Notes under the pieces: generated by a model
What the model saw: only the letters and a program-made list of their open reading frames with translations
Told to the model about the DNA's origin: nothing
Databases searched by the model: none
Translations under genes and position numbers: made by a program
NCBI RefSeq assembly: GCF_902713615.1
Contig: NC_052162.1
Coordinates: 117,667,989-117,731,988 of the forward strand
Length of the DNA stretch: 64,000 bases
Direction: 5' to 3'
DNA from: Scyliorhinus canicula
Taxonomy: Eukaryota
In this document: positions 1 to 64,000 of the stretch, in pieces
Layout of the letters: every line of letters starts with the position of its first letter
How positions within the stretch are numbered: the stretch's first letter is position 1

Positions 1-139
1 AGAACCAGTCCAAAGTGATTATTCATTCCAGAGGTTTCCATTCTTTTCTTTTCCCAATCTGCAGGCTTTAACCCCAGAACTGTCTTTCACAGTGAATGAT
101 TGACGAGCTACCAGAAAACCAAGAGTCGGCATAAATAGG

Positions 140-530
140 TCATTTTCTGGTTGGCAAGATGCAACGAGCGATCTGTCACAGGGATTGGTGCTGGGCCTGA
201 AGGTCTGATCATTATGTTTGTTAATACTGCGGGCAAAAAGGAAAAGGAGGCGGTGCTGCGCCGATAACAAGGATGATGTCAGAACGTAAGGGAGGATCTC
301 AGATCAGGAATACAAAATATGGAAACTGTTTGGGTGGAGCTAAGAAACAGCAGAGGGCAGCAAACATTGGGAAGAGTTGTTTACAGACCACCAAACAGTA
401 GCTGCCGTGTGTGGACTGTAAAAGCTTCTATAGGTACGTAAAAAGGAAATATTTGGCTAAGACAAACGTGGGTCCATTACAGGGAGAGACAGGAGAATTT
501 ATAGTAGTGGGAATAGAAAAATGGCAGAGT
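140..530 (+). mobile_element. Degenerate CR1-clade LINE ORF2 fragments
   Basis: Conceptual translation gives ETVWVELRN..VVYRPPNS (APE endonuclease) and KSFYRYVKRK..NVGPLQGETGEF, typical of CR1 ORF2. Confidence 0.65.
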
Positions 531-544
531 ATCTACATTTTTAA

Positions 545-741
545 AATTAAATTTAGAGTATCCAATTAAGGGGCAATTTAGCATGACCAATCCACCTACC
601 CTGCACATCTTTGGGTTGATGGAGTGAGACCCATGCAGAAACGGGGAGAATGTGCAAACTCCACATGGACAGTGACCTGGGGCCAGGATCGAACCTGGGT
701 CCTCAGTGCTGTAGGCAGCAGGGCTAACCACTGCAGCACCA
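545..741 (-). mobile_element. tRNA-derived V-SINE (HE1-like)
   Basis: A/B-box head plus V-domain (TGTGGAGTTTGCACATTCTCCCCG) on the minus strand. Confidence 0.8.
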
Positions 742-1607
742 GTATATTACCTCCTATCCCATGTGGGCTTTCATTTTGCTAACTAACCTCCTGTGGGGTG
801 TTTATCAAAGAACATCCTGAACCTCCAAGTGTACTACATCCACGGACTCTCCTTGATCAATTCTGTTAGTGACATCCTCAAAATCTCCAAAACGTTCGTC
901 AAACATGATTCCCTATTCCTAAATCCATGTTGAGTATTCTGAGTTTGCTCTCATATTCTAATTCCTCATCATCAGTTTCTTGGTCCGCCTTTGCTGAATT
1001 CTAAACAAGTTCCCAATCCTCAGGCTTACTACACTCTTACCCACTTTCTGAACCTCTTCCTTTGAACTAATGTGAATCTTAAACTTTGCTTGCCACGTTT
1101 CCATCACATTTCCTGTGGATTTTTATTTCTAAAAGGAATTTATATTTGATGTAAATATGTAATAATATTTTAAATGCCAGCAATTGTCTATCTATTGTCA
1201 CACTTTTTACTATAAGTTCCCAATGTGTCACAACTTGTCCCTCATACCTTGACAGTTGCCTTCTTTGAGAAACACCCAGATAAATTAAACAAAAGAATCA
1301 TGTAACCACCATAGCCCATCTTCATGGCAATGTGGCTGCTTTGGAGGTTTCCAATCAGGAATGGGAACAAAATAACTTCCAACATCCAAATACCCTTTCA
1401 GTCTCTGGTCCTCGTGAAACTTGGAACCAGGTATTCACAACAAGGCCCAAAGAGCATCAGCCCACAGGAGGCAAAGTCGTGAGACCGGCCAGTCCAGCAG
1501 AAGGAAACCCTCCCACCATCCCCATTGACCAACTGACAGAATGAACACAATGCAGTCCTGGCTGTAATTAAGAGCAGAAATATTAATAACAGAATCCAAT
1601 CCCTTGT

Positions 1608-2346
<739 letters not shown>

Positions 2347-2877
2347 GTTGCTGGTGTCCTTGTGTCTCTCCAAGTCGGACAATCAGTTAAAGTCTCACAC
2401 AAGATACGGGAACTTTCTCTCTCCGCTGTGAATGGTGTGATGTTTTTTCAGGTTGTGTATCTGGTTGAAGCTCTTTCCACAGTCAGTGCACTGGAACACT
2501 CTCACTCGGGTGTGTGTGTGTCTCGGTGCTTTTCCAGTCACACTGATGTTTAAAATCTCTTGAAGCCGAACAGAACAGACAAACGTTTGTTATTCTAGAT
2601 TGACAGGCCAATGATATTCAGAACCCAATGAATCGAATTACTCTGTCAGATGTTGATGCAATGTTTCGTTTTGAGATTTCTGTCTGTAAACCTTCCTCTT
2701 CTAATATCCTGTAAAAGGAGTTTACAAAATACCATCACTGTCAGTACAGGATAGAAATTCAGAACAGACAATTGTAGTTTCTCTGGAACATTTTTTCCTC
2801 TCTCATTACCCAAAAGGTGTAAATCTCCATCCCACACACTCTCCCTCCATTCTCACTCTGCTGTATCTAATATTCAC

Positions 2878-2943
2878 CCTCCCAATTCACCTGAAAGTGC
2901 TGATTCAGGCTGATTGACAGATCCCTGCTCACTGCTTCCTGTC
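2878..2943 (-). other. Predicted 66-bp exon 2 of ZNF A (intron 2 = 2709-2877)
   Basis: tccag|GACAGG...TTGGGAGG|gtgaat followed by the acceptor ttttacag|GATATTAG; the same module occurs in C, D, E, F and H. Confidence 0.65.
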
Positions 2944-3339
2944 CTGGACAGGTACCTGAAAATCTTCATGCAGGCTGCCAGACAGATATGTGTCTGTATT
3001 ACTGGACTGAAAATGTTTTAATGTATAGGATTGTTCCGGTTGGTTAAGATACAGGGGGTTGTGACTGATCATGTCCTTGAACTTGCTGCCTATGAGGGGA
3101 GTCAAGCAGAGATAATAAAGTGCTGCAGGGTTACAGAATGGGACCCACTCGAGACTGACAGAATTGCCCAACAGACAGTCAGCATCAACTCAAAAGGCCC
3201 AATGGACTCCTCTTCTGTTATAAATCTGATTGGAAATATATAACGTAGCTACTGTACTACAGTCCAAAACAAGAATAATGAATGTATTTTATTTCATAAC
3301 CATCAGTAATAATCTAATCTGTGTCATATAACACACAGT

Positions 3340-3652
3340 GAGGCACAGTGGTTTGCACTACTGCCTCACAGCATGAGGGAACCGGATTCAATTCCAGCCT
3401 CGGCTGATTGTCTGTGTGGAGTTTGCACGTTCTCCCCGTGTCTGTGTGGGTTTCCTCCGGGTGCTCCGGTTTCCTCCCACATTCCAAAGATGTGCAGATT
3501 AGGTGGATTAGCCGTGCTAAATTGCCCCTTAGTGTCCAATAAGGTTAGCTAGGGATAGGGTGGGGGCTTGGGCCTCGGTGGGCTGCTCTTTTGGAGAGTT
3601 GGTACAGACTTGATGGGCCCAATGGCCTCTTTCTGCACTGTAGGGATTCTAT
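3340..3652 (+). mobile_element. V-SINE (HE1-like), near full length
   Basis: tRNA-like head, V-domain and CR1-derived tail (GATGGGCC..ATGGCCTC..TTCTATG). Confidence 0.85.
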
Positions 3653-3999
3653 GAAAACAGAGTTTTACAGCAGAGCCAGAGGCCCTTCGGCCCATCATTT
3701 CTGCATCAGCCATCGAGCATGTATGAATTCCAATCACTTGGACCATAGCCTTGTATGCTATGGCCTATCAAGTGCTCATCTCAATGCTTCTTCAATGTTG
3801 TGAGGTTTCCCGCCTCTGCCACGCTTTCAGGCAGCGAGTTCCAGATTCCCACCACCCACTGGTGAAAATGTTTTTCCTCAAATCCCATCTAAATCTCCTG
3901 CCCCTCACCTTAAATTTCTGCCCACTGTTTATTGACCTGTCAACTAAGGGGAAAGCTCTCTTCCTATCTACTCTAGCTGTGTCCTTCATAAATTTGTAT

Positions 4000-4265
4000 A
4001 ATAATAATCTTTATTGTCACAGATAGGCTTACATTAACACTGCAATGAAGTTACCGTGAAAAGCTCCGAGTTGCTACACTGCGGCGGCTGTTCAGGTACA
4101 CAGAGGGAGAATTCAGAATGTCCAAATTACCTAACAGCACGTCTTTCGGAACTTGTGGGAGGAAACCGGAGCACCCGGAGGAAATCCATGGAGACACGGG
4201 GAGAATCGAACGTTGGACCCTGGCACTGTGAAGCAACAGTGCTAACCACTATGCTACCGTGCCAC
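4000..4265 (-). mobile_element. tRNA-derived SINE
   Basis: Head GGGCAGCACGGTAGCATAGTGGTTAGC-like; tail ..GTGACAATAAAGATTATTAT. Confidence 0.75.
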
Positions 4266-4602
4266 CCATATTACATATCTCCTCAGCCTCCTCGGCTCCC
4301 AGGAAACTCCTAACCAGGTTCTCTTCATCGCTGAAACGCCCAGGCAACATGCTTAATGAATCTCCTCTGCATCCTCTCCAGTGCAATCACATCCTTCCTG
4401 TAGTGTGGCAACCAGAACTGCACTCAGTACTCCAGCTATGGCTTAAAGAGTGTTTTACACAGCTCCATCGTAACCTCCGTGCTCTTATCTTCTATACCTC
4501 AGCTAATCGAAGTGTCCCATATCTGTTCTGAATCACCATATCCATCTTTCCTATTGACTTCAAAGATCTATGGACAGGGACATTAAGGTCCCTCTGACCC
4601 TC

Positions 4603-5723
4603 ATAGGGTAGGGGTTAGGAGGTTGAGGGACCTGTTTGTGGAGGGGAGGTTCGCGAGCTTGGGGGAGTTAGAGGGGAAGTTTGGGCTCCCCCCGGGGAAC
4701 ATGTTTAGGTACATGCAGGTGAGGGCGTTTGCCAGGCGGCAGGTGGAGGGGTTCCCCTTGCTGCCCCCACGTGGGGTGCAGGACAGGGTGCTCTCGGGGT
4801 TGTGGGTTGGAGGAGGGAGGATTTCGAACATATACCGGGTGATGCAGGAGGTAGACGAGGCCTCGGTGGAGGAACTGAAGGGTAAATGGGAAGAGGAGCT
4901 GGGTGAGGAGATTGAGGAGGGGACGTGGGCGGATGTCCTGGAGAGAGTGAATTCCTCCTCTTCCTGTGCGAGGCTTAGCCTCATACAGTTCAAGGTGCTG
5001 CATAGGGCCCACATGACTGGGACGAGGATGAGTAGGTTTTTTGGGGGCGAAGACAGGTGTGCTAGGTGCTCGGGGGGGGTCCAGCAAACCACGCCCATAT
5101 GTTTTGGGCATGCCCAGCGCTGGGGGAGTTTTGGAAGGGGGTAGCAAGGACGGTGTCGAGGGTGGTGGGATCCAGGGTCGAGCCAGGCTTGGGACTCGCA
5201 ATTTTTGGGGTGGCAGTGGAGCCGGGAGTGCAGGAGGCGAAAGAGGCCGGTGTTCTGGCCTTTGCGTCCCTAGTAGCCCGGTGGAGGATCTTGCTCCAGT
5301 GGAAGGATGCGAGGCCCCCAAGCTTAAGGCCTGGATCAATGATATGGCGGGGTTCATCAAATTGGAGAAGGTGAAATTTGCCCTGAGGGGATCAGTACAA
5401 GGGTTCTTTAGGCGGTGGCAGCCTTTCCTGGACTTCCTGGCGGAACGGTAGGGAAATAGGCCGGCAGCAGCAGCAACCCGGGGGGGGGAGGGGGGGGTTT
5501 GGTTTGGTGGGAGGGAGAACGGTGTACATGGGATTGTGGGATGTGGCGGGTGTTATTTCTTTCCCTTTTGGTGTTTGGGTGTTCTTTTGTTTTTTCATTT
5601 GTTTGTAGTTGCGTTTGAAGATGGGTGGGTGTTGTTCTTGGGGTGTTGCCGCGGTTGTTTTGTTAATATAGTTGTGATGTTAATATTTTGTAAAAATTTC
5701 AATAAAAATTATTTTTTTAAAAA
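4603..5723 (+). mobile_element. 5'-truncated L1-clade LINE with 18-bp TSD, nested in a CR1 fragment
   Basis: ORF2 C-terminus with CARC..HMFWACP zinc knuckle, AATAAA and A-tail; TSD AAGGTCCCTCTGACCCTC at 4585-4602 and 5724-5741. Confidence 0.92.
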
Positions 5724-5949
5724 AAGGTCCCTCTGACCCTCTGTACTTCCGAGAGTCCTACTATTCATTGTATATTCCCTTTCCTTTTAATCCTCCCACA
5801 ATGCATTGCCTCACACTTTTCAGGGTTAAATTCCATTTGCTACTGTTCTAACCATCTAACCAGTCCGACAACACCCTTTAATCTTTCCTCCTCACTACTT
5901 ATCATACAAACAACTTTTGTATCATCTGTGAACATACTTGATCATACAC

Positions 5950-6260
5950 AAGAACATAAGAACTAGGAGTAGGAGTAGGCCATATGGCCCCTCAAGCCTG
6001 CTCCGCCATTCAATGAGATCATGGCTGATGTTTTGTGGACTCAGCTCCACTTTCCGGCCCGAACACCATAACCCTTAATCCCTTTATTCTTCAAAAAACT
6101 ATCGATCCTTACCTTAAAAACATGTAATGAAGGAGCCTCAACTGCTTCACTGGGCAAGGAATTCCACAGATTCACAACCCTTTGGGTGAAGAAGTTCCTC
6201 TTTCAAAAGTTTCCCTACCACTGAGGTTAGTCTCACTGGTCTGTAATTTCCTGAATTTTC
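5950..6260 (-). mobile_element. CR1/HER1-type LINE 3' end
   Basis: (CATAAGAA)-type tail plus GGCCAT..GCCCCTC..GCC stem; matches other CR1 3' ends in the window. Confidence 0.75.
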
Positions 6261-6403
6261 CCTACTTCACTTTTTGAATAATGGAACCACATTATTTGCC
6301 TCCAGTCCTCCGGCACTGCTCCTGTGACCAGAGCCTCTGCAATCTTCTCTCTTGCAGCCCACAGCAGCCTGGGAAACATATTATCTGGGCCTGGGGTTTT
6401 AAA

Positions 6404-7243
6404 CAATTGAAGGTCAGAATGAGTAAAGAAATGGAAAGGGGGAGAAAAGAAAGTGTTTTACTCACAGAAGTTGGGGACAGGAGGACGTTTCAATCTGTGT
6501 GAAGCTCAATCTTCATTCATACAGAGGAGCAGCAGTTTTGCTGGGCTGACAGTGGACAAGCTCCGTGCAACCTTGATCAGTGATATTGTGCTGGAAGTAT
6601 TTGTGACGTCACAATGACGCCATGCATTAATCATCCAATAGCAATTACTCTGCTGTGCGATGATGTCTCCGGGTCCCAGTGCGAAGGCCGGCCGCGCGGA
6701 CACGGGAGCCCCGCCCCCAGCGACTATGTCCCCGCCCCCACCGACTGTGACCCCTCTTCCTGCACCTCCTCGAGACAAGGTTTCCAGGCAACCGTCTGAT
6801 ATTCCCGCCACAGTGAGATCTCTCACTCCACCCCCTGGCCTGGGACTGCGCATGTCCAAGGAGGAGGGGAAGTTGCGTATGGGCAGTGGAGAACCCGTCC
6901 TTGAACTTCCTGCTGAGATGTTGACCAATGGGAATATGCTGAAAACCGGAAGGACTCTGGTCCTCCAACCAATCAAAGTGCGGGTTTTGGGTTAATGAAG
7001 ATTGAGTTTCACACAGACTGAAAGATCCTCCTGTCTCCAACATCTGTGAGTAAAACACTTTCTTTTCTCCCCCTTTCATTTATTTTCTCATTCTCACCTT
7101 CAATTGGTCACTTGCAGCAACTGAAGGGAAAGGAAGTGAATCCAGGGAGGGTGCAGACCCTGGAAAGGTTGGCCCAGATCGCGCTCTCTTAAATACATTG
7201 ACATCCTTTCCTCCCACAGCTTAACACATTTATTTGTCTGGCT
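6404..7243. promoter_or_regulatory. Bidirectional promoter cassette P1 with inverted exon-1/donor arms (serves A and B)
   Basis: CpG-rich core; CRE TGACGTCA 6604-6611; GC box; TGCGCATG; CCAAT 6925 and 6969 flanking ETS ACCGGAAG 6945; inverted arms 6404-6520 and 6994-7105, each with a CT|GTGAGT donor (6465 minus, 7046 plus). Confidence 0.75.
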
Positions 7244-7733
7244 GGAATGGAGGGAGTGTGTGTGGGGTGGAAAATTACAGTTTTGGGAGAAACAAGAGGG
7301 AAAACAATATTCCATAAAAACAGAATTGTCTTTTCTGAATTTCTATCCTGTACTGATAATTAATTTTGGAAACTCCTTTTACAGGATGTTTAAAGAGGAG
7401 GATTTACAGACAGAAATCTCAAACCAGACATCATGTCAGCATCTGCCAAAGACATTCAGATTCACAGGGCCTGAATATCATTGGCCTTGAGTCTCGAGGG
7501 AGAAATGTTTGTTTTGACTACTTCAAAAGATTTTAATCATCAGTGTGACTGAAAGAGCACTGAGACACACAAGTGGGAGTGTTACAGTTAACTGACTGTG
7601 AAAATAACTTAACACAGCCTGAAAAAAAAATCACACCATTCATAGCAGGGAGAGACTGTGTGTGTTGTGTGTGTGTGTGAGCCAAGCCATCAACCGATTC
7701 CCAAACCTGGCGAGTCACATAAACACCAGCCAA

Positions 7734-8579
7734 ATGGAGAAGCCATGGAAATGTGGGGATTGTGGGAAGGGATACAAAGCCCCATCTGAGCTGGAAATTC
7801 ATCGACGCAGCCACACTGGGGAGAGGCCGTTCACCTGCCCTGAGTGTGGGAAGGGATTCGCTCGGTTATTTAACCTTCAGTTACATCAGCGAATTCACAC
7901 CCAGGAGAGGCCATTCACCTGCTCTGAGTGTGGGAAAGGGTTCACCAAGTCATCCAACCTGAAGTTACACCAGAGAGTTCACACTGGAGAACGGCCATAC
8001 ACCTGCTCTCGGTGTGCGAAGGGATTCATTGATTCATCCACTCTACAGAAACATCAGCGAGTTCACACCAGGGAAAAGCCGTTCTCCTGCTCTGACTGTG
8101 GGAAGGGATTCGCTCAGTCATCCCACCTGCAGACACATCAGCGAATTCACAATGGGGAGCGGCCTTTTACTTGCTCTGCGTGTGGGAAGGGATTCACTCA
8201 GTTATCCAACCTGCTGTCACACCAGCGGGTTCACAGTGGGGAGAGGCCGTTCACCTGCTCCATGTGTGGGAAAGCATTCATTGATTCATCCACTCTGCAG
8301 AGACACCAGAGAGTTCACACCGGGGAAAAGCCGTTCACCTGCTCTGACTGTGGGAAGGGATTCGCTCAGTCATACCACCTGCAGACACACCAGCGGGTTC
8401 ACACTGGGGAGCAGCCTTTTACCTGCCCCATGTGTGGGAAGGGATTCACTCAGTCGTCCCACCTGCAGACACACCAGCGGGTTCACAGTGGAGAGAGGCC
8501 GTTCACCTGCTCTGTGTGTGGGAAGGGATTTATTTGTTCATCTGAGCTGCTAAGACACCAGGGCAGTCACACTGATTAG
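7734..8579 (+). CDS. ZNF gene B, C2H2 zinc-finger protein, 10 fingers, 281 aa, no KRAB/SCAN/BTB domain
   Basis: Open frame from the [13 protein letters not shown] with TGERP linkers; acceptor ttttacag|G at 7384/7385. Confidence 0.9.
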
Positions 8580-8653
8580 AGACTTTTTAGATGCTCTGAC
8601 TGTGGGTGTTAATTGTATCTGTTGGGTTTCAGTATACACAGTATTGATTAGAT

Positions 8654-9036
8654 TAGGGGTGGGCAAACTATGGCCCGCGGGCCGCATGCGGCCCGCCAAA
8701 GGTCTTTATGCGGCCCACCAAGTCATTAAAAAATTTTTTTTTTTAAAAACTTTAAAAAAAAAAAATTTTTTTTTAAAGGTTAATGGGGGGGGGGGGGGGG
8801 CTGTTGGGTTACTTACTGGTATAGGGTGGATACGTTGACTTGAGTAGGGTGATCATTGCTCGGCACAACATCGAGGGCCGAAGGGCCCGTTCTGTGCTGT
8901 ACTGTTCTATGTTCTACATGAGGCGCCCAGAATCATAACCGGGTGAAGTAATCATTTTACTTAATATACTATGCGGCCCTTTAAAATTGTGAATTTCTGA
9001 ATGTGGCCCTTGCACGGAAAAGTTTGCCCACCCCTG
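8654..9036. mobile_element. Non-autonomous hAT (Charlie-like) DNA transposon/MITE
   Basis: 16-bp TIR (T/C)AGGGGTGGGCAAACT; perfect 8-bp TSD GATTAGAT at 8646-8653 and 9037-9044; SINE/CR1 tail nested at ~8780-8917. Confidence 0.92.
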
Positions 9037-9704
9037 GATTAGATGGTTACTTGAGCCATTCTTCATTCCCGGTGGGCACTGCGGGGGTTGAGCTGCATCA
9101 TTGACTCACAAGATAACATTTTAGTTTCAAGTTTTATAACTTTACTTTGGTAATTTGTTTTTTGTTTCACTGCCTATTCAATGTTATTTGTTTTAAAGGA
9201 GCAGAAAGAGACACTGACTGACATCAGGTGGTGTCAGGTGGTCTATAAATGTAACATTTCACTCTGTGAACAAATCCACACCAAATAGAGATTGAGTCCA
9301 CCCTGAGACTGGATTTTAAAAAAAGTTTTAGCAAATCTCCCAGATGATTTCTGGAAGGAGATTTTTTCTTTTATTTTCACAAGATTCTTAATACAACTGC
9401 TAATGACGAGAGAAGAAATGAGTCATTGATTATACATAGAATAAGAGTTCAGCAAATACCCAGTCTGTGTGAATAGATGAACAAATACCCAGTCTGTTGC
9501 TGAATCCAGCAATGGGAATAGAATTAAAAATATATACTTGACTGTCGGAAGTTTGCTGACAAAGTTGGTCAATAATTATTCCTGTTGACCAGTAATATAT
9601 CAATTTCACACCTCTAGTGTAAATATCTTTTTCTCTCCAAAATACTTTTAATATTTGTTTTGAGCCTATTGGTTACTGTAGAAACCAGGATTGGCTAAAC
9701 CCAG

Positions 9705-10146
9705 CCAACTGCACCATCTAGTGGAGTAATCTCAGACTGCAGGGTGCCAACTGCACCATCTAGTGGAGTAATCTCAGACTGCAGGGTGCCAACTGCACCA
9801 TCTAGTGGAGTAATCTCAGACTGCAGGGTGCCAACTGCACCATCTAGTGGAGTAATCTCAGACTGCAGGGTGCCAACTGCACCATCTAGTGGAGTAATCT
9901 CAGACTGCAGGGTGCCAACTACACCATCTAGTGGAGTAATCTCAGACTGCAGGGTGCCAACTGCACCATCTAGTGGAGTAATCTCAGGATGCAGGGTGCC
10001 AACTGCACCATCTAGTGGAGTAATCTCAGATTGCAGGGTGCCAACTGCACCATCTAGTGGAGTAATCTCATATTGTAGGGTGCCAACTGCACCATCTAGT
10101 GGAGTAATCTCAGATTGCAGGGTGCCAACTGCACCATCTAGTGGAG
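9705..10146 (-). repeat. 42-bp minisatellite (~10.5 units), each unit with a CTCF-like site
   Basis: Unit CCAACTGCACCATCTAGTGGAGTAATCTCAGACTGCAGGGTG; minus strand reads TGCAG-N12-CCACTAGATGGTGCAG. Confidence 0.9.
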
Positions 10147-10844
10147 CCGCGCAGAATTACAGTCAAAGCCTGGTCGACAATGGTTGATAAACTCATGGTC
10201 GTCCTGTGGTATTTCCAGTCCGTGTTGTCAGAACCCCAGCTGCTCGCTGGCTGAGGTACACAGCTGTGTTCCCTCTGGACATCTGCTGAGGTAGCTCTCC
10301 AGGGTCGTACACGGTGTTGGCTCAGCCATTATACTCCCTACAGTTAGATATCTCAGTGGTCCTCAGTCCTGAAGCTCCAGCTGCGGTAAGTGTGAGCAGC
10401 TTCTGGGTTTGTGAGGTGGGGTTGGTGTGCCATGGCTGAGCTGACAGGAAGAGAAGCGGAGGTGTAGCTGTGACCCTTTGCGATGGAGTGTGTGAACCCC
10501 TCGTCCTTACCAATGTCAAACCAACACGAATTTGCTGCTTGCTATCACTGTCCTTCAGCTAACAAACCTTCAGTCAATTCCTCAGCACCTCACCCAATTG
10601 GGGTGGAACCGATTGTTCACACCGGGCAGAGACGAGGCAGGTTCTGAGGGAGGCTGGACGAGGGCAGGATCAGCAACTCACATTTTTACTCCAGGAATTG
10701 CATCCAACTAACCTACAACAAAATTCCCTCTCCAGCCTGAACACCAGGCAGCCTGGCCAGGATCGGCACATTCCCGGATAGATCCTGTGACGAGTAACCG
10801 GAGATTGTTGTCACTTGTGTTGTACATTGTTTATCAAGGAAGCA

Positions 10845-12000
10845 TTTCTTTTTTTAAAAAATCACTTTTATTTTTGTAACAAATTACACATTCAGCAACA
10901 CAACAGGGGTGAGAGTAACAGTGGGAGAGATCAGAGCCACATGATGGGAGCTGCCTCGTTCACTGATGCTGTGGCCGGGTTCCGCATCTTCACCCAGCAA
11001 TAGATCTTGAAGCACATGACCCATTCCTGGTGACACTGTTTATTCCAGTTTAATATTGACAGTGCTTAATGCTTCTACACTCCCATACATCCGCTTCATG
11101 AACTGCTAAACGAACGCTGGGAATTTCTCCTGCTGAATACTCTCATGAATAAAGCGCATCAGGTTCAGCTGGTAGGCAATGTTGTGGATGGTGATGTGAT
11201 GGAAGGCGGCAGTGTCACTCCTGAACAGAGCGTGGAGATATGCTCGAGTGTACCTCTTACAAGTCGGGCATTCACAATCCTCATCGATGGGCCCGAAATC
11301 CTTGGCATATTGCCTGTGCTTCAACTGCAAAGATCCCCAGGGAACGAGTGCAGATCCAAACTGCGCTGTGCGTGTGGGAAATACAGTCAAACATGTCACA
11401 GCCCAGAGCCACACACACCACCAGATCTGTCGCATACCCGACTCCCATTAGGTAACGTGGTTTCTCGGGTGGGAGGTACTCTGTGCTCAGCTTCACCATT
11501 CTCCAGAAATGATCCTTCTCCTCCCCTGCCACTCAATCCTCCGATGGCAAAACCAGAGACGCACATTTAATCATCTCTGTCAGACATTTCTTCCACAGTT
11601 CAGCATCCAGACCCCCCTGGATAATGGCAAATAGACTCTGCTGCCCGGGATTCATGTTTGCTGCAATGCAGCGATCCAACCAGCGAACAGACCTGAACAT
11701 GGCTTCCTCCACCCTCGGCCCAGTCACTGTACTGCTGACAACATCATCCAGCCTCATGCCCAGGTGGTAGGTGTTGCCCAGGCAGATTTGGCAGCCCAGC
11801 GCCTCCAGCTGCGGGACGGCGATTCCCTTCAGGGTTCCCTGGGTTCCCACCGGCATAAACACCGGGGTGTCCAGGGCTCCGTGCGGCAGCTGCAGGCGGC
11901 ACAGGCGGGCCCGGCTCACCGGACAGTCGGTGCGGCTCAGAGTCCGGAGCGGGCGGCGCGGGAGGAGGCCTAGTCCCGCCCACCGGCCCGTCACCAGGGC
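10845..12000 (-). pseudogene. QTRT1: Processed pseudogene of queuine tRNA-ribosyltransferase catalytic subunit 1 (eukaryotic TGT)
   Basis: Intronless motifs [61 protein letters not shown] and HNIAYQL; frameshifts near 11560, 11525 and 11380; internal stop at 11106; native stop 11040-11042; AATAAA (tttatt 10867-10872) and a short A-run. Confidence 0.95.
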
Positions 12001-12404
12001 AACGCCGGAGGCTGGATTCTTAATGGAAGTTCGAGCTCACACCAAACTGAAAGGTGAAGGAAAATACACCACCACTTATAAAGGGGGAGATCAGGAATCA
12101 AAACCTCCATTCTGTTTACAGACCAGTAGTGAGAGGAGAAATCAGGGCTGTTTAAATTAATTCCCTTCCTTTCTGACATGGAGTGGAGTGGGGTCAGGAG
12201 GTATCTACCTGTAATGTTTCACTCTGTGAATAAATCTATACCAAGTACAGATTGGTTCCAGTTTCTTCCTTCACCAAAAGACTCTCAGGATTATATTATG
12301 GTAATACACAACCCTTATCATATGGTGAAAGTTGGAAAATAACATTTCAGACAGAATCTTACAATCCCAGTAGTTTTTGTGGGAAATAACTGAAGCGAGT
12401 GGAA

Positions 12405-13230
12405 ATTGTCAGGGTCTGATTACTCGCCGATGTTCTCGGAGTCTGAGCCATACGACCAGTGGAAGAATGAAGTGGAGATGTGGACAAGGGTTACGTCCCC
12501 ACCAAGGAGGAAACAAGGTCCGGCCCTCGGCAGTCTCACTTCCTAACAAAGGGAAAATCAGAAGCAAAGTATTCTGGGAGCTGGTCGCTGGCCAGTTGGA
12601 TCCTGATTAAAGTTTGGATTTTCCATTAGGGTTTTGTTAATGAGGTTTACAAGAAAGATGATCTATTGGATATCTATGATGCATATTTGGACTTGGACAG
12701 ATTGTGAATTAGGGTGAAAGTATCTTTAGCAGATCTAGATAGGGGGCTGGTTTAGCTCACCAGGCTAAATCGCTGGCTTTTGAAGCAGACCAAGCAGGCC
12801 AGCAGCATGGTTCGATTCCCGTACCAGCCTCCCCGGACAGGCGCCGGAATGTGGCGACTAGGGGCTTTTCACAGTAACTTCATTGAAGCCTGCTCGTGAC
12901 AATAAGCGATTTTCATTTCATATCAATCAATAGTCAGAATTGGAACAGCACTAATAGGTGAATGAACCCCAGGAATGACTGGGGAACAATTAACAGCAGT
13001 TTCAGGTCCGACTGAAAATATCATTGTGATGAACTTCCCAATGTGGAAAACCAGGGTCATCAAAGTGACACATGGCAGAGAGAATTCTGAGGCTGAAGGT
13101 GATGCTGATCAGTCTGAAGGAATTGTCTTCATCACAAGGAGCTTTGGTCCAGTATTTTATTTAGCGAATGCAAAGTCCCCCAGCCGAGCAGTTTCTTCTG
13201 GTCCTGCTGTGTTGAGTGCGGATAGGCCTC
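12405..13230 (+). mobile_element. Degenerate LTR-retrotransposon gag relic (Copia-like), interrupted by a SINE
   Basis: DYSPMFSESEPYDQWKNEVEMWTRVT..RKQGPAL..SLP..KIRSKVF..EVYKKDDLLD, then a decayed MNPRN..INxxFRxDxKYH knuckle; TCA-TA-TGGT at ~12318 resembles an LTR end plus PBS. Confidence 0.45.
12741..12921 (+). mobile_element. Short tRNA-derived SINE
   Basis: GGGGCTGGTTTAGCTCA..GGTTCGATTCCC head and GTGACAATAAGCGATTTTCATTTCA tail; related copies at 19385-19545 (-) and 38910-39080 (+). Confidence 0.8.
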
Positions 13231-13524
13231 CGCTGTGTCTGCGGATTGGACATTATTCTGTGAGGTGAGCTGGTACTAATGCCCCATCTGTGGAGGTTGG
13301 TCAGGCAGGGGCCCTGGCCGGTCCTGAACCTGTGAAGTGTGGGCCACTCTTTCCTGGGAAGGTTGAAAGCAGGCAGCTGTTGGGTTGGGTTTCAGACCAG
13401 GTCCTTGTTTGTCAAGTCCAATGATTCCCATTCATTTGCCCAGGTGGAATTTGCGTTGATGTCCTGTGTGGGAGGATTTTTCCAGATTGGCGCCTTGATG
13501 GGAGACATATTTTGGGTGGGCTGA

Positions 13525-14718
13525 ATACATAGAAACATACATAGAAAATAGAAGCAGGAGGAGGCCATTCAGCCCTTCGAGCTGCTCCGCCATTCATTAT
13601 GATCATGGCTGATTATCAAGTTCAATAGGGGCAAGACTTCTGGTGGTGGCGATGTGCTGAGCGGAAACACATCAGGTGGCTCTCCACCCAAACAAACCCA
13701 CAGAGGCAATTTATCGGGAATTCCGGCTTTAAAAGCCCACCAAAATCCATCCAAGGGTGAAAGACGCAAGGAAGGAACATGCCTGGGAGCAACAAACAGA
13801 GGGGATGGCGAGATATTAGGAGCAGCAGCGAAGGAAAGGGGCAGGAACTGCGGGTGCACAGACAGGAGGCCACACGAGGCGAGGCGGAGGTTCAGGCGAA
13901 CCAGGAGGGGGAAAAGCCGGCGAACCGAACAGCGGAGCAGGACGCAGCGACCCCCCCCCTCCCCTCCCCCACCCCCACACACTCAGGGGGACTAATGGAG
14001 AATGGTGCTGGAAAGAGAGCTAAATGCCATGAAGGTGATCAGGACGGAGCTCCACACGATGATGAAGGTGATGTCAGAGGCGACAAACACAATGCAGCGA
14101 ACCATCAAAGGCCTGGGAAGGAAGGTGGAGGCACAGGAGAAAACAATCCTGGAGTTGGAAAAAGCTGCCTCGGACCAGAACGACAGGGTCGAAGCCCTGG
14201 AAACTAAGGTGAGAAGGTTGGTGACGGCCCAAGGGAGCCGAAGAGGGAAAGTGGAGGACCAGGAAAACCGGTCCAGACGGCAGAACGTCAGAATAGTGGG
14301 TCTGCCAGAGTGGATAGAGGATGGGGTTACAGGGATAGGTTGGAGGTGTGGGCTTAAGTGGGGTGCTCTTACCAAGGGCCGGTGCAGACTCGATGGGCCG
14401 AATAGCCTCCTTCCGCACTGTAAATTCTTTAATTCTGTGAATACCCTGAGCCTTCCCTCCATATCCATTGATCCCTTCAGCCCCAAGAACCGTATCTAAT
14501 TACTTCTTGAAGTTACACAACGTTTTGGCCTCAACTATTTTCTGTGATAGTGAATTGCAAAGATTCACCAGTCTCTGGGTGAAGAAATTTCCCCTCGCCT
14601 CAGTCCTAAAAGGTTTACCAACCCTTATCCTCAAATTATGACCTCCAGTTCTGGACTCCCCCTCGATAGAGAACATTCTTTCTGAATCTACCCTGTCTAA
14701 TCCTGTTAGACTTTTGTA
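13525..14718 (-). mobile_element. CR1/HER1 3' fragment, split by an insertion at 13628-14439
   Basis: YKSLTGLDRVDSERMF..RTGGHNLRIR..NFFTQRLVNLCNSL is the CR1 ORF2 C-terminus; (ACATAGAA) tail at 13526-13550. Confidence 0.8.
13628..14439 (+). mobile_element. Chimeric insertion: L1 5'UTR plus ORF1 N-half fused to a V-SINE 3' tail
   Basis: Start resembles the L1 5' end at 52995; ORF1 coiled coil and ENRSRRQNVRIVGLPE; switches at ~14320 to the SINE tail; AATA duplicated at 13624-13627 and 14440-14443. Confidence 0.75.
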
Positions 14719-14741
14719 CGTCAGCCTGGTTTCTATTGATG

Positions 14742-17700
14742 TGATCCAATCAGTGTGGTCGGAGAGGCTGTTCTGATCCAATCAGTGTGGTCGGAGAGGC
14801 TGTTACGATCCGATCAGTACGGTCGGAGAGACTGTTACGATCCGATCAGTACGGTCGGAGAGACTGTTGCGATCCGATCAGTATGGTCGGAGAGGCTGTT
14901 ACGATGCGATCAGTATGATCGGAGAGGCTGTTACGATCCGATCAGTACCGTCGGAGAGACTGTTACGATCCGATCAGTACGGTCGGAGAGGCTGTTACGA
15001 TGCGATCAGTGTGGTCGGAGAGGCTGTTACGATCCGATCAGTATGGTCGGAGAGGCTGTTACGATCCGATCAGTACGGTCGGAGAGGCTGTTACGATCCG
15101 ATCAGTGTGGTCAGAGAGGCTGTTACGGTCCGATCAGTATGGTCGGAGAGGCTGTTACGATGCGATCAGTATGGTCGGAGAGGCTGTTACGATCCGATCA
15201 GTATGGTCGGAGATGCTGTTACGATCCGATCAGTATGGTCGGAGAGGCTGTTACCATCCGATCAGTGTGGTCGGAGAGGCTGTTACGATCCGATCAGTAT
15301 AGTCGGAGAGGCTGTTGCGATCCGATCAGTATGGTCGGAGAGGCTGTTACGATCCGATCAGTGTGGTTGGAGAGGCTGTTACGATCCGATCAGTGTGGTC
15401 GGAGAGGCTGTTACGATCCGATCAGTATGGTCGGAGAGGCTGTTACGATCCGATCAGTATGGTCAGAGAGGTTGTTACGATCCGATCAGTGTGGTCGGAG
15501 ATGCTGTTATGATCCGATCAGTACGGTCGGAGAGGCTGTTACGATCCGATCAGTATGGTCGGAGAGGCTGTTGCGATCCGATCAGTATGGTCGGAGAGGC
15601 TGTTACGATGCGATCAGTATGGTCGGAGAGGCTGTTACGATCCGATCAGTATGGTCGGAGAGGCTGTTACGATCCGATCAGTATGGTCGGAGAGGCTGTT
15701 GCGATCCGATCAGTATGGTCGGAGAGGCTGTTACGATGCGATCAGTATGGTCGGAGAGGCTGTTACGATCCGATCAGTGTGGTCGGAGAGGCTGTTACGA
15801 TCCGATCAGTATGGTCGGAGAGGCTGTTACGATCCGATCAGTGTGGTCGGAGAGGCTGTTACGATCCAATCAGTATGGTCGGAGAGGCTGTTACGATGCG
15901 ATCAGTATGGTCGGAGAGGCTGTTACGATGCGATCAGTGAGGTCAGAGAGGCTGTTACAATCCGATCAGTATGGTCGGAGAGGCTGTTACGATCCGATCA
16001 GTACGGTCGGAGAGGCTGTTACGATCCGATCAGTACGGTCGGAGAGGCTGTTACGATGCGATCAGTGTGGTCGGAGAGGCTGTTACGATCCGATCAGTAT
16101 GATCGGAGATGCTGTTACGATCTGATCAGTACGGTCGGAGAGGCTGTTACGATCCGATCAGTATAGTCGGAGAGGCTGTTGCGATCCGATCAGTGTGGTC
16201 GGAGAGGCTGTTACGATCCGATCAGTACGGTCGGAGAGGCTGTTACGATCCGATCAGTACGGTCGGAGAGGCTGTTACGATCCGATCAGTATGGTCGGAG
16301 AGGCTGTTACGATCCGATCAGTGTGGTCGGAGAGGCTGTTACGATCCAATCAGTATAGTCGGAGAGGCTGTTACGATCCGATCAGTGTGGTTGGAGAGGC
16401 TGTTACGATCCGATCAGTATGGTCGGAGATGCTGTTACGATCCGATCAGTACGGTTGGAGAGGCTGTTACGATCCGATCAGTACGGTCGGAGAGGCTGTT
16501 ACGATCCGATCAGTGTGGTCGGAGAGGCTGTTACGATCCGATCAGTATGGTCGGAGATGCTGTTACGATCCGATCAGTATAGTCGGAGAGGCTGTTACGA
16601 TCCGATCAGTGCGGTCGGAGAGGCTGTTACGATCCGATCAGTACGGTCGGAGAGGCTGTTACGATCCGATCAGTGTGGTCGGAGAGGCTGTTACGATCCG
16701 ATCAGTGTGGTCGGAGAGGCTGTTACGATCCGATCAGTATGGTCGGAGAGGCTGTTACGATCCGATCAGTGCGGTCGGAGAGGCTGTTACGATCCGATCA
16801 GTACGGTCGGAGAGGCTGTTACGATCCGATCAGTATGGTCGGAGAGGCTGTTACGATCTGATCAGTATGGTCGGAGAGGCTGTTACGATCCGATCAGTAT
16901 GGTCGGAGAGGCTGTTACGACCCGATCAGTCCGGTCGGAGAGGTTGTTACGATGCGATCAGTGTGGTCGGAGAGGCTGTTACGATCCGATCAGTATGATC
17001 GGAGATGCTGTTACGATCTGATCAGTACGGTCGGAGAGGCTGTTACGATCCGATCAGTATAGTCGGAGAGGCTGTTACGATCCGATCAGTGTGGTCGGAG
17101 AGGCTGTTACGATCCGATCAGTACGGTCGGAGAGGCTGTTACGATCCGATCAGTACGGTCGGAGAGGCTGTTACGATCCGATCAGTGTGGTCGGAGAGGC
17201 TGTTACGATCCAATCAGTATAGTCGGAGAGGCTGTTACGATCCGATCAGTGTGGTCGGAGAGGCTGTTACGATCCGATCAGTATGGTCGGAGATGCTGTT
17301 ACGATCCGATCAGTACGGTTGGAGAGGCTGTTACGATCCGATCAGTATGGTCGGAGAGGCTGTTACGATCCGATCAGTGTGGTCGGAGAGGCTGTTACGA
17401 TCCGATCAGTATGGTCGGAGATGCTGTTACGATCCGATCAGTATAGTCGGAGAGGCTGTTACGATCCGATCAGTGCGGTCGGAGAGGCTGTTACGATCCG
17501 ATCAGTACGGTCGGAGAGGCTGTTACGATCCGATCAGTGTGGTCGGAGAGGCTGTTACGATCCGATCAGTGTGGTCGGAGAGGCTGTTACGATCCGATCA
17601 GTGCGGTCGGAGAGGCTGTTACGATCCGATCAGTACGGTCGGAGAGGCTGTTACGATCCGATCAGTGTGGTCGGAGAGGCTGTTACGATCCGATCAGTAT

Positions 17701-17812
17701 AGTCGGAGAGGCTGTTACGATCCGATCAGTATGGTCGGAGAGGCTGTTACGATCCGATCAGTATAGTCGGAGAGGCTGTTATGATCCGATCAGTATAATC
17801 GGAGAGGCTGTT
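14742..17812. repeat. 32-bp CpG-rich tandem satellite, ~96 copies
   Basis: Unit GATCCGATCAGTRYGGTCGGAGAGGCTGTTAC; no unique spacers. Confidence 0.97.
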
Positions 17813-18199
17813 CCCAGCTTTTCTCTGTGGCACCACGTGTTTCCAGGATTTTACTCCGATTTTCCCATTTTGCAGAGATATGAGCCGGGGCCTCCTCGAC
17901 CGATTTCTTTAATCCCACCGCCAAGGTTTGATGATGTTTCTCTAATCCGGCCACCACAATGCGGCCAATATCGTCGCCATCGGCAACATATTCGGCAGGG
18001 GAGAGGGAGAGCCGCCCTCACCACCTTGTTACTTACCGAACCCTGCAACACCTCGGAATCTGAAGAGTAATCGCACCTTTCTTGTTTTATTCCTTCCTGG
18101 GTATTTCCGGTGGGTTTGTATCTTCCCCAGTCAGGTTGGTGGGTTTGGAAGTTCCCGTCAGCGGCCGCTGTGCCTCAAACCTATATTTAGAACCCGTGT

Positions 18200-18587
18200 G
18201 TCCCCCTCTCCTAAATACGTCACTGAGTCCCCCAGCGTCACATTCCTGTCCTCGGCCTGCTGCAATGTTCCGGAGAAGCCCAACACAAGCTGGACCAACA
18301 GCCCCTCATCTTCCCATGAGGCACTTTACAGCCTTCTGGGCTCAACATTGAGATCAACAACTTCACACCCTGAACTCTCTCCTCCATTTTGATCTGTTTT
18401 TTTGCCGAGTGCCTGTCTACATCTTGTCTTCATGTTTTTTACTTCCAGACAGAGCTGTCCTTTATTCTGCCATTAACACTTACTCTTGACCAATGCTTTG
18501 TTTCTTTACCACAACCATTACCTCTCCCTTTTGTTCCAGGACATTTTTTCACATTTAATCTCACCCTCCCTCTAACCAATCCCTGAC
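18200..18587 (+). mobile_element. Penelope-like element, GIY-YIG C-terminal fragment and 3' region (resumes at ~19652-19830)
   Basis: Decayed VLGLLQC..EAQHKLDQQ.LIF..GTLQPSGLNIE motif; the downstream part ends TCCACAGATGCTGCCAGACCTGCTG. Confidence 0.7.
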
Positions 18588-19651
18588 AAATGGAACCCTG
18601 GATATCAGTTATTCCTTCGCAGTTCTCAAATAACAGAGATCAAGTCTGTGCTTTTTGGCAAAGTCCCCTTGTACTTTATTTGTCAGCTGTGCCACTGGTA
18701 AACTTATTTTCAATACAAAATTTAGAAAGTTTCCAACTAGCCCTGTAGCAAGCTAGTCAGATTGATTATCTTTAGCGAATACAGTAGTGAGTTTTCATTC
18801 AATTGCAGATCATGGTAATTCTTCAAATCATAATACACAGGATAAAATTACTAAGTAATTTAAACAAAAGAAAGATGGTGATTAGCAAAAGCAAGCAGCA
18901 AAGGAAATTGGTTTCAGAAATATAGATGAGTTTTTCCATCCCGGTAAGTGATTTTTAAGGAGATTATTATCTTAATGTCTCACCTTCTTTTTACTTCTGA
19001 TTGGCTTTAACTAATTTATAATTTCCTCAATTCGGCCAAAATGTCTGTCCCTCAGTTTAAGAGATATTTGTATTTAAATGTACTGGTGCAAATTTCTCAT
19101 TCCATCGCTTGCCAATTTTGCAAAATATCCACACCTGCACCTAACATTAATTGAAAAACAGTTTTCGTTGAGACATTATCACCCTAGACTGGCTGTTACC
19201 ATAGAAACTGGACGACTCGTTCTTAGGACAGCAGCACCAGTTTTTACGATACAATGGGGCCTTTTAGCTCATTGTCGTCACTGACCTTGCAGATGTGAAA
19301 CCCAAGAAATTAAAGTGTATGATTTGGATTAACCCTTAGTGGATTCCCAGCTACTGTTGCACTCAAGTAATGCTGAAATTGAATGAAAATCGCTTATTGT
19401 CACAAGTAGGCTTCAAATGAAGCTCCTGTGAAAAGTCCCTAGTCGCCACATTCCTGCGCCTGTTCAGGAGGCTGGTACGGGAATTGAACCGTGCTGCTCG
19501 CCTGCTTTCAAAGCCAGCGATTTAGCCCTGTGCTAAATCAGCCCCTAATATGCTTAATATGATTATAGTTAATTATTAATGAGTTCTCATTTAATCCTTT
19601 TACCTCTATCGCCTTCCATTACTCTCATGGTTATTGCTGACCAGAAAAGTC
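18588..19651 (-). mobile_element. ~1.06-kb LTR-like insertion (contains a SINE at 19385-19545)
   Basis: Interrupts the Penelope relic at a position that is contiguous in the paralogous copy (40721-40750); CTGAC is repeated at the junctions. Confidence 0.4.
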
Positions 19652-20095
19652 ACTGACTTTCCCTTTTGTTCTGTCTAACCGTCCCCCTTTCTCACCAGCA
19701 TTAAACCCATCACATTTCTCCCTCTCTTTAGTTCAGAAGTAGAGTTACATTAGACGTGAAACATTAACTCTGTTTCTCTCTCCACAGATGCTGCCAGACC
19801 TGCTGCGTTTTTCCAGTTCTTTCTGTATTTATGTTATATCTGTCTGTAGTGGGGGGATAAATGCTCTTTACTATCCAGTAATAAATTAAATGTCCTTCTT
19901 CAACCTTTGTGGATCATTTCAGTGAAAATGTGCTCTCCCAGGCTCAAAGAGCATCAGCCCACTGGAAGCAAACCCAGTGAAACGGACCAGTCCAGCAGAA
20001 AGAAACCCTCCAACTTCATTCACTGTCAGAATGAACATGGTTCAGTCCTGGATGTGATTAACAGCAGCAATAACAGCAGAATCCAACCCCTCTCA

Positions 20096-20602
20096 TCACT
20101 TGTGAACTCCCTGGTGTTTCAACAGATAGGATGACCGAGTGAATCCCTTCCCACACACAGAGCAGGTGAACGGCTTCTCCCCCAAGTGAACTCGCTGGTG
20201 TCTCAGCAGCTGTGATGAAACACAGAATCTCTTCCCACACTCAGTGCAGGTGAACGGCTTCTCCCCCAAGTGAACTCGCTGGTGTGTCCGCAGGTTGGAC
20301 GAATATCCAAATTCCTTCCCACACTGAGAGCAGGTGAACGGCTTCTCCCCAGTGTGAATTAGTTGGTGTTTCCGTAGGCTGGATAATTGAGTGAATCCCT
20401 TCCCACACTGAGAGCAGGTGGATGGCTTCTCCCCGGTGTGAATTTGCTGATGTGACTTCAGGTTGGATAACTGAACGAATCCCTTCCCACACACAGAGCA
20501 GGTGAACGGCCTCTCCCCAGTGTGAATGTGTCGATGAACTTCGAGCCTTGATGGGAAACTGTATCTCTTCCCACAATCCCCACATTTCCACGGTTTCTCC
20601 AT
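20096..20602 (-). CDS. ZNF gene C, C2H2 zinc-finger protein, 6 fingers, 168 aa
   Basis: Open frame [10 protein letters not shown]...HQGVHK-stop; exon 2 at 21118-21183 with intact splice sites; acceptor at ~20960. Confidence 0.88.
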   Translation of the reverse strand: MEKPWKCGDCGKRYSFPSRLEVHRHIHTGERPFTCSVCGKGFVQLSNLKSHQQIHTGEKPSTCSQCGKGFTQLSSLRKHQLIHTGEKPFTCSQCGKEFGYSSNLRTHQRVHLGEKPFTCTECGKRFCVSSQLLRHQRVHLGEKPFTCSVCGKGFTRSSYLLKHQGVHK

Positions 20603-21402
20603 GTTTTTGGTCAACTCGTGTCTCTCCAGGTTGGACAATCAGTTGAGGCTTTGCCCACACACAGAACACGTGTACGGTCTCCCCGCTGTGAATGGTGTGA
20701 TGTTTTTTCAGGCTGTGTAACTAGTTAAAGCTCTTTCCACAGTCAGTGCTCTGGAACACTCTCACTCGGGTGTGTGTGTCTCGGTGCTTTTCCAGTCACA
20801 CTGATGGTTAAAATGTTTTGAAGCTGACAGATCCGGCAAACATTTCTCCTTCTAGATTTAAAGGCCGATGATATTCAGGTCCAAGGAATCGAGTGACTCT
20901 GACAGATCCCAGATGCGACATTTGCGATTTCGGTCTGTAATTCCTCCTCTTCTAAACTCCTGAAAAGGAATCACCACTGTCAGTACAGGATCGAAATTCA
21001 CAAACAGCCAATTCTAGTTTCTCTGGAACATTCTTTCCTCTCTCATTCCCCAAAAGCTGTAAATCTCCATCCCACACACTCTCCCTCCATTCTCACTCTG
21101 CTGTATCTAATATTCACCCTCCCAATTCTCCTGAAGGTGCTGATTCAGGCTGATTGACAGACCCATGCTCACTGCTTCCTGTCCTGGACAGGAGATCATA
21201 ACAAACAGGAGCTGTAGTCGGCCATTCAGCCCATCGAGCCTGCTCAACCATTCAATGGGATCATTGTCCGATTTACCTCAGCACCATTTTCCCACACTAT
21301 CCTCCCATATCCCTCGATATCTTCAGTATCTAGAAACCTGTCAATCTCTGTCTTGAAAATATTTGATGACCGACGCCACACAATCATCTGGGGTAGAGAA
21401 TT

Positions 21403-21712
21403 GGGGCAGCACGGTAGCACAGTGGTTAGTACTGCGGCCTCGCAATGCCAGGGTCCTGGGTTCAATTCCAGCCTTGGGTCAATGTCTGTGTGGAGTTTGT
21501 ACGTTCTCCCCGTGTCTGCGTGGGTTTCCTCCGGGTGCTCTGGGTTCTCCCAGATGTACGGGGTAAGTGGATTGGCTGTGCTAAATTGCCCCCTAGTGTC
21601 CAGGGATGTGCAGGTTAGAGTGTGGGGCTGCAGGGTTAGGGTGGGATATGGATCCGTGCAGGCTCGATGGGCCGAATAGCCTCCTTCTGCACTGCAGGGA
21701 TTCTAACATTCT
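21403..21712 (+). mobile_element. V-SINE nested in a CR1 3' fragment (21195-21830)
   Basis: tRNA head, V-domain and tail. Confidence 0.8.
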
Positions 21713-21834
21713 AAGAATTCCAAAGCAGCACCACATCTTCGAGTAAAGAAATCCCTCCCTCATCTCCATTTTCCTGCCTGTTCCCCAGAACCCTCGACTC
21801 CCTCATCAATCAGAAATCTGTCTGGGGGTCCACA

Positions 21835-22505
21835 CGAGGTGGGTGGGGGAGTAGCTGCTTTTCCGCAGGTTCTGGTGCCATTCGCATAGAATCCGTCATT
21901 TATCCTGATTGCCTGGCACTCATCTACCTCATCCTTCAATTAATATTTGTTGTCATGTCCCTGGAAGGCTTCGGGATTGGGTTTGGTGGGATTATGCTGA
22001 AAAACGTCAAAACATCCATCGCTAAGAGTGCAGGCGGATTCAGTGGGAGTGGAGCCGCCTTTTCAACATGGCGGCCTGACCCTCAGGAAGTCTCTCGACC
22101 CCGCGCTCTCTGGGGCTCTCTCGGAGGCGGTGAAAATGATGACTGCCGACATTCTCCGTGTTATTGACCAGAGGCTGAGTGAGCTGACTCAATATCTGTG
22201 AGCTCATGAGGCCGAGCTGTAAAACACCATGAAGAGGCTCAATGATCCGGAGGAGAGAATCCTGAATATTGAACAAGATGCTTCCTCGGCGGAGGCAAGA
22301 ATTCAAGTCTTGGAAACCGGCCGAGTGGGGTGACGGAGGTCCTGGAGGATTTGGAGAACCGAGGGTCAGAGAAAGAACATCCAAGTCGTCGGCCTGCCAG
22401 AAGGTGTGGAGGGTGAGGCTCCCATTAGGTTCTTCGAGGACCGGCTGCCATGTTTTCTCCAGCTGGATGTGAATCCTGGGTGTTTTGAATTCAAAAGTGC
22501 GCATC
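21835..22505 (+). mobile_element. L1 5' region/ORF1 relic
   Basis: LEDLENRGQRKNIQVVGLPEGVEG motif; inverted homolog at 31540-31960. Confidence 0.75.
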
Positions 22506-22839
22506 ATGGACTTCCAGTAACAGCCATGGAGTGAGTGGGCGCACACAGGGCGGCTCCTGCTCGAAGGTGTTGGCTTTGTCCCTTTTTTGCCTGAGTTCCG
22601 GGTACATTCAGCAGTAAAGTGGAGCGGAGGGTGCAGGGCAGGAGGTTCTCCCCTGGATGGGCATGTTTATGAGCTATCAGACCCGCCTGAAGATAGGTAA
22701 AGAGCTGGTGAAATAGTTGGGGAGGCTCTTGGCGCTGTTCCAGTTAGGAAGGAGGAGGAGGGGGGAGGGTCGTTGTCAACGGGGAAACTGCAGATGGAGC
22801 AACTGATTGGCTTCATTAAAGAGGAGTTTTGGCAAATGT

Positions 22840-23490
22840 TGTGGGGGGGCCCCTCAAATCACATTGATATGTTTTGGTCCTGTCCAAAGCTGGAGGATTA
22901 CTGGAAGGAGGTGTTTAGGGTAATCTATAAAGTGATGCTCGTGAAACTGGACCCGGGCCCTCGGGAGGCCATATTCGGGGTGTCGGACCAGCCGAGGTTG
23001 TAAATGAGTGCGGAGGCAGATCTTGTAGCCTTTGTCTCGTTGATCGTCCAAAGGCGGATCCTGTTGGGGTGGAGATCAACCTCTCCATCCTGTGCCCTGG
23101 CATGGTGGGGGGACCTGCTGGAATTCGTAACGCTTGAAAAGGTCAAATTTGAACTGAGGGGAAGGATGGACGGGTTCTACAATTCATGGGCGTTATTCAT
23201 TATGCACTTTCGAGAATTGGATCACATTGAACATTAGGGGGGCTGGGAGGGTTGGGGGGGTCGGGGGGAGGACTGTAGGTGTTAATGGTGACTATGGGTG
23301 ATTCCTGATTCCTCTTTGTCATCTGTTTATGATAGCATGCGGGCTAATGTCTGGGCTTTGGTGGGAGGATGGGATCATTGTTATTGATGTGGGGATTGAC
23401 ATGACATTCGTTACTGATTATTGTTTATTGTTGGGTGCAAATTTGGGAGAAAATGTGAAAAAGGAGAATAAGAAATATTTTTAAATAAAG
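22840..23490 (+). mobile_element. L1 3' end (ORF2 C-terminus plus 3'UTR)
   Basis: NHIDMFWSCPKL..LEKVKFELRG, G-rich UTR and AATAAA. Confidence 0.8.
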
Positions 23491-23494
23491 AGGA

Positions 23495-26195
23495 GTTTGG
23501 GCAGCAGAGGAAGGGAATGCAGAGCGAATGGTCGAGGCGATTCAGGGGGCAGTGGCACCTCTTTGCGGGACCCTGGAATGGTGGGAAAGTGCCTCGAGAT
23601 GCAGAGGGTGATGATCCGCGAAGTGGAGAAGGTGGGGACCGATCAGAGTGACCGTATTGTGCCGTTGGAGGCGGAGGTGGTGATCCTGGGGGAGTTGTGT
23701 AAGTCGCTGCGGTCTAAGGCGGAGGAGCAGGAGAACAGGTCCAGGTGGTAAAATCTGTGGATTATGGGTCTGTCAGAGGGAGTGGAGGGAATGAGTGCTA
23801 CGAGCTACGTTGCCAGGATGCTGGCCAAGTTGGTGGAGGAGAAGGTGTTGGACAAGGCCCCAGAGGTGGATCAGGCCCATTGGTCCCCGAGACAGAAGCT
23901 GAGAGTGGGGGAGCCGCCGTGGGAAGTGATTGTGCGGATGTACAAGTTCCAGGACAAAGAAAAGATCCTGCGGTGGGCCAGGGCACAGCAGGACTGTGAA
24001 TGGGAGGTGCCATATCGGCGAAAGGTCCGATTCGGGGTGCAGTACCCAGCCAGACTTTGGGTGATCTATGTAGTCCGGTGCTTGTTGCACGCGGCCACCT
24101 TTCTACGCAAGGCCAACGCGGGTTGTGTGGGGGGAAGGGATGGGGGAGTTGTTGGGGGTGGCCTTTGGGTGCAGTCACCACGGTACCAGGTAATGCCAGT
24201 GAACGGAAGTGTAGTGAAGCCGGGAGTGGGGGGGGGTGGTTAGCCAGTGTGGGAGGAGGGGGAGTAAGGGATGGGAGGGGGTACGGCGACATGGGAGGTA
24301 TGGAGGATGGGTTTGGTTCTGGGCAGGGTGGGGGAACCATCTTGGTTGGGCCCGGTTCAGTGTGGGGATGGGGGTGGGGGGGGTGGGGATGGGGGGGGGG
24401 GGGGGGGGGGCCCAATGGTGATGTTGGCGGACACTGGAGGCGGGGGGGGGGGGGGGGGGGGGGGGGAGGCGTAAGCCTCCAGTGAGAATCGTGACATGGA
24501 ATGTCCGCGGACTATATGGGCCGGTCAAGAGGTCCCGTATGTTTACACACCTGAAGTGTTTGGGAGCGGAGGTGATTTTCTTGCAGGAGACTCATCTCTG
24601 GGTGATAGGCCAGATAAGACTGATGAAGGGATGGATGGGTCAAGTGTTTCACTCGGGGTTTGATTCACAGTCAAAGGGGTGGCCATTTTGTTGAGCAAGA
24701 CAACAGGGTTTACGGGGGCCAGAGAGGTGTTGGACCTGGGGGGAGGTTTGTGATGGTGAGTGGTAGGTGAGAGGGGACGGCGGTGGTGTTGGTAAATGTG
24801 TATGCGCCCATTTGGCATGATATTGGTTTTGTAAAGAAGTTACTGGGAGCGATTCCGGACCTGGATTCTCAGCAGCTGATCATGGGAGTGGATTTTAATT
24901 GTGCCATGGAGATCGGGGAGGTCGAGCCCTAAGTCGATGGGAAGTTCGAGAATGATGAAAGAGCTCTGAAGGTTCTGGAAAGGATGGGAATGGTGTATCA
25001 GTGGAGGTTCGTGAACCCGGGAGAGAGGGAATATTCCTTCTTCTCGCATGTGTATAGGGTGTATTCCAGGCTTTTTTTGTAGTGAGCCGGTTGGTGCTGA
25101 TGGCGATGGTCGGACTGGAATCATGATCTCGGACCATCACCGCACTGGTTAGGTGTGAGGCTTTGATCGGGACAGGTGCAGAGACCGGGGTGGAGGATGA
25201 ATTCTCGGCTTTAGACTGATAAGAAATTCTGTGGGAAGGCGAGAGGAGCGATTAAGAACTAAGCTGAGCTCAGCCTGAACGGGGAGGTGCTGGCGGCCAT
25301 GTTGTGGGAAGCCGTGAAAGCGGTATCCGGGGAGAAATTACTTCATTTAAAGCCGACAGGGCGAGGGTGAGAAGGGAGAAGCACCGGTGGTTACTGGGTG
25401 AGTAGTGGGGGTGGGCAGGAGATACTCGGCGGCCCCCACGATGGAGTTGTTGGTAGAAAGGAAGACATTGCAGGGGCAGTTTGACAGATTGACGATGGGT
25501 GGGTAGGGTGGTGGGCAGCTGCAGAGGGTGAGGGTGCTGCAGTGTGAGCATGGGGAGAAGGCAAGGCGTAGGCTGGTCCACCATCTGCAGTATCAGGCAG
25601 CATCAAGGGAAATTCTGTAGGTGAAGGCGGCGAAGGGGGAGGTGGTATTAGACCCAAAAGGATAAATGAGGTGTTGAAGGCCTTCTACCAGGGGCTGTAT
25701 AGCGCTGAGTTGGTGGGGGAGGTGGCAGATGTGGGCAGTTCCTGGATGGGTTGGAGTTCCCGGAGTTGGAGGAGAGGTAGAGGCCAGCACTGAAGGAGCC
25801 ATTGGGGTTAAGGGAGGTAATGGAGTGTATTAGTAGGATGAAGGCGGGGTAGGCGATGGCTTTCCGACGGAATTTTATAAGCAGTTTATGACGGAGTTGC
25901 CCCTCCCCAGTTGTGTATGTTCAGCGAGGTGGTGGAAGAGGGAGAGTTGCCAGCTACGTTGGCGCAGTCATCGATCTCAGAAAAGAAGGACCCACCGGAG
26001 TGTGGGTCCTACAGGCCCATTTCGCTGTTAAACACGGACATGAAGGCCCCGGTGAAAGTGTTGCCGTGTAGGTAGGAGGGGTGTGTGCCGGTGGTGGTTT
26101 CCGAGGATCAAACGGATTTTGTGAAGGGGAGTTGGCTCTCCAGTAACATCAGGAGGTCACTGAATGTAATTATGACTCTGTGAAGGGGGTGAGAG
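23495..26195 (+). mobile_element. Degenerate L1 (ORF1 C-half, endonuclease, RT start)
   Basis: QENRSRW..GLSEGVEG, IVTWNVRGL..FLQETH, SDH, YRPISLLNTD; many stops and frameshifts. Confidence 0.85.
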
Positions 26196-26477
26196 CGTGG
26201 GTTTGATTGTTGTATGCATTCCCCATGACGCTGACACACGCACACACATGCCATAATCATCTTATCTATTGAATGGAAAAAGGCCTTAGGGATGTAGATC
26301 GGTAAGGATCCAAATAGGAAGAGGAACCTGGGCAGGACATTCACATTGATCATCTGCACCCTCCCGCCAGGGAAAGCGGGAGTCCATCCCATCTCTGTGG
26401 GCCATTTTTGACTTTGTCCGGCAGACTCACTCCTCCTGGGCTTTCCATCAGTAAATTAAATTCAACTTAGGTCGGGA

Positions 26478-26795
26478 GTGGGGTACAGTATTTAGCACTG
26501 CTGCCAGGGACCCAGGTTTGATTCCTTGAGTGGATGTCTGTGTGGCATTTGCACATTCTCCCTGTGTTTCCTCCGGGCACTCCGATTTTCTCCCACAGTC
26601 CAAAGATGTATAGCTAAAGTGGTTGGTCATGCTAAACTGCCCCTAATATCCAAAGATATGTAGGTTAGGCGGGTTGGCCATGATCGATGTACGGGGATAG
26701 GGTGGGGAATGGGTCTCAGTGAAGGGCTTTTTCTGAGGCTCAGTGCAGACCTGAGGGGTGAATGGCCTTCTGCACTATAGGAGATCTATGTCATC
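26478..26795 (+). mobile_element. V-SINE
   Basis: V-domain and tail, diverged. Confidence 0.75.
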
Positions 26796-27035
26796 TATGT
26801 TGTGTTCTTCATTTTAATTCGACTATGCTGTTAGTCTGTTTTGTAATATTTTGGGGTGTGTGACCTGCATTGTTATCCTTCTGTTTTTGTATAATCTTAC
26901 CCTCTTTCCCCACTCAATGTGTTAACCTGTTAGCTGGTTGTTCAATTGATCTGGCATTTCACATAGTGTCTCTGATCCCTAAAATATCCTGCTACAAATT
27001 AATTCTGCAATGTGTTGCTTGTATTTATGCGGCAA

Positions 27036-27908
27036 TATCTCTTGGGGAAACCAGCCCTTTAATTGTGAACATTGGGAAAGAGACCATCATTTAAGCCAGA
27101 CAAATAAATGTGTCAAGTTGAGGGAGCAAAGGATGTCAACGTCTGTAAGAGAGAGAGACCTGGGCCAAGCATTCCAGAGTCTGCACCCTCCCTGGATTCA
27201 CTTCCTTTCCCTTCAGTTGCTGCAAGCGACCAATTGAAGGTGAGAATGAGAAAAGAAATGGAAAGGGGGAGAAAAGAAAGTGTTTGACTCACAGATGTTG
27301 GAGACAGGGGGAGATTTCATCCAACTTCCGCTTTGTGACATCACAATGGCGCCCTGCCTCAATCAACCAATAGGAATCACCCTGTTCCGCGGTGTCGTCT
27401 CCGGGTTGCAGTGCGCAGGCGCAGACTCGGGAGGCCGACCCTCCCCTTTGTTCTCCCTCTGCCTGCACGTGTACCTCCTGGAACGAAGGTTTCTGACGGC
27501 TCCGGTCAGAGCGAGGAACCGCTCGGTGATCTCCGCGGGGGCCCCCCGGGATTGCGCATGTGCGAACGAGAGCCCGCCCACTATCTTTCCTGCTGAGGTG
27601 TTGACCAATTGAAGTATTGGAGGACCGGAAGGTCTCTGATCCTCCAGCCAATCAGAGCGTGGGGTTTGTGTGAGTGACAATTGAGATTCAGTGAGACGGA
27701 AGCTTCTTCCTTTCTCCAACATCTGTGAGTAAAACACTTTATTTTCTCCCCCTTTCCATTTTTTTCCTCATTCTCACCTTCAATTGGTCACTTGCAGCAA
27801 CTGAAGGGAAAGGAAGTGAATCCAGGGAGGGTGCAGACTGCAAAGCTTGGCCCAGGTCTCTCTCTCTCTCTCATCCTTTGCTCCCTCAGTTTGACACATT
27901 TATTTGTC
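27036..27908. promoter_or_regulatory. Bidirectional promoter cassette P2 with ~220-bp inverted arms (serves C and D)
   Basis: Arms ~27098-27320 and ~27690-27908 are reverse complements, each with a GTGAGT donor; core has NRF1 TGCGCAGGCGCA, YY1-like AATGGCG, and CCAAT 27605/27648 around ACCGGAAG. Confidence 0.8.
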
Positions 27909-28489
27909 GAGACTCTCTGAAGCTCAAATACGACAAATATAAACCATCCATGAGCCCGGCTGCTGCCCAGCCTGTAATATAACAGAGGGCTGGTTTCCCT
28001 CAGCTCGTTAGAGAAGCAGAGCGAGGCCAGCAGCGTTGGTTTAATTCCCGTAACGGCTGAAATTATTCATGAAGGCCCCACCTTCTCAAACCTGTCCCTC
28101 GCCTCAAACGGGAAAGCAGCCTCTGGTCATCTGGGGCTATGGTGACTTTACCTTTAGTATAATAATTGAATCAACTTGATATAATCCTCACCCAACCCGA
28201 AGCCTCTCAGTGTTTACACCAGATAATTCCACTCAACTTGAGCAAATGCTTTCAGTACACCGCTTTTACCAGACTCCTAAACGACCCTCTTATGGACTGA
28301 CCTTATTAACACTACATCTCTGTAGGCTTCACCTGTTGCCGGTGTTTATGTAGTTACGTTGTGTACCTTGTGTTGCCGTATTATGTATTTTCTTTTATTT
28401 CCTTTTTGTTTCATGTACTTAATGATCTGTTGAGCTGCTTGCAGAAAAATACTCTTCCCTGTACCTCGGTACACGGGACAATCAACAAA

Positions 28490-29375
28490 TCCAATCCAAG
28501 AGATCACCAGTCCATCCAGTGCATATTTCTGAAAAACTTGAATCACATTCAGCAACCTTTCAAAGTTGTGACTGGAAAATCTTTCCCGATAAACCCAGTC
28601 TGGTCCTCCTGCACAATTGTCGGAAGGATGTCCTCGAGCCTTCTCACCAAAACTTTAGATAGCAGTTTGAAGTGAAGATTCAAAAGAGGGATTGACCAAT
28701 AAGAGGTCCACTCCTCCGTGTCCTTGCCCGTCTTCAGAATCAAAGATATATAAGCATCACAGAGAGTTGCTGGCAGCATCCCCGAGTCAAAAGAGTGACA
28801 ATACATATCCACCAATGGATCTGACAACAAATCCTCAAATCCGCTATAATAATAATCTTTATTAGTGTCAGAAGTAGGCTGATATTAACACTGCAGTGAA
28901 GTTACTGTGAAAATCCCCTATCGCCACACTCCGGCGCCTGTTCGGGTACCATGAGGGAGAATTCAGAATATCCAAATTACCTAACAGCATGTCTTTCGGG
29001 ACTTGTGGAACGAATCTGGAGCACCCGGAGGAAACCCACACAGACAGGGAGAACGTGCAGACGTTGCATAGACAGAGACCCAAGCCAGGAATCGAATGCA
29101 GATCCCTGACGCCGTGAAACAACAATGCTAACCACTGTGCTACATGCCAAGGATTTGCTCGGTTTATTCCCAAACTTGTACAACCTCCTGAGTCAATAGG
29201 GAGTCCAAAACCACTCTTGCCATGTTAACCTCCTTTAGCGATCGCTTACTCGGGGCCTTTATATAATTCTCCTCGACCTTTGCCAAACAAATCTCCAGAC
29301 GTCGTTGGTGCTCCAGCTCCTGTACCTTTTATTAGTAGTGTAAGAAATGATCACCCCCTCCGCCCCCCCCCCCCC

Positions 29376-29407
<32 letters not shown>

Positions 29408-31960
29408 TTGGCATGAGCTATAGACATCTGGAGGGGGAAATGCAGGGAGAAATACCAGGGGCCAAGTTAAAGAAAAAGAAGAATTCAAATTCTTCCTCAA
29501 AATGTGTCGGAAATGACGTAACTCTTATCAGGGAGGCATCAAATCACCACTCCTGACCTTGGGGTGAGCCCTCGAGCAGGAACTCCAGAGAAATTAGGAG
29601 ATGGTCCACAATTACGATGTTTCCTGTGGTGCAGGAGGACACCAGGTGGAGGATTGTCCTCGGCTGAAATAAAATCATTGATTCTATTATGACTTTGATG
29701 TGGGGCTGGAAAGACGGTAAAATCTACACCCTTTGGTGCAAAGCTCTCCACATAACCCAACTCCTTACAAGCCTGGGCCACCGCCCGACCTTGCAGCATG
29801 GGGGGTGGGGGTTCCTGGTAACCAGGGGCTTATCTACCAGAGAATTTAAGTGGCCGTTGAAGTCTACTAAATCCACAAAAACCTTTGTAATGAACTTCAT
29901 AGAGTATTTTGGGGATCCCTAAACATTCATTATTGAAACAACATCTCCATGTATTGAACCTCTAATGATCACGTATCTACCTCTTTTGTCCTTTGTGCTG
30001 GTTTCAACCTTAAAAGTGATATTTTTATTAATAAGGATTTCCACACCCCTGCTACTTGATGAAAAGGTGGTGAAACACCCCTCCCCCCAATCCTGACTCA
30101 ATTTAAAGTGTTCCTCATCATCCAGATGGGTTTTCTGTAATTCATAGAATTTACAGTGCAGAAGGAGGCCATTCGGCCCATCGAGTCTGCACCGGCTCTT
30201 GGAATGTGCACCCTACCCAAGGTCCACACCTCCACCCTATCCCCATAACCCAGTAACCCCACCCAACACTCAAGGGCAATTTTGGACACTAAGGGCAATT
30301 TATCATGGCCAATCCACCTAACCTGCACATCTTTGTGACGCTGGGAGGAAACCGGAGCACCCAGAGGAAACCCATGCACACACGGTGAGGATGTGCAGAC
30401 TCCACACAGACAGTGACCCAAGCCGGAATCAAACCTGGGACGCTGGAGCTGTGAAGCGATTATGCTATCCACAATGCTACCATAATGAAGCTGTGTCGAA
30501 TTACTCCTTAAGAAAGGAGAGGATCTTTTTCCTTCTGACAAGGTGATGGATGCCCCGTACATTCCCTGAGAAAATTTGCAGATTAACTACCGCCGTTAGT
30601 TAGGCGACAGAGAGAACAGGAACAGATTTTCACACCGCAATCGGGCATGCGCCATTACCCCCTCCTCCAACTCACTTTACACCAGAGGCACCAAAGTTTC
30701 CCCAAACTGCTCCTTTCACAGATAAAAGCCCCGTCTGTACCAGAGTAGGATAAAGTCAACAACACATAAACCCTCCCATAATGACAAAAATACAAAAGAA
30801 TCACCACCACAATAGATCCAAGGGAACATTCCTCAATAAGACTGAGGACCTGGAGGATTAACCCCACGGCCAGAGTGTCGTTACCCTAAGGATAACTTCT
30901 CCAAAATGAGGAGAAGAAAAGAAGGGCCAACTGGGGAATGGGGATCGAATGTCCTCCCACATTTTACACCCACCCGTGAAGACCTGCATCCACCACCACC
31001 CACCCTTCGGCAATGGCGCCACTCGGTTCTGCCATGATTAACAATCAGATAATAGAAGAAAGATGATGGATAATAAGCACACGGCACATCTACCATAACT
31101 GAGATAAGATAATATGAGTCCCTGGAACACTCAAGGAGAAGATGACATTCAATCGGCGCTCACAGAATAACAACTCCCTTCAACAGGATAAAAGATAACA
31201 AATTCAGACAACAACACCATGATAGGGAAAGAGTCCAGATTAGAGCCTGAGTTCGTCTGAGCAGCAAACCATCCCTCCAAATCCTTGCCCTTCAAGGATT
31301 TAGCGACGGCCGAGGCAGTAGTCGGATTATTGAAAGACTTGACGGAGTTGTTGGATACAATTTTCAGGGTCATAGGATAAAGCGACATAATTCACTGTAA
31401 GGGGAGGTGGGAGCCAGGTTTCACCTCACCTGACCCGTCTACAGGACCCACCTCACCTGACTCGTCCCCAGGATCTTCTGGTGATCTTTCAAGTTGTGGA
31501 AGGGAATGATTCCAGGCCTGGGATGAAAACTATCCCTCAGCCTCAAAGACAGGATCCGATGCCCTTTCTAATTTAAAACACCCAGGCTTCATATCCAGCT
31601 GGAGAAAACGTGGCAGCTGGTCCTCGAAGAACCTTACGGGAGTCTCACCCTCCACACCTCCTGGCAGGCCGACGACTCGGATGTTCTTTCTCTGATCTTC
31701 AGTTCTCCAAGTCCTCCAGGACAACCCCCCCCACTCCTCCCTCTCCTCCCCCCCCCCCCCCCCCCCCCCCCAACCCTCTCAGCTGGTTTTCCAAGGATTT
31801 AAATCTTGCCTCCCCCGAGGAGGCATCTTGCTCAATATTCAGGATTCTCTCCTCAGGATCGTTGATCCTTTCCTTGGTGTTTTACAGTTCAGCCTCATGA
31901 ACTCACAGATATTGAACCAGCTCACTCAGCCTCTGGTCAATAACATGGAGAATGTCGCTG
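28490..31960 (-). mobile_element. Degenerate L1 with nested SINEs (28850-29147, 30140-30482)
   Basis: ORF1 KNIRVVGLPGGVEG; endonuclease SRGVEILINK..GRYVIIRG; RT DQTGFI. Confidence 0.8.
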
Positions 31961-32645
31961 ACATAGATCGGCCAATGATCCCATAGAATAGACGAGCAGG
32001 CTTGATGGGCCGAATGGCTGACTGCAGCTCCTATTTTTATGATTTCCGTGTCCATGACAGGATGCAGTGAGCATGGATCTGTCAATCAGCCTGAAGCAGC
32101 ACCTTCAGGAGAATTGGGAGGGTGAATATTAGATACAGCAGAGTGAGAATGGAGGGAGAGTGTGTGGGATGGAGATTTACAGCTTTTGGGGAATGAGAGA
32201 GGAAAGAATGTTCCAGAGAATCTCAAATTGTCTGTTCTGAATTTCTATCCTGTACTGACAGTGATGTCTTTTGTAAATTGTTTTCACACAATATTAGAAG
32301 AGGAGGAATTACAGACAGAAATCTCAAACGTCTCATCTCAATCTGACTGAGTCTCTCAATTCCTTGGAACTGAATATCATCAGACTTTTATTCGAGAAGG
32401 AGAAATGTTTGTCTGTTCTGTCGGCTTCAAAAGATTTTAAACATCAGTGTGACTGAAAAAGCATCGAGAGACACACACCCGAGTGAGAGTGTTCCAGAGC
32501 ACTGACTGGGAAGAGCTTTAACCAGTTACACAGCCTGAAAAATCATCACACCATTCGCAGCGGGGAGAGACCGTACACATGTTCTGTGTGTAGACGAGGC
32601 CTCAACTGATTGTCCGACCTGGAGAGACACAAGGACACCCCCACC

Positions 32646-33321
32646 CTGGAGAAACCGTGGAAATGTGGGGACTGTGGGAAGGGATACAGGGCTCCATCTG
32701 AGCTGGAAGCTCATCGGCGCAGTCACACTGGGGAGAGGCCGTTCACCTGCACTCAGTGTGAGAAGGGATTCGCTCAGTTATCCAGCCTGCAGAATCACCA
32801 GCGAGTTCACACTGGGGAGAGGCCGTTCACCTGCTCTCAGTGTGGGAAGGGATTCACTCAGTTGTCCACCCTGCGGATACACCAACGAGTTCACACTGGG
32901 GAGAGGCCGTTCACCTGCTCTCAGTGTGGGAAGGGATTCACTCAGTTGTCCACCCTGCGGATACACCAACGAGTTCACACTGGGGAGAGGCCGTTCACCT
33001 GCTCTCATTGTGAGAAGGGATTCACTCAGTTATACAGCCTGCAGACACACCAGCGAGTTCATACTGGGGAGAGGCCGTTCACCTGCCCTCAGTGTGAGAA
33101 GGGATTCACTCAGTTATCCAGCTTGCGGTCACACCAGCGAGTTCACACTGGGGGAAAAGCCGTTTACTTGCTCTCAGTGTGAGAAGGGATTTACTTACTT
33201 ATCCAACCTGCGGAGACACCAGCTTGTTCACACTGGGGAGAGACCGTTCACCTGCTCTCAGTGTGGGAAGGGATTCTGTGTTTCCTCGTCCCTGCAAAGA
33301 CACCAACAAGTTCACAATTGA
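32646..33321 (+). pseudogene. ZNF gene D, 8 fingers, probably disabled
   Basis: Family ATG replaced by CTG (32646); +1 frameshift in GGGGGAAAAG at ~33150; both acceptors mutated (tccat|GAC at 32055, cacaca|ATAT at ~32290). Confidence 0.8.
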
Positions 33322-33394
33322 TCACAGTGATGGATTCTGCTGTTATTGTTTCTGCTTCAATTACATCCAGGGCTGCATTTCGTTCTCTCTTCTC

Positions 33395-34110
33395 TTTCCA
33401 TCTCAGGGATTCTGAGACAGGAAAAGTGATGCAACCGCGGCGAACAAGAAAATTAAAAATCCATTAGCTCAAAGGAAGAGGCTCATAAAGTGGCAAAAGT
33501 AAGTGTAGGCTTAAGGATTGGCAACTTGTTTTCGAATTCAGCAAAGAAGGATCAATAAACTGATCAAGAGAAAAAAGAATATGAGAGCAAACTGGCGAGA
33601 AACATAAAAACCAACTGGAAAAGCTCCAACAGGAAGGTGAAAAGGAAAAGATTAGCAAAGGGCTATTCCAGACAGAGACAGGAGAGTTTATAATGGGGAA
33701 TACGGAAATGACAGAGAAACTAAACAATGTGTCTGTCTTCACGGAGGAAGATACAGATATTGTCCCAAAAACACGAGAGAACCAAGGGACTAGTGAACAT
33801 AAGGAACTGAAAGAGATTAGTATTGGTGAGAAAGTAGTGCTGGAGAAATTAATGTGGTTGAAAGTTAAATCCCCAAAAGCTGATGCTCTACATCCCAGAG
33901 TGTTGAAAGAAGCGGCTGTAAAGATAGTGGATACATTGGTGATCATCTTTCAAAATTCTCTAGATTCTGGAATGGTTCCTGCAGATTGGAAGGTGGTAAA
34001 TGTATCCCCACTATTTAAGGAGGGAGAGAGAAAACAGGGAACCACAGACCCATTAGCCTGACATCAGTAGGAAGGATGATGCTACAATCTATTATAAATG
34101 ATGTGATAAC
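33395..34110 (+). mobile_element. CR1 ORF2 internal fragment
   Basis: KSPKADALHPRVLKE..IFQNSLDSGMVPADWKVVNVSPLFK. Confidence 0.88.
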
Positions 34111-34111
34111 A

Positions 34112-35220
34112 TACGAATTAGGAGCAGGAGTAGGCCACTCGGCCCCTCGAGCCTGCCCCACCATTCAATAAGTTCACGGCTGATCTGATTGTAACCTCAA
34201 CTCCACATTCCCGACGACCCCCCGATAACCTTTCACCTTCTTATCAATAATCTATCCAGCTCTGCCTTAAAAATATTCACAGATTCTGCTTCCCCTGCCC
34301 TTTGAGGAAGAGAGTTCCAAAGACTCGCAACCCTCGGAGAGAAAAAGTTCTCCTCTGCTTTAAATGGGCAAGTTATTACTTTTAAATTGACTCCAATTTC
34401 TAGATTCTTCCACAAGAGGAAACATCCTTTCCACATCCACCCTGTCAAGGCCCCTCAAGGTCTTACATGGTCCAATCAAGTCACCTAAACTCCATCGGAC
34501 ACAAGCCCAGCCTGTCCAATCATTCCTCATAAGACCAGCCTCCAATTCCAGGTATGAGTCCAGTAAACCTTCTCTGAACTGCTTCCAACACATTGACATT
34601 ATTCCTTAAATGAGAGCAATACTGTACACAGTGCTCCAGATGTGGTCTCACCAATGTCCTGTATAACTGAAGCATAATCCCCCTACTTTTGTATTCAATT
34701 CCCCTCACAGTAAACAATAACATTCTATTAGCTTTCCTAATTACTTGCTGTACCTGTATACTCGCCTTTTGTGATTCATGCTCTTGGACACCCAGATCCC
34801 TCTGAATCTCAGAGCTCTGCAATCTCTCACCATTTAGATAATAAGCTTTTTTATTCTTTGTGCCAAAATGGACAATTTCACATTTTCCCACATAATACTA
34901 GATTTTACAGATCTTTTCCCACTCACTTAACCGATCTATATCCCTTTGTAACCTCATTATGTCTTCTTCACAATTTACTTTCCTACCTATCTTTGTATCA
35001 TTGGAACAGAGGAGCAGGAGTTGGCCATTCAGCCCGTTGAGCCTGCTCCACCATTCAATACGATCATGGCTGATCATCCACTTCAATGCCTTTTCCCCAC
35101 ACTATCCCCATATCCCTCTGTGTTATTGGGATTTAGAAATCTGTCAGTCTCTGCTTTAAACTCACTCAATGACTGAGCTTCCACAGCCGTCTGGGGTAGA
35201 GAATTCCAAAGATTCACAAC
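34112..35220 (-). mobile_element. CR1/HER1 3' fragments (two)
   Basis: DTKIG..LQRDIDRL..KCEIVHFG..LYRTLVRPHLEHCVQ; second 3' tail at 35000-35220. Confidence 0.88.
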
Positions 35221-35809
35221 TTGTAGATTTCTATTGATCAAATGATTGCCCTGTTCTATTCCTGTATCCGTGTCTGTTTATTTCCTTCAAAAGCCCATCC
35301 AATTTCCTTTTGGAAACATTCCAACATCTCCGCTTCTACCCCCTGGTAGGAAGTGCATTTCGGGTATTTCCCAAATACTGCCAAACTCTGGTTCAAGTCT
35401 TAAGATTTTCTTCAAATGTAAACAAGAATCAAAGGGCAAAGAAGGAGGCCATTAAGCCCACTATTCCCATGCTAGCTCTTTGAATGAACAATCTCATTGG
35501 TCCCATCACCCTGCAAGTTTATTTTCCTGCAGAATCTGTCCAGTTCCCTTTTGAAAGTTACAGTAGAATTTACTTCCTGCACCATTGTCAGGCAGTGAAT
35601 CCCAAATCACAACAAGTCATTCTGTTTTAAATCAAATACTTTCATGAGATACTGTGTTTGGATTTTCACAGGGTATTTGAAATGCAGTGAACGACATGGT
35701 TGTTACATAAAATCAAGTCTCAGTCTTCATGAGTGATCTTCGTGAGTGGACCGAGTGTGATATATCCAAGTTTGGGGACTAGTTCTAAAAATAAATTACA
35801 TTTATTTGA

Positions 35810-36135
35810 GCGGCACAATGGCATAGTAGTTAGCACTGTTGCCTCACAGCACTGGGGTCCCATGTTCAATTCTGGCCTTGGTCACTGTCTGTGTGGGGTT
35901 TGTACGTTCTCCCGTGTCTGTGTGGGTTTCCACTGAGTGCCTTGGTTTCCTCCCACAGTCCTAAGATGTATGGGTTAGGGGGATTGGCCCTGATAAATTG
36001 CCCCTCAGTGTCCAGGGATGTGCAGGTTAGGTTATGGGGTTACGGGTGAGTGGATATGGGTAGAGTGCTCTTTGGAAGAGTCGGTGCCGACACGATGGGC
36101 TGAATGGCCTCCTTCTGCACTCAAGGGATTCTATA
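35810..36135 (+). mobile_element. V-SINE
   Basis: tRNA head, V-domain and tail. Confidence 0.8.
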
Positions 36136-36278
36136 TCTATTTCGATAACACTTTTCATGACCACACAATCTCCTAAAGCCTTTGAAGTACTTTTGAAGTG
36201 TAGCCACTGTTGTAATGTCGGAAACTCTCGGTATGCCTCATTAATAATATTTTGTTTTAAAAATCAGTCGATCTTCGC

Positions 36279-37294
36279 TGTTATAAGTAACAAGGTTAAG
36301 GAAGTCAAGTTAAACTCTAAAACCTGACTGGACCTTTATTTTAAAAATTCATTCTATATAAACCAAACTGTTTCTAGAAACTGCTGAATGAGGCGAAATA
36401 GTTTAAAGTAACAAATTGTTCCAGAATTTTGTAAAGCTACAGGGTATCATCCTGCCAAAGCCTGGCTCAAGCCCAAGACTCATTGTTCAATCCAATCAAA
36501 GTTAGTAAGAAAGTAAGTGATTGTCTTCCATAAAACAGTCTTTTTCAACCAATGGATATTGTATTAACCAAATGTATTAATTAAAGATTACTGTATTAAT
36601 GAGCTGCCAGTCAGTAACAGATGGCTGAATAAATAATGAGCCTTAATTGAGTGACAATTAAATAATCAATAATGAATCAGTAGTTATAGTGAGAGACTGG
36701 GTTTTATTTGCTGTAAAAATGTAAAAGCTTAATTGCTGTGTCTGTAAAGAATGCAATGAGGATAAATGTATTGGCAAGAGAGACCTTCAAGCTCTGATTA
36801 GCCTCAACATTTGAAACTATGAATCAGGGATTGTATAGAATCAGACAAAGGGATAGTATGAAACAGTTCTATTGTATTCCTGTCTGAGATAATGAGAGAA
36901 GCTGGTGTCAGTAATTGGGGATCCAATTAAATTAATCCAGATACCAAATTGACCAATTGTCATGTTATAACAGACCCAACTCTGACGTGAGGTAATGGTC
37001 ACTTTGGGGATAAAAGTAGAAGTTCTGAAGGTCTTCCTTGCTGGCCAAGTAGATTCCCGAGGCCGAGTTCCAAGGAAATTACTGTCAAAGAAGGAGCCAG
37101 AGAGGGTTACGCTTCTGCAGACTGATCACCACATGAAGTTGGAAAAGTCAATGCCTTAAAGTTTCTTTCAATAAACTTTTTAAATTTAATATAAAGTGAA
37201 TTATGTCTTTGCCTTAATTGCCTTCTCTGAACCAAAGGGAATTTATTAAATGGTAAGTTGGGAGTGGCTGAAATCAATTAAGTTCAAGATAACA
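36279..37294 (+). mobile_element. Possible solo LTR (ERV-like)
   Basis: TGTTAT...ATAACA inverted termini; internal GATAAAAG and AATAAA; no convincing TSD. Confidence 0.35.
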
Positions 37295-37321
37295 AGATCA
37301 GAAAATATACATCTTTAATTT

Positions 37322-37787
37322 AACAACTTGCATTTCTATAGTACCTTTCACAACCACAGGATGTCACAAAGAGCTTTCCAGCCAATGAAGTACTTTTGAA
37401 GTGTAGTCACTGTTGTAATGTAGGATATGCAGCAGCCAATTTACACACAGCAAGATCCCACACACAGCAATGTGATAATGAGCAGATGATGTCTTTTTAG
37501 TGATGTTGATTGAGGGATAAATATTGACCAGGACACCGGGGATAACTCCCCTGCTCTTCTTCAAAATAGTAGCTGTGGGAACTTTTACACCCACGTGAGA
37601 GGGGCAGACAGGGCCTCAGTTTAACATCTTATTTGAAAGAAGGCTGTTCTGACAGTGTAGCACTCCCTCAATGCTGGGACCAGGAATGTTGGACGTGACT
37701 TTTGTCCTCGGGTCCCTGACTGGGATTTGATCCCACAATCTTCTGACTCAGAGGTGAGGGAGCTGCCCACTGAGCCACGGCTGACAC
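37322..37787 (-). mobile_element. Deu-domain SINE (SacSINE1/AmnSINE-related)
   Basis: Minus strand carries the Deu core (GAGTGCTACACTGTCAGA..GTTAAACTGAGGCCCTGTCTGCCCCTCTC..GAAGAAGAGCAGGGGAGTTATCCCCGGTGTCCTGG) plus a tRNA head and an L2-like tail. Confidence 0.85.
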
Positions 37788-38729
37788 TATCGACAATGCA
37801 AAGTTCGAAAGGGAAAGTTACCTGTTAAAACTCACCCTTTGTCTCCCCTCTCACCCACTTTCCCTGAAGTACATCAATGTAACATGAAAAGGGGTGGCAC
37901 GGTAATAATACAAACCCCAGTATCAATAACATGGATTGGTTGACAAATGTTGAAGTGTATGTTTAGAGCCACAAGTTTCTACTTCCATTTGAGCCTCGGG
38001 CACGTTTCTGTCTCTATTGCTCGTGTCAATGACAGCCAGAAGACAGAGCTGGGGGCTGAATTTAGCTGAGAATAACGGGGCCTGTGCCCCAGTTGGGAAA
38101 CTGCCATGGAGACAGGAAGGTGCTGGAGGACTGACTGGGAAATGGGCCTCCAACCAATTGTTATATCGGTCATTCAGAGCTAAAGAGAAACCTGTCTCTT
38201 TAAATACATATACAGGGAAGAGGCTGCAATGAAATCTGTCCCTTTTAACCTGCACAAAAGCAGGAGGCTCAGATTCACAGCCTGCTGAAGGAGTCCATTC
38301 GGCTCATCATGTCCCTGCTATCTCTTTAAAAGACACTCGGATTCATCCAACTGCTCTGCTCTTTCCGCACAACCCTGCAAATTCTTCTCTCAAGTATTTA
38401 CCCTTTGGAAAGATACAATTTTAGCTGTTTTCAAGCAGATCAGAACAACTCACTGTGTCAAAAAATAAAATTAAATCTCATCTGCCCCTGTGGCTGCTTT
38501 GCCAATTACCTTCGAGGGACTCACTTTCTGTTACAGAGTCTGTCAACCCCTTTCACCCACTTTCCCTGAAGGACATCAATCTAATCATGAAAAGTGAAGA
38601 AAAATCAAACATTATTACTGATAAAACATTCATTAATGAAACTGAACATGGTTAAAATAAAATAGAAAATTACTTAAGGATCAAAGACAAGGATGTTCAC
38701 AATGATCTGGACCCAAATATTTTCTCTTT

Positions 38730-39120
38730 AATTCATCTGTTCGCTGCCCTCTTTGTGAACACCTCCGCTCAGTCCACAAGCCTGACCCTGACCTTCCGCT
38801 TGCTGCCATTAGAATTCACCACCTTGCTCTCAGGCTCACATTTCTGTCCTCGGCCTGCTGCAATGTTCCGGAGAAGCCCAACACAAGGTGGACAAATAGC
38901 CCCTTATCTGGGGCTGGTTTAGCATAGTGGGATAAGAAGCTGGATTGTAATGCAGAACAAGACAGCAGCGTGGGTTCAATTCCCATACCAGCCTCTGAAC
39001 AGGTGTCGGAATGTGGCGACTTGGGGCTTTTCACAGTAACTTTACTGAAGCCTACTTGTGACAATAAGCTATTATTATCTTCCGATGAGGCACTTTACAG
39101 CCTTCTGGACTCAACATAGA
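38730..39120 (+). mobile_element. Penelope-like GIY-YIG fragment (resumes at 40660-40920), with a SINE inserted
   Basis: Near-identical to 18240-18350 and 19670-19830. Confidence 0.7.
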
Positions 39121-39129
39121 AAGAGTAAG

Positions 39130-39595
39130 AGGGCGGCATGTTGGTGCAGTGGTTAGCACTGCTGCCTCATGGCATTGAGGCCCTGAGTTCGATCCCGCCC
39201 GGGGTCACTGTCCGTGTGAAGTTTGCACATTCTCCCCGTGTATGCATGGATCTCACCCCCACAACCCAAACGGATGTGCAGGGTAAGTGAATTTGCCACG
39301 CTAAATTGGCCCTTAATTGGAAAAAGCAATTGGATACTCTACATTTAGAAGAGAAAGAATACAAGAGCAGGGATGTACTGTTGAGGCTATATAAAGCTCT
39401 CATCGGACCCCATTTGGAATATTGTGAGCAGTTTTGGGCTCCGTATCTGAGGAAGAATGTGCAGGCCTCGGAGAGGATGCAGAGGAGGTTCACAAGAATG
39501 ATCCCCGGAATGAAGGAGATATGAGGAGCGTTGAGGACTTTAGGTCTGTACTTGATGCAGTTTAGAAGGGTAAGGGGGGATCTCATCGAAACTTA
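39130..39595 (+). mobile_element. V-SINE followed by a CR1 fragment
   Basis: SINE 39130-39340; EYKSRDVLLRLYKALIGPHLEYCEQFWAPY. Confidence 0.8.
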
Positions 39596-39903
39596 ACTGA
39601 GACGCTGTTATTACTGCATTATTCACCAATTATTACTGAATTATATAATCAACTTCAATTATTACTGAATTGTTATTGTACTTTATAATCACTTTTTGAA
39701 TAAAATACTTTCAGAATGCTTGTAATGCTTGCAAAGCTTTGCCCGCTCCATTGTTAAAGGCTGTTCTCAACTATTAAAGGCAATGTGAATGAGTTCCTCT
39801 TCGTGCTTACTTCTATCCTGTCACATTCCTTTCTTCTATTCATTATTTTGATTCATCTTATTAATCTTTAGAAGAATCAAAAGGGGAGACTTATCGAAAT
39901 CAG

Positions 39904-40291
39904 TGTTTTGTTCCCTGTGTGGTAGGTAACATGTGCTCCTCAATCCTTGTTTAGTGATGACGTATTCTGAATCCCGATGAAGAATATTCGAACTCTTCCA
40001 GTAATAACAAAAGGTTTATTGAGTAGCTACAACAGTATTTACATGAGTTCTTTACTTTAACTTTGATACCAGTGATAAGGTTAACAAGGTCTAACTATGA
40101 TAACTATACGTAACTCCACTGGCCATCTAAACTAGTCTGCTGTTGCTATGATCACAGCGCACCCAAGAGAGAGAGAGAGCCCCAATGTGGCTGCCTTTTA
40201 TACCCCTGTTGGTCCGGCCCTCTAGTGATCATGTGGTGCTACTGATGACACATTAATCCCTTGTGTACATGCACACATAGAGATCACCACA
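39904..40291 (-). mobile_element. Solo LTR, 388 bp
   Basis: TGT...ACA termini; 5-bp TSD ATCAG (39899-39903 and 40292-40296); TATAAAA then AATAAA on the minus strand. Confidence 0.85.
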
Positions 40292-41182
40292 ATCAGATTT
40301 TCTGGTTAGCTATAGACGAGGTAGATAGGGGGTTTAAATAAGAAATCATTGGGAGTAATTGACTGATTCATATTAACCGTGAGAGTAAGAGAAGCTGACT
40401 AACTGGGAATTAATCAGATAAGACTTAAAATGTTCATATTTTGCAAGTTGTGTAAACTGCTCGAGACTGCAATGTGAAATCACAGAAAGACCCTTTGTGT
40501 TAAGACCCGGTTTCGATCCCCGGGTTACTCTTGTGTGGAGTTTGCACATTCTGCCCGTGTCTGCGTGGGTCTCACCCCCACAACCAAAAGATGTGCAGGT
40601 TTGATAAATTGGCCATACTAAATTGGAAATAAATAATTGGGTACTCTAAAATTTAAAAACCACATTACCCTTCCCTTTGCCTTTTGTTCGAGCACAATTT
40701 TTATCATTTAATCTCACCCACCCTCTAACCAATCCGACTTTCCCTTTTGTTCTACCTGACCCTCCCCCTTTCTCACCAGCATCAAACACATCACATTTCT
40801 CCCTCTCTTTAGTTCAGAAGTAGAGTTACATTGGACGTGATTCATTAACTCTGTTTCAATTTCCATAGATGCTGCCAGACCTGCTGCGTTTTTCCAGTTC
40901 TTTCTGTGTTTATTTCAGATCTGCCTGTAGTGGGGCAAAATCACTATTTACCATCCAGGAAAAAATAAATGTCCTTCATCATCTTTTGTGGATCATTTCA
41001 GTGGAAAGGTGCTCTCCCAGGCTCAAAGAGCATCAGCCCACTGTAAGCAAAGTCGTGAGAACGGCCGGTCCAGCAGAATGAAACCCTCCGACCCTCCCAC
41101 TTCACCAAGTGTCAGAATGAACATGGTTCAGTTCCTGGGTGTGATTAACAGCAGCACTAACAGCAGAATCCAACACCCAAAA

Positions 41183-41773
41183 TCACTTGTGAACTCGCTG
41201 GTGTGTCCGCAGTGTGGATGATGTTCGAAACCGCTTAGCACAGTGAGAGCAGCTGAACGGTCTCTCCTCAGTGTGAATGCGCTGGTGGATCATCAGTACG
41301 TGAGAGCTTTTGAAACCCCTCCCACAGTCAGAGCATTTAAAGGGTCTCTCATTGGTATGAGTGACATTGTGTCTGAGCAAATTGGACGACTGAGTGAATC
41401 CCTTTCCACACACAGAGCAGGTGAAAGGCCTCTCCCCGGTGTGAACTCGCTGGTGTCTCTGCAGTGCGAATAAGTGAGTGAATCCCTTCCCACACACAGA
41501 GCAGGTGAACGGCTTCTCCCCGGTGTGAATTCGCTGGTGTGCCTGCAGGGTGGATGACTGAATGAAACTCTTCCCACACACAGAGCATCTGAATGGCTTT
41601 TCACCTGTGTGAATTCGCTGATGTCTCCAGAGGCTGGATGAATCACTGAATTCTTTTCCACACTTTAAGCAGCTGAATGGCCTCGTCCCGGCATGAATGC
41701 GTCGATGCGTTTCCAGTGCAGATGGGTACCTAAATCCCTTCCCACAGTCCCCACATTTCCACCGTTTCTCCAT
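41183..41773 (-). CDS. ZNF gene E, C2H2 zinc-finger protein, 7 fingers, 196 aa
   Basis: Open frame [10 protein letters not shown]...HQRVHK-stop; exon-2 donor deleted at ~42280 and left promoter arm missing, so expression is uncertain. Confidence 0.85.
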   Translation of the reverse strand: MEKRWKCGDCGKGFRYPSALETHRRIHAGTRPFSCLKCGKEFSDSSSLWRHQRIHTGEKPFRCSVCGKSFIQSSTLQAHQRIHTGEKPFTCSVCGKGFTHLFALQRHQRVHTGERPFTCSVCGKGFTQSSNLLRHNVTHTNERPFKCSDCGRGFKSSHVLMIHQRIHTEERPFSCSHCAKRFRTSSTLRTHQRVHK

Positions 41774-42644
41774 GGTGTGGGTGTCTCTGAAGGCTAGACA
41801 ATCAGTTGAAGCCTTACACAGGACAGTATCTCCCCCTGTGAATGGTGCAATGTGTTTTCAGGCTGTGTAACCGATTAAAGCTCCTTCCACAGTCAGTGCA
41901 CGAGGACAGCCTCACTCAGGTATGTTTGTGCGTCTCGATGCTTTCCCACTCACACTGATGGTTAAAGCATTCTGAAGTAAACAGAACAATCATTTGTCCG
42001 TCTTATTTAATGACCGATAATATTCAGCACCCAATGAATTGAGTGACAGTCAGATTTTGATGTGAATTTGGGTTTGAGATTTCTGTCTGTAAATCCTCAT
42101 CTTCGGATATCCTGTAAAAGGAGGTTACAAAAAGTTATCACTGTCAGTACAGGATAGAAATTCAGAACAGATTATTCTAGTTCCTAGAGAACATTCTTTC
42201 CTCTCTCATTCCCCAAAAGCTGTAAATCTCCATCCCACACACTCTCCCTCCCTTCTCACTCTGCTGTATCTAATATTCATTCTGCTGAAGGTGCTGATTC
42301 AGGCTGATTGACAGGTCCATGCTCGCTGCTTCCTGTCCTGGACACAGAGACATGCAAATCTTCATGCAGGCTGCCAGACAGATATGTGTGTTTAATGTAT
42401 AGCAAAATAGAAAATCTCAGCAGGTCTGACAGAAAAGGGAACTGATGTTTCGAGTCTCGATGACTTTTTCTCAAAGTTAGAGAGAGCTGGAAATGGGGTC
42501 AGATTTATACTGTTGTTGGTGGCGATAGGTGGAGACAGACGAACCTCGACATCGAAAGATGTGAAGATTAGTTGGATTGCCCATGATAAATTGCGCCTTC
42601 GTTGCCAAAAAGGTTAGCTGGGGTTATGGGGATAGGATGGGAAG

Positions 42645-43170
42645 CTGCTCCATGATGTCCCCCTCCCCCTTGTCCGGCACTGCGCATGTCCAAGAACGAG
42701 GGGAAAGTGCGTGTGTGCAGGGCTAGCCCACCCTCCTTGACCTGCCTGATGAGGTGTTGACCAATGGGAAATCGAGTGGGCCAGCCAATCAGAGCGTGGG
42801 ATTTGTGTGAATGGATATTGAGCTTCACACAGACTGAAACCTCCTCCAGTCTCCAACATCTGTCAGTAAAACACTTTTATAGAACAGTACAGCACAGAAC
42901 AGGCCCTTCGGCCCTCGATGTTGTGCCGAGCAATGATCACCCTACTCAAACCCACGTATCCACCCTATACCCGTAACCCAACAACCCCCCCTTAACCTTA
43001 CTTTATAGGACACTACGGGCAATTTAGCATAGCCAATCCACCTTTTCTCCCCCTTTCCATTTCTTTTCTCATTCTGACCTTCAATTGGTCACTTGCAGCA
43101 ACTGAAGGGAAAGGAAGTGAAGCCAGGGAGGGTGCAGGCTCTGGAAAGCTTGGCCCAGGTCTCTCTCTTT
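42645..43170 (+). promoter_or_regulatory. Promoter cassette P3 (half, damaged)
   Basis: TGCGCATGTCC; CCAAT 42761/42785 with the ETS site deleted; exon-1 arm interrupted by a SINE tail (42879-43042) and by an L1. Confidence 0.65.
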
Positions 43171-46100
43171 TTTAATATAAAACATTTTATTGAGGTATTT
43201 GTGATTTTGTAACAATAACAGAAGAAACAGTGTACATACAAATATAAACATAGTGCAAAGGCCGTCTTCCTCCTCACAGGTCCCACCTTTCTTACACACT
43301 AATCTAAGCTAAAACGCTTCCCCCCAACTCTTTCTCTGCCGATGGTTAATTTTCTCTGAAGAAGTTGACGAACGGCTGCCACCTCTGGACGAACCCTGAC
43401 ATTGACCCTCTCAGGGCGAACTTGATTTTCTCCAGACAGAGAAAGCCAGCCATGTCAGTGAGCCAGGTCTCTGACGTCGGGGCTTTGAGTCCCTCCAAGA
43501 TAATAGTATCCGTCTCCGGGCTACCAGAGAGGCAAAGGCCAGAACATCTTCTTTCTCCTCCTGCACTCCCGGATTCTCCGACACTCTGAAAATCAGCACC
43601 TCTAGACTTGGTGCCACCTTTGTTTTTAACACCGGGGACATGACGTCTGCAAACCCCTGCCAGAATCCCCTAAGCTTCGGGCATGCCCAGAACATATGGA
43701 CATGGTTCGCTGGTCCTGCCGCACACCTTGCGCACCCATCTTCTATCCCAAAGAATCTGTTCATCCGGGCCACTATCATGTGAGCCCGGTGAATGACCTT
43801 GAATTGTATCAGGCTGAGCCTGGCACATGATGTGGACGCGTTGACTCTACTCAACGCATCTGCCCAGAGACCATCCTCTATCTCTCCTCCTAACGCCTCT
43901 TCCCATTTGTGTTTCAGCTCCTCGATCTGCATTTCCTCTGACCCCATAAATTCCTTGTAAATGTCCAAAACCCTCCCCTCTCCCACCCATACTCTGGAAA
44001 CGACCCTGTCCTGCATCCTCCTTGGTGGAAGGATCGGGAAGGTTGAGACCTGCCTGCGTAGGAAGTCCCGCGCCTGCAGGTACCTGAACTCATTCCCTCA
44101 ACCCTCTGGGGGCATCATGATCACATTCAACAGTCTTCTAATGTTGGCCGCCAACAGCCTGTCCTTAACAAATCCCGCCTGGTCCTCCCTAATCACATCC
44201 GGAATGCAGTCTTTGATCCTTGAGGACAAGATTTTGGCCTACAGTTTGGCGTCAACAATTAATAAGGAGATCGATCTGTAGGACCCGCATAGCTCCGGGT
44301 CCTTCTCCCGCTTCAGGATCAGTGAGATAGTGGCTGTGCCATCATCGGAGGAAGTCCCCATCGCTCCCTTGCCTCATTAAATGTCCTCATCAGCAGCGAC
44401 CCCAGCTTCCCAGAGAACCTTTTGTAAAACTCAACTGGGTACCCGTCCGGTCCTGGGGCTTTACCCGACTGCATGGCCTTCAGCCCTTCTGCTATTTCTT
44501 CAATCCAGATTGGGGCCCCCAGTCCTTCCTCCACCTTCAGGAACCTCAGCCCCCCCTAAGAATTGCCTCATCCCTTCCGGCCCAGCGGGGGGTTCCGACT
44601 CATATCGCCTGCTATAAAACTCCTTGAACGCCCTGTTAACCCCTGCTGAATCTCCGACCAAGTTCCGGTCTCTGTCCTTCATTTTCCCAATCTCCCTGGC
44701 TGCCTCCCTCTTTCTGAGCTGCTACGCAAGCATTCTGCTGGCCGTCTCTCCATATTCATATATCGCCGCCTCGCCTTCCTCTGCTGCTCCACCACATTCC
44801 CTGTAGTTAGCAAGCCAAACTCCACCTGTAGCCTCCGTTGTTTCCTTAAATGCCCTGCCTCTGGGGTCTCCGCCCATCTCCTGTCGACCTGAAGTATTTC
44901 CCCTATCAGTCGATCCATCTCTGCTCTAGCTACCTTCTCCTTGTGGGCCCATATCAAAATCAGCTTCCCTCTGACTACCGCCTTCAGTGCCTCCCAGACC
45001 GTTGCTGCCGAGACTTCCCCCATGTCATTAACTTCCAGATAGTTCTGGATGCATGTCATCACCCGCCCACACACCTCCTCATCCGCTAACAATCCGACAT
45101 CCAATCTCCAATGTGGGCGCTGGCCACACTCCTTGCTCACCTGTAAGTCCAGCCAGTGCGGGGCATGATCCGAGACCGTGATCACTGAGTACTCAGTGTC
45201 TACTATCCCCTTAGCCCTCTTCAAAATGAAAAAGTTGATTCGGGAATACACTTTATGTGTAGAAAGTGAACTTCTTCACTCTCGGCCACCCAAATCTCCA
45301 TGGGTCCACTCTCCCCATCTGCTCCATAAACCCCTCGAGCTCCTTTGCCATTGCTGGCACCCTACCTGTCATTGAGCTCGACCGGTCTATCCTTGGGTCA
45401 ATGACTGTGTTGAAGTCCCCCCCAATGACCCGATTATGCAAGTCCAGGTCCGGGATCTTCTCCAACATCCTCCTTATAAACTCCACATCATCCTAGTTTG
45501 GCGCGTAGACATTCACGAGTACCACCGGCAGCCCTTCCAGCTTCCCATTAACCATGATGTACCGACCTCCCACATCCGCAACTATTCTTCCCGCCTCGAA
45601 TGACACTCGCTTATTAATCTGGATCACGACACCTCTAGTCTTACAGTCCAGCCCCGAATGAAATACCTGCCCGCCCCACCCCTTCCTTAGTCTAGCCTGA
45701 TTGATTACCCTAAGATGCGTCTCCTGTAACATTGCCACATCCGCCTTCAATCCCTTCAAGTGCGCGAACACATGTGCCCTCTTAACAGGCCCATTTAGCC
45801 CTCTAACGTTCCACATGATCAGACTGGTCGAGGCCCCCCCAACAGTCCCCCCTCCTGCCGCCGATCAGACATCACCTTTCTTAGGCCAGGGTCCAGCTTT
45901 CACCCCGTGCACCCATAGGCCCGCCCCCAGGCAGCCTCCGTCTGCAACCTCCCTTTTGTCCCCCCAGCAACAGTCCCTCCCTCGTCAGCAGAGCAAGTCC
46001 CCCCCCCCCCCCCACAGTAACAGCACAGTAAAAACAGTCCCCTTCAACAAGCATAAATTCTGCTCACCCCCCACTGCGCTTCCGTGAGCCAGCCTGCCCA

Positions 46101-46440
46101 GCTAGCTGGGTAGCACCAGCACATGGCGACAAACATTTTCCCACCTATTGTTCCCCCCCCCCCCCCCCCCCCCCCTTCCCCTGCTCGGACACACATATGC
46201 AAGAGAAAAACCATTCCCAGCCCAGTTAACCGAAAGAAACAAAAAGACAAGAAAGACCTCACACTGAAAATTCACACCTCCATCCCAACCAGTACAAATG
46301 CTAATTTTAATTTACAAAAATACGCGGCGGCTCCAGGATCGATACAGAAGGCATCACCAATCTAGTGCAAAAACAAAAGGGATATTTAACGCGAACACTG
46401 CAGCAAAGTTCAAACACCTCAGTCCCCTGCCAGCCCTTTG
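43170..46440 (-). mobile_element. L1 with an internal deletion (ORF1 end, endonuclease, partial RT, 3' end)
   Basis: MWNVRGLNGPVKR..LQETH, SDHAPH, KAPGPDG, CARC..HMFWACP; poly-A end at ~43170 inside the P3 arm. Confidence 0.9.
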
Positions 46441-46770
46441 CCAATGACATTCATGTCCCGCAGAATTGCGCAACTCTACAAGATCTTGACGTGACGTTTA
46501 TTGAGACTTGTGTCTGCAAATCATCTGCTTCCACTACCCTGCAAAAGGAGTTCACAAATGTTATCACTGTCAGTACAGGATAGAAATTCCAAACAGACAA
46601 TTCTATTTCCTATGGAACTTTCTTTCTTCTTTCGTTCCCCAAAAGCTGACCATCTCCATCCCAAAAACTCATCCCGCCCCATTCAGTTCTCACTCTGCTG
46701 CAGCTCGTATACACCCTCCCAATTCTCCTCAATGTGCTAATTCATACTGATCAACAGATCCATGCCTACG
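46441..46770 (-). pseudogene. ZNF remnant E' (exon 2, intron 2 and start of exon 3 only)
   Basis: Homologous to 2590-2930 (CTGTCAGTACAGGATAGAAATTC etc.); no finger CDS follows. Confidence 0.75.
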
Positions 46771-47439
46771 GAAAATTTAATGCAATGCACAATACTGAAT
46801 TACGTGACACAAGAGTGAGGAGAGCAAGAACCTTCTTTGGACAGAACATAATCATGCCTCGGAACTTACTGCCGAAGGTTAAAAATGTGAAGATGATCAA
46901 TGAGTTTCAAGTGAAATTGGATAGATGATTGAAGGAAATATACTGCAGGGAAATGGGGATATAGAGGGTGAATGGGACTGACTGGGTTGCTCCCCTTTGG
47001 TATAGATGCGAGTTACCAAAGGGACTCCTATGTCTAAATGCCTCTATGCTTGGAAATAAATTGAAAGGTAGAATGAGAAACAGAATGGAAAGGAGTAAAG
47101 AATGGCTAGCACAGTGATTGGTGCTGCTGCCTGACAATGCCAGGTTCCCAGGTTCAATTCCAGCCTTGTGTGACACAGTCCAAAGATGTGTCAGTTAGGT
47201 CGATTGGCCATGCTAAATTGTCCCTTAATGTCCAAAGGCTAGGAGGAGTTACGGGGATTGGGTGGGGTTTCAGAGGGTCGGTGCAGATGTGATGGGCCAA
47301 ATGGCCTCCTTCTGCACAAAGGGATTCTATGATTAAAAATACAGCACATTCCTAAAGAACAAAATAAAGCTACGAGGAGAACCATGAATAAAAAGTACAA
47401 TATAACACACATCAATGTCCCAAGGTAGCAAAATGTCCA

Positions 47440-48190
47440 TTTAAATATCAGCCATCTCCTGGGGAAACATTGATTTCCTCCCAGATGTTTCACAGAGGAG
47501 GAAGTTTCAGCCTCCAGCTCATTGAAACGTCACAATGGAGCACTACCTGAAACAGCCAATAGGAATCACTCTGTTCCTCGGTGACGTCTCCGGGTTCCAG
47601 TGCCCTGGCCCGGCTCGCGGACACGAGAGCCCCGCCCCCACCCGTTGTTACCTTTCCCTGGACATCTCCACGAGACTAGGCTTCCAGGCAACCAGCTGAC
47701 GGCCAGAGCGAGAAGCCGCACGGGTCTGCGCATGTCTAAGGGAGAGGCGTTGCGCATGCGGGAGAGAACGCCCGCCCCCTGACCTTTCTGCTGAGGTATT
47801 GACCAATGGGAAGAGAGGGGTACCGGAAGGATTCTTGCCCAACAGCCAATCAGAGCATGGGTTCTGTGTAATTCAAGGTTGAAGTTCAGATAGACGGAAA
47901 CTTCATCCTGTCTCCAACATCTGGGAGTAAAACACTTTCTTTTCTCCCCTTTCCATTTCTTTTCTCATTCTCACCTTTAATTTGTGACTGGCAGCAACTG
48001 AAGGGAAAGGAAGTGAATCCAGGGAGGGTGCAGACTCGGCAAAGCTTGGCCCAGGTCTCTCTCTTAAAGACATTGACATCCTTTGCTCCCTCAGCTTGAC
48101 ACATTTATTTGTCTGGCTTAAAGGATGGTCTCTTTCCCAATGTTCACAATTAAAGGGCTGGTTTCCCCAGGAGATGGCTGACATTTAATA
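47440..48190. promoter_or_regulatory. Promoter cassette P4 (serves E' and F)
   Basis: ACGTCACAATGG, CCAAT, GC box, NRF1 TGCGCATGCG, CCAAT 47803/47846 around ACCGGAAG; right arm 47880-48190; left-arm remnants at ~47060-47100 and 47440-47470. Confidence 0.75.
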
Positions 48191-48204
48191 TAGACAGAGA
48201 GATA

Positions 48205-48690
48205 TAGAACATAGAACAGTACAGCACAGAACAGGCCCTTCAGCCCTCAATGTTGTGCCGAGCCATGATCACCCTACTCAAAACCCACGTATCCACCCTA
48301 TACCCGTAACCCAACAACCCCCCCCTTTTTTAACCTTACTTTTTTTATTAGGCCACTACGGGCAATTTAGCATGGCCAATCCACCTAACCCGCACATCTT
48401 TGGACTGTGGGAGGAAACCGGAGCACCCGGAGGAAACCCACGCACACAGGGGGAGGATGTGCAGACTCCACACAGACAGTGACCCAGCCGGTATGTGATG
48501 TTGATATATGGTACACATTCGTAGAATCCCTAAAGTGCAGAAGGGGGACATTCAGTCAATCAAGTTTGCACTGTCCCTCCCAAAGAGCACCCTACCGAGG
48601 CCCAGTCCCCCACCCACTCCCCATAACCCCATATAACCATTGGACACTAAGGGGCAATTTAGTATGGCCGATCCTGCACATCTTTGGATA
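48205..48690 (-). mobile_element. V-SINE pieces (two)
   Basis: (ATAGAAC)n tail and V-domain. Confidence 0.75.
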
Positions 48691-49497
48691 TATGAGATAT
48701 ATTATTTATGGTTATGGATAATGTACATTTATTAGTATTTCTAGTCTTATAATATAGTATTGTAACTTATTTATTTCCAGTCATAGATTCATTACAGTAC
48801 AGCTCAAATTTGTTTGTTATGTAACCCTGCAAGTGCATTTCCTTGCAGTGCACATGCAATTTTATTTTGAAATTATTGATCATCTCTAAATGTTTCTCTC
48901 ATAGGCAGCAAGTTCAAAGTCAAATAAATCGCTGCCTAAGTAGATATATTTCTCACAAATCCCTGTACCTTCAGCAACTTAAACAGGACTCAGTGGCCAT
49001 GAATCTGTCAATCAGTTTGAATCAGCACCTTCAAGAGAATTGGGAGGATGAATATTGGATACAGCAGAGTGAGAATGGAGGGATTATGTGGGACGGAGAT
49101 TTTACAGCTTTTGGGGAATGAGAGGAAAGAATGTTCCATAGAAACTTGAATTGTCTGTTGTGAATTTCTATCCTTTACTGACTGTGATGACTTTTGTAAA
49201 CTCCTTTCACAGTTTACTAGAAGTTGGATATTACGCAGACCCAATTCTCCAAACAAATGTCACATGAGTGTATGACAGAGTCACTTGATTCATCAGGCCC
49301 TGAATATCTTCAGCCTTTGAATCTAGAAGGAGAGAAGTTTGTCTGTTCTGTCTGCTGACTGTGGAAAGAGCTTTCGCCAGTTACACAAGCTGAAATATCA
49401 TCACACCATTTAGTGGGGAGAGACCATACCCATGTTTCTGTGTGGACAAGGCTTCAACTGAATGTGAAACTTGAAAAATCACAAGGATACATGCACC

Positions 49498-50172
49498 ATG
49501 GAGAAACCGTGGAAATGTGGTGATTGTGGGAAGGGATTTCGTGCTCCCTCTGATCTAGAGATTCATCGACGCAGCCACACTGGGGAGAGGCCGTTCATCT
49601 GCTCTGTGTGTGCGAAGGGGTTCAGTAAGTCATCTGTCTTGCAGACACACCAGCGAGTTCACAGCAGAGAGCGGCCATTCACCTGCCTTGACTGTGGGAA
49701 AGGATTCACTCATTCATGGAACCTGCAGACACACCAGCGAGTTCACACTGGCGAGAGGCCATTCACCTGTTCTGAGTGTGGGAAGGGCTTCAGTCGGTTG
49801 TCCAGCCTGCAGGTACACCGGCGAGTTCACTCCGGGGAGAGGCTGTTCTCCTGTTCTGCATGTGGGAAGGGATTCACTGATCCATCCAACCTGTGGAAGC
49901 ACCAGCGAGTTCACACAGGGGAGAAGCCTTTCACCTGCTCCAAGTGTGGGAAGGGATTCTGTGATTCATCACATCTGCTGGCACACCAGCGAGTTCACAC
50001 TGGCGAGAGGCCATTCATTTGCTCTCAGTGTGGGAAGGGATTCACTCAGTTCTCAAACCTACTGACACATCGGCGACTTCACACCGGGGAGAGGCCATTC
50101 ACCTGCCTGGAGTGCGGGAAGGGATTCACTCAGTTAATATGCCTGCAGAAACACCAACGAGTTCACAAGTGA
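49498..50172 (+). CDS. ZNF gene F, C2H2 zinc-finger protein, 8 fingers, 224 aa
   Basis: ACCATGG Kozak context; open frame [10 protein letters not shown]...HQRVHK-stop; acceptor tttcacag at ~49212. Confidence 0.9.
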
Positions 50173-50747
50173 TTACAGGTGTTCGATTATAATGTTAATC
50201 ACGTCCAGGACTGAACCATGTTCATTCTGACAGTTAGTGAATAGGGAGAGTCAGAGGGTTTCTTTCAGCTGGACTGATCAGTCTCACAACTTTGCTTCAA
50301 CTGGTCTGATGTTCTTTGCAATTTGCAGCAAAAAGTAGCGTCATGTGTCACATGGATCCCCGAATCAAGAGATATTTTGAAGACAGAATATATTGACTGT
50401 ACTTTTATGTTTGGAACTTCCCATTGTGCCACATTGGCATGGAAATGGGCTGTGGGGATTCGGAAGGTTCTTTTGTTTAATTTTTCTGAGTGTTTCTCAC
50501 AGCAGATTGTTGCAGATTTGGTCCTGTGTAATTTATAGTTCATTTGGAGTTTGTGCGAGAGTAGACGAGGCTGGATGATTTTCCTAGCTTGGAGCTCGAA
50601 ACCTTTGATGGTCCCCACAATGAAAGACAGTGAGCCGAAGGCGGTCAGCTTGAACGGTGAGCTTGGAAAGAGGTGTGAAGCAGCTGCAGGATCCGACAGG
50701 GGAAGCAGTCAGTCTGTCCAAGAAGGCAGTGGAATATATGTAATAGA

Positions 50748-51115
50748 GGGGAGGCAGTGGCATATTGGTATTGTCACTGGACTGGTAATCCAGAGGCCCA
50801 GATAATGCCCTGGGGACTCGGATTCAAATCCACAGCAGATAAGCAAATTTGATTGCAATAAAAAAAAGTGTGGAATTAAAAGTCGAATGATGACCATGAA
50901 ATCATTGTCAGTTGCTGTAAAAACCCCACCTGGTTTACTAATGTCCTTCAGGGAAGGAAATCTGCCGTCCTTACATGTGAATCCATACCCACAGCAATGT
51001 GATTGACTCGTAAAATGTCCTCTGAAATGACCCAGAAAGCCACTCAGTTCAAGGGTAATTAGGGATGAGCAATAAATGCTGGCATAGCCAGTGATGCCCA
51101 ATCCTATGATTGAAT
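50748..51115 (+). mobile_element. tRNA-derived SINE
   Basis: tRNA-like head and CTAATGTCCTTCAGGGAAGGAAATCTGCCGTCC core; partial copy at 52945-52994. Confidence 0.65.
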
Positions 51116-51119
51116 AAAG

Positions 51120-51710
51120 GTAAACATACAAACTAGGAGTTTGGCCACTGGAGTCTGTTCCACCATTCATCTGATCTGATTTTAAACTCAACTCCACATT
51201 CCTGCTGCTCCTGTTCGTCCCCTTGCTTATCAAGAATTTATCCAGCTCTGCCTTCAAAATATTCAAAGACTCTGCTTCTACTGCCCTTTAAGGAAAAAGT
51301 TCCAAAGACTCACAACCCTCTGAGAGAGAAAAAGATTCTCCTCATCTCTGTCTTAAATGAGCGATAACTTATTTTTAAACAGTCCACATCCACCGATGAA
51401 AACCCCTCAGGATCAATGTTTGATCAACTCACCTCTTACTTTTCTAGATTCCAGTGGATACAATCGTAACCTGTCCAACCTTTCCTCATGAGATAACCCA
51501 TCAATTCTTTGTCGTAGTTCAGTAAACCTTCTCTGAATTGCTTGTAAACCATTTACATCTTTCCTTAAATAAGGAGACCGATATTGTACACAGTGCTCCA
51601 GATGTGGTCTCACCAGTGTCCTGTATAACTGAAGCATAACCTCCCTACTCTTGTAATCCAGTCTCCTCGCAATAAAGAACAATATTCTGTTAGCTTTCCT
51701 AATTACTTCG
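51120..51710 (-). mobile_element. CR1 3' fragment
   Basis: YKSREVMLQLYRTLVRPHLEHCVQY..EERLDRLRLY. Confidence 0.85.
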
Positions 51711-52994
51711 AATCTTCACAGCAAGAAAATGTATTTAAATGTGTATTTATTTCAGGAGAAGTTATGGCGTTTTATTGTTCAATACATAATTGGAAATATT
51801 TTAATGCACCAGGTGATCTTCAAGCTGGTGCCATTGGGTGGAGTGAAGGGAAAATGTTTTTTAAAAATAATTTAAATGTTGCATTGTGAAGCGATGGTAT
51901 TATCAGGAAAACTCTTTTAAAGGTTACATTTTTAAACTTTGGAGTGATTTTGTGAGAAACCCGTCTTTGATAGAACTTGAGTGGGGGACATTCTCCCTCC
52001 TGAAGCGAGATTAACCCGAGGCTGGGAAGGTGGCGTTCTTCATAAAGCGCAGGTCAATAAACCCATCAACATGGGTCCAGTGGACAGCGAAGAGAAACTT
52101 TGTATATCCAAGTTAACAAAGAACCGCTGTTGCCAGGCTAATGACTCTTCCTGATTGGTTAACAAACACCAGGCCTGAGAGAAATATTCTGTGAACATTT
52201 TTATTATTTAAAACTCTCAGGGGACAGAGTGTGTGCACCGTGGCAGCCGGCAGCAAGATAAAGTCTCTCTCTTCCTCCCACCTTTTTGTTACATTCGGTT
52301 TCGAGTGAGTTCATCTTTCATCCGAAATGTCTCATCAGAATAACTCATCTATTTTATGAAAGCCTGTAAAGGCGTGATAAATAAAAGTCATCAACGACTT
52401 TCACCATAAATAGAACTTCCAACTTTAACCTGACAGAATTTTGTCAGATCAACAGCACCAAGATCCTTTTGAGGTAGTTGTGTTGGTAGTTGATGAAATG
52501 TTTACTGTGTGTTTATAAAATGTTAACTGAATTCATAGAACAAACATTGTTTTGTTTAAAAATACTTAAAACCTCTGTTGCATAACACCTGAAAAGTGGG
52601 CTCTTGTGCTCCTCATAACCAAAATTTATTAAAAGTTGCAGGTCAGGTAAACTCCATGACATACTTTGGTGTTCTCTAAAGCCTGGCCCAGAACAAGAGT
52701 GTCTGGCAATGTTCGAGTATCTGTATTTTTAGAAAAAGTGGTTAATTGTTACACTTTGAAACTACAACTTGTATGTTCACCAGTTTTATAACTAGATTGT
52801 AAAAAAGATTATTTTACAATAAATCATTTTTTCTGTGTTTACTGAAAGAAGCCTGGGAATAACATTATCAAATTGGCCAGTTTTGTGGGTGAGTTAGATG
52901 TTTAAATTATTGCTATGACTGTGGAGAAAGGGGCTGGATTTAACTGTTGTAAAAACTCACCTGGTTCACGAATGTACTTCAGGAAAGGAAATCT

Positions 52995-55900
52995 GGGGAC
53001 TTCCGGTGGCGGCGATGTCCGAGTGAGCCGCACATTCAGCGGGCTCTCACTCCGGTGGGCGTTTAGGGGCTGATTCCCCGCGATAGCGGGACAACGGAGC
53101 TGAAGGAAGGCGGCAGTGAAAGTGCGGAGGAGCGGGCTGCGGCACATGGAACAGCGGGAGTCCACGAGGCAGAAGAAGAGAGAGAAAAAGGGACAGAGAC
53201 AAGGAGCTGAAGAAACTTACCTGGAACCTAAGATGGCGGACACACGGACCCCGGACTCAGCAATACAGCAGGCGCTGGATAACATGCTCCAGGTAATGAA
53301 ATCCAGTTTTGAAGCGTTGAAGCGGGACAGCTTGGGCCCAATCCAGAAGGCAGTGGATCAGCTGAACCAGAGGCTGGATGCGCAAGATGTTAAAAGTTAA
53401 GGAGCTGGGAGAGGCGGTGGAGGAGCAGGCGGATGCGCAGACTGTTGCGGCGCTAGAAGTTGATGGGCTGAAGGAGCGGCAGAGAAGACTGCTTGACAGA
53501 GTGGAGGAGCTGGAGAATAGAGTCCGCAGGAACAACCTGAGGATGGTCGGCCTCCCGAAGGGGGCTGAGGGAGCTGATGCCACAGCATTTGTAGCAGACC
53601 TATTGATGCAGCTGATGGGGGCCGAAGCCTTTCCGCGACCGCCGGAGCTGGAGGGGGCATACAGAGTGCAGGCGAGGCAGGGGCGGCCGGGTGGACCCCC
53701 CCCCCCCCCCGGATGGTGATTAGGTTCCACAGGTTCGTGGACAAGGAGCGGGTGCTGCGTGGGCAAAGAGCGGCAGGAGCAGCGCGTGGAACAACAGTGT
53801 CCTCCGCATTTACCAGGAACTAAGCCAGGAGGTGGCTCGGCAGCGAGCAGCCTTTAAGAATGTCAAGGAGGTGCTGTTCAAGAAGCACGTGAAGTTTGGT
53901 CTGCTGTTCCCAGCTCGTTTATGGGTCACGCACCAGGGTCAACACCACTACTTCTCCGAGCCTGAAGAAGCGATGGACTTTGCGAGGGATCAGGGGCTGG
54001 TCCCGAAAAGAGGCCCCACGGACGCGAATTAGGGCCCGAGGATTACCGTGGGATGGTACGCCGAATGGGCCTGGACTGCTGTTCAATGGTTTGCTGGGTC
54101 AAAGGTGCCAAGCGGAACATCTGGGACTCTTTCCTTTGTTCATGGACATTGGTTTGGGGGGTTTTTTGTTTTTTGTTCTCTTATGTTTTTGTTTTTTCCT
54201 CTTTTTCTGTTTTTTCCTTTTTGGGCAGATTTTTACTTTTTGTGCGGCTTGTGGAGGACACTGGAGCCGGCACGGTAACGTCAGCAAGGGGGGCCAAGGA
54301 CGTGGGTTGGGGGTTTTTTGATTTGTTGATGACCATGCCTTCCTGTGCCAGTGCATTTGCTCCAGTGGGTTGGAGAGGGGGATGGGGAAGCCGGGGAGGG
54401 GGAGGACGGGGAAACAATGGGAATGAGACAGGAGGGCGCCGGAGTGTTGAGTCGCTGGGTTAGCAGATTGGCTAGTCAAGGGAGTCAGGTGGGGGGGGAG
54501 ATAACAGCCAGTGGATGGCAGGTGTGGGGGCTATCGGGAGATGTTGTTGGGGGGGGGGGGGGGGGGTTCTGCTGACATGGGAGGGACTTGAAATAGGCAC
54601 TGGAAAGGAGGTTGAGGGTGGAGGCAGCCAACGGGCGGGCCAGGAATGGCGCGATGCACGGGCCGGGGGCCGGCCCGAGAAAGGCTATGGCTGACCGGCG
54701 GGGTGGGGGGGGTGGGGGGTGTTGTGCCCCCGACCAGGCTGATCACCTGGAACATCAGGGGACTGAATGGGCCGGTTAAGAGGGCACAGGTGTTCGCGCA
54801 CTTGCGGGCTCTGAAGGCGGACGTAATTATGTTGCAGGAGATATATCTGAAAGTGTCTGACCAGACCAGGCTAAGGAAGGGTCGGATTAGCCAGGTCTTC
54901 CACTCGGACTTGGACTCAAAGTCCAGGGGGTGGCAATCATGATCGACAAGCGGGTGCAATTTGAGGCGGAGGGCATAGCCGCAGACAGGGGGGGCAGATA
55001 CCTGATGGTACGGGGCAGACTGGAGGGGAGAAGAGTGGTGCTGGTGAATATATATGCCCCGAACTGGGATGACGTGGACTTCATTAAAAGAGTTCTGGGG
55101 AAGATCCCGGACCTGGACTCCCGCAGGCTAATATTGGCGGGGGGGGGGGGGGACTTTAACATGGTTTTTGACCCGGCTTTGGATCGGTCGTGTCCCAGAA
55201 CGGGTAGACTCCCAGCAATGGCAAGGGAGCTGAAAGGGTTCATGGAGCAAATGGGGGCAGTGGACCCCTGGAGAGCCAGACAGCCGACAGGAAGGGGCTA
55301 CTCGTTTTATTCGCACGTCCATAAAGTATATTCTAGGATAGATTTCTTTGTACTAAGCAGGGATTGTATAGGGGAGGTAAAGAACACAGAATATTCGGCA
55401 ATTACTATCTCAGACCATGCCCCGCACTGGGTAGACCTGCAGATCGGGGGAGCGAGCTACCAACGCCCGCAATGGAGGCTAGACGTGGGACTGCTGTCGG
55501 AGGAGGGGATCTGTGAGAGGCTTCGGAGATGTATGCAAAATTACCTGCAGGTGAATGACACGGGGGAGGTCTCAGCGGCGACCCTGTGGGAGGCGCTAAA
55601 GGCAATAGTGAGGGGGGAGCTGATTTCAATTGGGGCCCACAGAGCCAAGGCAGACCGGGCAGAGATGGATAGATTGGTCAGAGAAATGGGTCGGATAGAT
55701 GAAGAGCACGCGGAGTCCCCGGGGGAGGTTTTACTCAGGGAGAGGCAGAGACTACAGGCGGAACTGGGGGCACTATCCACGAGTAGGGCCGTGCAACAGC
55801 TTAGGAAGGCAAGGGGAGTGGTGTACGAGCATGGGGAAAAGGCTAGCAGACTGTTAGCGCAGCAACTCAGGAGGAGGGAGGCGGCCAGGGAAATAGGTAG

Positions 55901-58480
55901 AGTGAGGGACAGGGGGGGCGCAAAGTGGAGGACCCGGCAGAATTGAATAAGGTATTCCGGGACTTCTATCGTACGCTGTATACTTCGGAGCCGCCGGAAG
56001 AACCGGAGGGGATGAAAAGGTTTCTGGACAGGTTAACCTTCCCAACAGTAGGTGGGGGGCGAGTGGAAGAGCTGGGGGCCCCGATTAGAGGAGGTATTGG
56101 GGGGCCTTAAGGCCATGCAATCGGGGAAGTCCCCGGGGCCGGATGGATACCTAGTCTAGTTCTATAGGAAGTTCTCTGAGCTGGTGGGCCCGGTCTTGGC
56201 GAGGGTTTTCAATGAGGCAAGGGACAGAGGGACCCTGCCGCCGACAAGGTCACAAGCCACCATATCACTGATATTGAAGCGGGGTAAAGACCCGGAGGCG
56301 TGCGGGTCCTACAGGCCAATCTCCCTGATTAATGTAGACGCCAAGCTCCTGGCAAAGGTACTGGCGGGTAGAATGGAGGACTGCGTACCGGAGGTGATTG
56401 GGGAGGATCAAACGGGGTTCGTGAAAGGTAGGCAGCTGGCGGCCAACCTGAGAAGATCACTTAATGTGATAATGATGCCCCCAGTGGGTAGGGAGGTGGA
56501 GGTAGTGGTGGCAATGGACGCCGAGAAGGCCTTTGACCGGGTGGAGTGGGACTATCTATGGGAGGTGCTCGGACGGTTTGGGTTCGGGGAGGGATTGGTG
56601 GATTGGATCAAATTATTATATCAGTCCCCGAGGGCCAGTGTCAGGAGCAACAGAGAAGTGTCGGAGTACTTTAGGTTGTACCGAGGGACCAGACAGGACT
56701 GCCCGCTCTCCCCGCTGCTGTTTGCGCTGGCCATAGAGCCGCTGGCGATTGCGCTGAGAGCCGCAGAGGGATGGAAGGGGATGGTGAGGGGCGGGGTAGA
56801 ACATAGGGTCTCTCTTTACGCAGACGACCTGCTCCTGTACGTGTCGGACCCAGTGGCCGGGATGGGAACTATACTGGGAATGCTGAGGAAGTTCGGCCAG
56901 TTCTCAGGATACAAATTAAATACGGTCAAGAGTGAAATGTTTGTGGTCCAGGCAAGGGGCCAGGAGAACAGATTGAGAGGCCTCCGTTTAGGCTGGTTGA
57001 GGAAAATTTCCGGTATTTGGGAATCCAGGTGGCACGAGACTGGGGCAGGCTGCATAAGTTAAATTTGGCCAGGGTGGTGGAGCAAATGAAGGGAGAGTTT
57101 CGGAGATGGGATGCACTCCCGCTGTCGCTGACAGGGAGGGGGCAGACTGTAAAGATGACAATCCTCCCTCGATTTTTGTTTATTTTTCAGTGCCTCCCGA
57201 TCTTTATCCCACAGTCCTTCTTCAAAAGAGTTAACGGGCTGATCATGAGCTTTGTCTGGGCGGGAAAATCCCCGCGGGTGAAGAAGGCAATGTTGGAGAG
57301 GAACCGCAGCGAGAGAGGGCTGGCTTTGCCGAGTCTGATCAATTATTACTGGCCGGCCAACATCGCTATGATAAGGAAGCGGATGGTGGGTACGGGGTCT
57401 ATTTGGGAGCGGGTGGAGGTGGCTTCGTGCAGGGGCTCCAGCTTGGCAGCCCTGGTCACGGCTCCGCTACCGCTGCCGCCGGCCAAGTACACCACCAGCC
57501 CGGTAATGGTGGCGACCCTGCGGATATGGGGCCAGTGGAGGAGGCATGTAGGGGAGATGGGGGCGTCTGTCTGGGCGCCAATCTGCGACAACCATCGGTT
57601 TGCCCCCGGGAGTATGGATGGGGGGTTCCGAGTATGGCGGCGGGCGGGGGCGGGAAGGGTGGGTGATATGTTCCTGGAAGGGAGCTTTGCGAGTTTGAGG
57701 AGCTTGGAGGAGAAATTTGGGTTGGTAAGGGGAAATGATTTTAGATACCTACAGTTGCGGGACTTTGTTCGTAGACAGGTCCCATCTTTCCCACGCCTCC
57801 CGCCAATGGGGATCCTAGACAGAATAGTCTCTAGGAGGGAAGAAGGGGAGGGTAGAGTCTCGGGTATTTATAAGGTGCTCATGAGGGAGGAAGGGTCCCA
57901 GACAGAGGAACTGAAACTTAAATGGGAGGAGGAGCTAGGCGGGGAAATGGAGGATGGGCTGTGGGCAGAGGCCCTGAGTAGGGTAAATTCGACCGCGACA
58001 TGTGCTCGGCTCGGGCTGATTCAATTTAAGGTCGTTCACCGGGTCCATATGACGGTGGCTCGGATGAGCAAATTCTTCGGGATAGAGGACAAATGCGCTA
58101 GGTGCGCGGGAGGACCAGCGAACCACGTTCACATGTTTTGGGCATGCCCTAAGCTGAGGGGGTACTGGGAGGGATTTGCGGGGGTCATGTCCCAGGTGCT
58201 AAAAACAAGGGTGGTGATGAGTCCAGAGGTGGCAATGTTTGGGGTTTCGGAAGACCCGGGGGTCTAGGGGGAGAAAGAGGCCGATGTTTTGGCCTTTGCT
58301 TCCCTGATAGCCCGGCGACGAATACTATTGGCGTGGAGGAACTCAAAGCCCCCGAAGACTGAGTGGTGGCTTGCGGACATGGGTATGGAAAAAATTAAGT
58401 TCGCCTTGAGGGGATCTGTGCAGGGGTTCGCCCGGAGGTGGCAACCATTTATTGACTTCTTTGCGGGAGAGTGAGCGTCA
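52995..58480 (+). mobile_element. Near full-length L1-clade LINE (5'UTR, ORF1 ~53146-54032, ORF2 ~54687-58474), disabled
   Basis: ORF1 LENRVRRNNLRMVGLP; endonuclease ITWNIRGLN..GDFN..SDH; RT YRPISLIN, DAEKAFD, YADD; C-terminal HMFWACP; frameshifts and stops; 3'UTR absent. Confidence 0.95.
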
Positions 58481-58735
<255 letters not shown>

Positions 58736-59626
58736 GGTGCGGGTGTGCTTGTGAGGCTCCAGGTTTGACAAAAGTTGAAACCTCGTCCACACACAGAACA
58801 CGTTTACGATCTCTCACCGCTGTGAGTGCTGCAATGTTGTTTTCAGGCTTGTAACTGGTTAAAGCTCTTTCCACAGTCAGTGCTCTGGAACACTCTGACT
58901 CGGGTGTGTGTGTCTTGGTGCTTTTCCAGTCACAACGATGTTCAAAATCTTTTCCCACAGACTAAAAATTATCTTTCTAGATTCACATCTCGATGATATT
59001 CAGATCCTGATGAATGGAGAGACTCTGTTAAATCTTGGTGTGAGGTCTGATTTGCATTTCCCATCTGTAAATCCTCCCCTTGTAATATCCTGGAAAGTGA
59101 GTTTACAAAAATCATCGCTGTCAGTGACAGATAGAAATTCAGATGGGACAATTCTCGTTTCTATGGAATATTTTTTCCTCCTTTTCCCTTAACGTTGTAA
59201 ATCTCCGTCTCGCACACTCGCCCTCCTCCCTGGGCTGAAATGCAAACCCATCTGACCATCTGCACCATTTCTTTCCTCCACTTTCAGTTTTCACCTTCCC
59301 TCTCCCTGGATTCAGTTCTCCAGCTCCTGTCTGCAGACTGACAAAATCAATGAGTCTAATTGAGAGGTTGGGGCCTCCAGCGAGTGTTTGTAAATCCTCC
59401 CCGCCCACCTCCCAGGGTTTCCTTTCTTCCCAGAGATCAGAATCCTCATTGAGTCCAGAGCGGAACCTCTGATTTATTGTCCTCCCCTCCCCCACCCGGA
59501 ACAATGGGGATAGGGGGCGGGGCTGGAGGACTGCGACAGGCACCTGGTCCTCCAACCAATCAGAGTAAATAGGGGTGGGGCCTATTCTCGCTGTTTGATC
59601 CCCTCAATCCTCCACTCACTTAACCA

Positions 59627-59859
59627 TGATGTGGGGATGCCGGCGTTGGACTGGGGTGAGCACAGTACGAAGTCTTACAACACCAGGTTAAAGTCCAACA
59701 GGTTTGTTTCAAACACGAGCTTTCGGAGCGCAGCTCCTTCCTCAGGTGAATAGATTTGTCACCATTCACCTGAGGAAGGAGCTGCGCTCCGAAAGCTCGT
59801 GTTTGAAAGAAACCTGTTGGACTTTAACTTGGTGTTGTAAGACTTCTTACTGTGCTCAC
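59627..59859. mobile_element. Penelope-type palindromic non-autonomous element
   Basis: 96-bp near-perfect inverted arms 59656-59751 and 59764-59859; CTCACTTAACCA direct repeat at 59615-59626 and 59855-59866. Confidence 0.75.
59767..59801 (+). ncRNA. Minimal type I hammerhead ribozyme motif (mirror copy on the minus strand at 59714-59748)
   Basis: CAC-CUGAGGA-A-GGAGC(UGC)GCUCC-GAAA-GC-UC-GUG: both conserved core boxes, helix II, palindromic AGCU helix III and a CAC/GUG helix I. Confidence 0.65.
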
Positions 59860-60870
59860 TTAACCAAGATGGCGGCCGTTAACTTGGGCCAAGTTTCAGG
59901 AGGGAGAAATTCCGAAGGTGCGAACCAGGGAGCTGACAATTTTCAATAGGGCTTTGCCGACCATAAAGTTTTTTCCAAACCTTCCCACCACCTCCTTAGT
60001 TTCCCTCGTCTTCTGTCGGACGAACAGGTAAACAGTTCGACAACTGCGCTTGCGTGCTGGTGTCCCAGCCCGGGGAAGCTGCGCATGTGCAGTGTCCCCC
60101 TCCCGCGCTTCATGCTGAGGACTTGACCAATGGGAATACTTGGCGGACCGGAAGGAGTCTGCACCTCCAGCCAATCAGAACACGGGCTTGTGTGACTAAA
60201 GATTGAGCTTAACGCAGACTGAAACCTCCTCCTGTCTCCAACATCTGGGAGTAAAACACTTTCTTTTCTCCCCCTTTCCATTTCTTTTCTCATTCTCACC
60301 TTCAATTGGTCACTTGCAGCAACTGAAGGGAAAGGAAGTGAATCCAGGGAGGGTGCAGACTCTAGAAAGCTTGGCCCAGGTCTCTCTCTCTCTCAAAGAC
60401 ATTGACATCCTTTGCTCCCTCAGCTTGACACATTTATTTGTCTGGCTTAAAGGATCGTCTCTTTCCTAATGTTCACATTAAAGGGCTGGTTTGAGATGGT
60501 TGACATTTAAGGGGACACTAAATTAATATTGAACGGAGAAATATCTACTGTTGTCATATGGTACAGATTAGATATATAATTTATGGTTATGTAAAGTACA
60601 TTTATTATTATTTCTAGTTGTATATTGTATTTCCAGTCAAAGAGTCAAGATGGCACAGAAGCTGTCCATTGGACAACTTGAATCCATGCCGACTCTCTGT
60701 CAAGCAATTCTGTAATTCTCAGCATATCTTCCTGTAACCCAGCAGTATCCATCCAATTTCCTTCACAAATTATCGTACTCGATTAACCTCATAGGCAACA
60801 AGTTCAATATTCTGATCAATCTACTCCGTCCATGAAAGACGTTTCAGTCCCAGCCTGCATGTGTGTCCAG

Positions 60871-62605
<1,735 letters not shown>

Positions 62606-62609
62606 CGCA

Positions 62610-63525
62610 GTGCGGCGCATTTTTTATATGGTAAAAAGGCCGCTCAGGGGCTTTGAGTCCCTCCACATTAATAAAATCCATCTCCGGGCTACTAGGGATG
62701 CAAAGGCCAAGGCGTCGGCCTCTTTCGCCCCCTGAACTCCCGGGTCTTCTGCCACTCCAAAGATCGCTACCTCCGCACTCGGCACCACCCGGTGTTAAGC
62801 ACCTTGGACATTGCCCTCGCGAACCCCTGCCAGAACTCTCTCAGCTCTGGGCATGCCCAAAACATGTGGACATGGTTTGCTGGGCTGCCCTTGCCTTTAA
62901 TTCCAAAAAACGTGCTCATTCTCGCTGCCGTCATGTGTGCCCGGTGAACCACCTTAAATTGAATTAGACTGAGCCAGGCACATGATGAGGAGGAATTAAC
63001 CCTGTCCAGGACCTCTGTCCACAGACCCGCTTCCAACTCCTCACCTAGCTCCTCCTCCCACTTGCCCTTTGAGCTCCTCCACCGGGGTTTCCTGTAGTTC
63101 CTGGTAGATATCCGACACCCTCCCTTCCTCCACCCAGGTGCCAGAGACCACCCTGACCCGTATCCTCAGTGACGGCAGCGTCGGAAAGGCCACCACCTGT
63201 TTTTTCAGGAAGGATCGTACTTGCAGATATTTAAAGGCATTTCCTGGCGGCAGATTAAATTTGTCCTCTCGCGCCTTCAAACTGGGAAAGCTTCCTTTCA
63301 TGAACAGATACCCCATCCTTCTCATGCCTGCCCTCTGCCGGCTCTGGAACCCACCATCCATCTTACCCGGGACAAACCTGTGGTTGTTACATATCAAGGT
63401 CCAGACCGATGCGCCCTCCACCTTCTTGTACCTCCTCCACTGTCCCCAGATCCTCAGTATCACCACCACCACCGGACTTGTGGAGTAACGGGTCGGCGAG
63501 CCCCCACCCCAACTCACCCACTTTA
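62610..63525 (-). mobile_element. L1 ORF2 C-terminal fragment
   Basis: YSTSPVVVVILRIWGQW..LSLIQFKVVHRAH..HMFWACP. Confidence 0.85.
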
Positions 63526-64000
63526 AAAAGGCCTTAGGGCTGTTGTTTTAGGGCTTTGTTTTAGGCCCAACAAGGCTGAAGAACGCTGTCCGCCTGCCTT
63601 TCACCACCTGTGGCGGGTGTGGGGCAGCCCGAGACATTATTTTAGGCCCCTCCTTGGCTGAAGAATGCTGCCCAGCTCTGCTGTTGCCCTGCAGCACCTT
63701 CCCTTGTGGCACCTGCTGTTGTGGTGCCACATCCATCCCCCCTCCCCACACCCTTTCCCTATTACCCTGGTCTTAGATACACGACCAGACTGTACCAGGG
63801 GTGGACATGGCCAATACCCCAGGGGCATCCTCCACTCTGCCGGGGACAGGGCTGCCAAGAACCTATGCGGGGGCGGCAGCCCCTAGACCCTCCGCTGCCC
63901 CCTCGCCTTTCTGCCTACTACCATGGCAACTTAGGGTCAAATGTTATGCCCATCCCCACCATGACCATCAAGGTGTGCACACGTGCAATGGCCGGGATCT

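Follow-up and report, generated by a model that had tools for sequence, protein, structure and literature searches.

Does a short minisatellite within a zinc-finger gene cluster of the catshark multiply a genuine CTCF site, and could the resulting array act as an insulator? The first-pass annotation of this locus had described a single high-affinity CTCF site, amplified in tandem into a directional, copy-number-tunable loop anchor. Our analysis of the window (the whole 64,000-nucleotide stretch of DNA that surrounds the array) points to a more restrained reading, for which we see about an even chance: the array is a young, locally amplified intergenic minisatellite, and its unit contains a single bipartite CTCF-type motif that is predicted to be of moderate strength. 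By its sequence, the array is a candidate multi-site CTCF platform.

Structure and surroundings of the array

Tandem Repeats Finder (TRF) places 10.5 copies of a 42-bp unit at 9704-10146 (score 830); matches amount to 97% and indels to 0%. The units are head-to-tail and fall within the 10-100-bp range of a minisatellite or VNTR. On the minus strand, the 16-mer CCACTAGATGGTGCAG occurs 11 times, from 9709 and 9751 to 10129, with a strict 42-bp period. Ten of these copies are exact, and the copy at 9919 has one substitution. The chance expectation for this 16-mer is 0.09 matches, and 11 matches were reached in no shuffle; elsewhere in the window there is no further copy, with up to two mismatches allowed. 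All 11 cores point the same way. TRF and the 16-mer search therefore agree on what had been described, i.e. 11 co-oriented minus-strand cores with a 42-bp period from 9709 to 10129, one of them substituted. The description of the unit as CpG-free is equally sound, with a CpG count of 0 in 9601-10000. Hence, the array unit has no methylation switch.

The five leftmost units (9704-9913) are mutually identical, and the variants lie toward the right. The sixth unit is the one with the core substitution, and units seven to ten vary solely where the minus strand reads as the upstream module. Neither flank, 9300-9703 or 10147-12187, has a second copy within the window. Since the units are 97% identical, five of them are indistinguishable and the flanks are unique in the window, we infer that the array is young and of local origin. 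A comparison with shuffles revealed no clear case of decayed extra units in the flanks. The best candidate on the left, CACC-TCTAGTG at ~9609-9620, has a score that was reached by 7 of 300 shuffles; the best score on the right was reached by 269 of 300, and we conclude that there is nothing there. A 30-mer of the array unit had no match in metagenome contigs, and the three ORFs that flank the array returned no record on look-up. A 26-nt direct repeat that ends in CAAATACCCAGTCTGT occurs twice, 29 bp apart, at 9443-9497, some 200 bp left of the array.

The window covers a cluster of vertebrate C2H2 zinc-finger genes, with 84-bp finger periods identified by TRF at 1613, 7812, 20141, 32723, 41389, 49576 and 58487. 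The zinc-finger genes are:

1613-2267, minus strand, zinc-finger gene
7734-8579, plus strand, zinc-finger gene
20096-20669, minus strand, zinc-finger gene
32610-33321, plus strand, zinc-finger gene
41183-41773, minus strand, zinc-finger gene
49471-50172, plus strand, zinc-finger gene
58487-58658, minus strand, zinc-finger gene

These genes switch strand alternately across the window, forming divergent pairs and 3'-to-3' spacers of varying content. The ORF at 7662-8579 has ten zinc fingers (Pfam). The 281-residue product of 7734-8576 has an exact record on assembly GCA_902713615.2 only, and a zinc-finger protein query for the same locus in other species returned distant paralogues only. The intergenic array is located in the 3'-to-3' spacer that separates the convergent genes at 7734-8579 (+) and 20096-20669 (-), ~1.1 kb beyond the stop codon of the gene that ends at 8579. 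Downstream of that gene there is an ATTAAA at 8725, followed by an A/T tract. The array had been placed between gene modules. It does occupy a 3'-to-3' spacer between gene pairs, but the flanks are unduplicated and the equivalent spacers (33.3-41.2 kb and 50.2-58.5 kb) contain no array, only weak single motifs. Since the spacers of the other gene pairs lack an array, it is not a built-in feature of the zinc-finger cluster.

The spacer and the rest of the window contain several other repeats and remnants. Just beyond the zinc-finger stop codon is an inverted-repeat element (8655-9035) with perfect 15-nt repeats, AGGGGTGGGCAAACT and its complement, that looks like a MITE. The interior of this element (8793-8920) recurs at 42879-42991, 48202-48325 and 61796-61856 with 88-91% identity. 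To the right of the array, at a distance of 4.6 kb, is a 32-bp minisatellite of ~96 copies (14743-17812, 93% matches) with a strong G-over-C skew and no CTCF-like motif. A LINE remnant at 54930-57059 (+) has one ORF with an RVT_1 reverse-transcriptase domain (E 8e-34), and the preceding ORF weakly matches the endonuclease/exonuclease/phosphatase family, below threshold (E 1.7e-4, 21.9 bits vs a cut-off of 24.5). A search of the whole window against Rfam, at the gathering threshold, gave no match.

To the right, 0.7 kb from the array, is a processed pseudogene of QTRT1, the catalytic subunit of queuine tRNA-ribosyltransferase, which runs on the minus strand from ~12040 to 10849. The retrocopy is intronless and its downstream part is frameshifted. 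In one ORF, the counterparts of human residues ~23-83 and ~155-221 are joined, and the internal block ~84-150 is missing. The retrocopy terminates at a T7 tract at 10849, adjoining TTTATT at 10867. The possibility that the array is part of the retrocopy was rejected because the pseudogene stops at this tract, 0.7 kb off. A CpG-island promoter beside the array was also rejected: the ratio of observed to expected CpG is 0-0.5 over 1.6 kb on each side, and the sole GC-rich block (11801-12000, GC 0.74) is the 5' end of the retrocopy, which resembles a CpG island.

The CTCF-like core and the upstream module

How closely do the units resemble a CTCF site? We scanned for cores with the JASPAR MA0139.1 count matrix, which was entered by hand and has the expected column sums and consensus. 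The features of the array are:

9704..10146, CTCF-like motifs on the minus strand, 42-bp minisatellite of 10 full units and a 23-bp partial unit (TRF)
9709..9727, minus strand, representative core ACTCCACTAGATGGTGCAG, 19-nt PWM span, 12.97 bits, p 1.0e-5
9751, 9793, 9835, 9877, 9961, 10003, 10045 and 10087 (start positions), minus strand, same 19-mer core (PWM scan)
9919..9937, minus strand, variant core, weakened (GGTGCAG to GGTGTAG), 9.18 bits, p 6.4e-5, one mismatch to the 16-mer
10129-10147, minus strand, last core, opens with GCT rather than ACT, 12.87 bits
9733..9741, minus strand, upstream module TGCAGTCTG of the first unit, -17 to -9 from CCAC, followed by the 5-bp spacer AGATT (9728-9732)
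10153..10161, minus strand, unique-flank 9-mer TGTAATTCT, preceding the last core by the same offset, spacer GCGCG (10148-10152)

The core agrees with the consensus CCASYAGRKGGCRS at 13 of 14 positions, and every copy has T for C at position 12. With this hand-entered matrix, the typical array core reaches 12.97 bits (exact p 1.0e-5), where the maximum is 26.5 bits. A core with C at the mismatched position (PWM position 15) would reach 16.5 bits (p 1.3e-6), such that the mismatch costs 3.5 bits. T is the second commonest base at this position, accounting for 67/909 in the matrix used. Single sites that score at least as well as the array core occur three times in the same 64 kb, at 344 (+), 21584 (-) and 63326 (-). 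By consensus and by JASPAR matrix, the array core is of CTCF type, and the match is moderate, below the top range. The core also exceeds the cut-off applied to skate, where TAD boundaries have oriented CTCF motifs identified with the same matrix at a score of at least 8 (PMC10115646).

These scores bear on three claims. The core had been equated with the CTCF consensus; each copy is indeed CTCF-type, but none is perfect against CCASYAGRKGGCRS. A JASPAR scan, proposed in the first-pass annotation as a check, returns p 1.0e-5 and a score above the skate cut-off, but in the middle of the range. The claim of high affinity found no support: the core has 12.97 of 26.5 bits, three single sites in the window are equal or better, and the upstream 9-mer matches at only 6/8 positions. 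The array core is respectable but mid-range, and the term "high-affinity" is unsupported by score.

The second part of a CTCF site is the upstream module, which we defined as a 9-mer like TGCAGTNCC located 5-6 bp ahead of the core. The upstream consensus has been reported to resemble CAGCTGTTCC, to be present in 13-15% of sites, and to be tied to insulator and enhancer-blocking activity (PMC12885311). A crystal structure of ZF3-11 bound to DNA shows ZF9 reading positions -9 to -12 and ZF11 in contact with G at -15/-16 (PMC10484683). A large affinity screen found that a 9-mer with a 5-bp spacer is optimal (bioRxiv 10.64898/2026.01.05.696797). In the array, the T of the upstream pentamer precedes CCAC by exactly 17 nt (counted to its first C), and TGTAAT in the unique flank shares this offset. 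The array spacing agrees with both the crystal-structure numbering and the measured optimum (PMC10484683; bioRxiv 10.64898/2026.01.05.696797).

The upstream 9-mer is TGCAGTCTG in six units and TGCAATCTG in two (those with cores at 10003 and 10087); it is altered to TGCATCCTG with the core at 9961 and to TACAATATG with the core at 10045. Compared with TGCAGTNCC, six units match at 6/8 positions and the remaining units at 5/8 or 4/8. The TGCAGT of the repeat-unit 9-mer fits, but T and G replace both Cs, and the 8th-position C is missing from all units. The part of the module that is read by ZF9 (the CC bases) is thereby missing from the array units. Mutation of the 8th-position C reduced affinity by 67% on average (bioRxiv 10.64898/2026.01.05.696797). 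The flank 9-mer TGTAATTCT matches at 5/8 positions, among them the 8th-position C, which is absent from the repeat units. In this window, the background probability of a match of at least 6/8 at either allowed spacing is 0.010, and the three other strong cores have upstream matches of at most 3/8 each. Within the array unit, the upstream module varies most: four of the ten units have an altered module vs one altered core, a difference that is not significant and that involves changes that are not independent.

The 17-bp offset that had been claimed for the upstream motif, including the TGTAAT in the flank, proved exact when the units were compared. TGCAG or TGCAA had been reported in each unit. 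This is correct for eight units (six TGCAG and two TGCAA) but not for the unit at 9956 (TGCAT) or the unit at 10040 (TACAA); the flank has TGTAA. For the upstream motif as a whole, the spacing is exact, but the units match at 6/8 at best and lack the 8th-position C.

Origin of the array and alternative explanations

Is the bipartite layout a coincidence? A joint match of core and upstream module at the exact optimal spacing has a probability of ~1e-7 per position, and pure chance is an unlikely explanation for such a layout at this one place. For the whole genome, we made a rough estimate from 84 phases x 1e-5 x 0.01 per array and ~8 short non-coding arrays per 64 kb. The rough chance per tandem 42-mer is ~8e-4 for the core alone and ~8e-6 for the core and upstream module together. 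Scaled to 1351 windows of this genome, the core-only figure corresponds to about five arrays at p <= 1e-5 by chance. On this rough estimate, chance alone would also yield a few bipartite-looking arrays in a genome of several gigabases. Given this expectation, we estimate, again roughly, that the seed is only one and a half to two times as likely to be a genuine CTCF-type site as not.

We propose that the seed sequence was probably a CTCF-competent site that was then copied 10 times through slippage or unequal exchange. The units share a T (GGTGC for GGCGC) that would arise in a perfect-consensus site if a methylated CpG were deaminated. Since the T-for-C mismatch is common to all copies, it presumably predates the amplification. 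CTCF likely occupies the array at some units, with chances that we put at roughly even. The two-part CTCF motif is conserved from lamprey to human (PMC5504073); catshark CTCF has 11 fingers and the YDF cohesin-binding motif, and CTCFL is also present (PMC7471279); and the CTCF orientation code is seen in skate TADs (PMC10115646). If the array is bound, the minus-strand motif would direct the CTCF N-terminus toward lower coordinates. Cohesin that approaches from the side of the zinc-finger gene at 7.7-8.6 kb would be stalled, and the array would act as a right-hand anchor that pairs with plus-strand sites further left. ZF3-11 cover 35 bp of DNA (PMC10484683). With ZF1-2 adding ~6 bp, all 11 fingers would cover ~41 bp, such that one 42-bp unit would correspond to about one full footprint. 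Neighboring units could then be filled only head-to-tail. Because the unit is about as long as a CTCF footprint and requires such packing, occupancy is probably partial.

Could the motif have arrived with a mobile element? The window contains an abundant SINE with the head TAGAATCCCTACAGTGCAGAAGGAGGCC, the tail end GTGCAAACTCCACACAGAC and an internal CTCF-like core, TGGACACTA[A/G]GGGGCAATT. The copies include the following, and about 20 more:

3370-3685, minus strand, SINE copy
21445-21737, minus strand, SINE copy
30113-30450, plus strand, SINE copy
35848-36169, minus strand, SINE copy

The G form of the SINE core, at 21584-21602 (-), is the best CTCF match in the window (16.2 bits), and the SINE-borne core may be the shark counterpart of SINE-carried CTCF sites. 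The presence of this core favors a reading in which the array is an internal tandem repeat of a transposable element or dispersed family, and the CTCF-like motif is element-borne, as in mouse SINE B2. We nonetheless regard this reading as highly improbable. By eye, the unit and both flanks have a likeness to the SINE, but a SINE origin of the array was rejected by profile HMM and alignment. The profile HMM (seven SINE copies, nhmmer) gave ~25 hits in the window and zero in 9300-10700 or in the array-collapsed locus, even at E <= 10. Smith-Waterman alignment of the array locus to the SINE consensus scored no better than shuffles. Among the repeats of the window, none is homologous to the unit or to the flanking DNA, which occurs only once in the window, and no terminal inverted repeats were found around the array.

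A more serious alternative to amplification of a CTCF-type site is that the resemblance is coincidental and the array is an inert VNTR, an ordinary minisatellite without CTCF binding in vivo. The core mismatch is at a strongly preferred position, with a loss of 3.5 bits, the upstream module is half-matched and variable, and the window has other, motif-free minisatellites, such as the 32-bp x 96 array at 14743-17812. Moreover, PWM score is a poor predictor of measured CTCF affinity, with a Spearman correlation of just 0.33 (bioRxiv 10.64898/2026.01.05.696797). Against this, a core and upstream module at the exact optimal spacing are expected at only ~1e-7 per position, T ranks second at the mismatched position in bound sites (67/909), AT-rich flanks of the core favor CTCF binding (bioRxiv 10.64898/2026.01.05.696797), and eleven adjacent copies increase avidity. 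We consider an inert VNTR to be somewhat unlikely. A coding repeat (42 bp is 14 codons), or a binding array for NFI, MYB or a zinc-finger protein of the cluster, is extremely unlikely. Two frames are open through the array, and the ORF at 9744-10187 (+) consists of PTAPSSGVISDCRV repeated, but this ORF begins with GTG, is in intergenic DNA, belongs to no Pfam family and has no homologue among 5.8 billion proteins; a coding repeat was rejected on the latter two grounds. The TTGGC half-site (NFI-like) and CAACTG (MYB-like) that can be read off the unit are 5-6-mers of a kind expected by chance in any 42-mer.

Has the array been selected as a directional, copy-number-tunable insulator or loop anchor that separates neighboring zinc-finger modules? 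The co-oriented, CpG-free, bipartite-type motifs are consistent with this idea, as is the location of the array in the 3'-to-3' spacer between the convergent genes at 7734-8579 (+) and 20096-20669 (-). In mammals, tandem co-oriented CTCF sites function as insulators (PMC7087399), and the upstream motif is tied to enhancer blocking (PMC12885311). However, the other gene-pair spacers (33.3-41.2 kb and 50.2-58.5 kb) are arrayless and have weak single motifs, the array flanks belong to no duplicated module, and the motif is moderate rather than strong. Variation gathers in the upstream module, the part on which insulation would depend most, and the array is too young, at 97% identity, for selection to be read. 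Selection as a tunable insulator is thus possible, unsupported, and in our judgment improbable. There is no sign that the array, rather than a single site, is selected or "tuned". A broader proposition strikes us as very unlikely, namely that catshark genomes hold a class of minisatellites with packed one-way CTCF sites (~42-bp footprint each) that form strong, copy-number-variable cohesin barriers, and that the present array isolates zinc-finger gene pairs.

Comparison with known tandem CTCF sites

What would follow from CTCF binding at this array? If bound, the array would be a natural test object, with eleven near-identical, abutting CTCF sites in the same direction, each of about one footprint. 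It would let one ask how many CTCF molecules fit onto the DNA, how the barrier strengthens as sites are added, and whether a loop anchor can vary in strength as a VNTR in a wild vertebrate. If unbound, it serves as a caution that any short motif will look impressive once a minisatellite has amplified it.

As a candidate CTCF platform, the array belongs to a kind already known, from DXPas34, DXZ4 and FIRRE, from tandem CTCF insulators, and from the conjecture about the HRNR VNTR. DXPas34, a minisatellite with 30-34-bp units at the 5' end of mouse Tsix, resembles the shark array, with its CTCF-like motif in each unit, in having short units; each DXPas34 monomer has a CTCF-binding site, and the number of sites differs among rodent species (PMC3149622). 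In contrast to the shark array, which is a CpG-free candidate, DXPas34 is CpG-rich and methylation-regulated, lies in the mammalian X-inactivation centre, and has been shown to bind CTCF. If the shark array is bound, CTCF-site minisatellites, known from the mammalian X-inactivation centre, would extend to cartilaginous fish.

The DXZ4/Dxz4 and FIRRE macrosatellites have tandem co-oriented CTCF sites, the orientation of which governs long-range contacts (PMC3491370; bioRxiv 10.1101/165340). Their units range in length from hundreds of bases to kilobases, and the macrosatellites are X-linked with allele-specific binding on the inactive X, whereas the shark unit is 42 bp, about one CTCF footprint. 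In the CTCF clusters of TAD boundaries, Pcdh and Igh, same-direction sites jointly act as leaky cohesin barriers and insulators (PMC7087399). Those sites are independent sequences located hundreds of bases to kilobases apart; the shark copies abut and are near-identical. For the human HRNR coding VNTR, CTCF sites have been predicted and the same "tunable" idea has been put forward. The HRNR repeat is an exon, and the evidence there is expression association and in-silico folding, not binding. Finally, transposon-borne CTCF sites, e.g. those of mouse SINE B2, are another case in which a repeat mechanism multiplies motifs (PMC5504073; PMC10982698). SINE B2-type motifs are spread by retrotransposition, whereas the shark motifs have been spread by local tandem duplication, without homology to the CTCF-like SINE of the same window.
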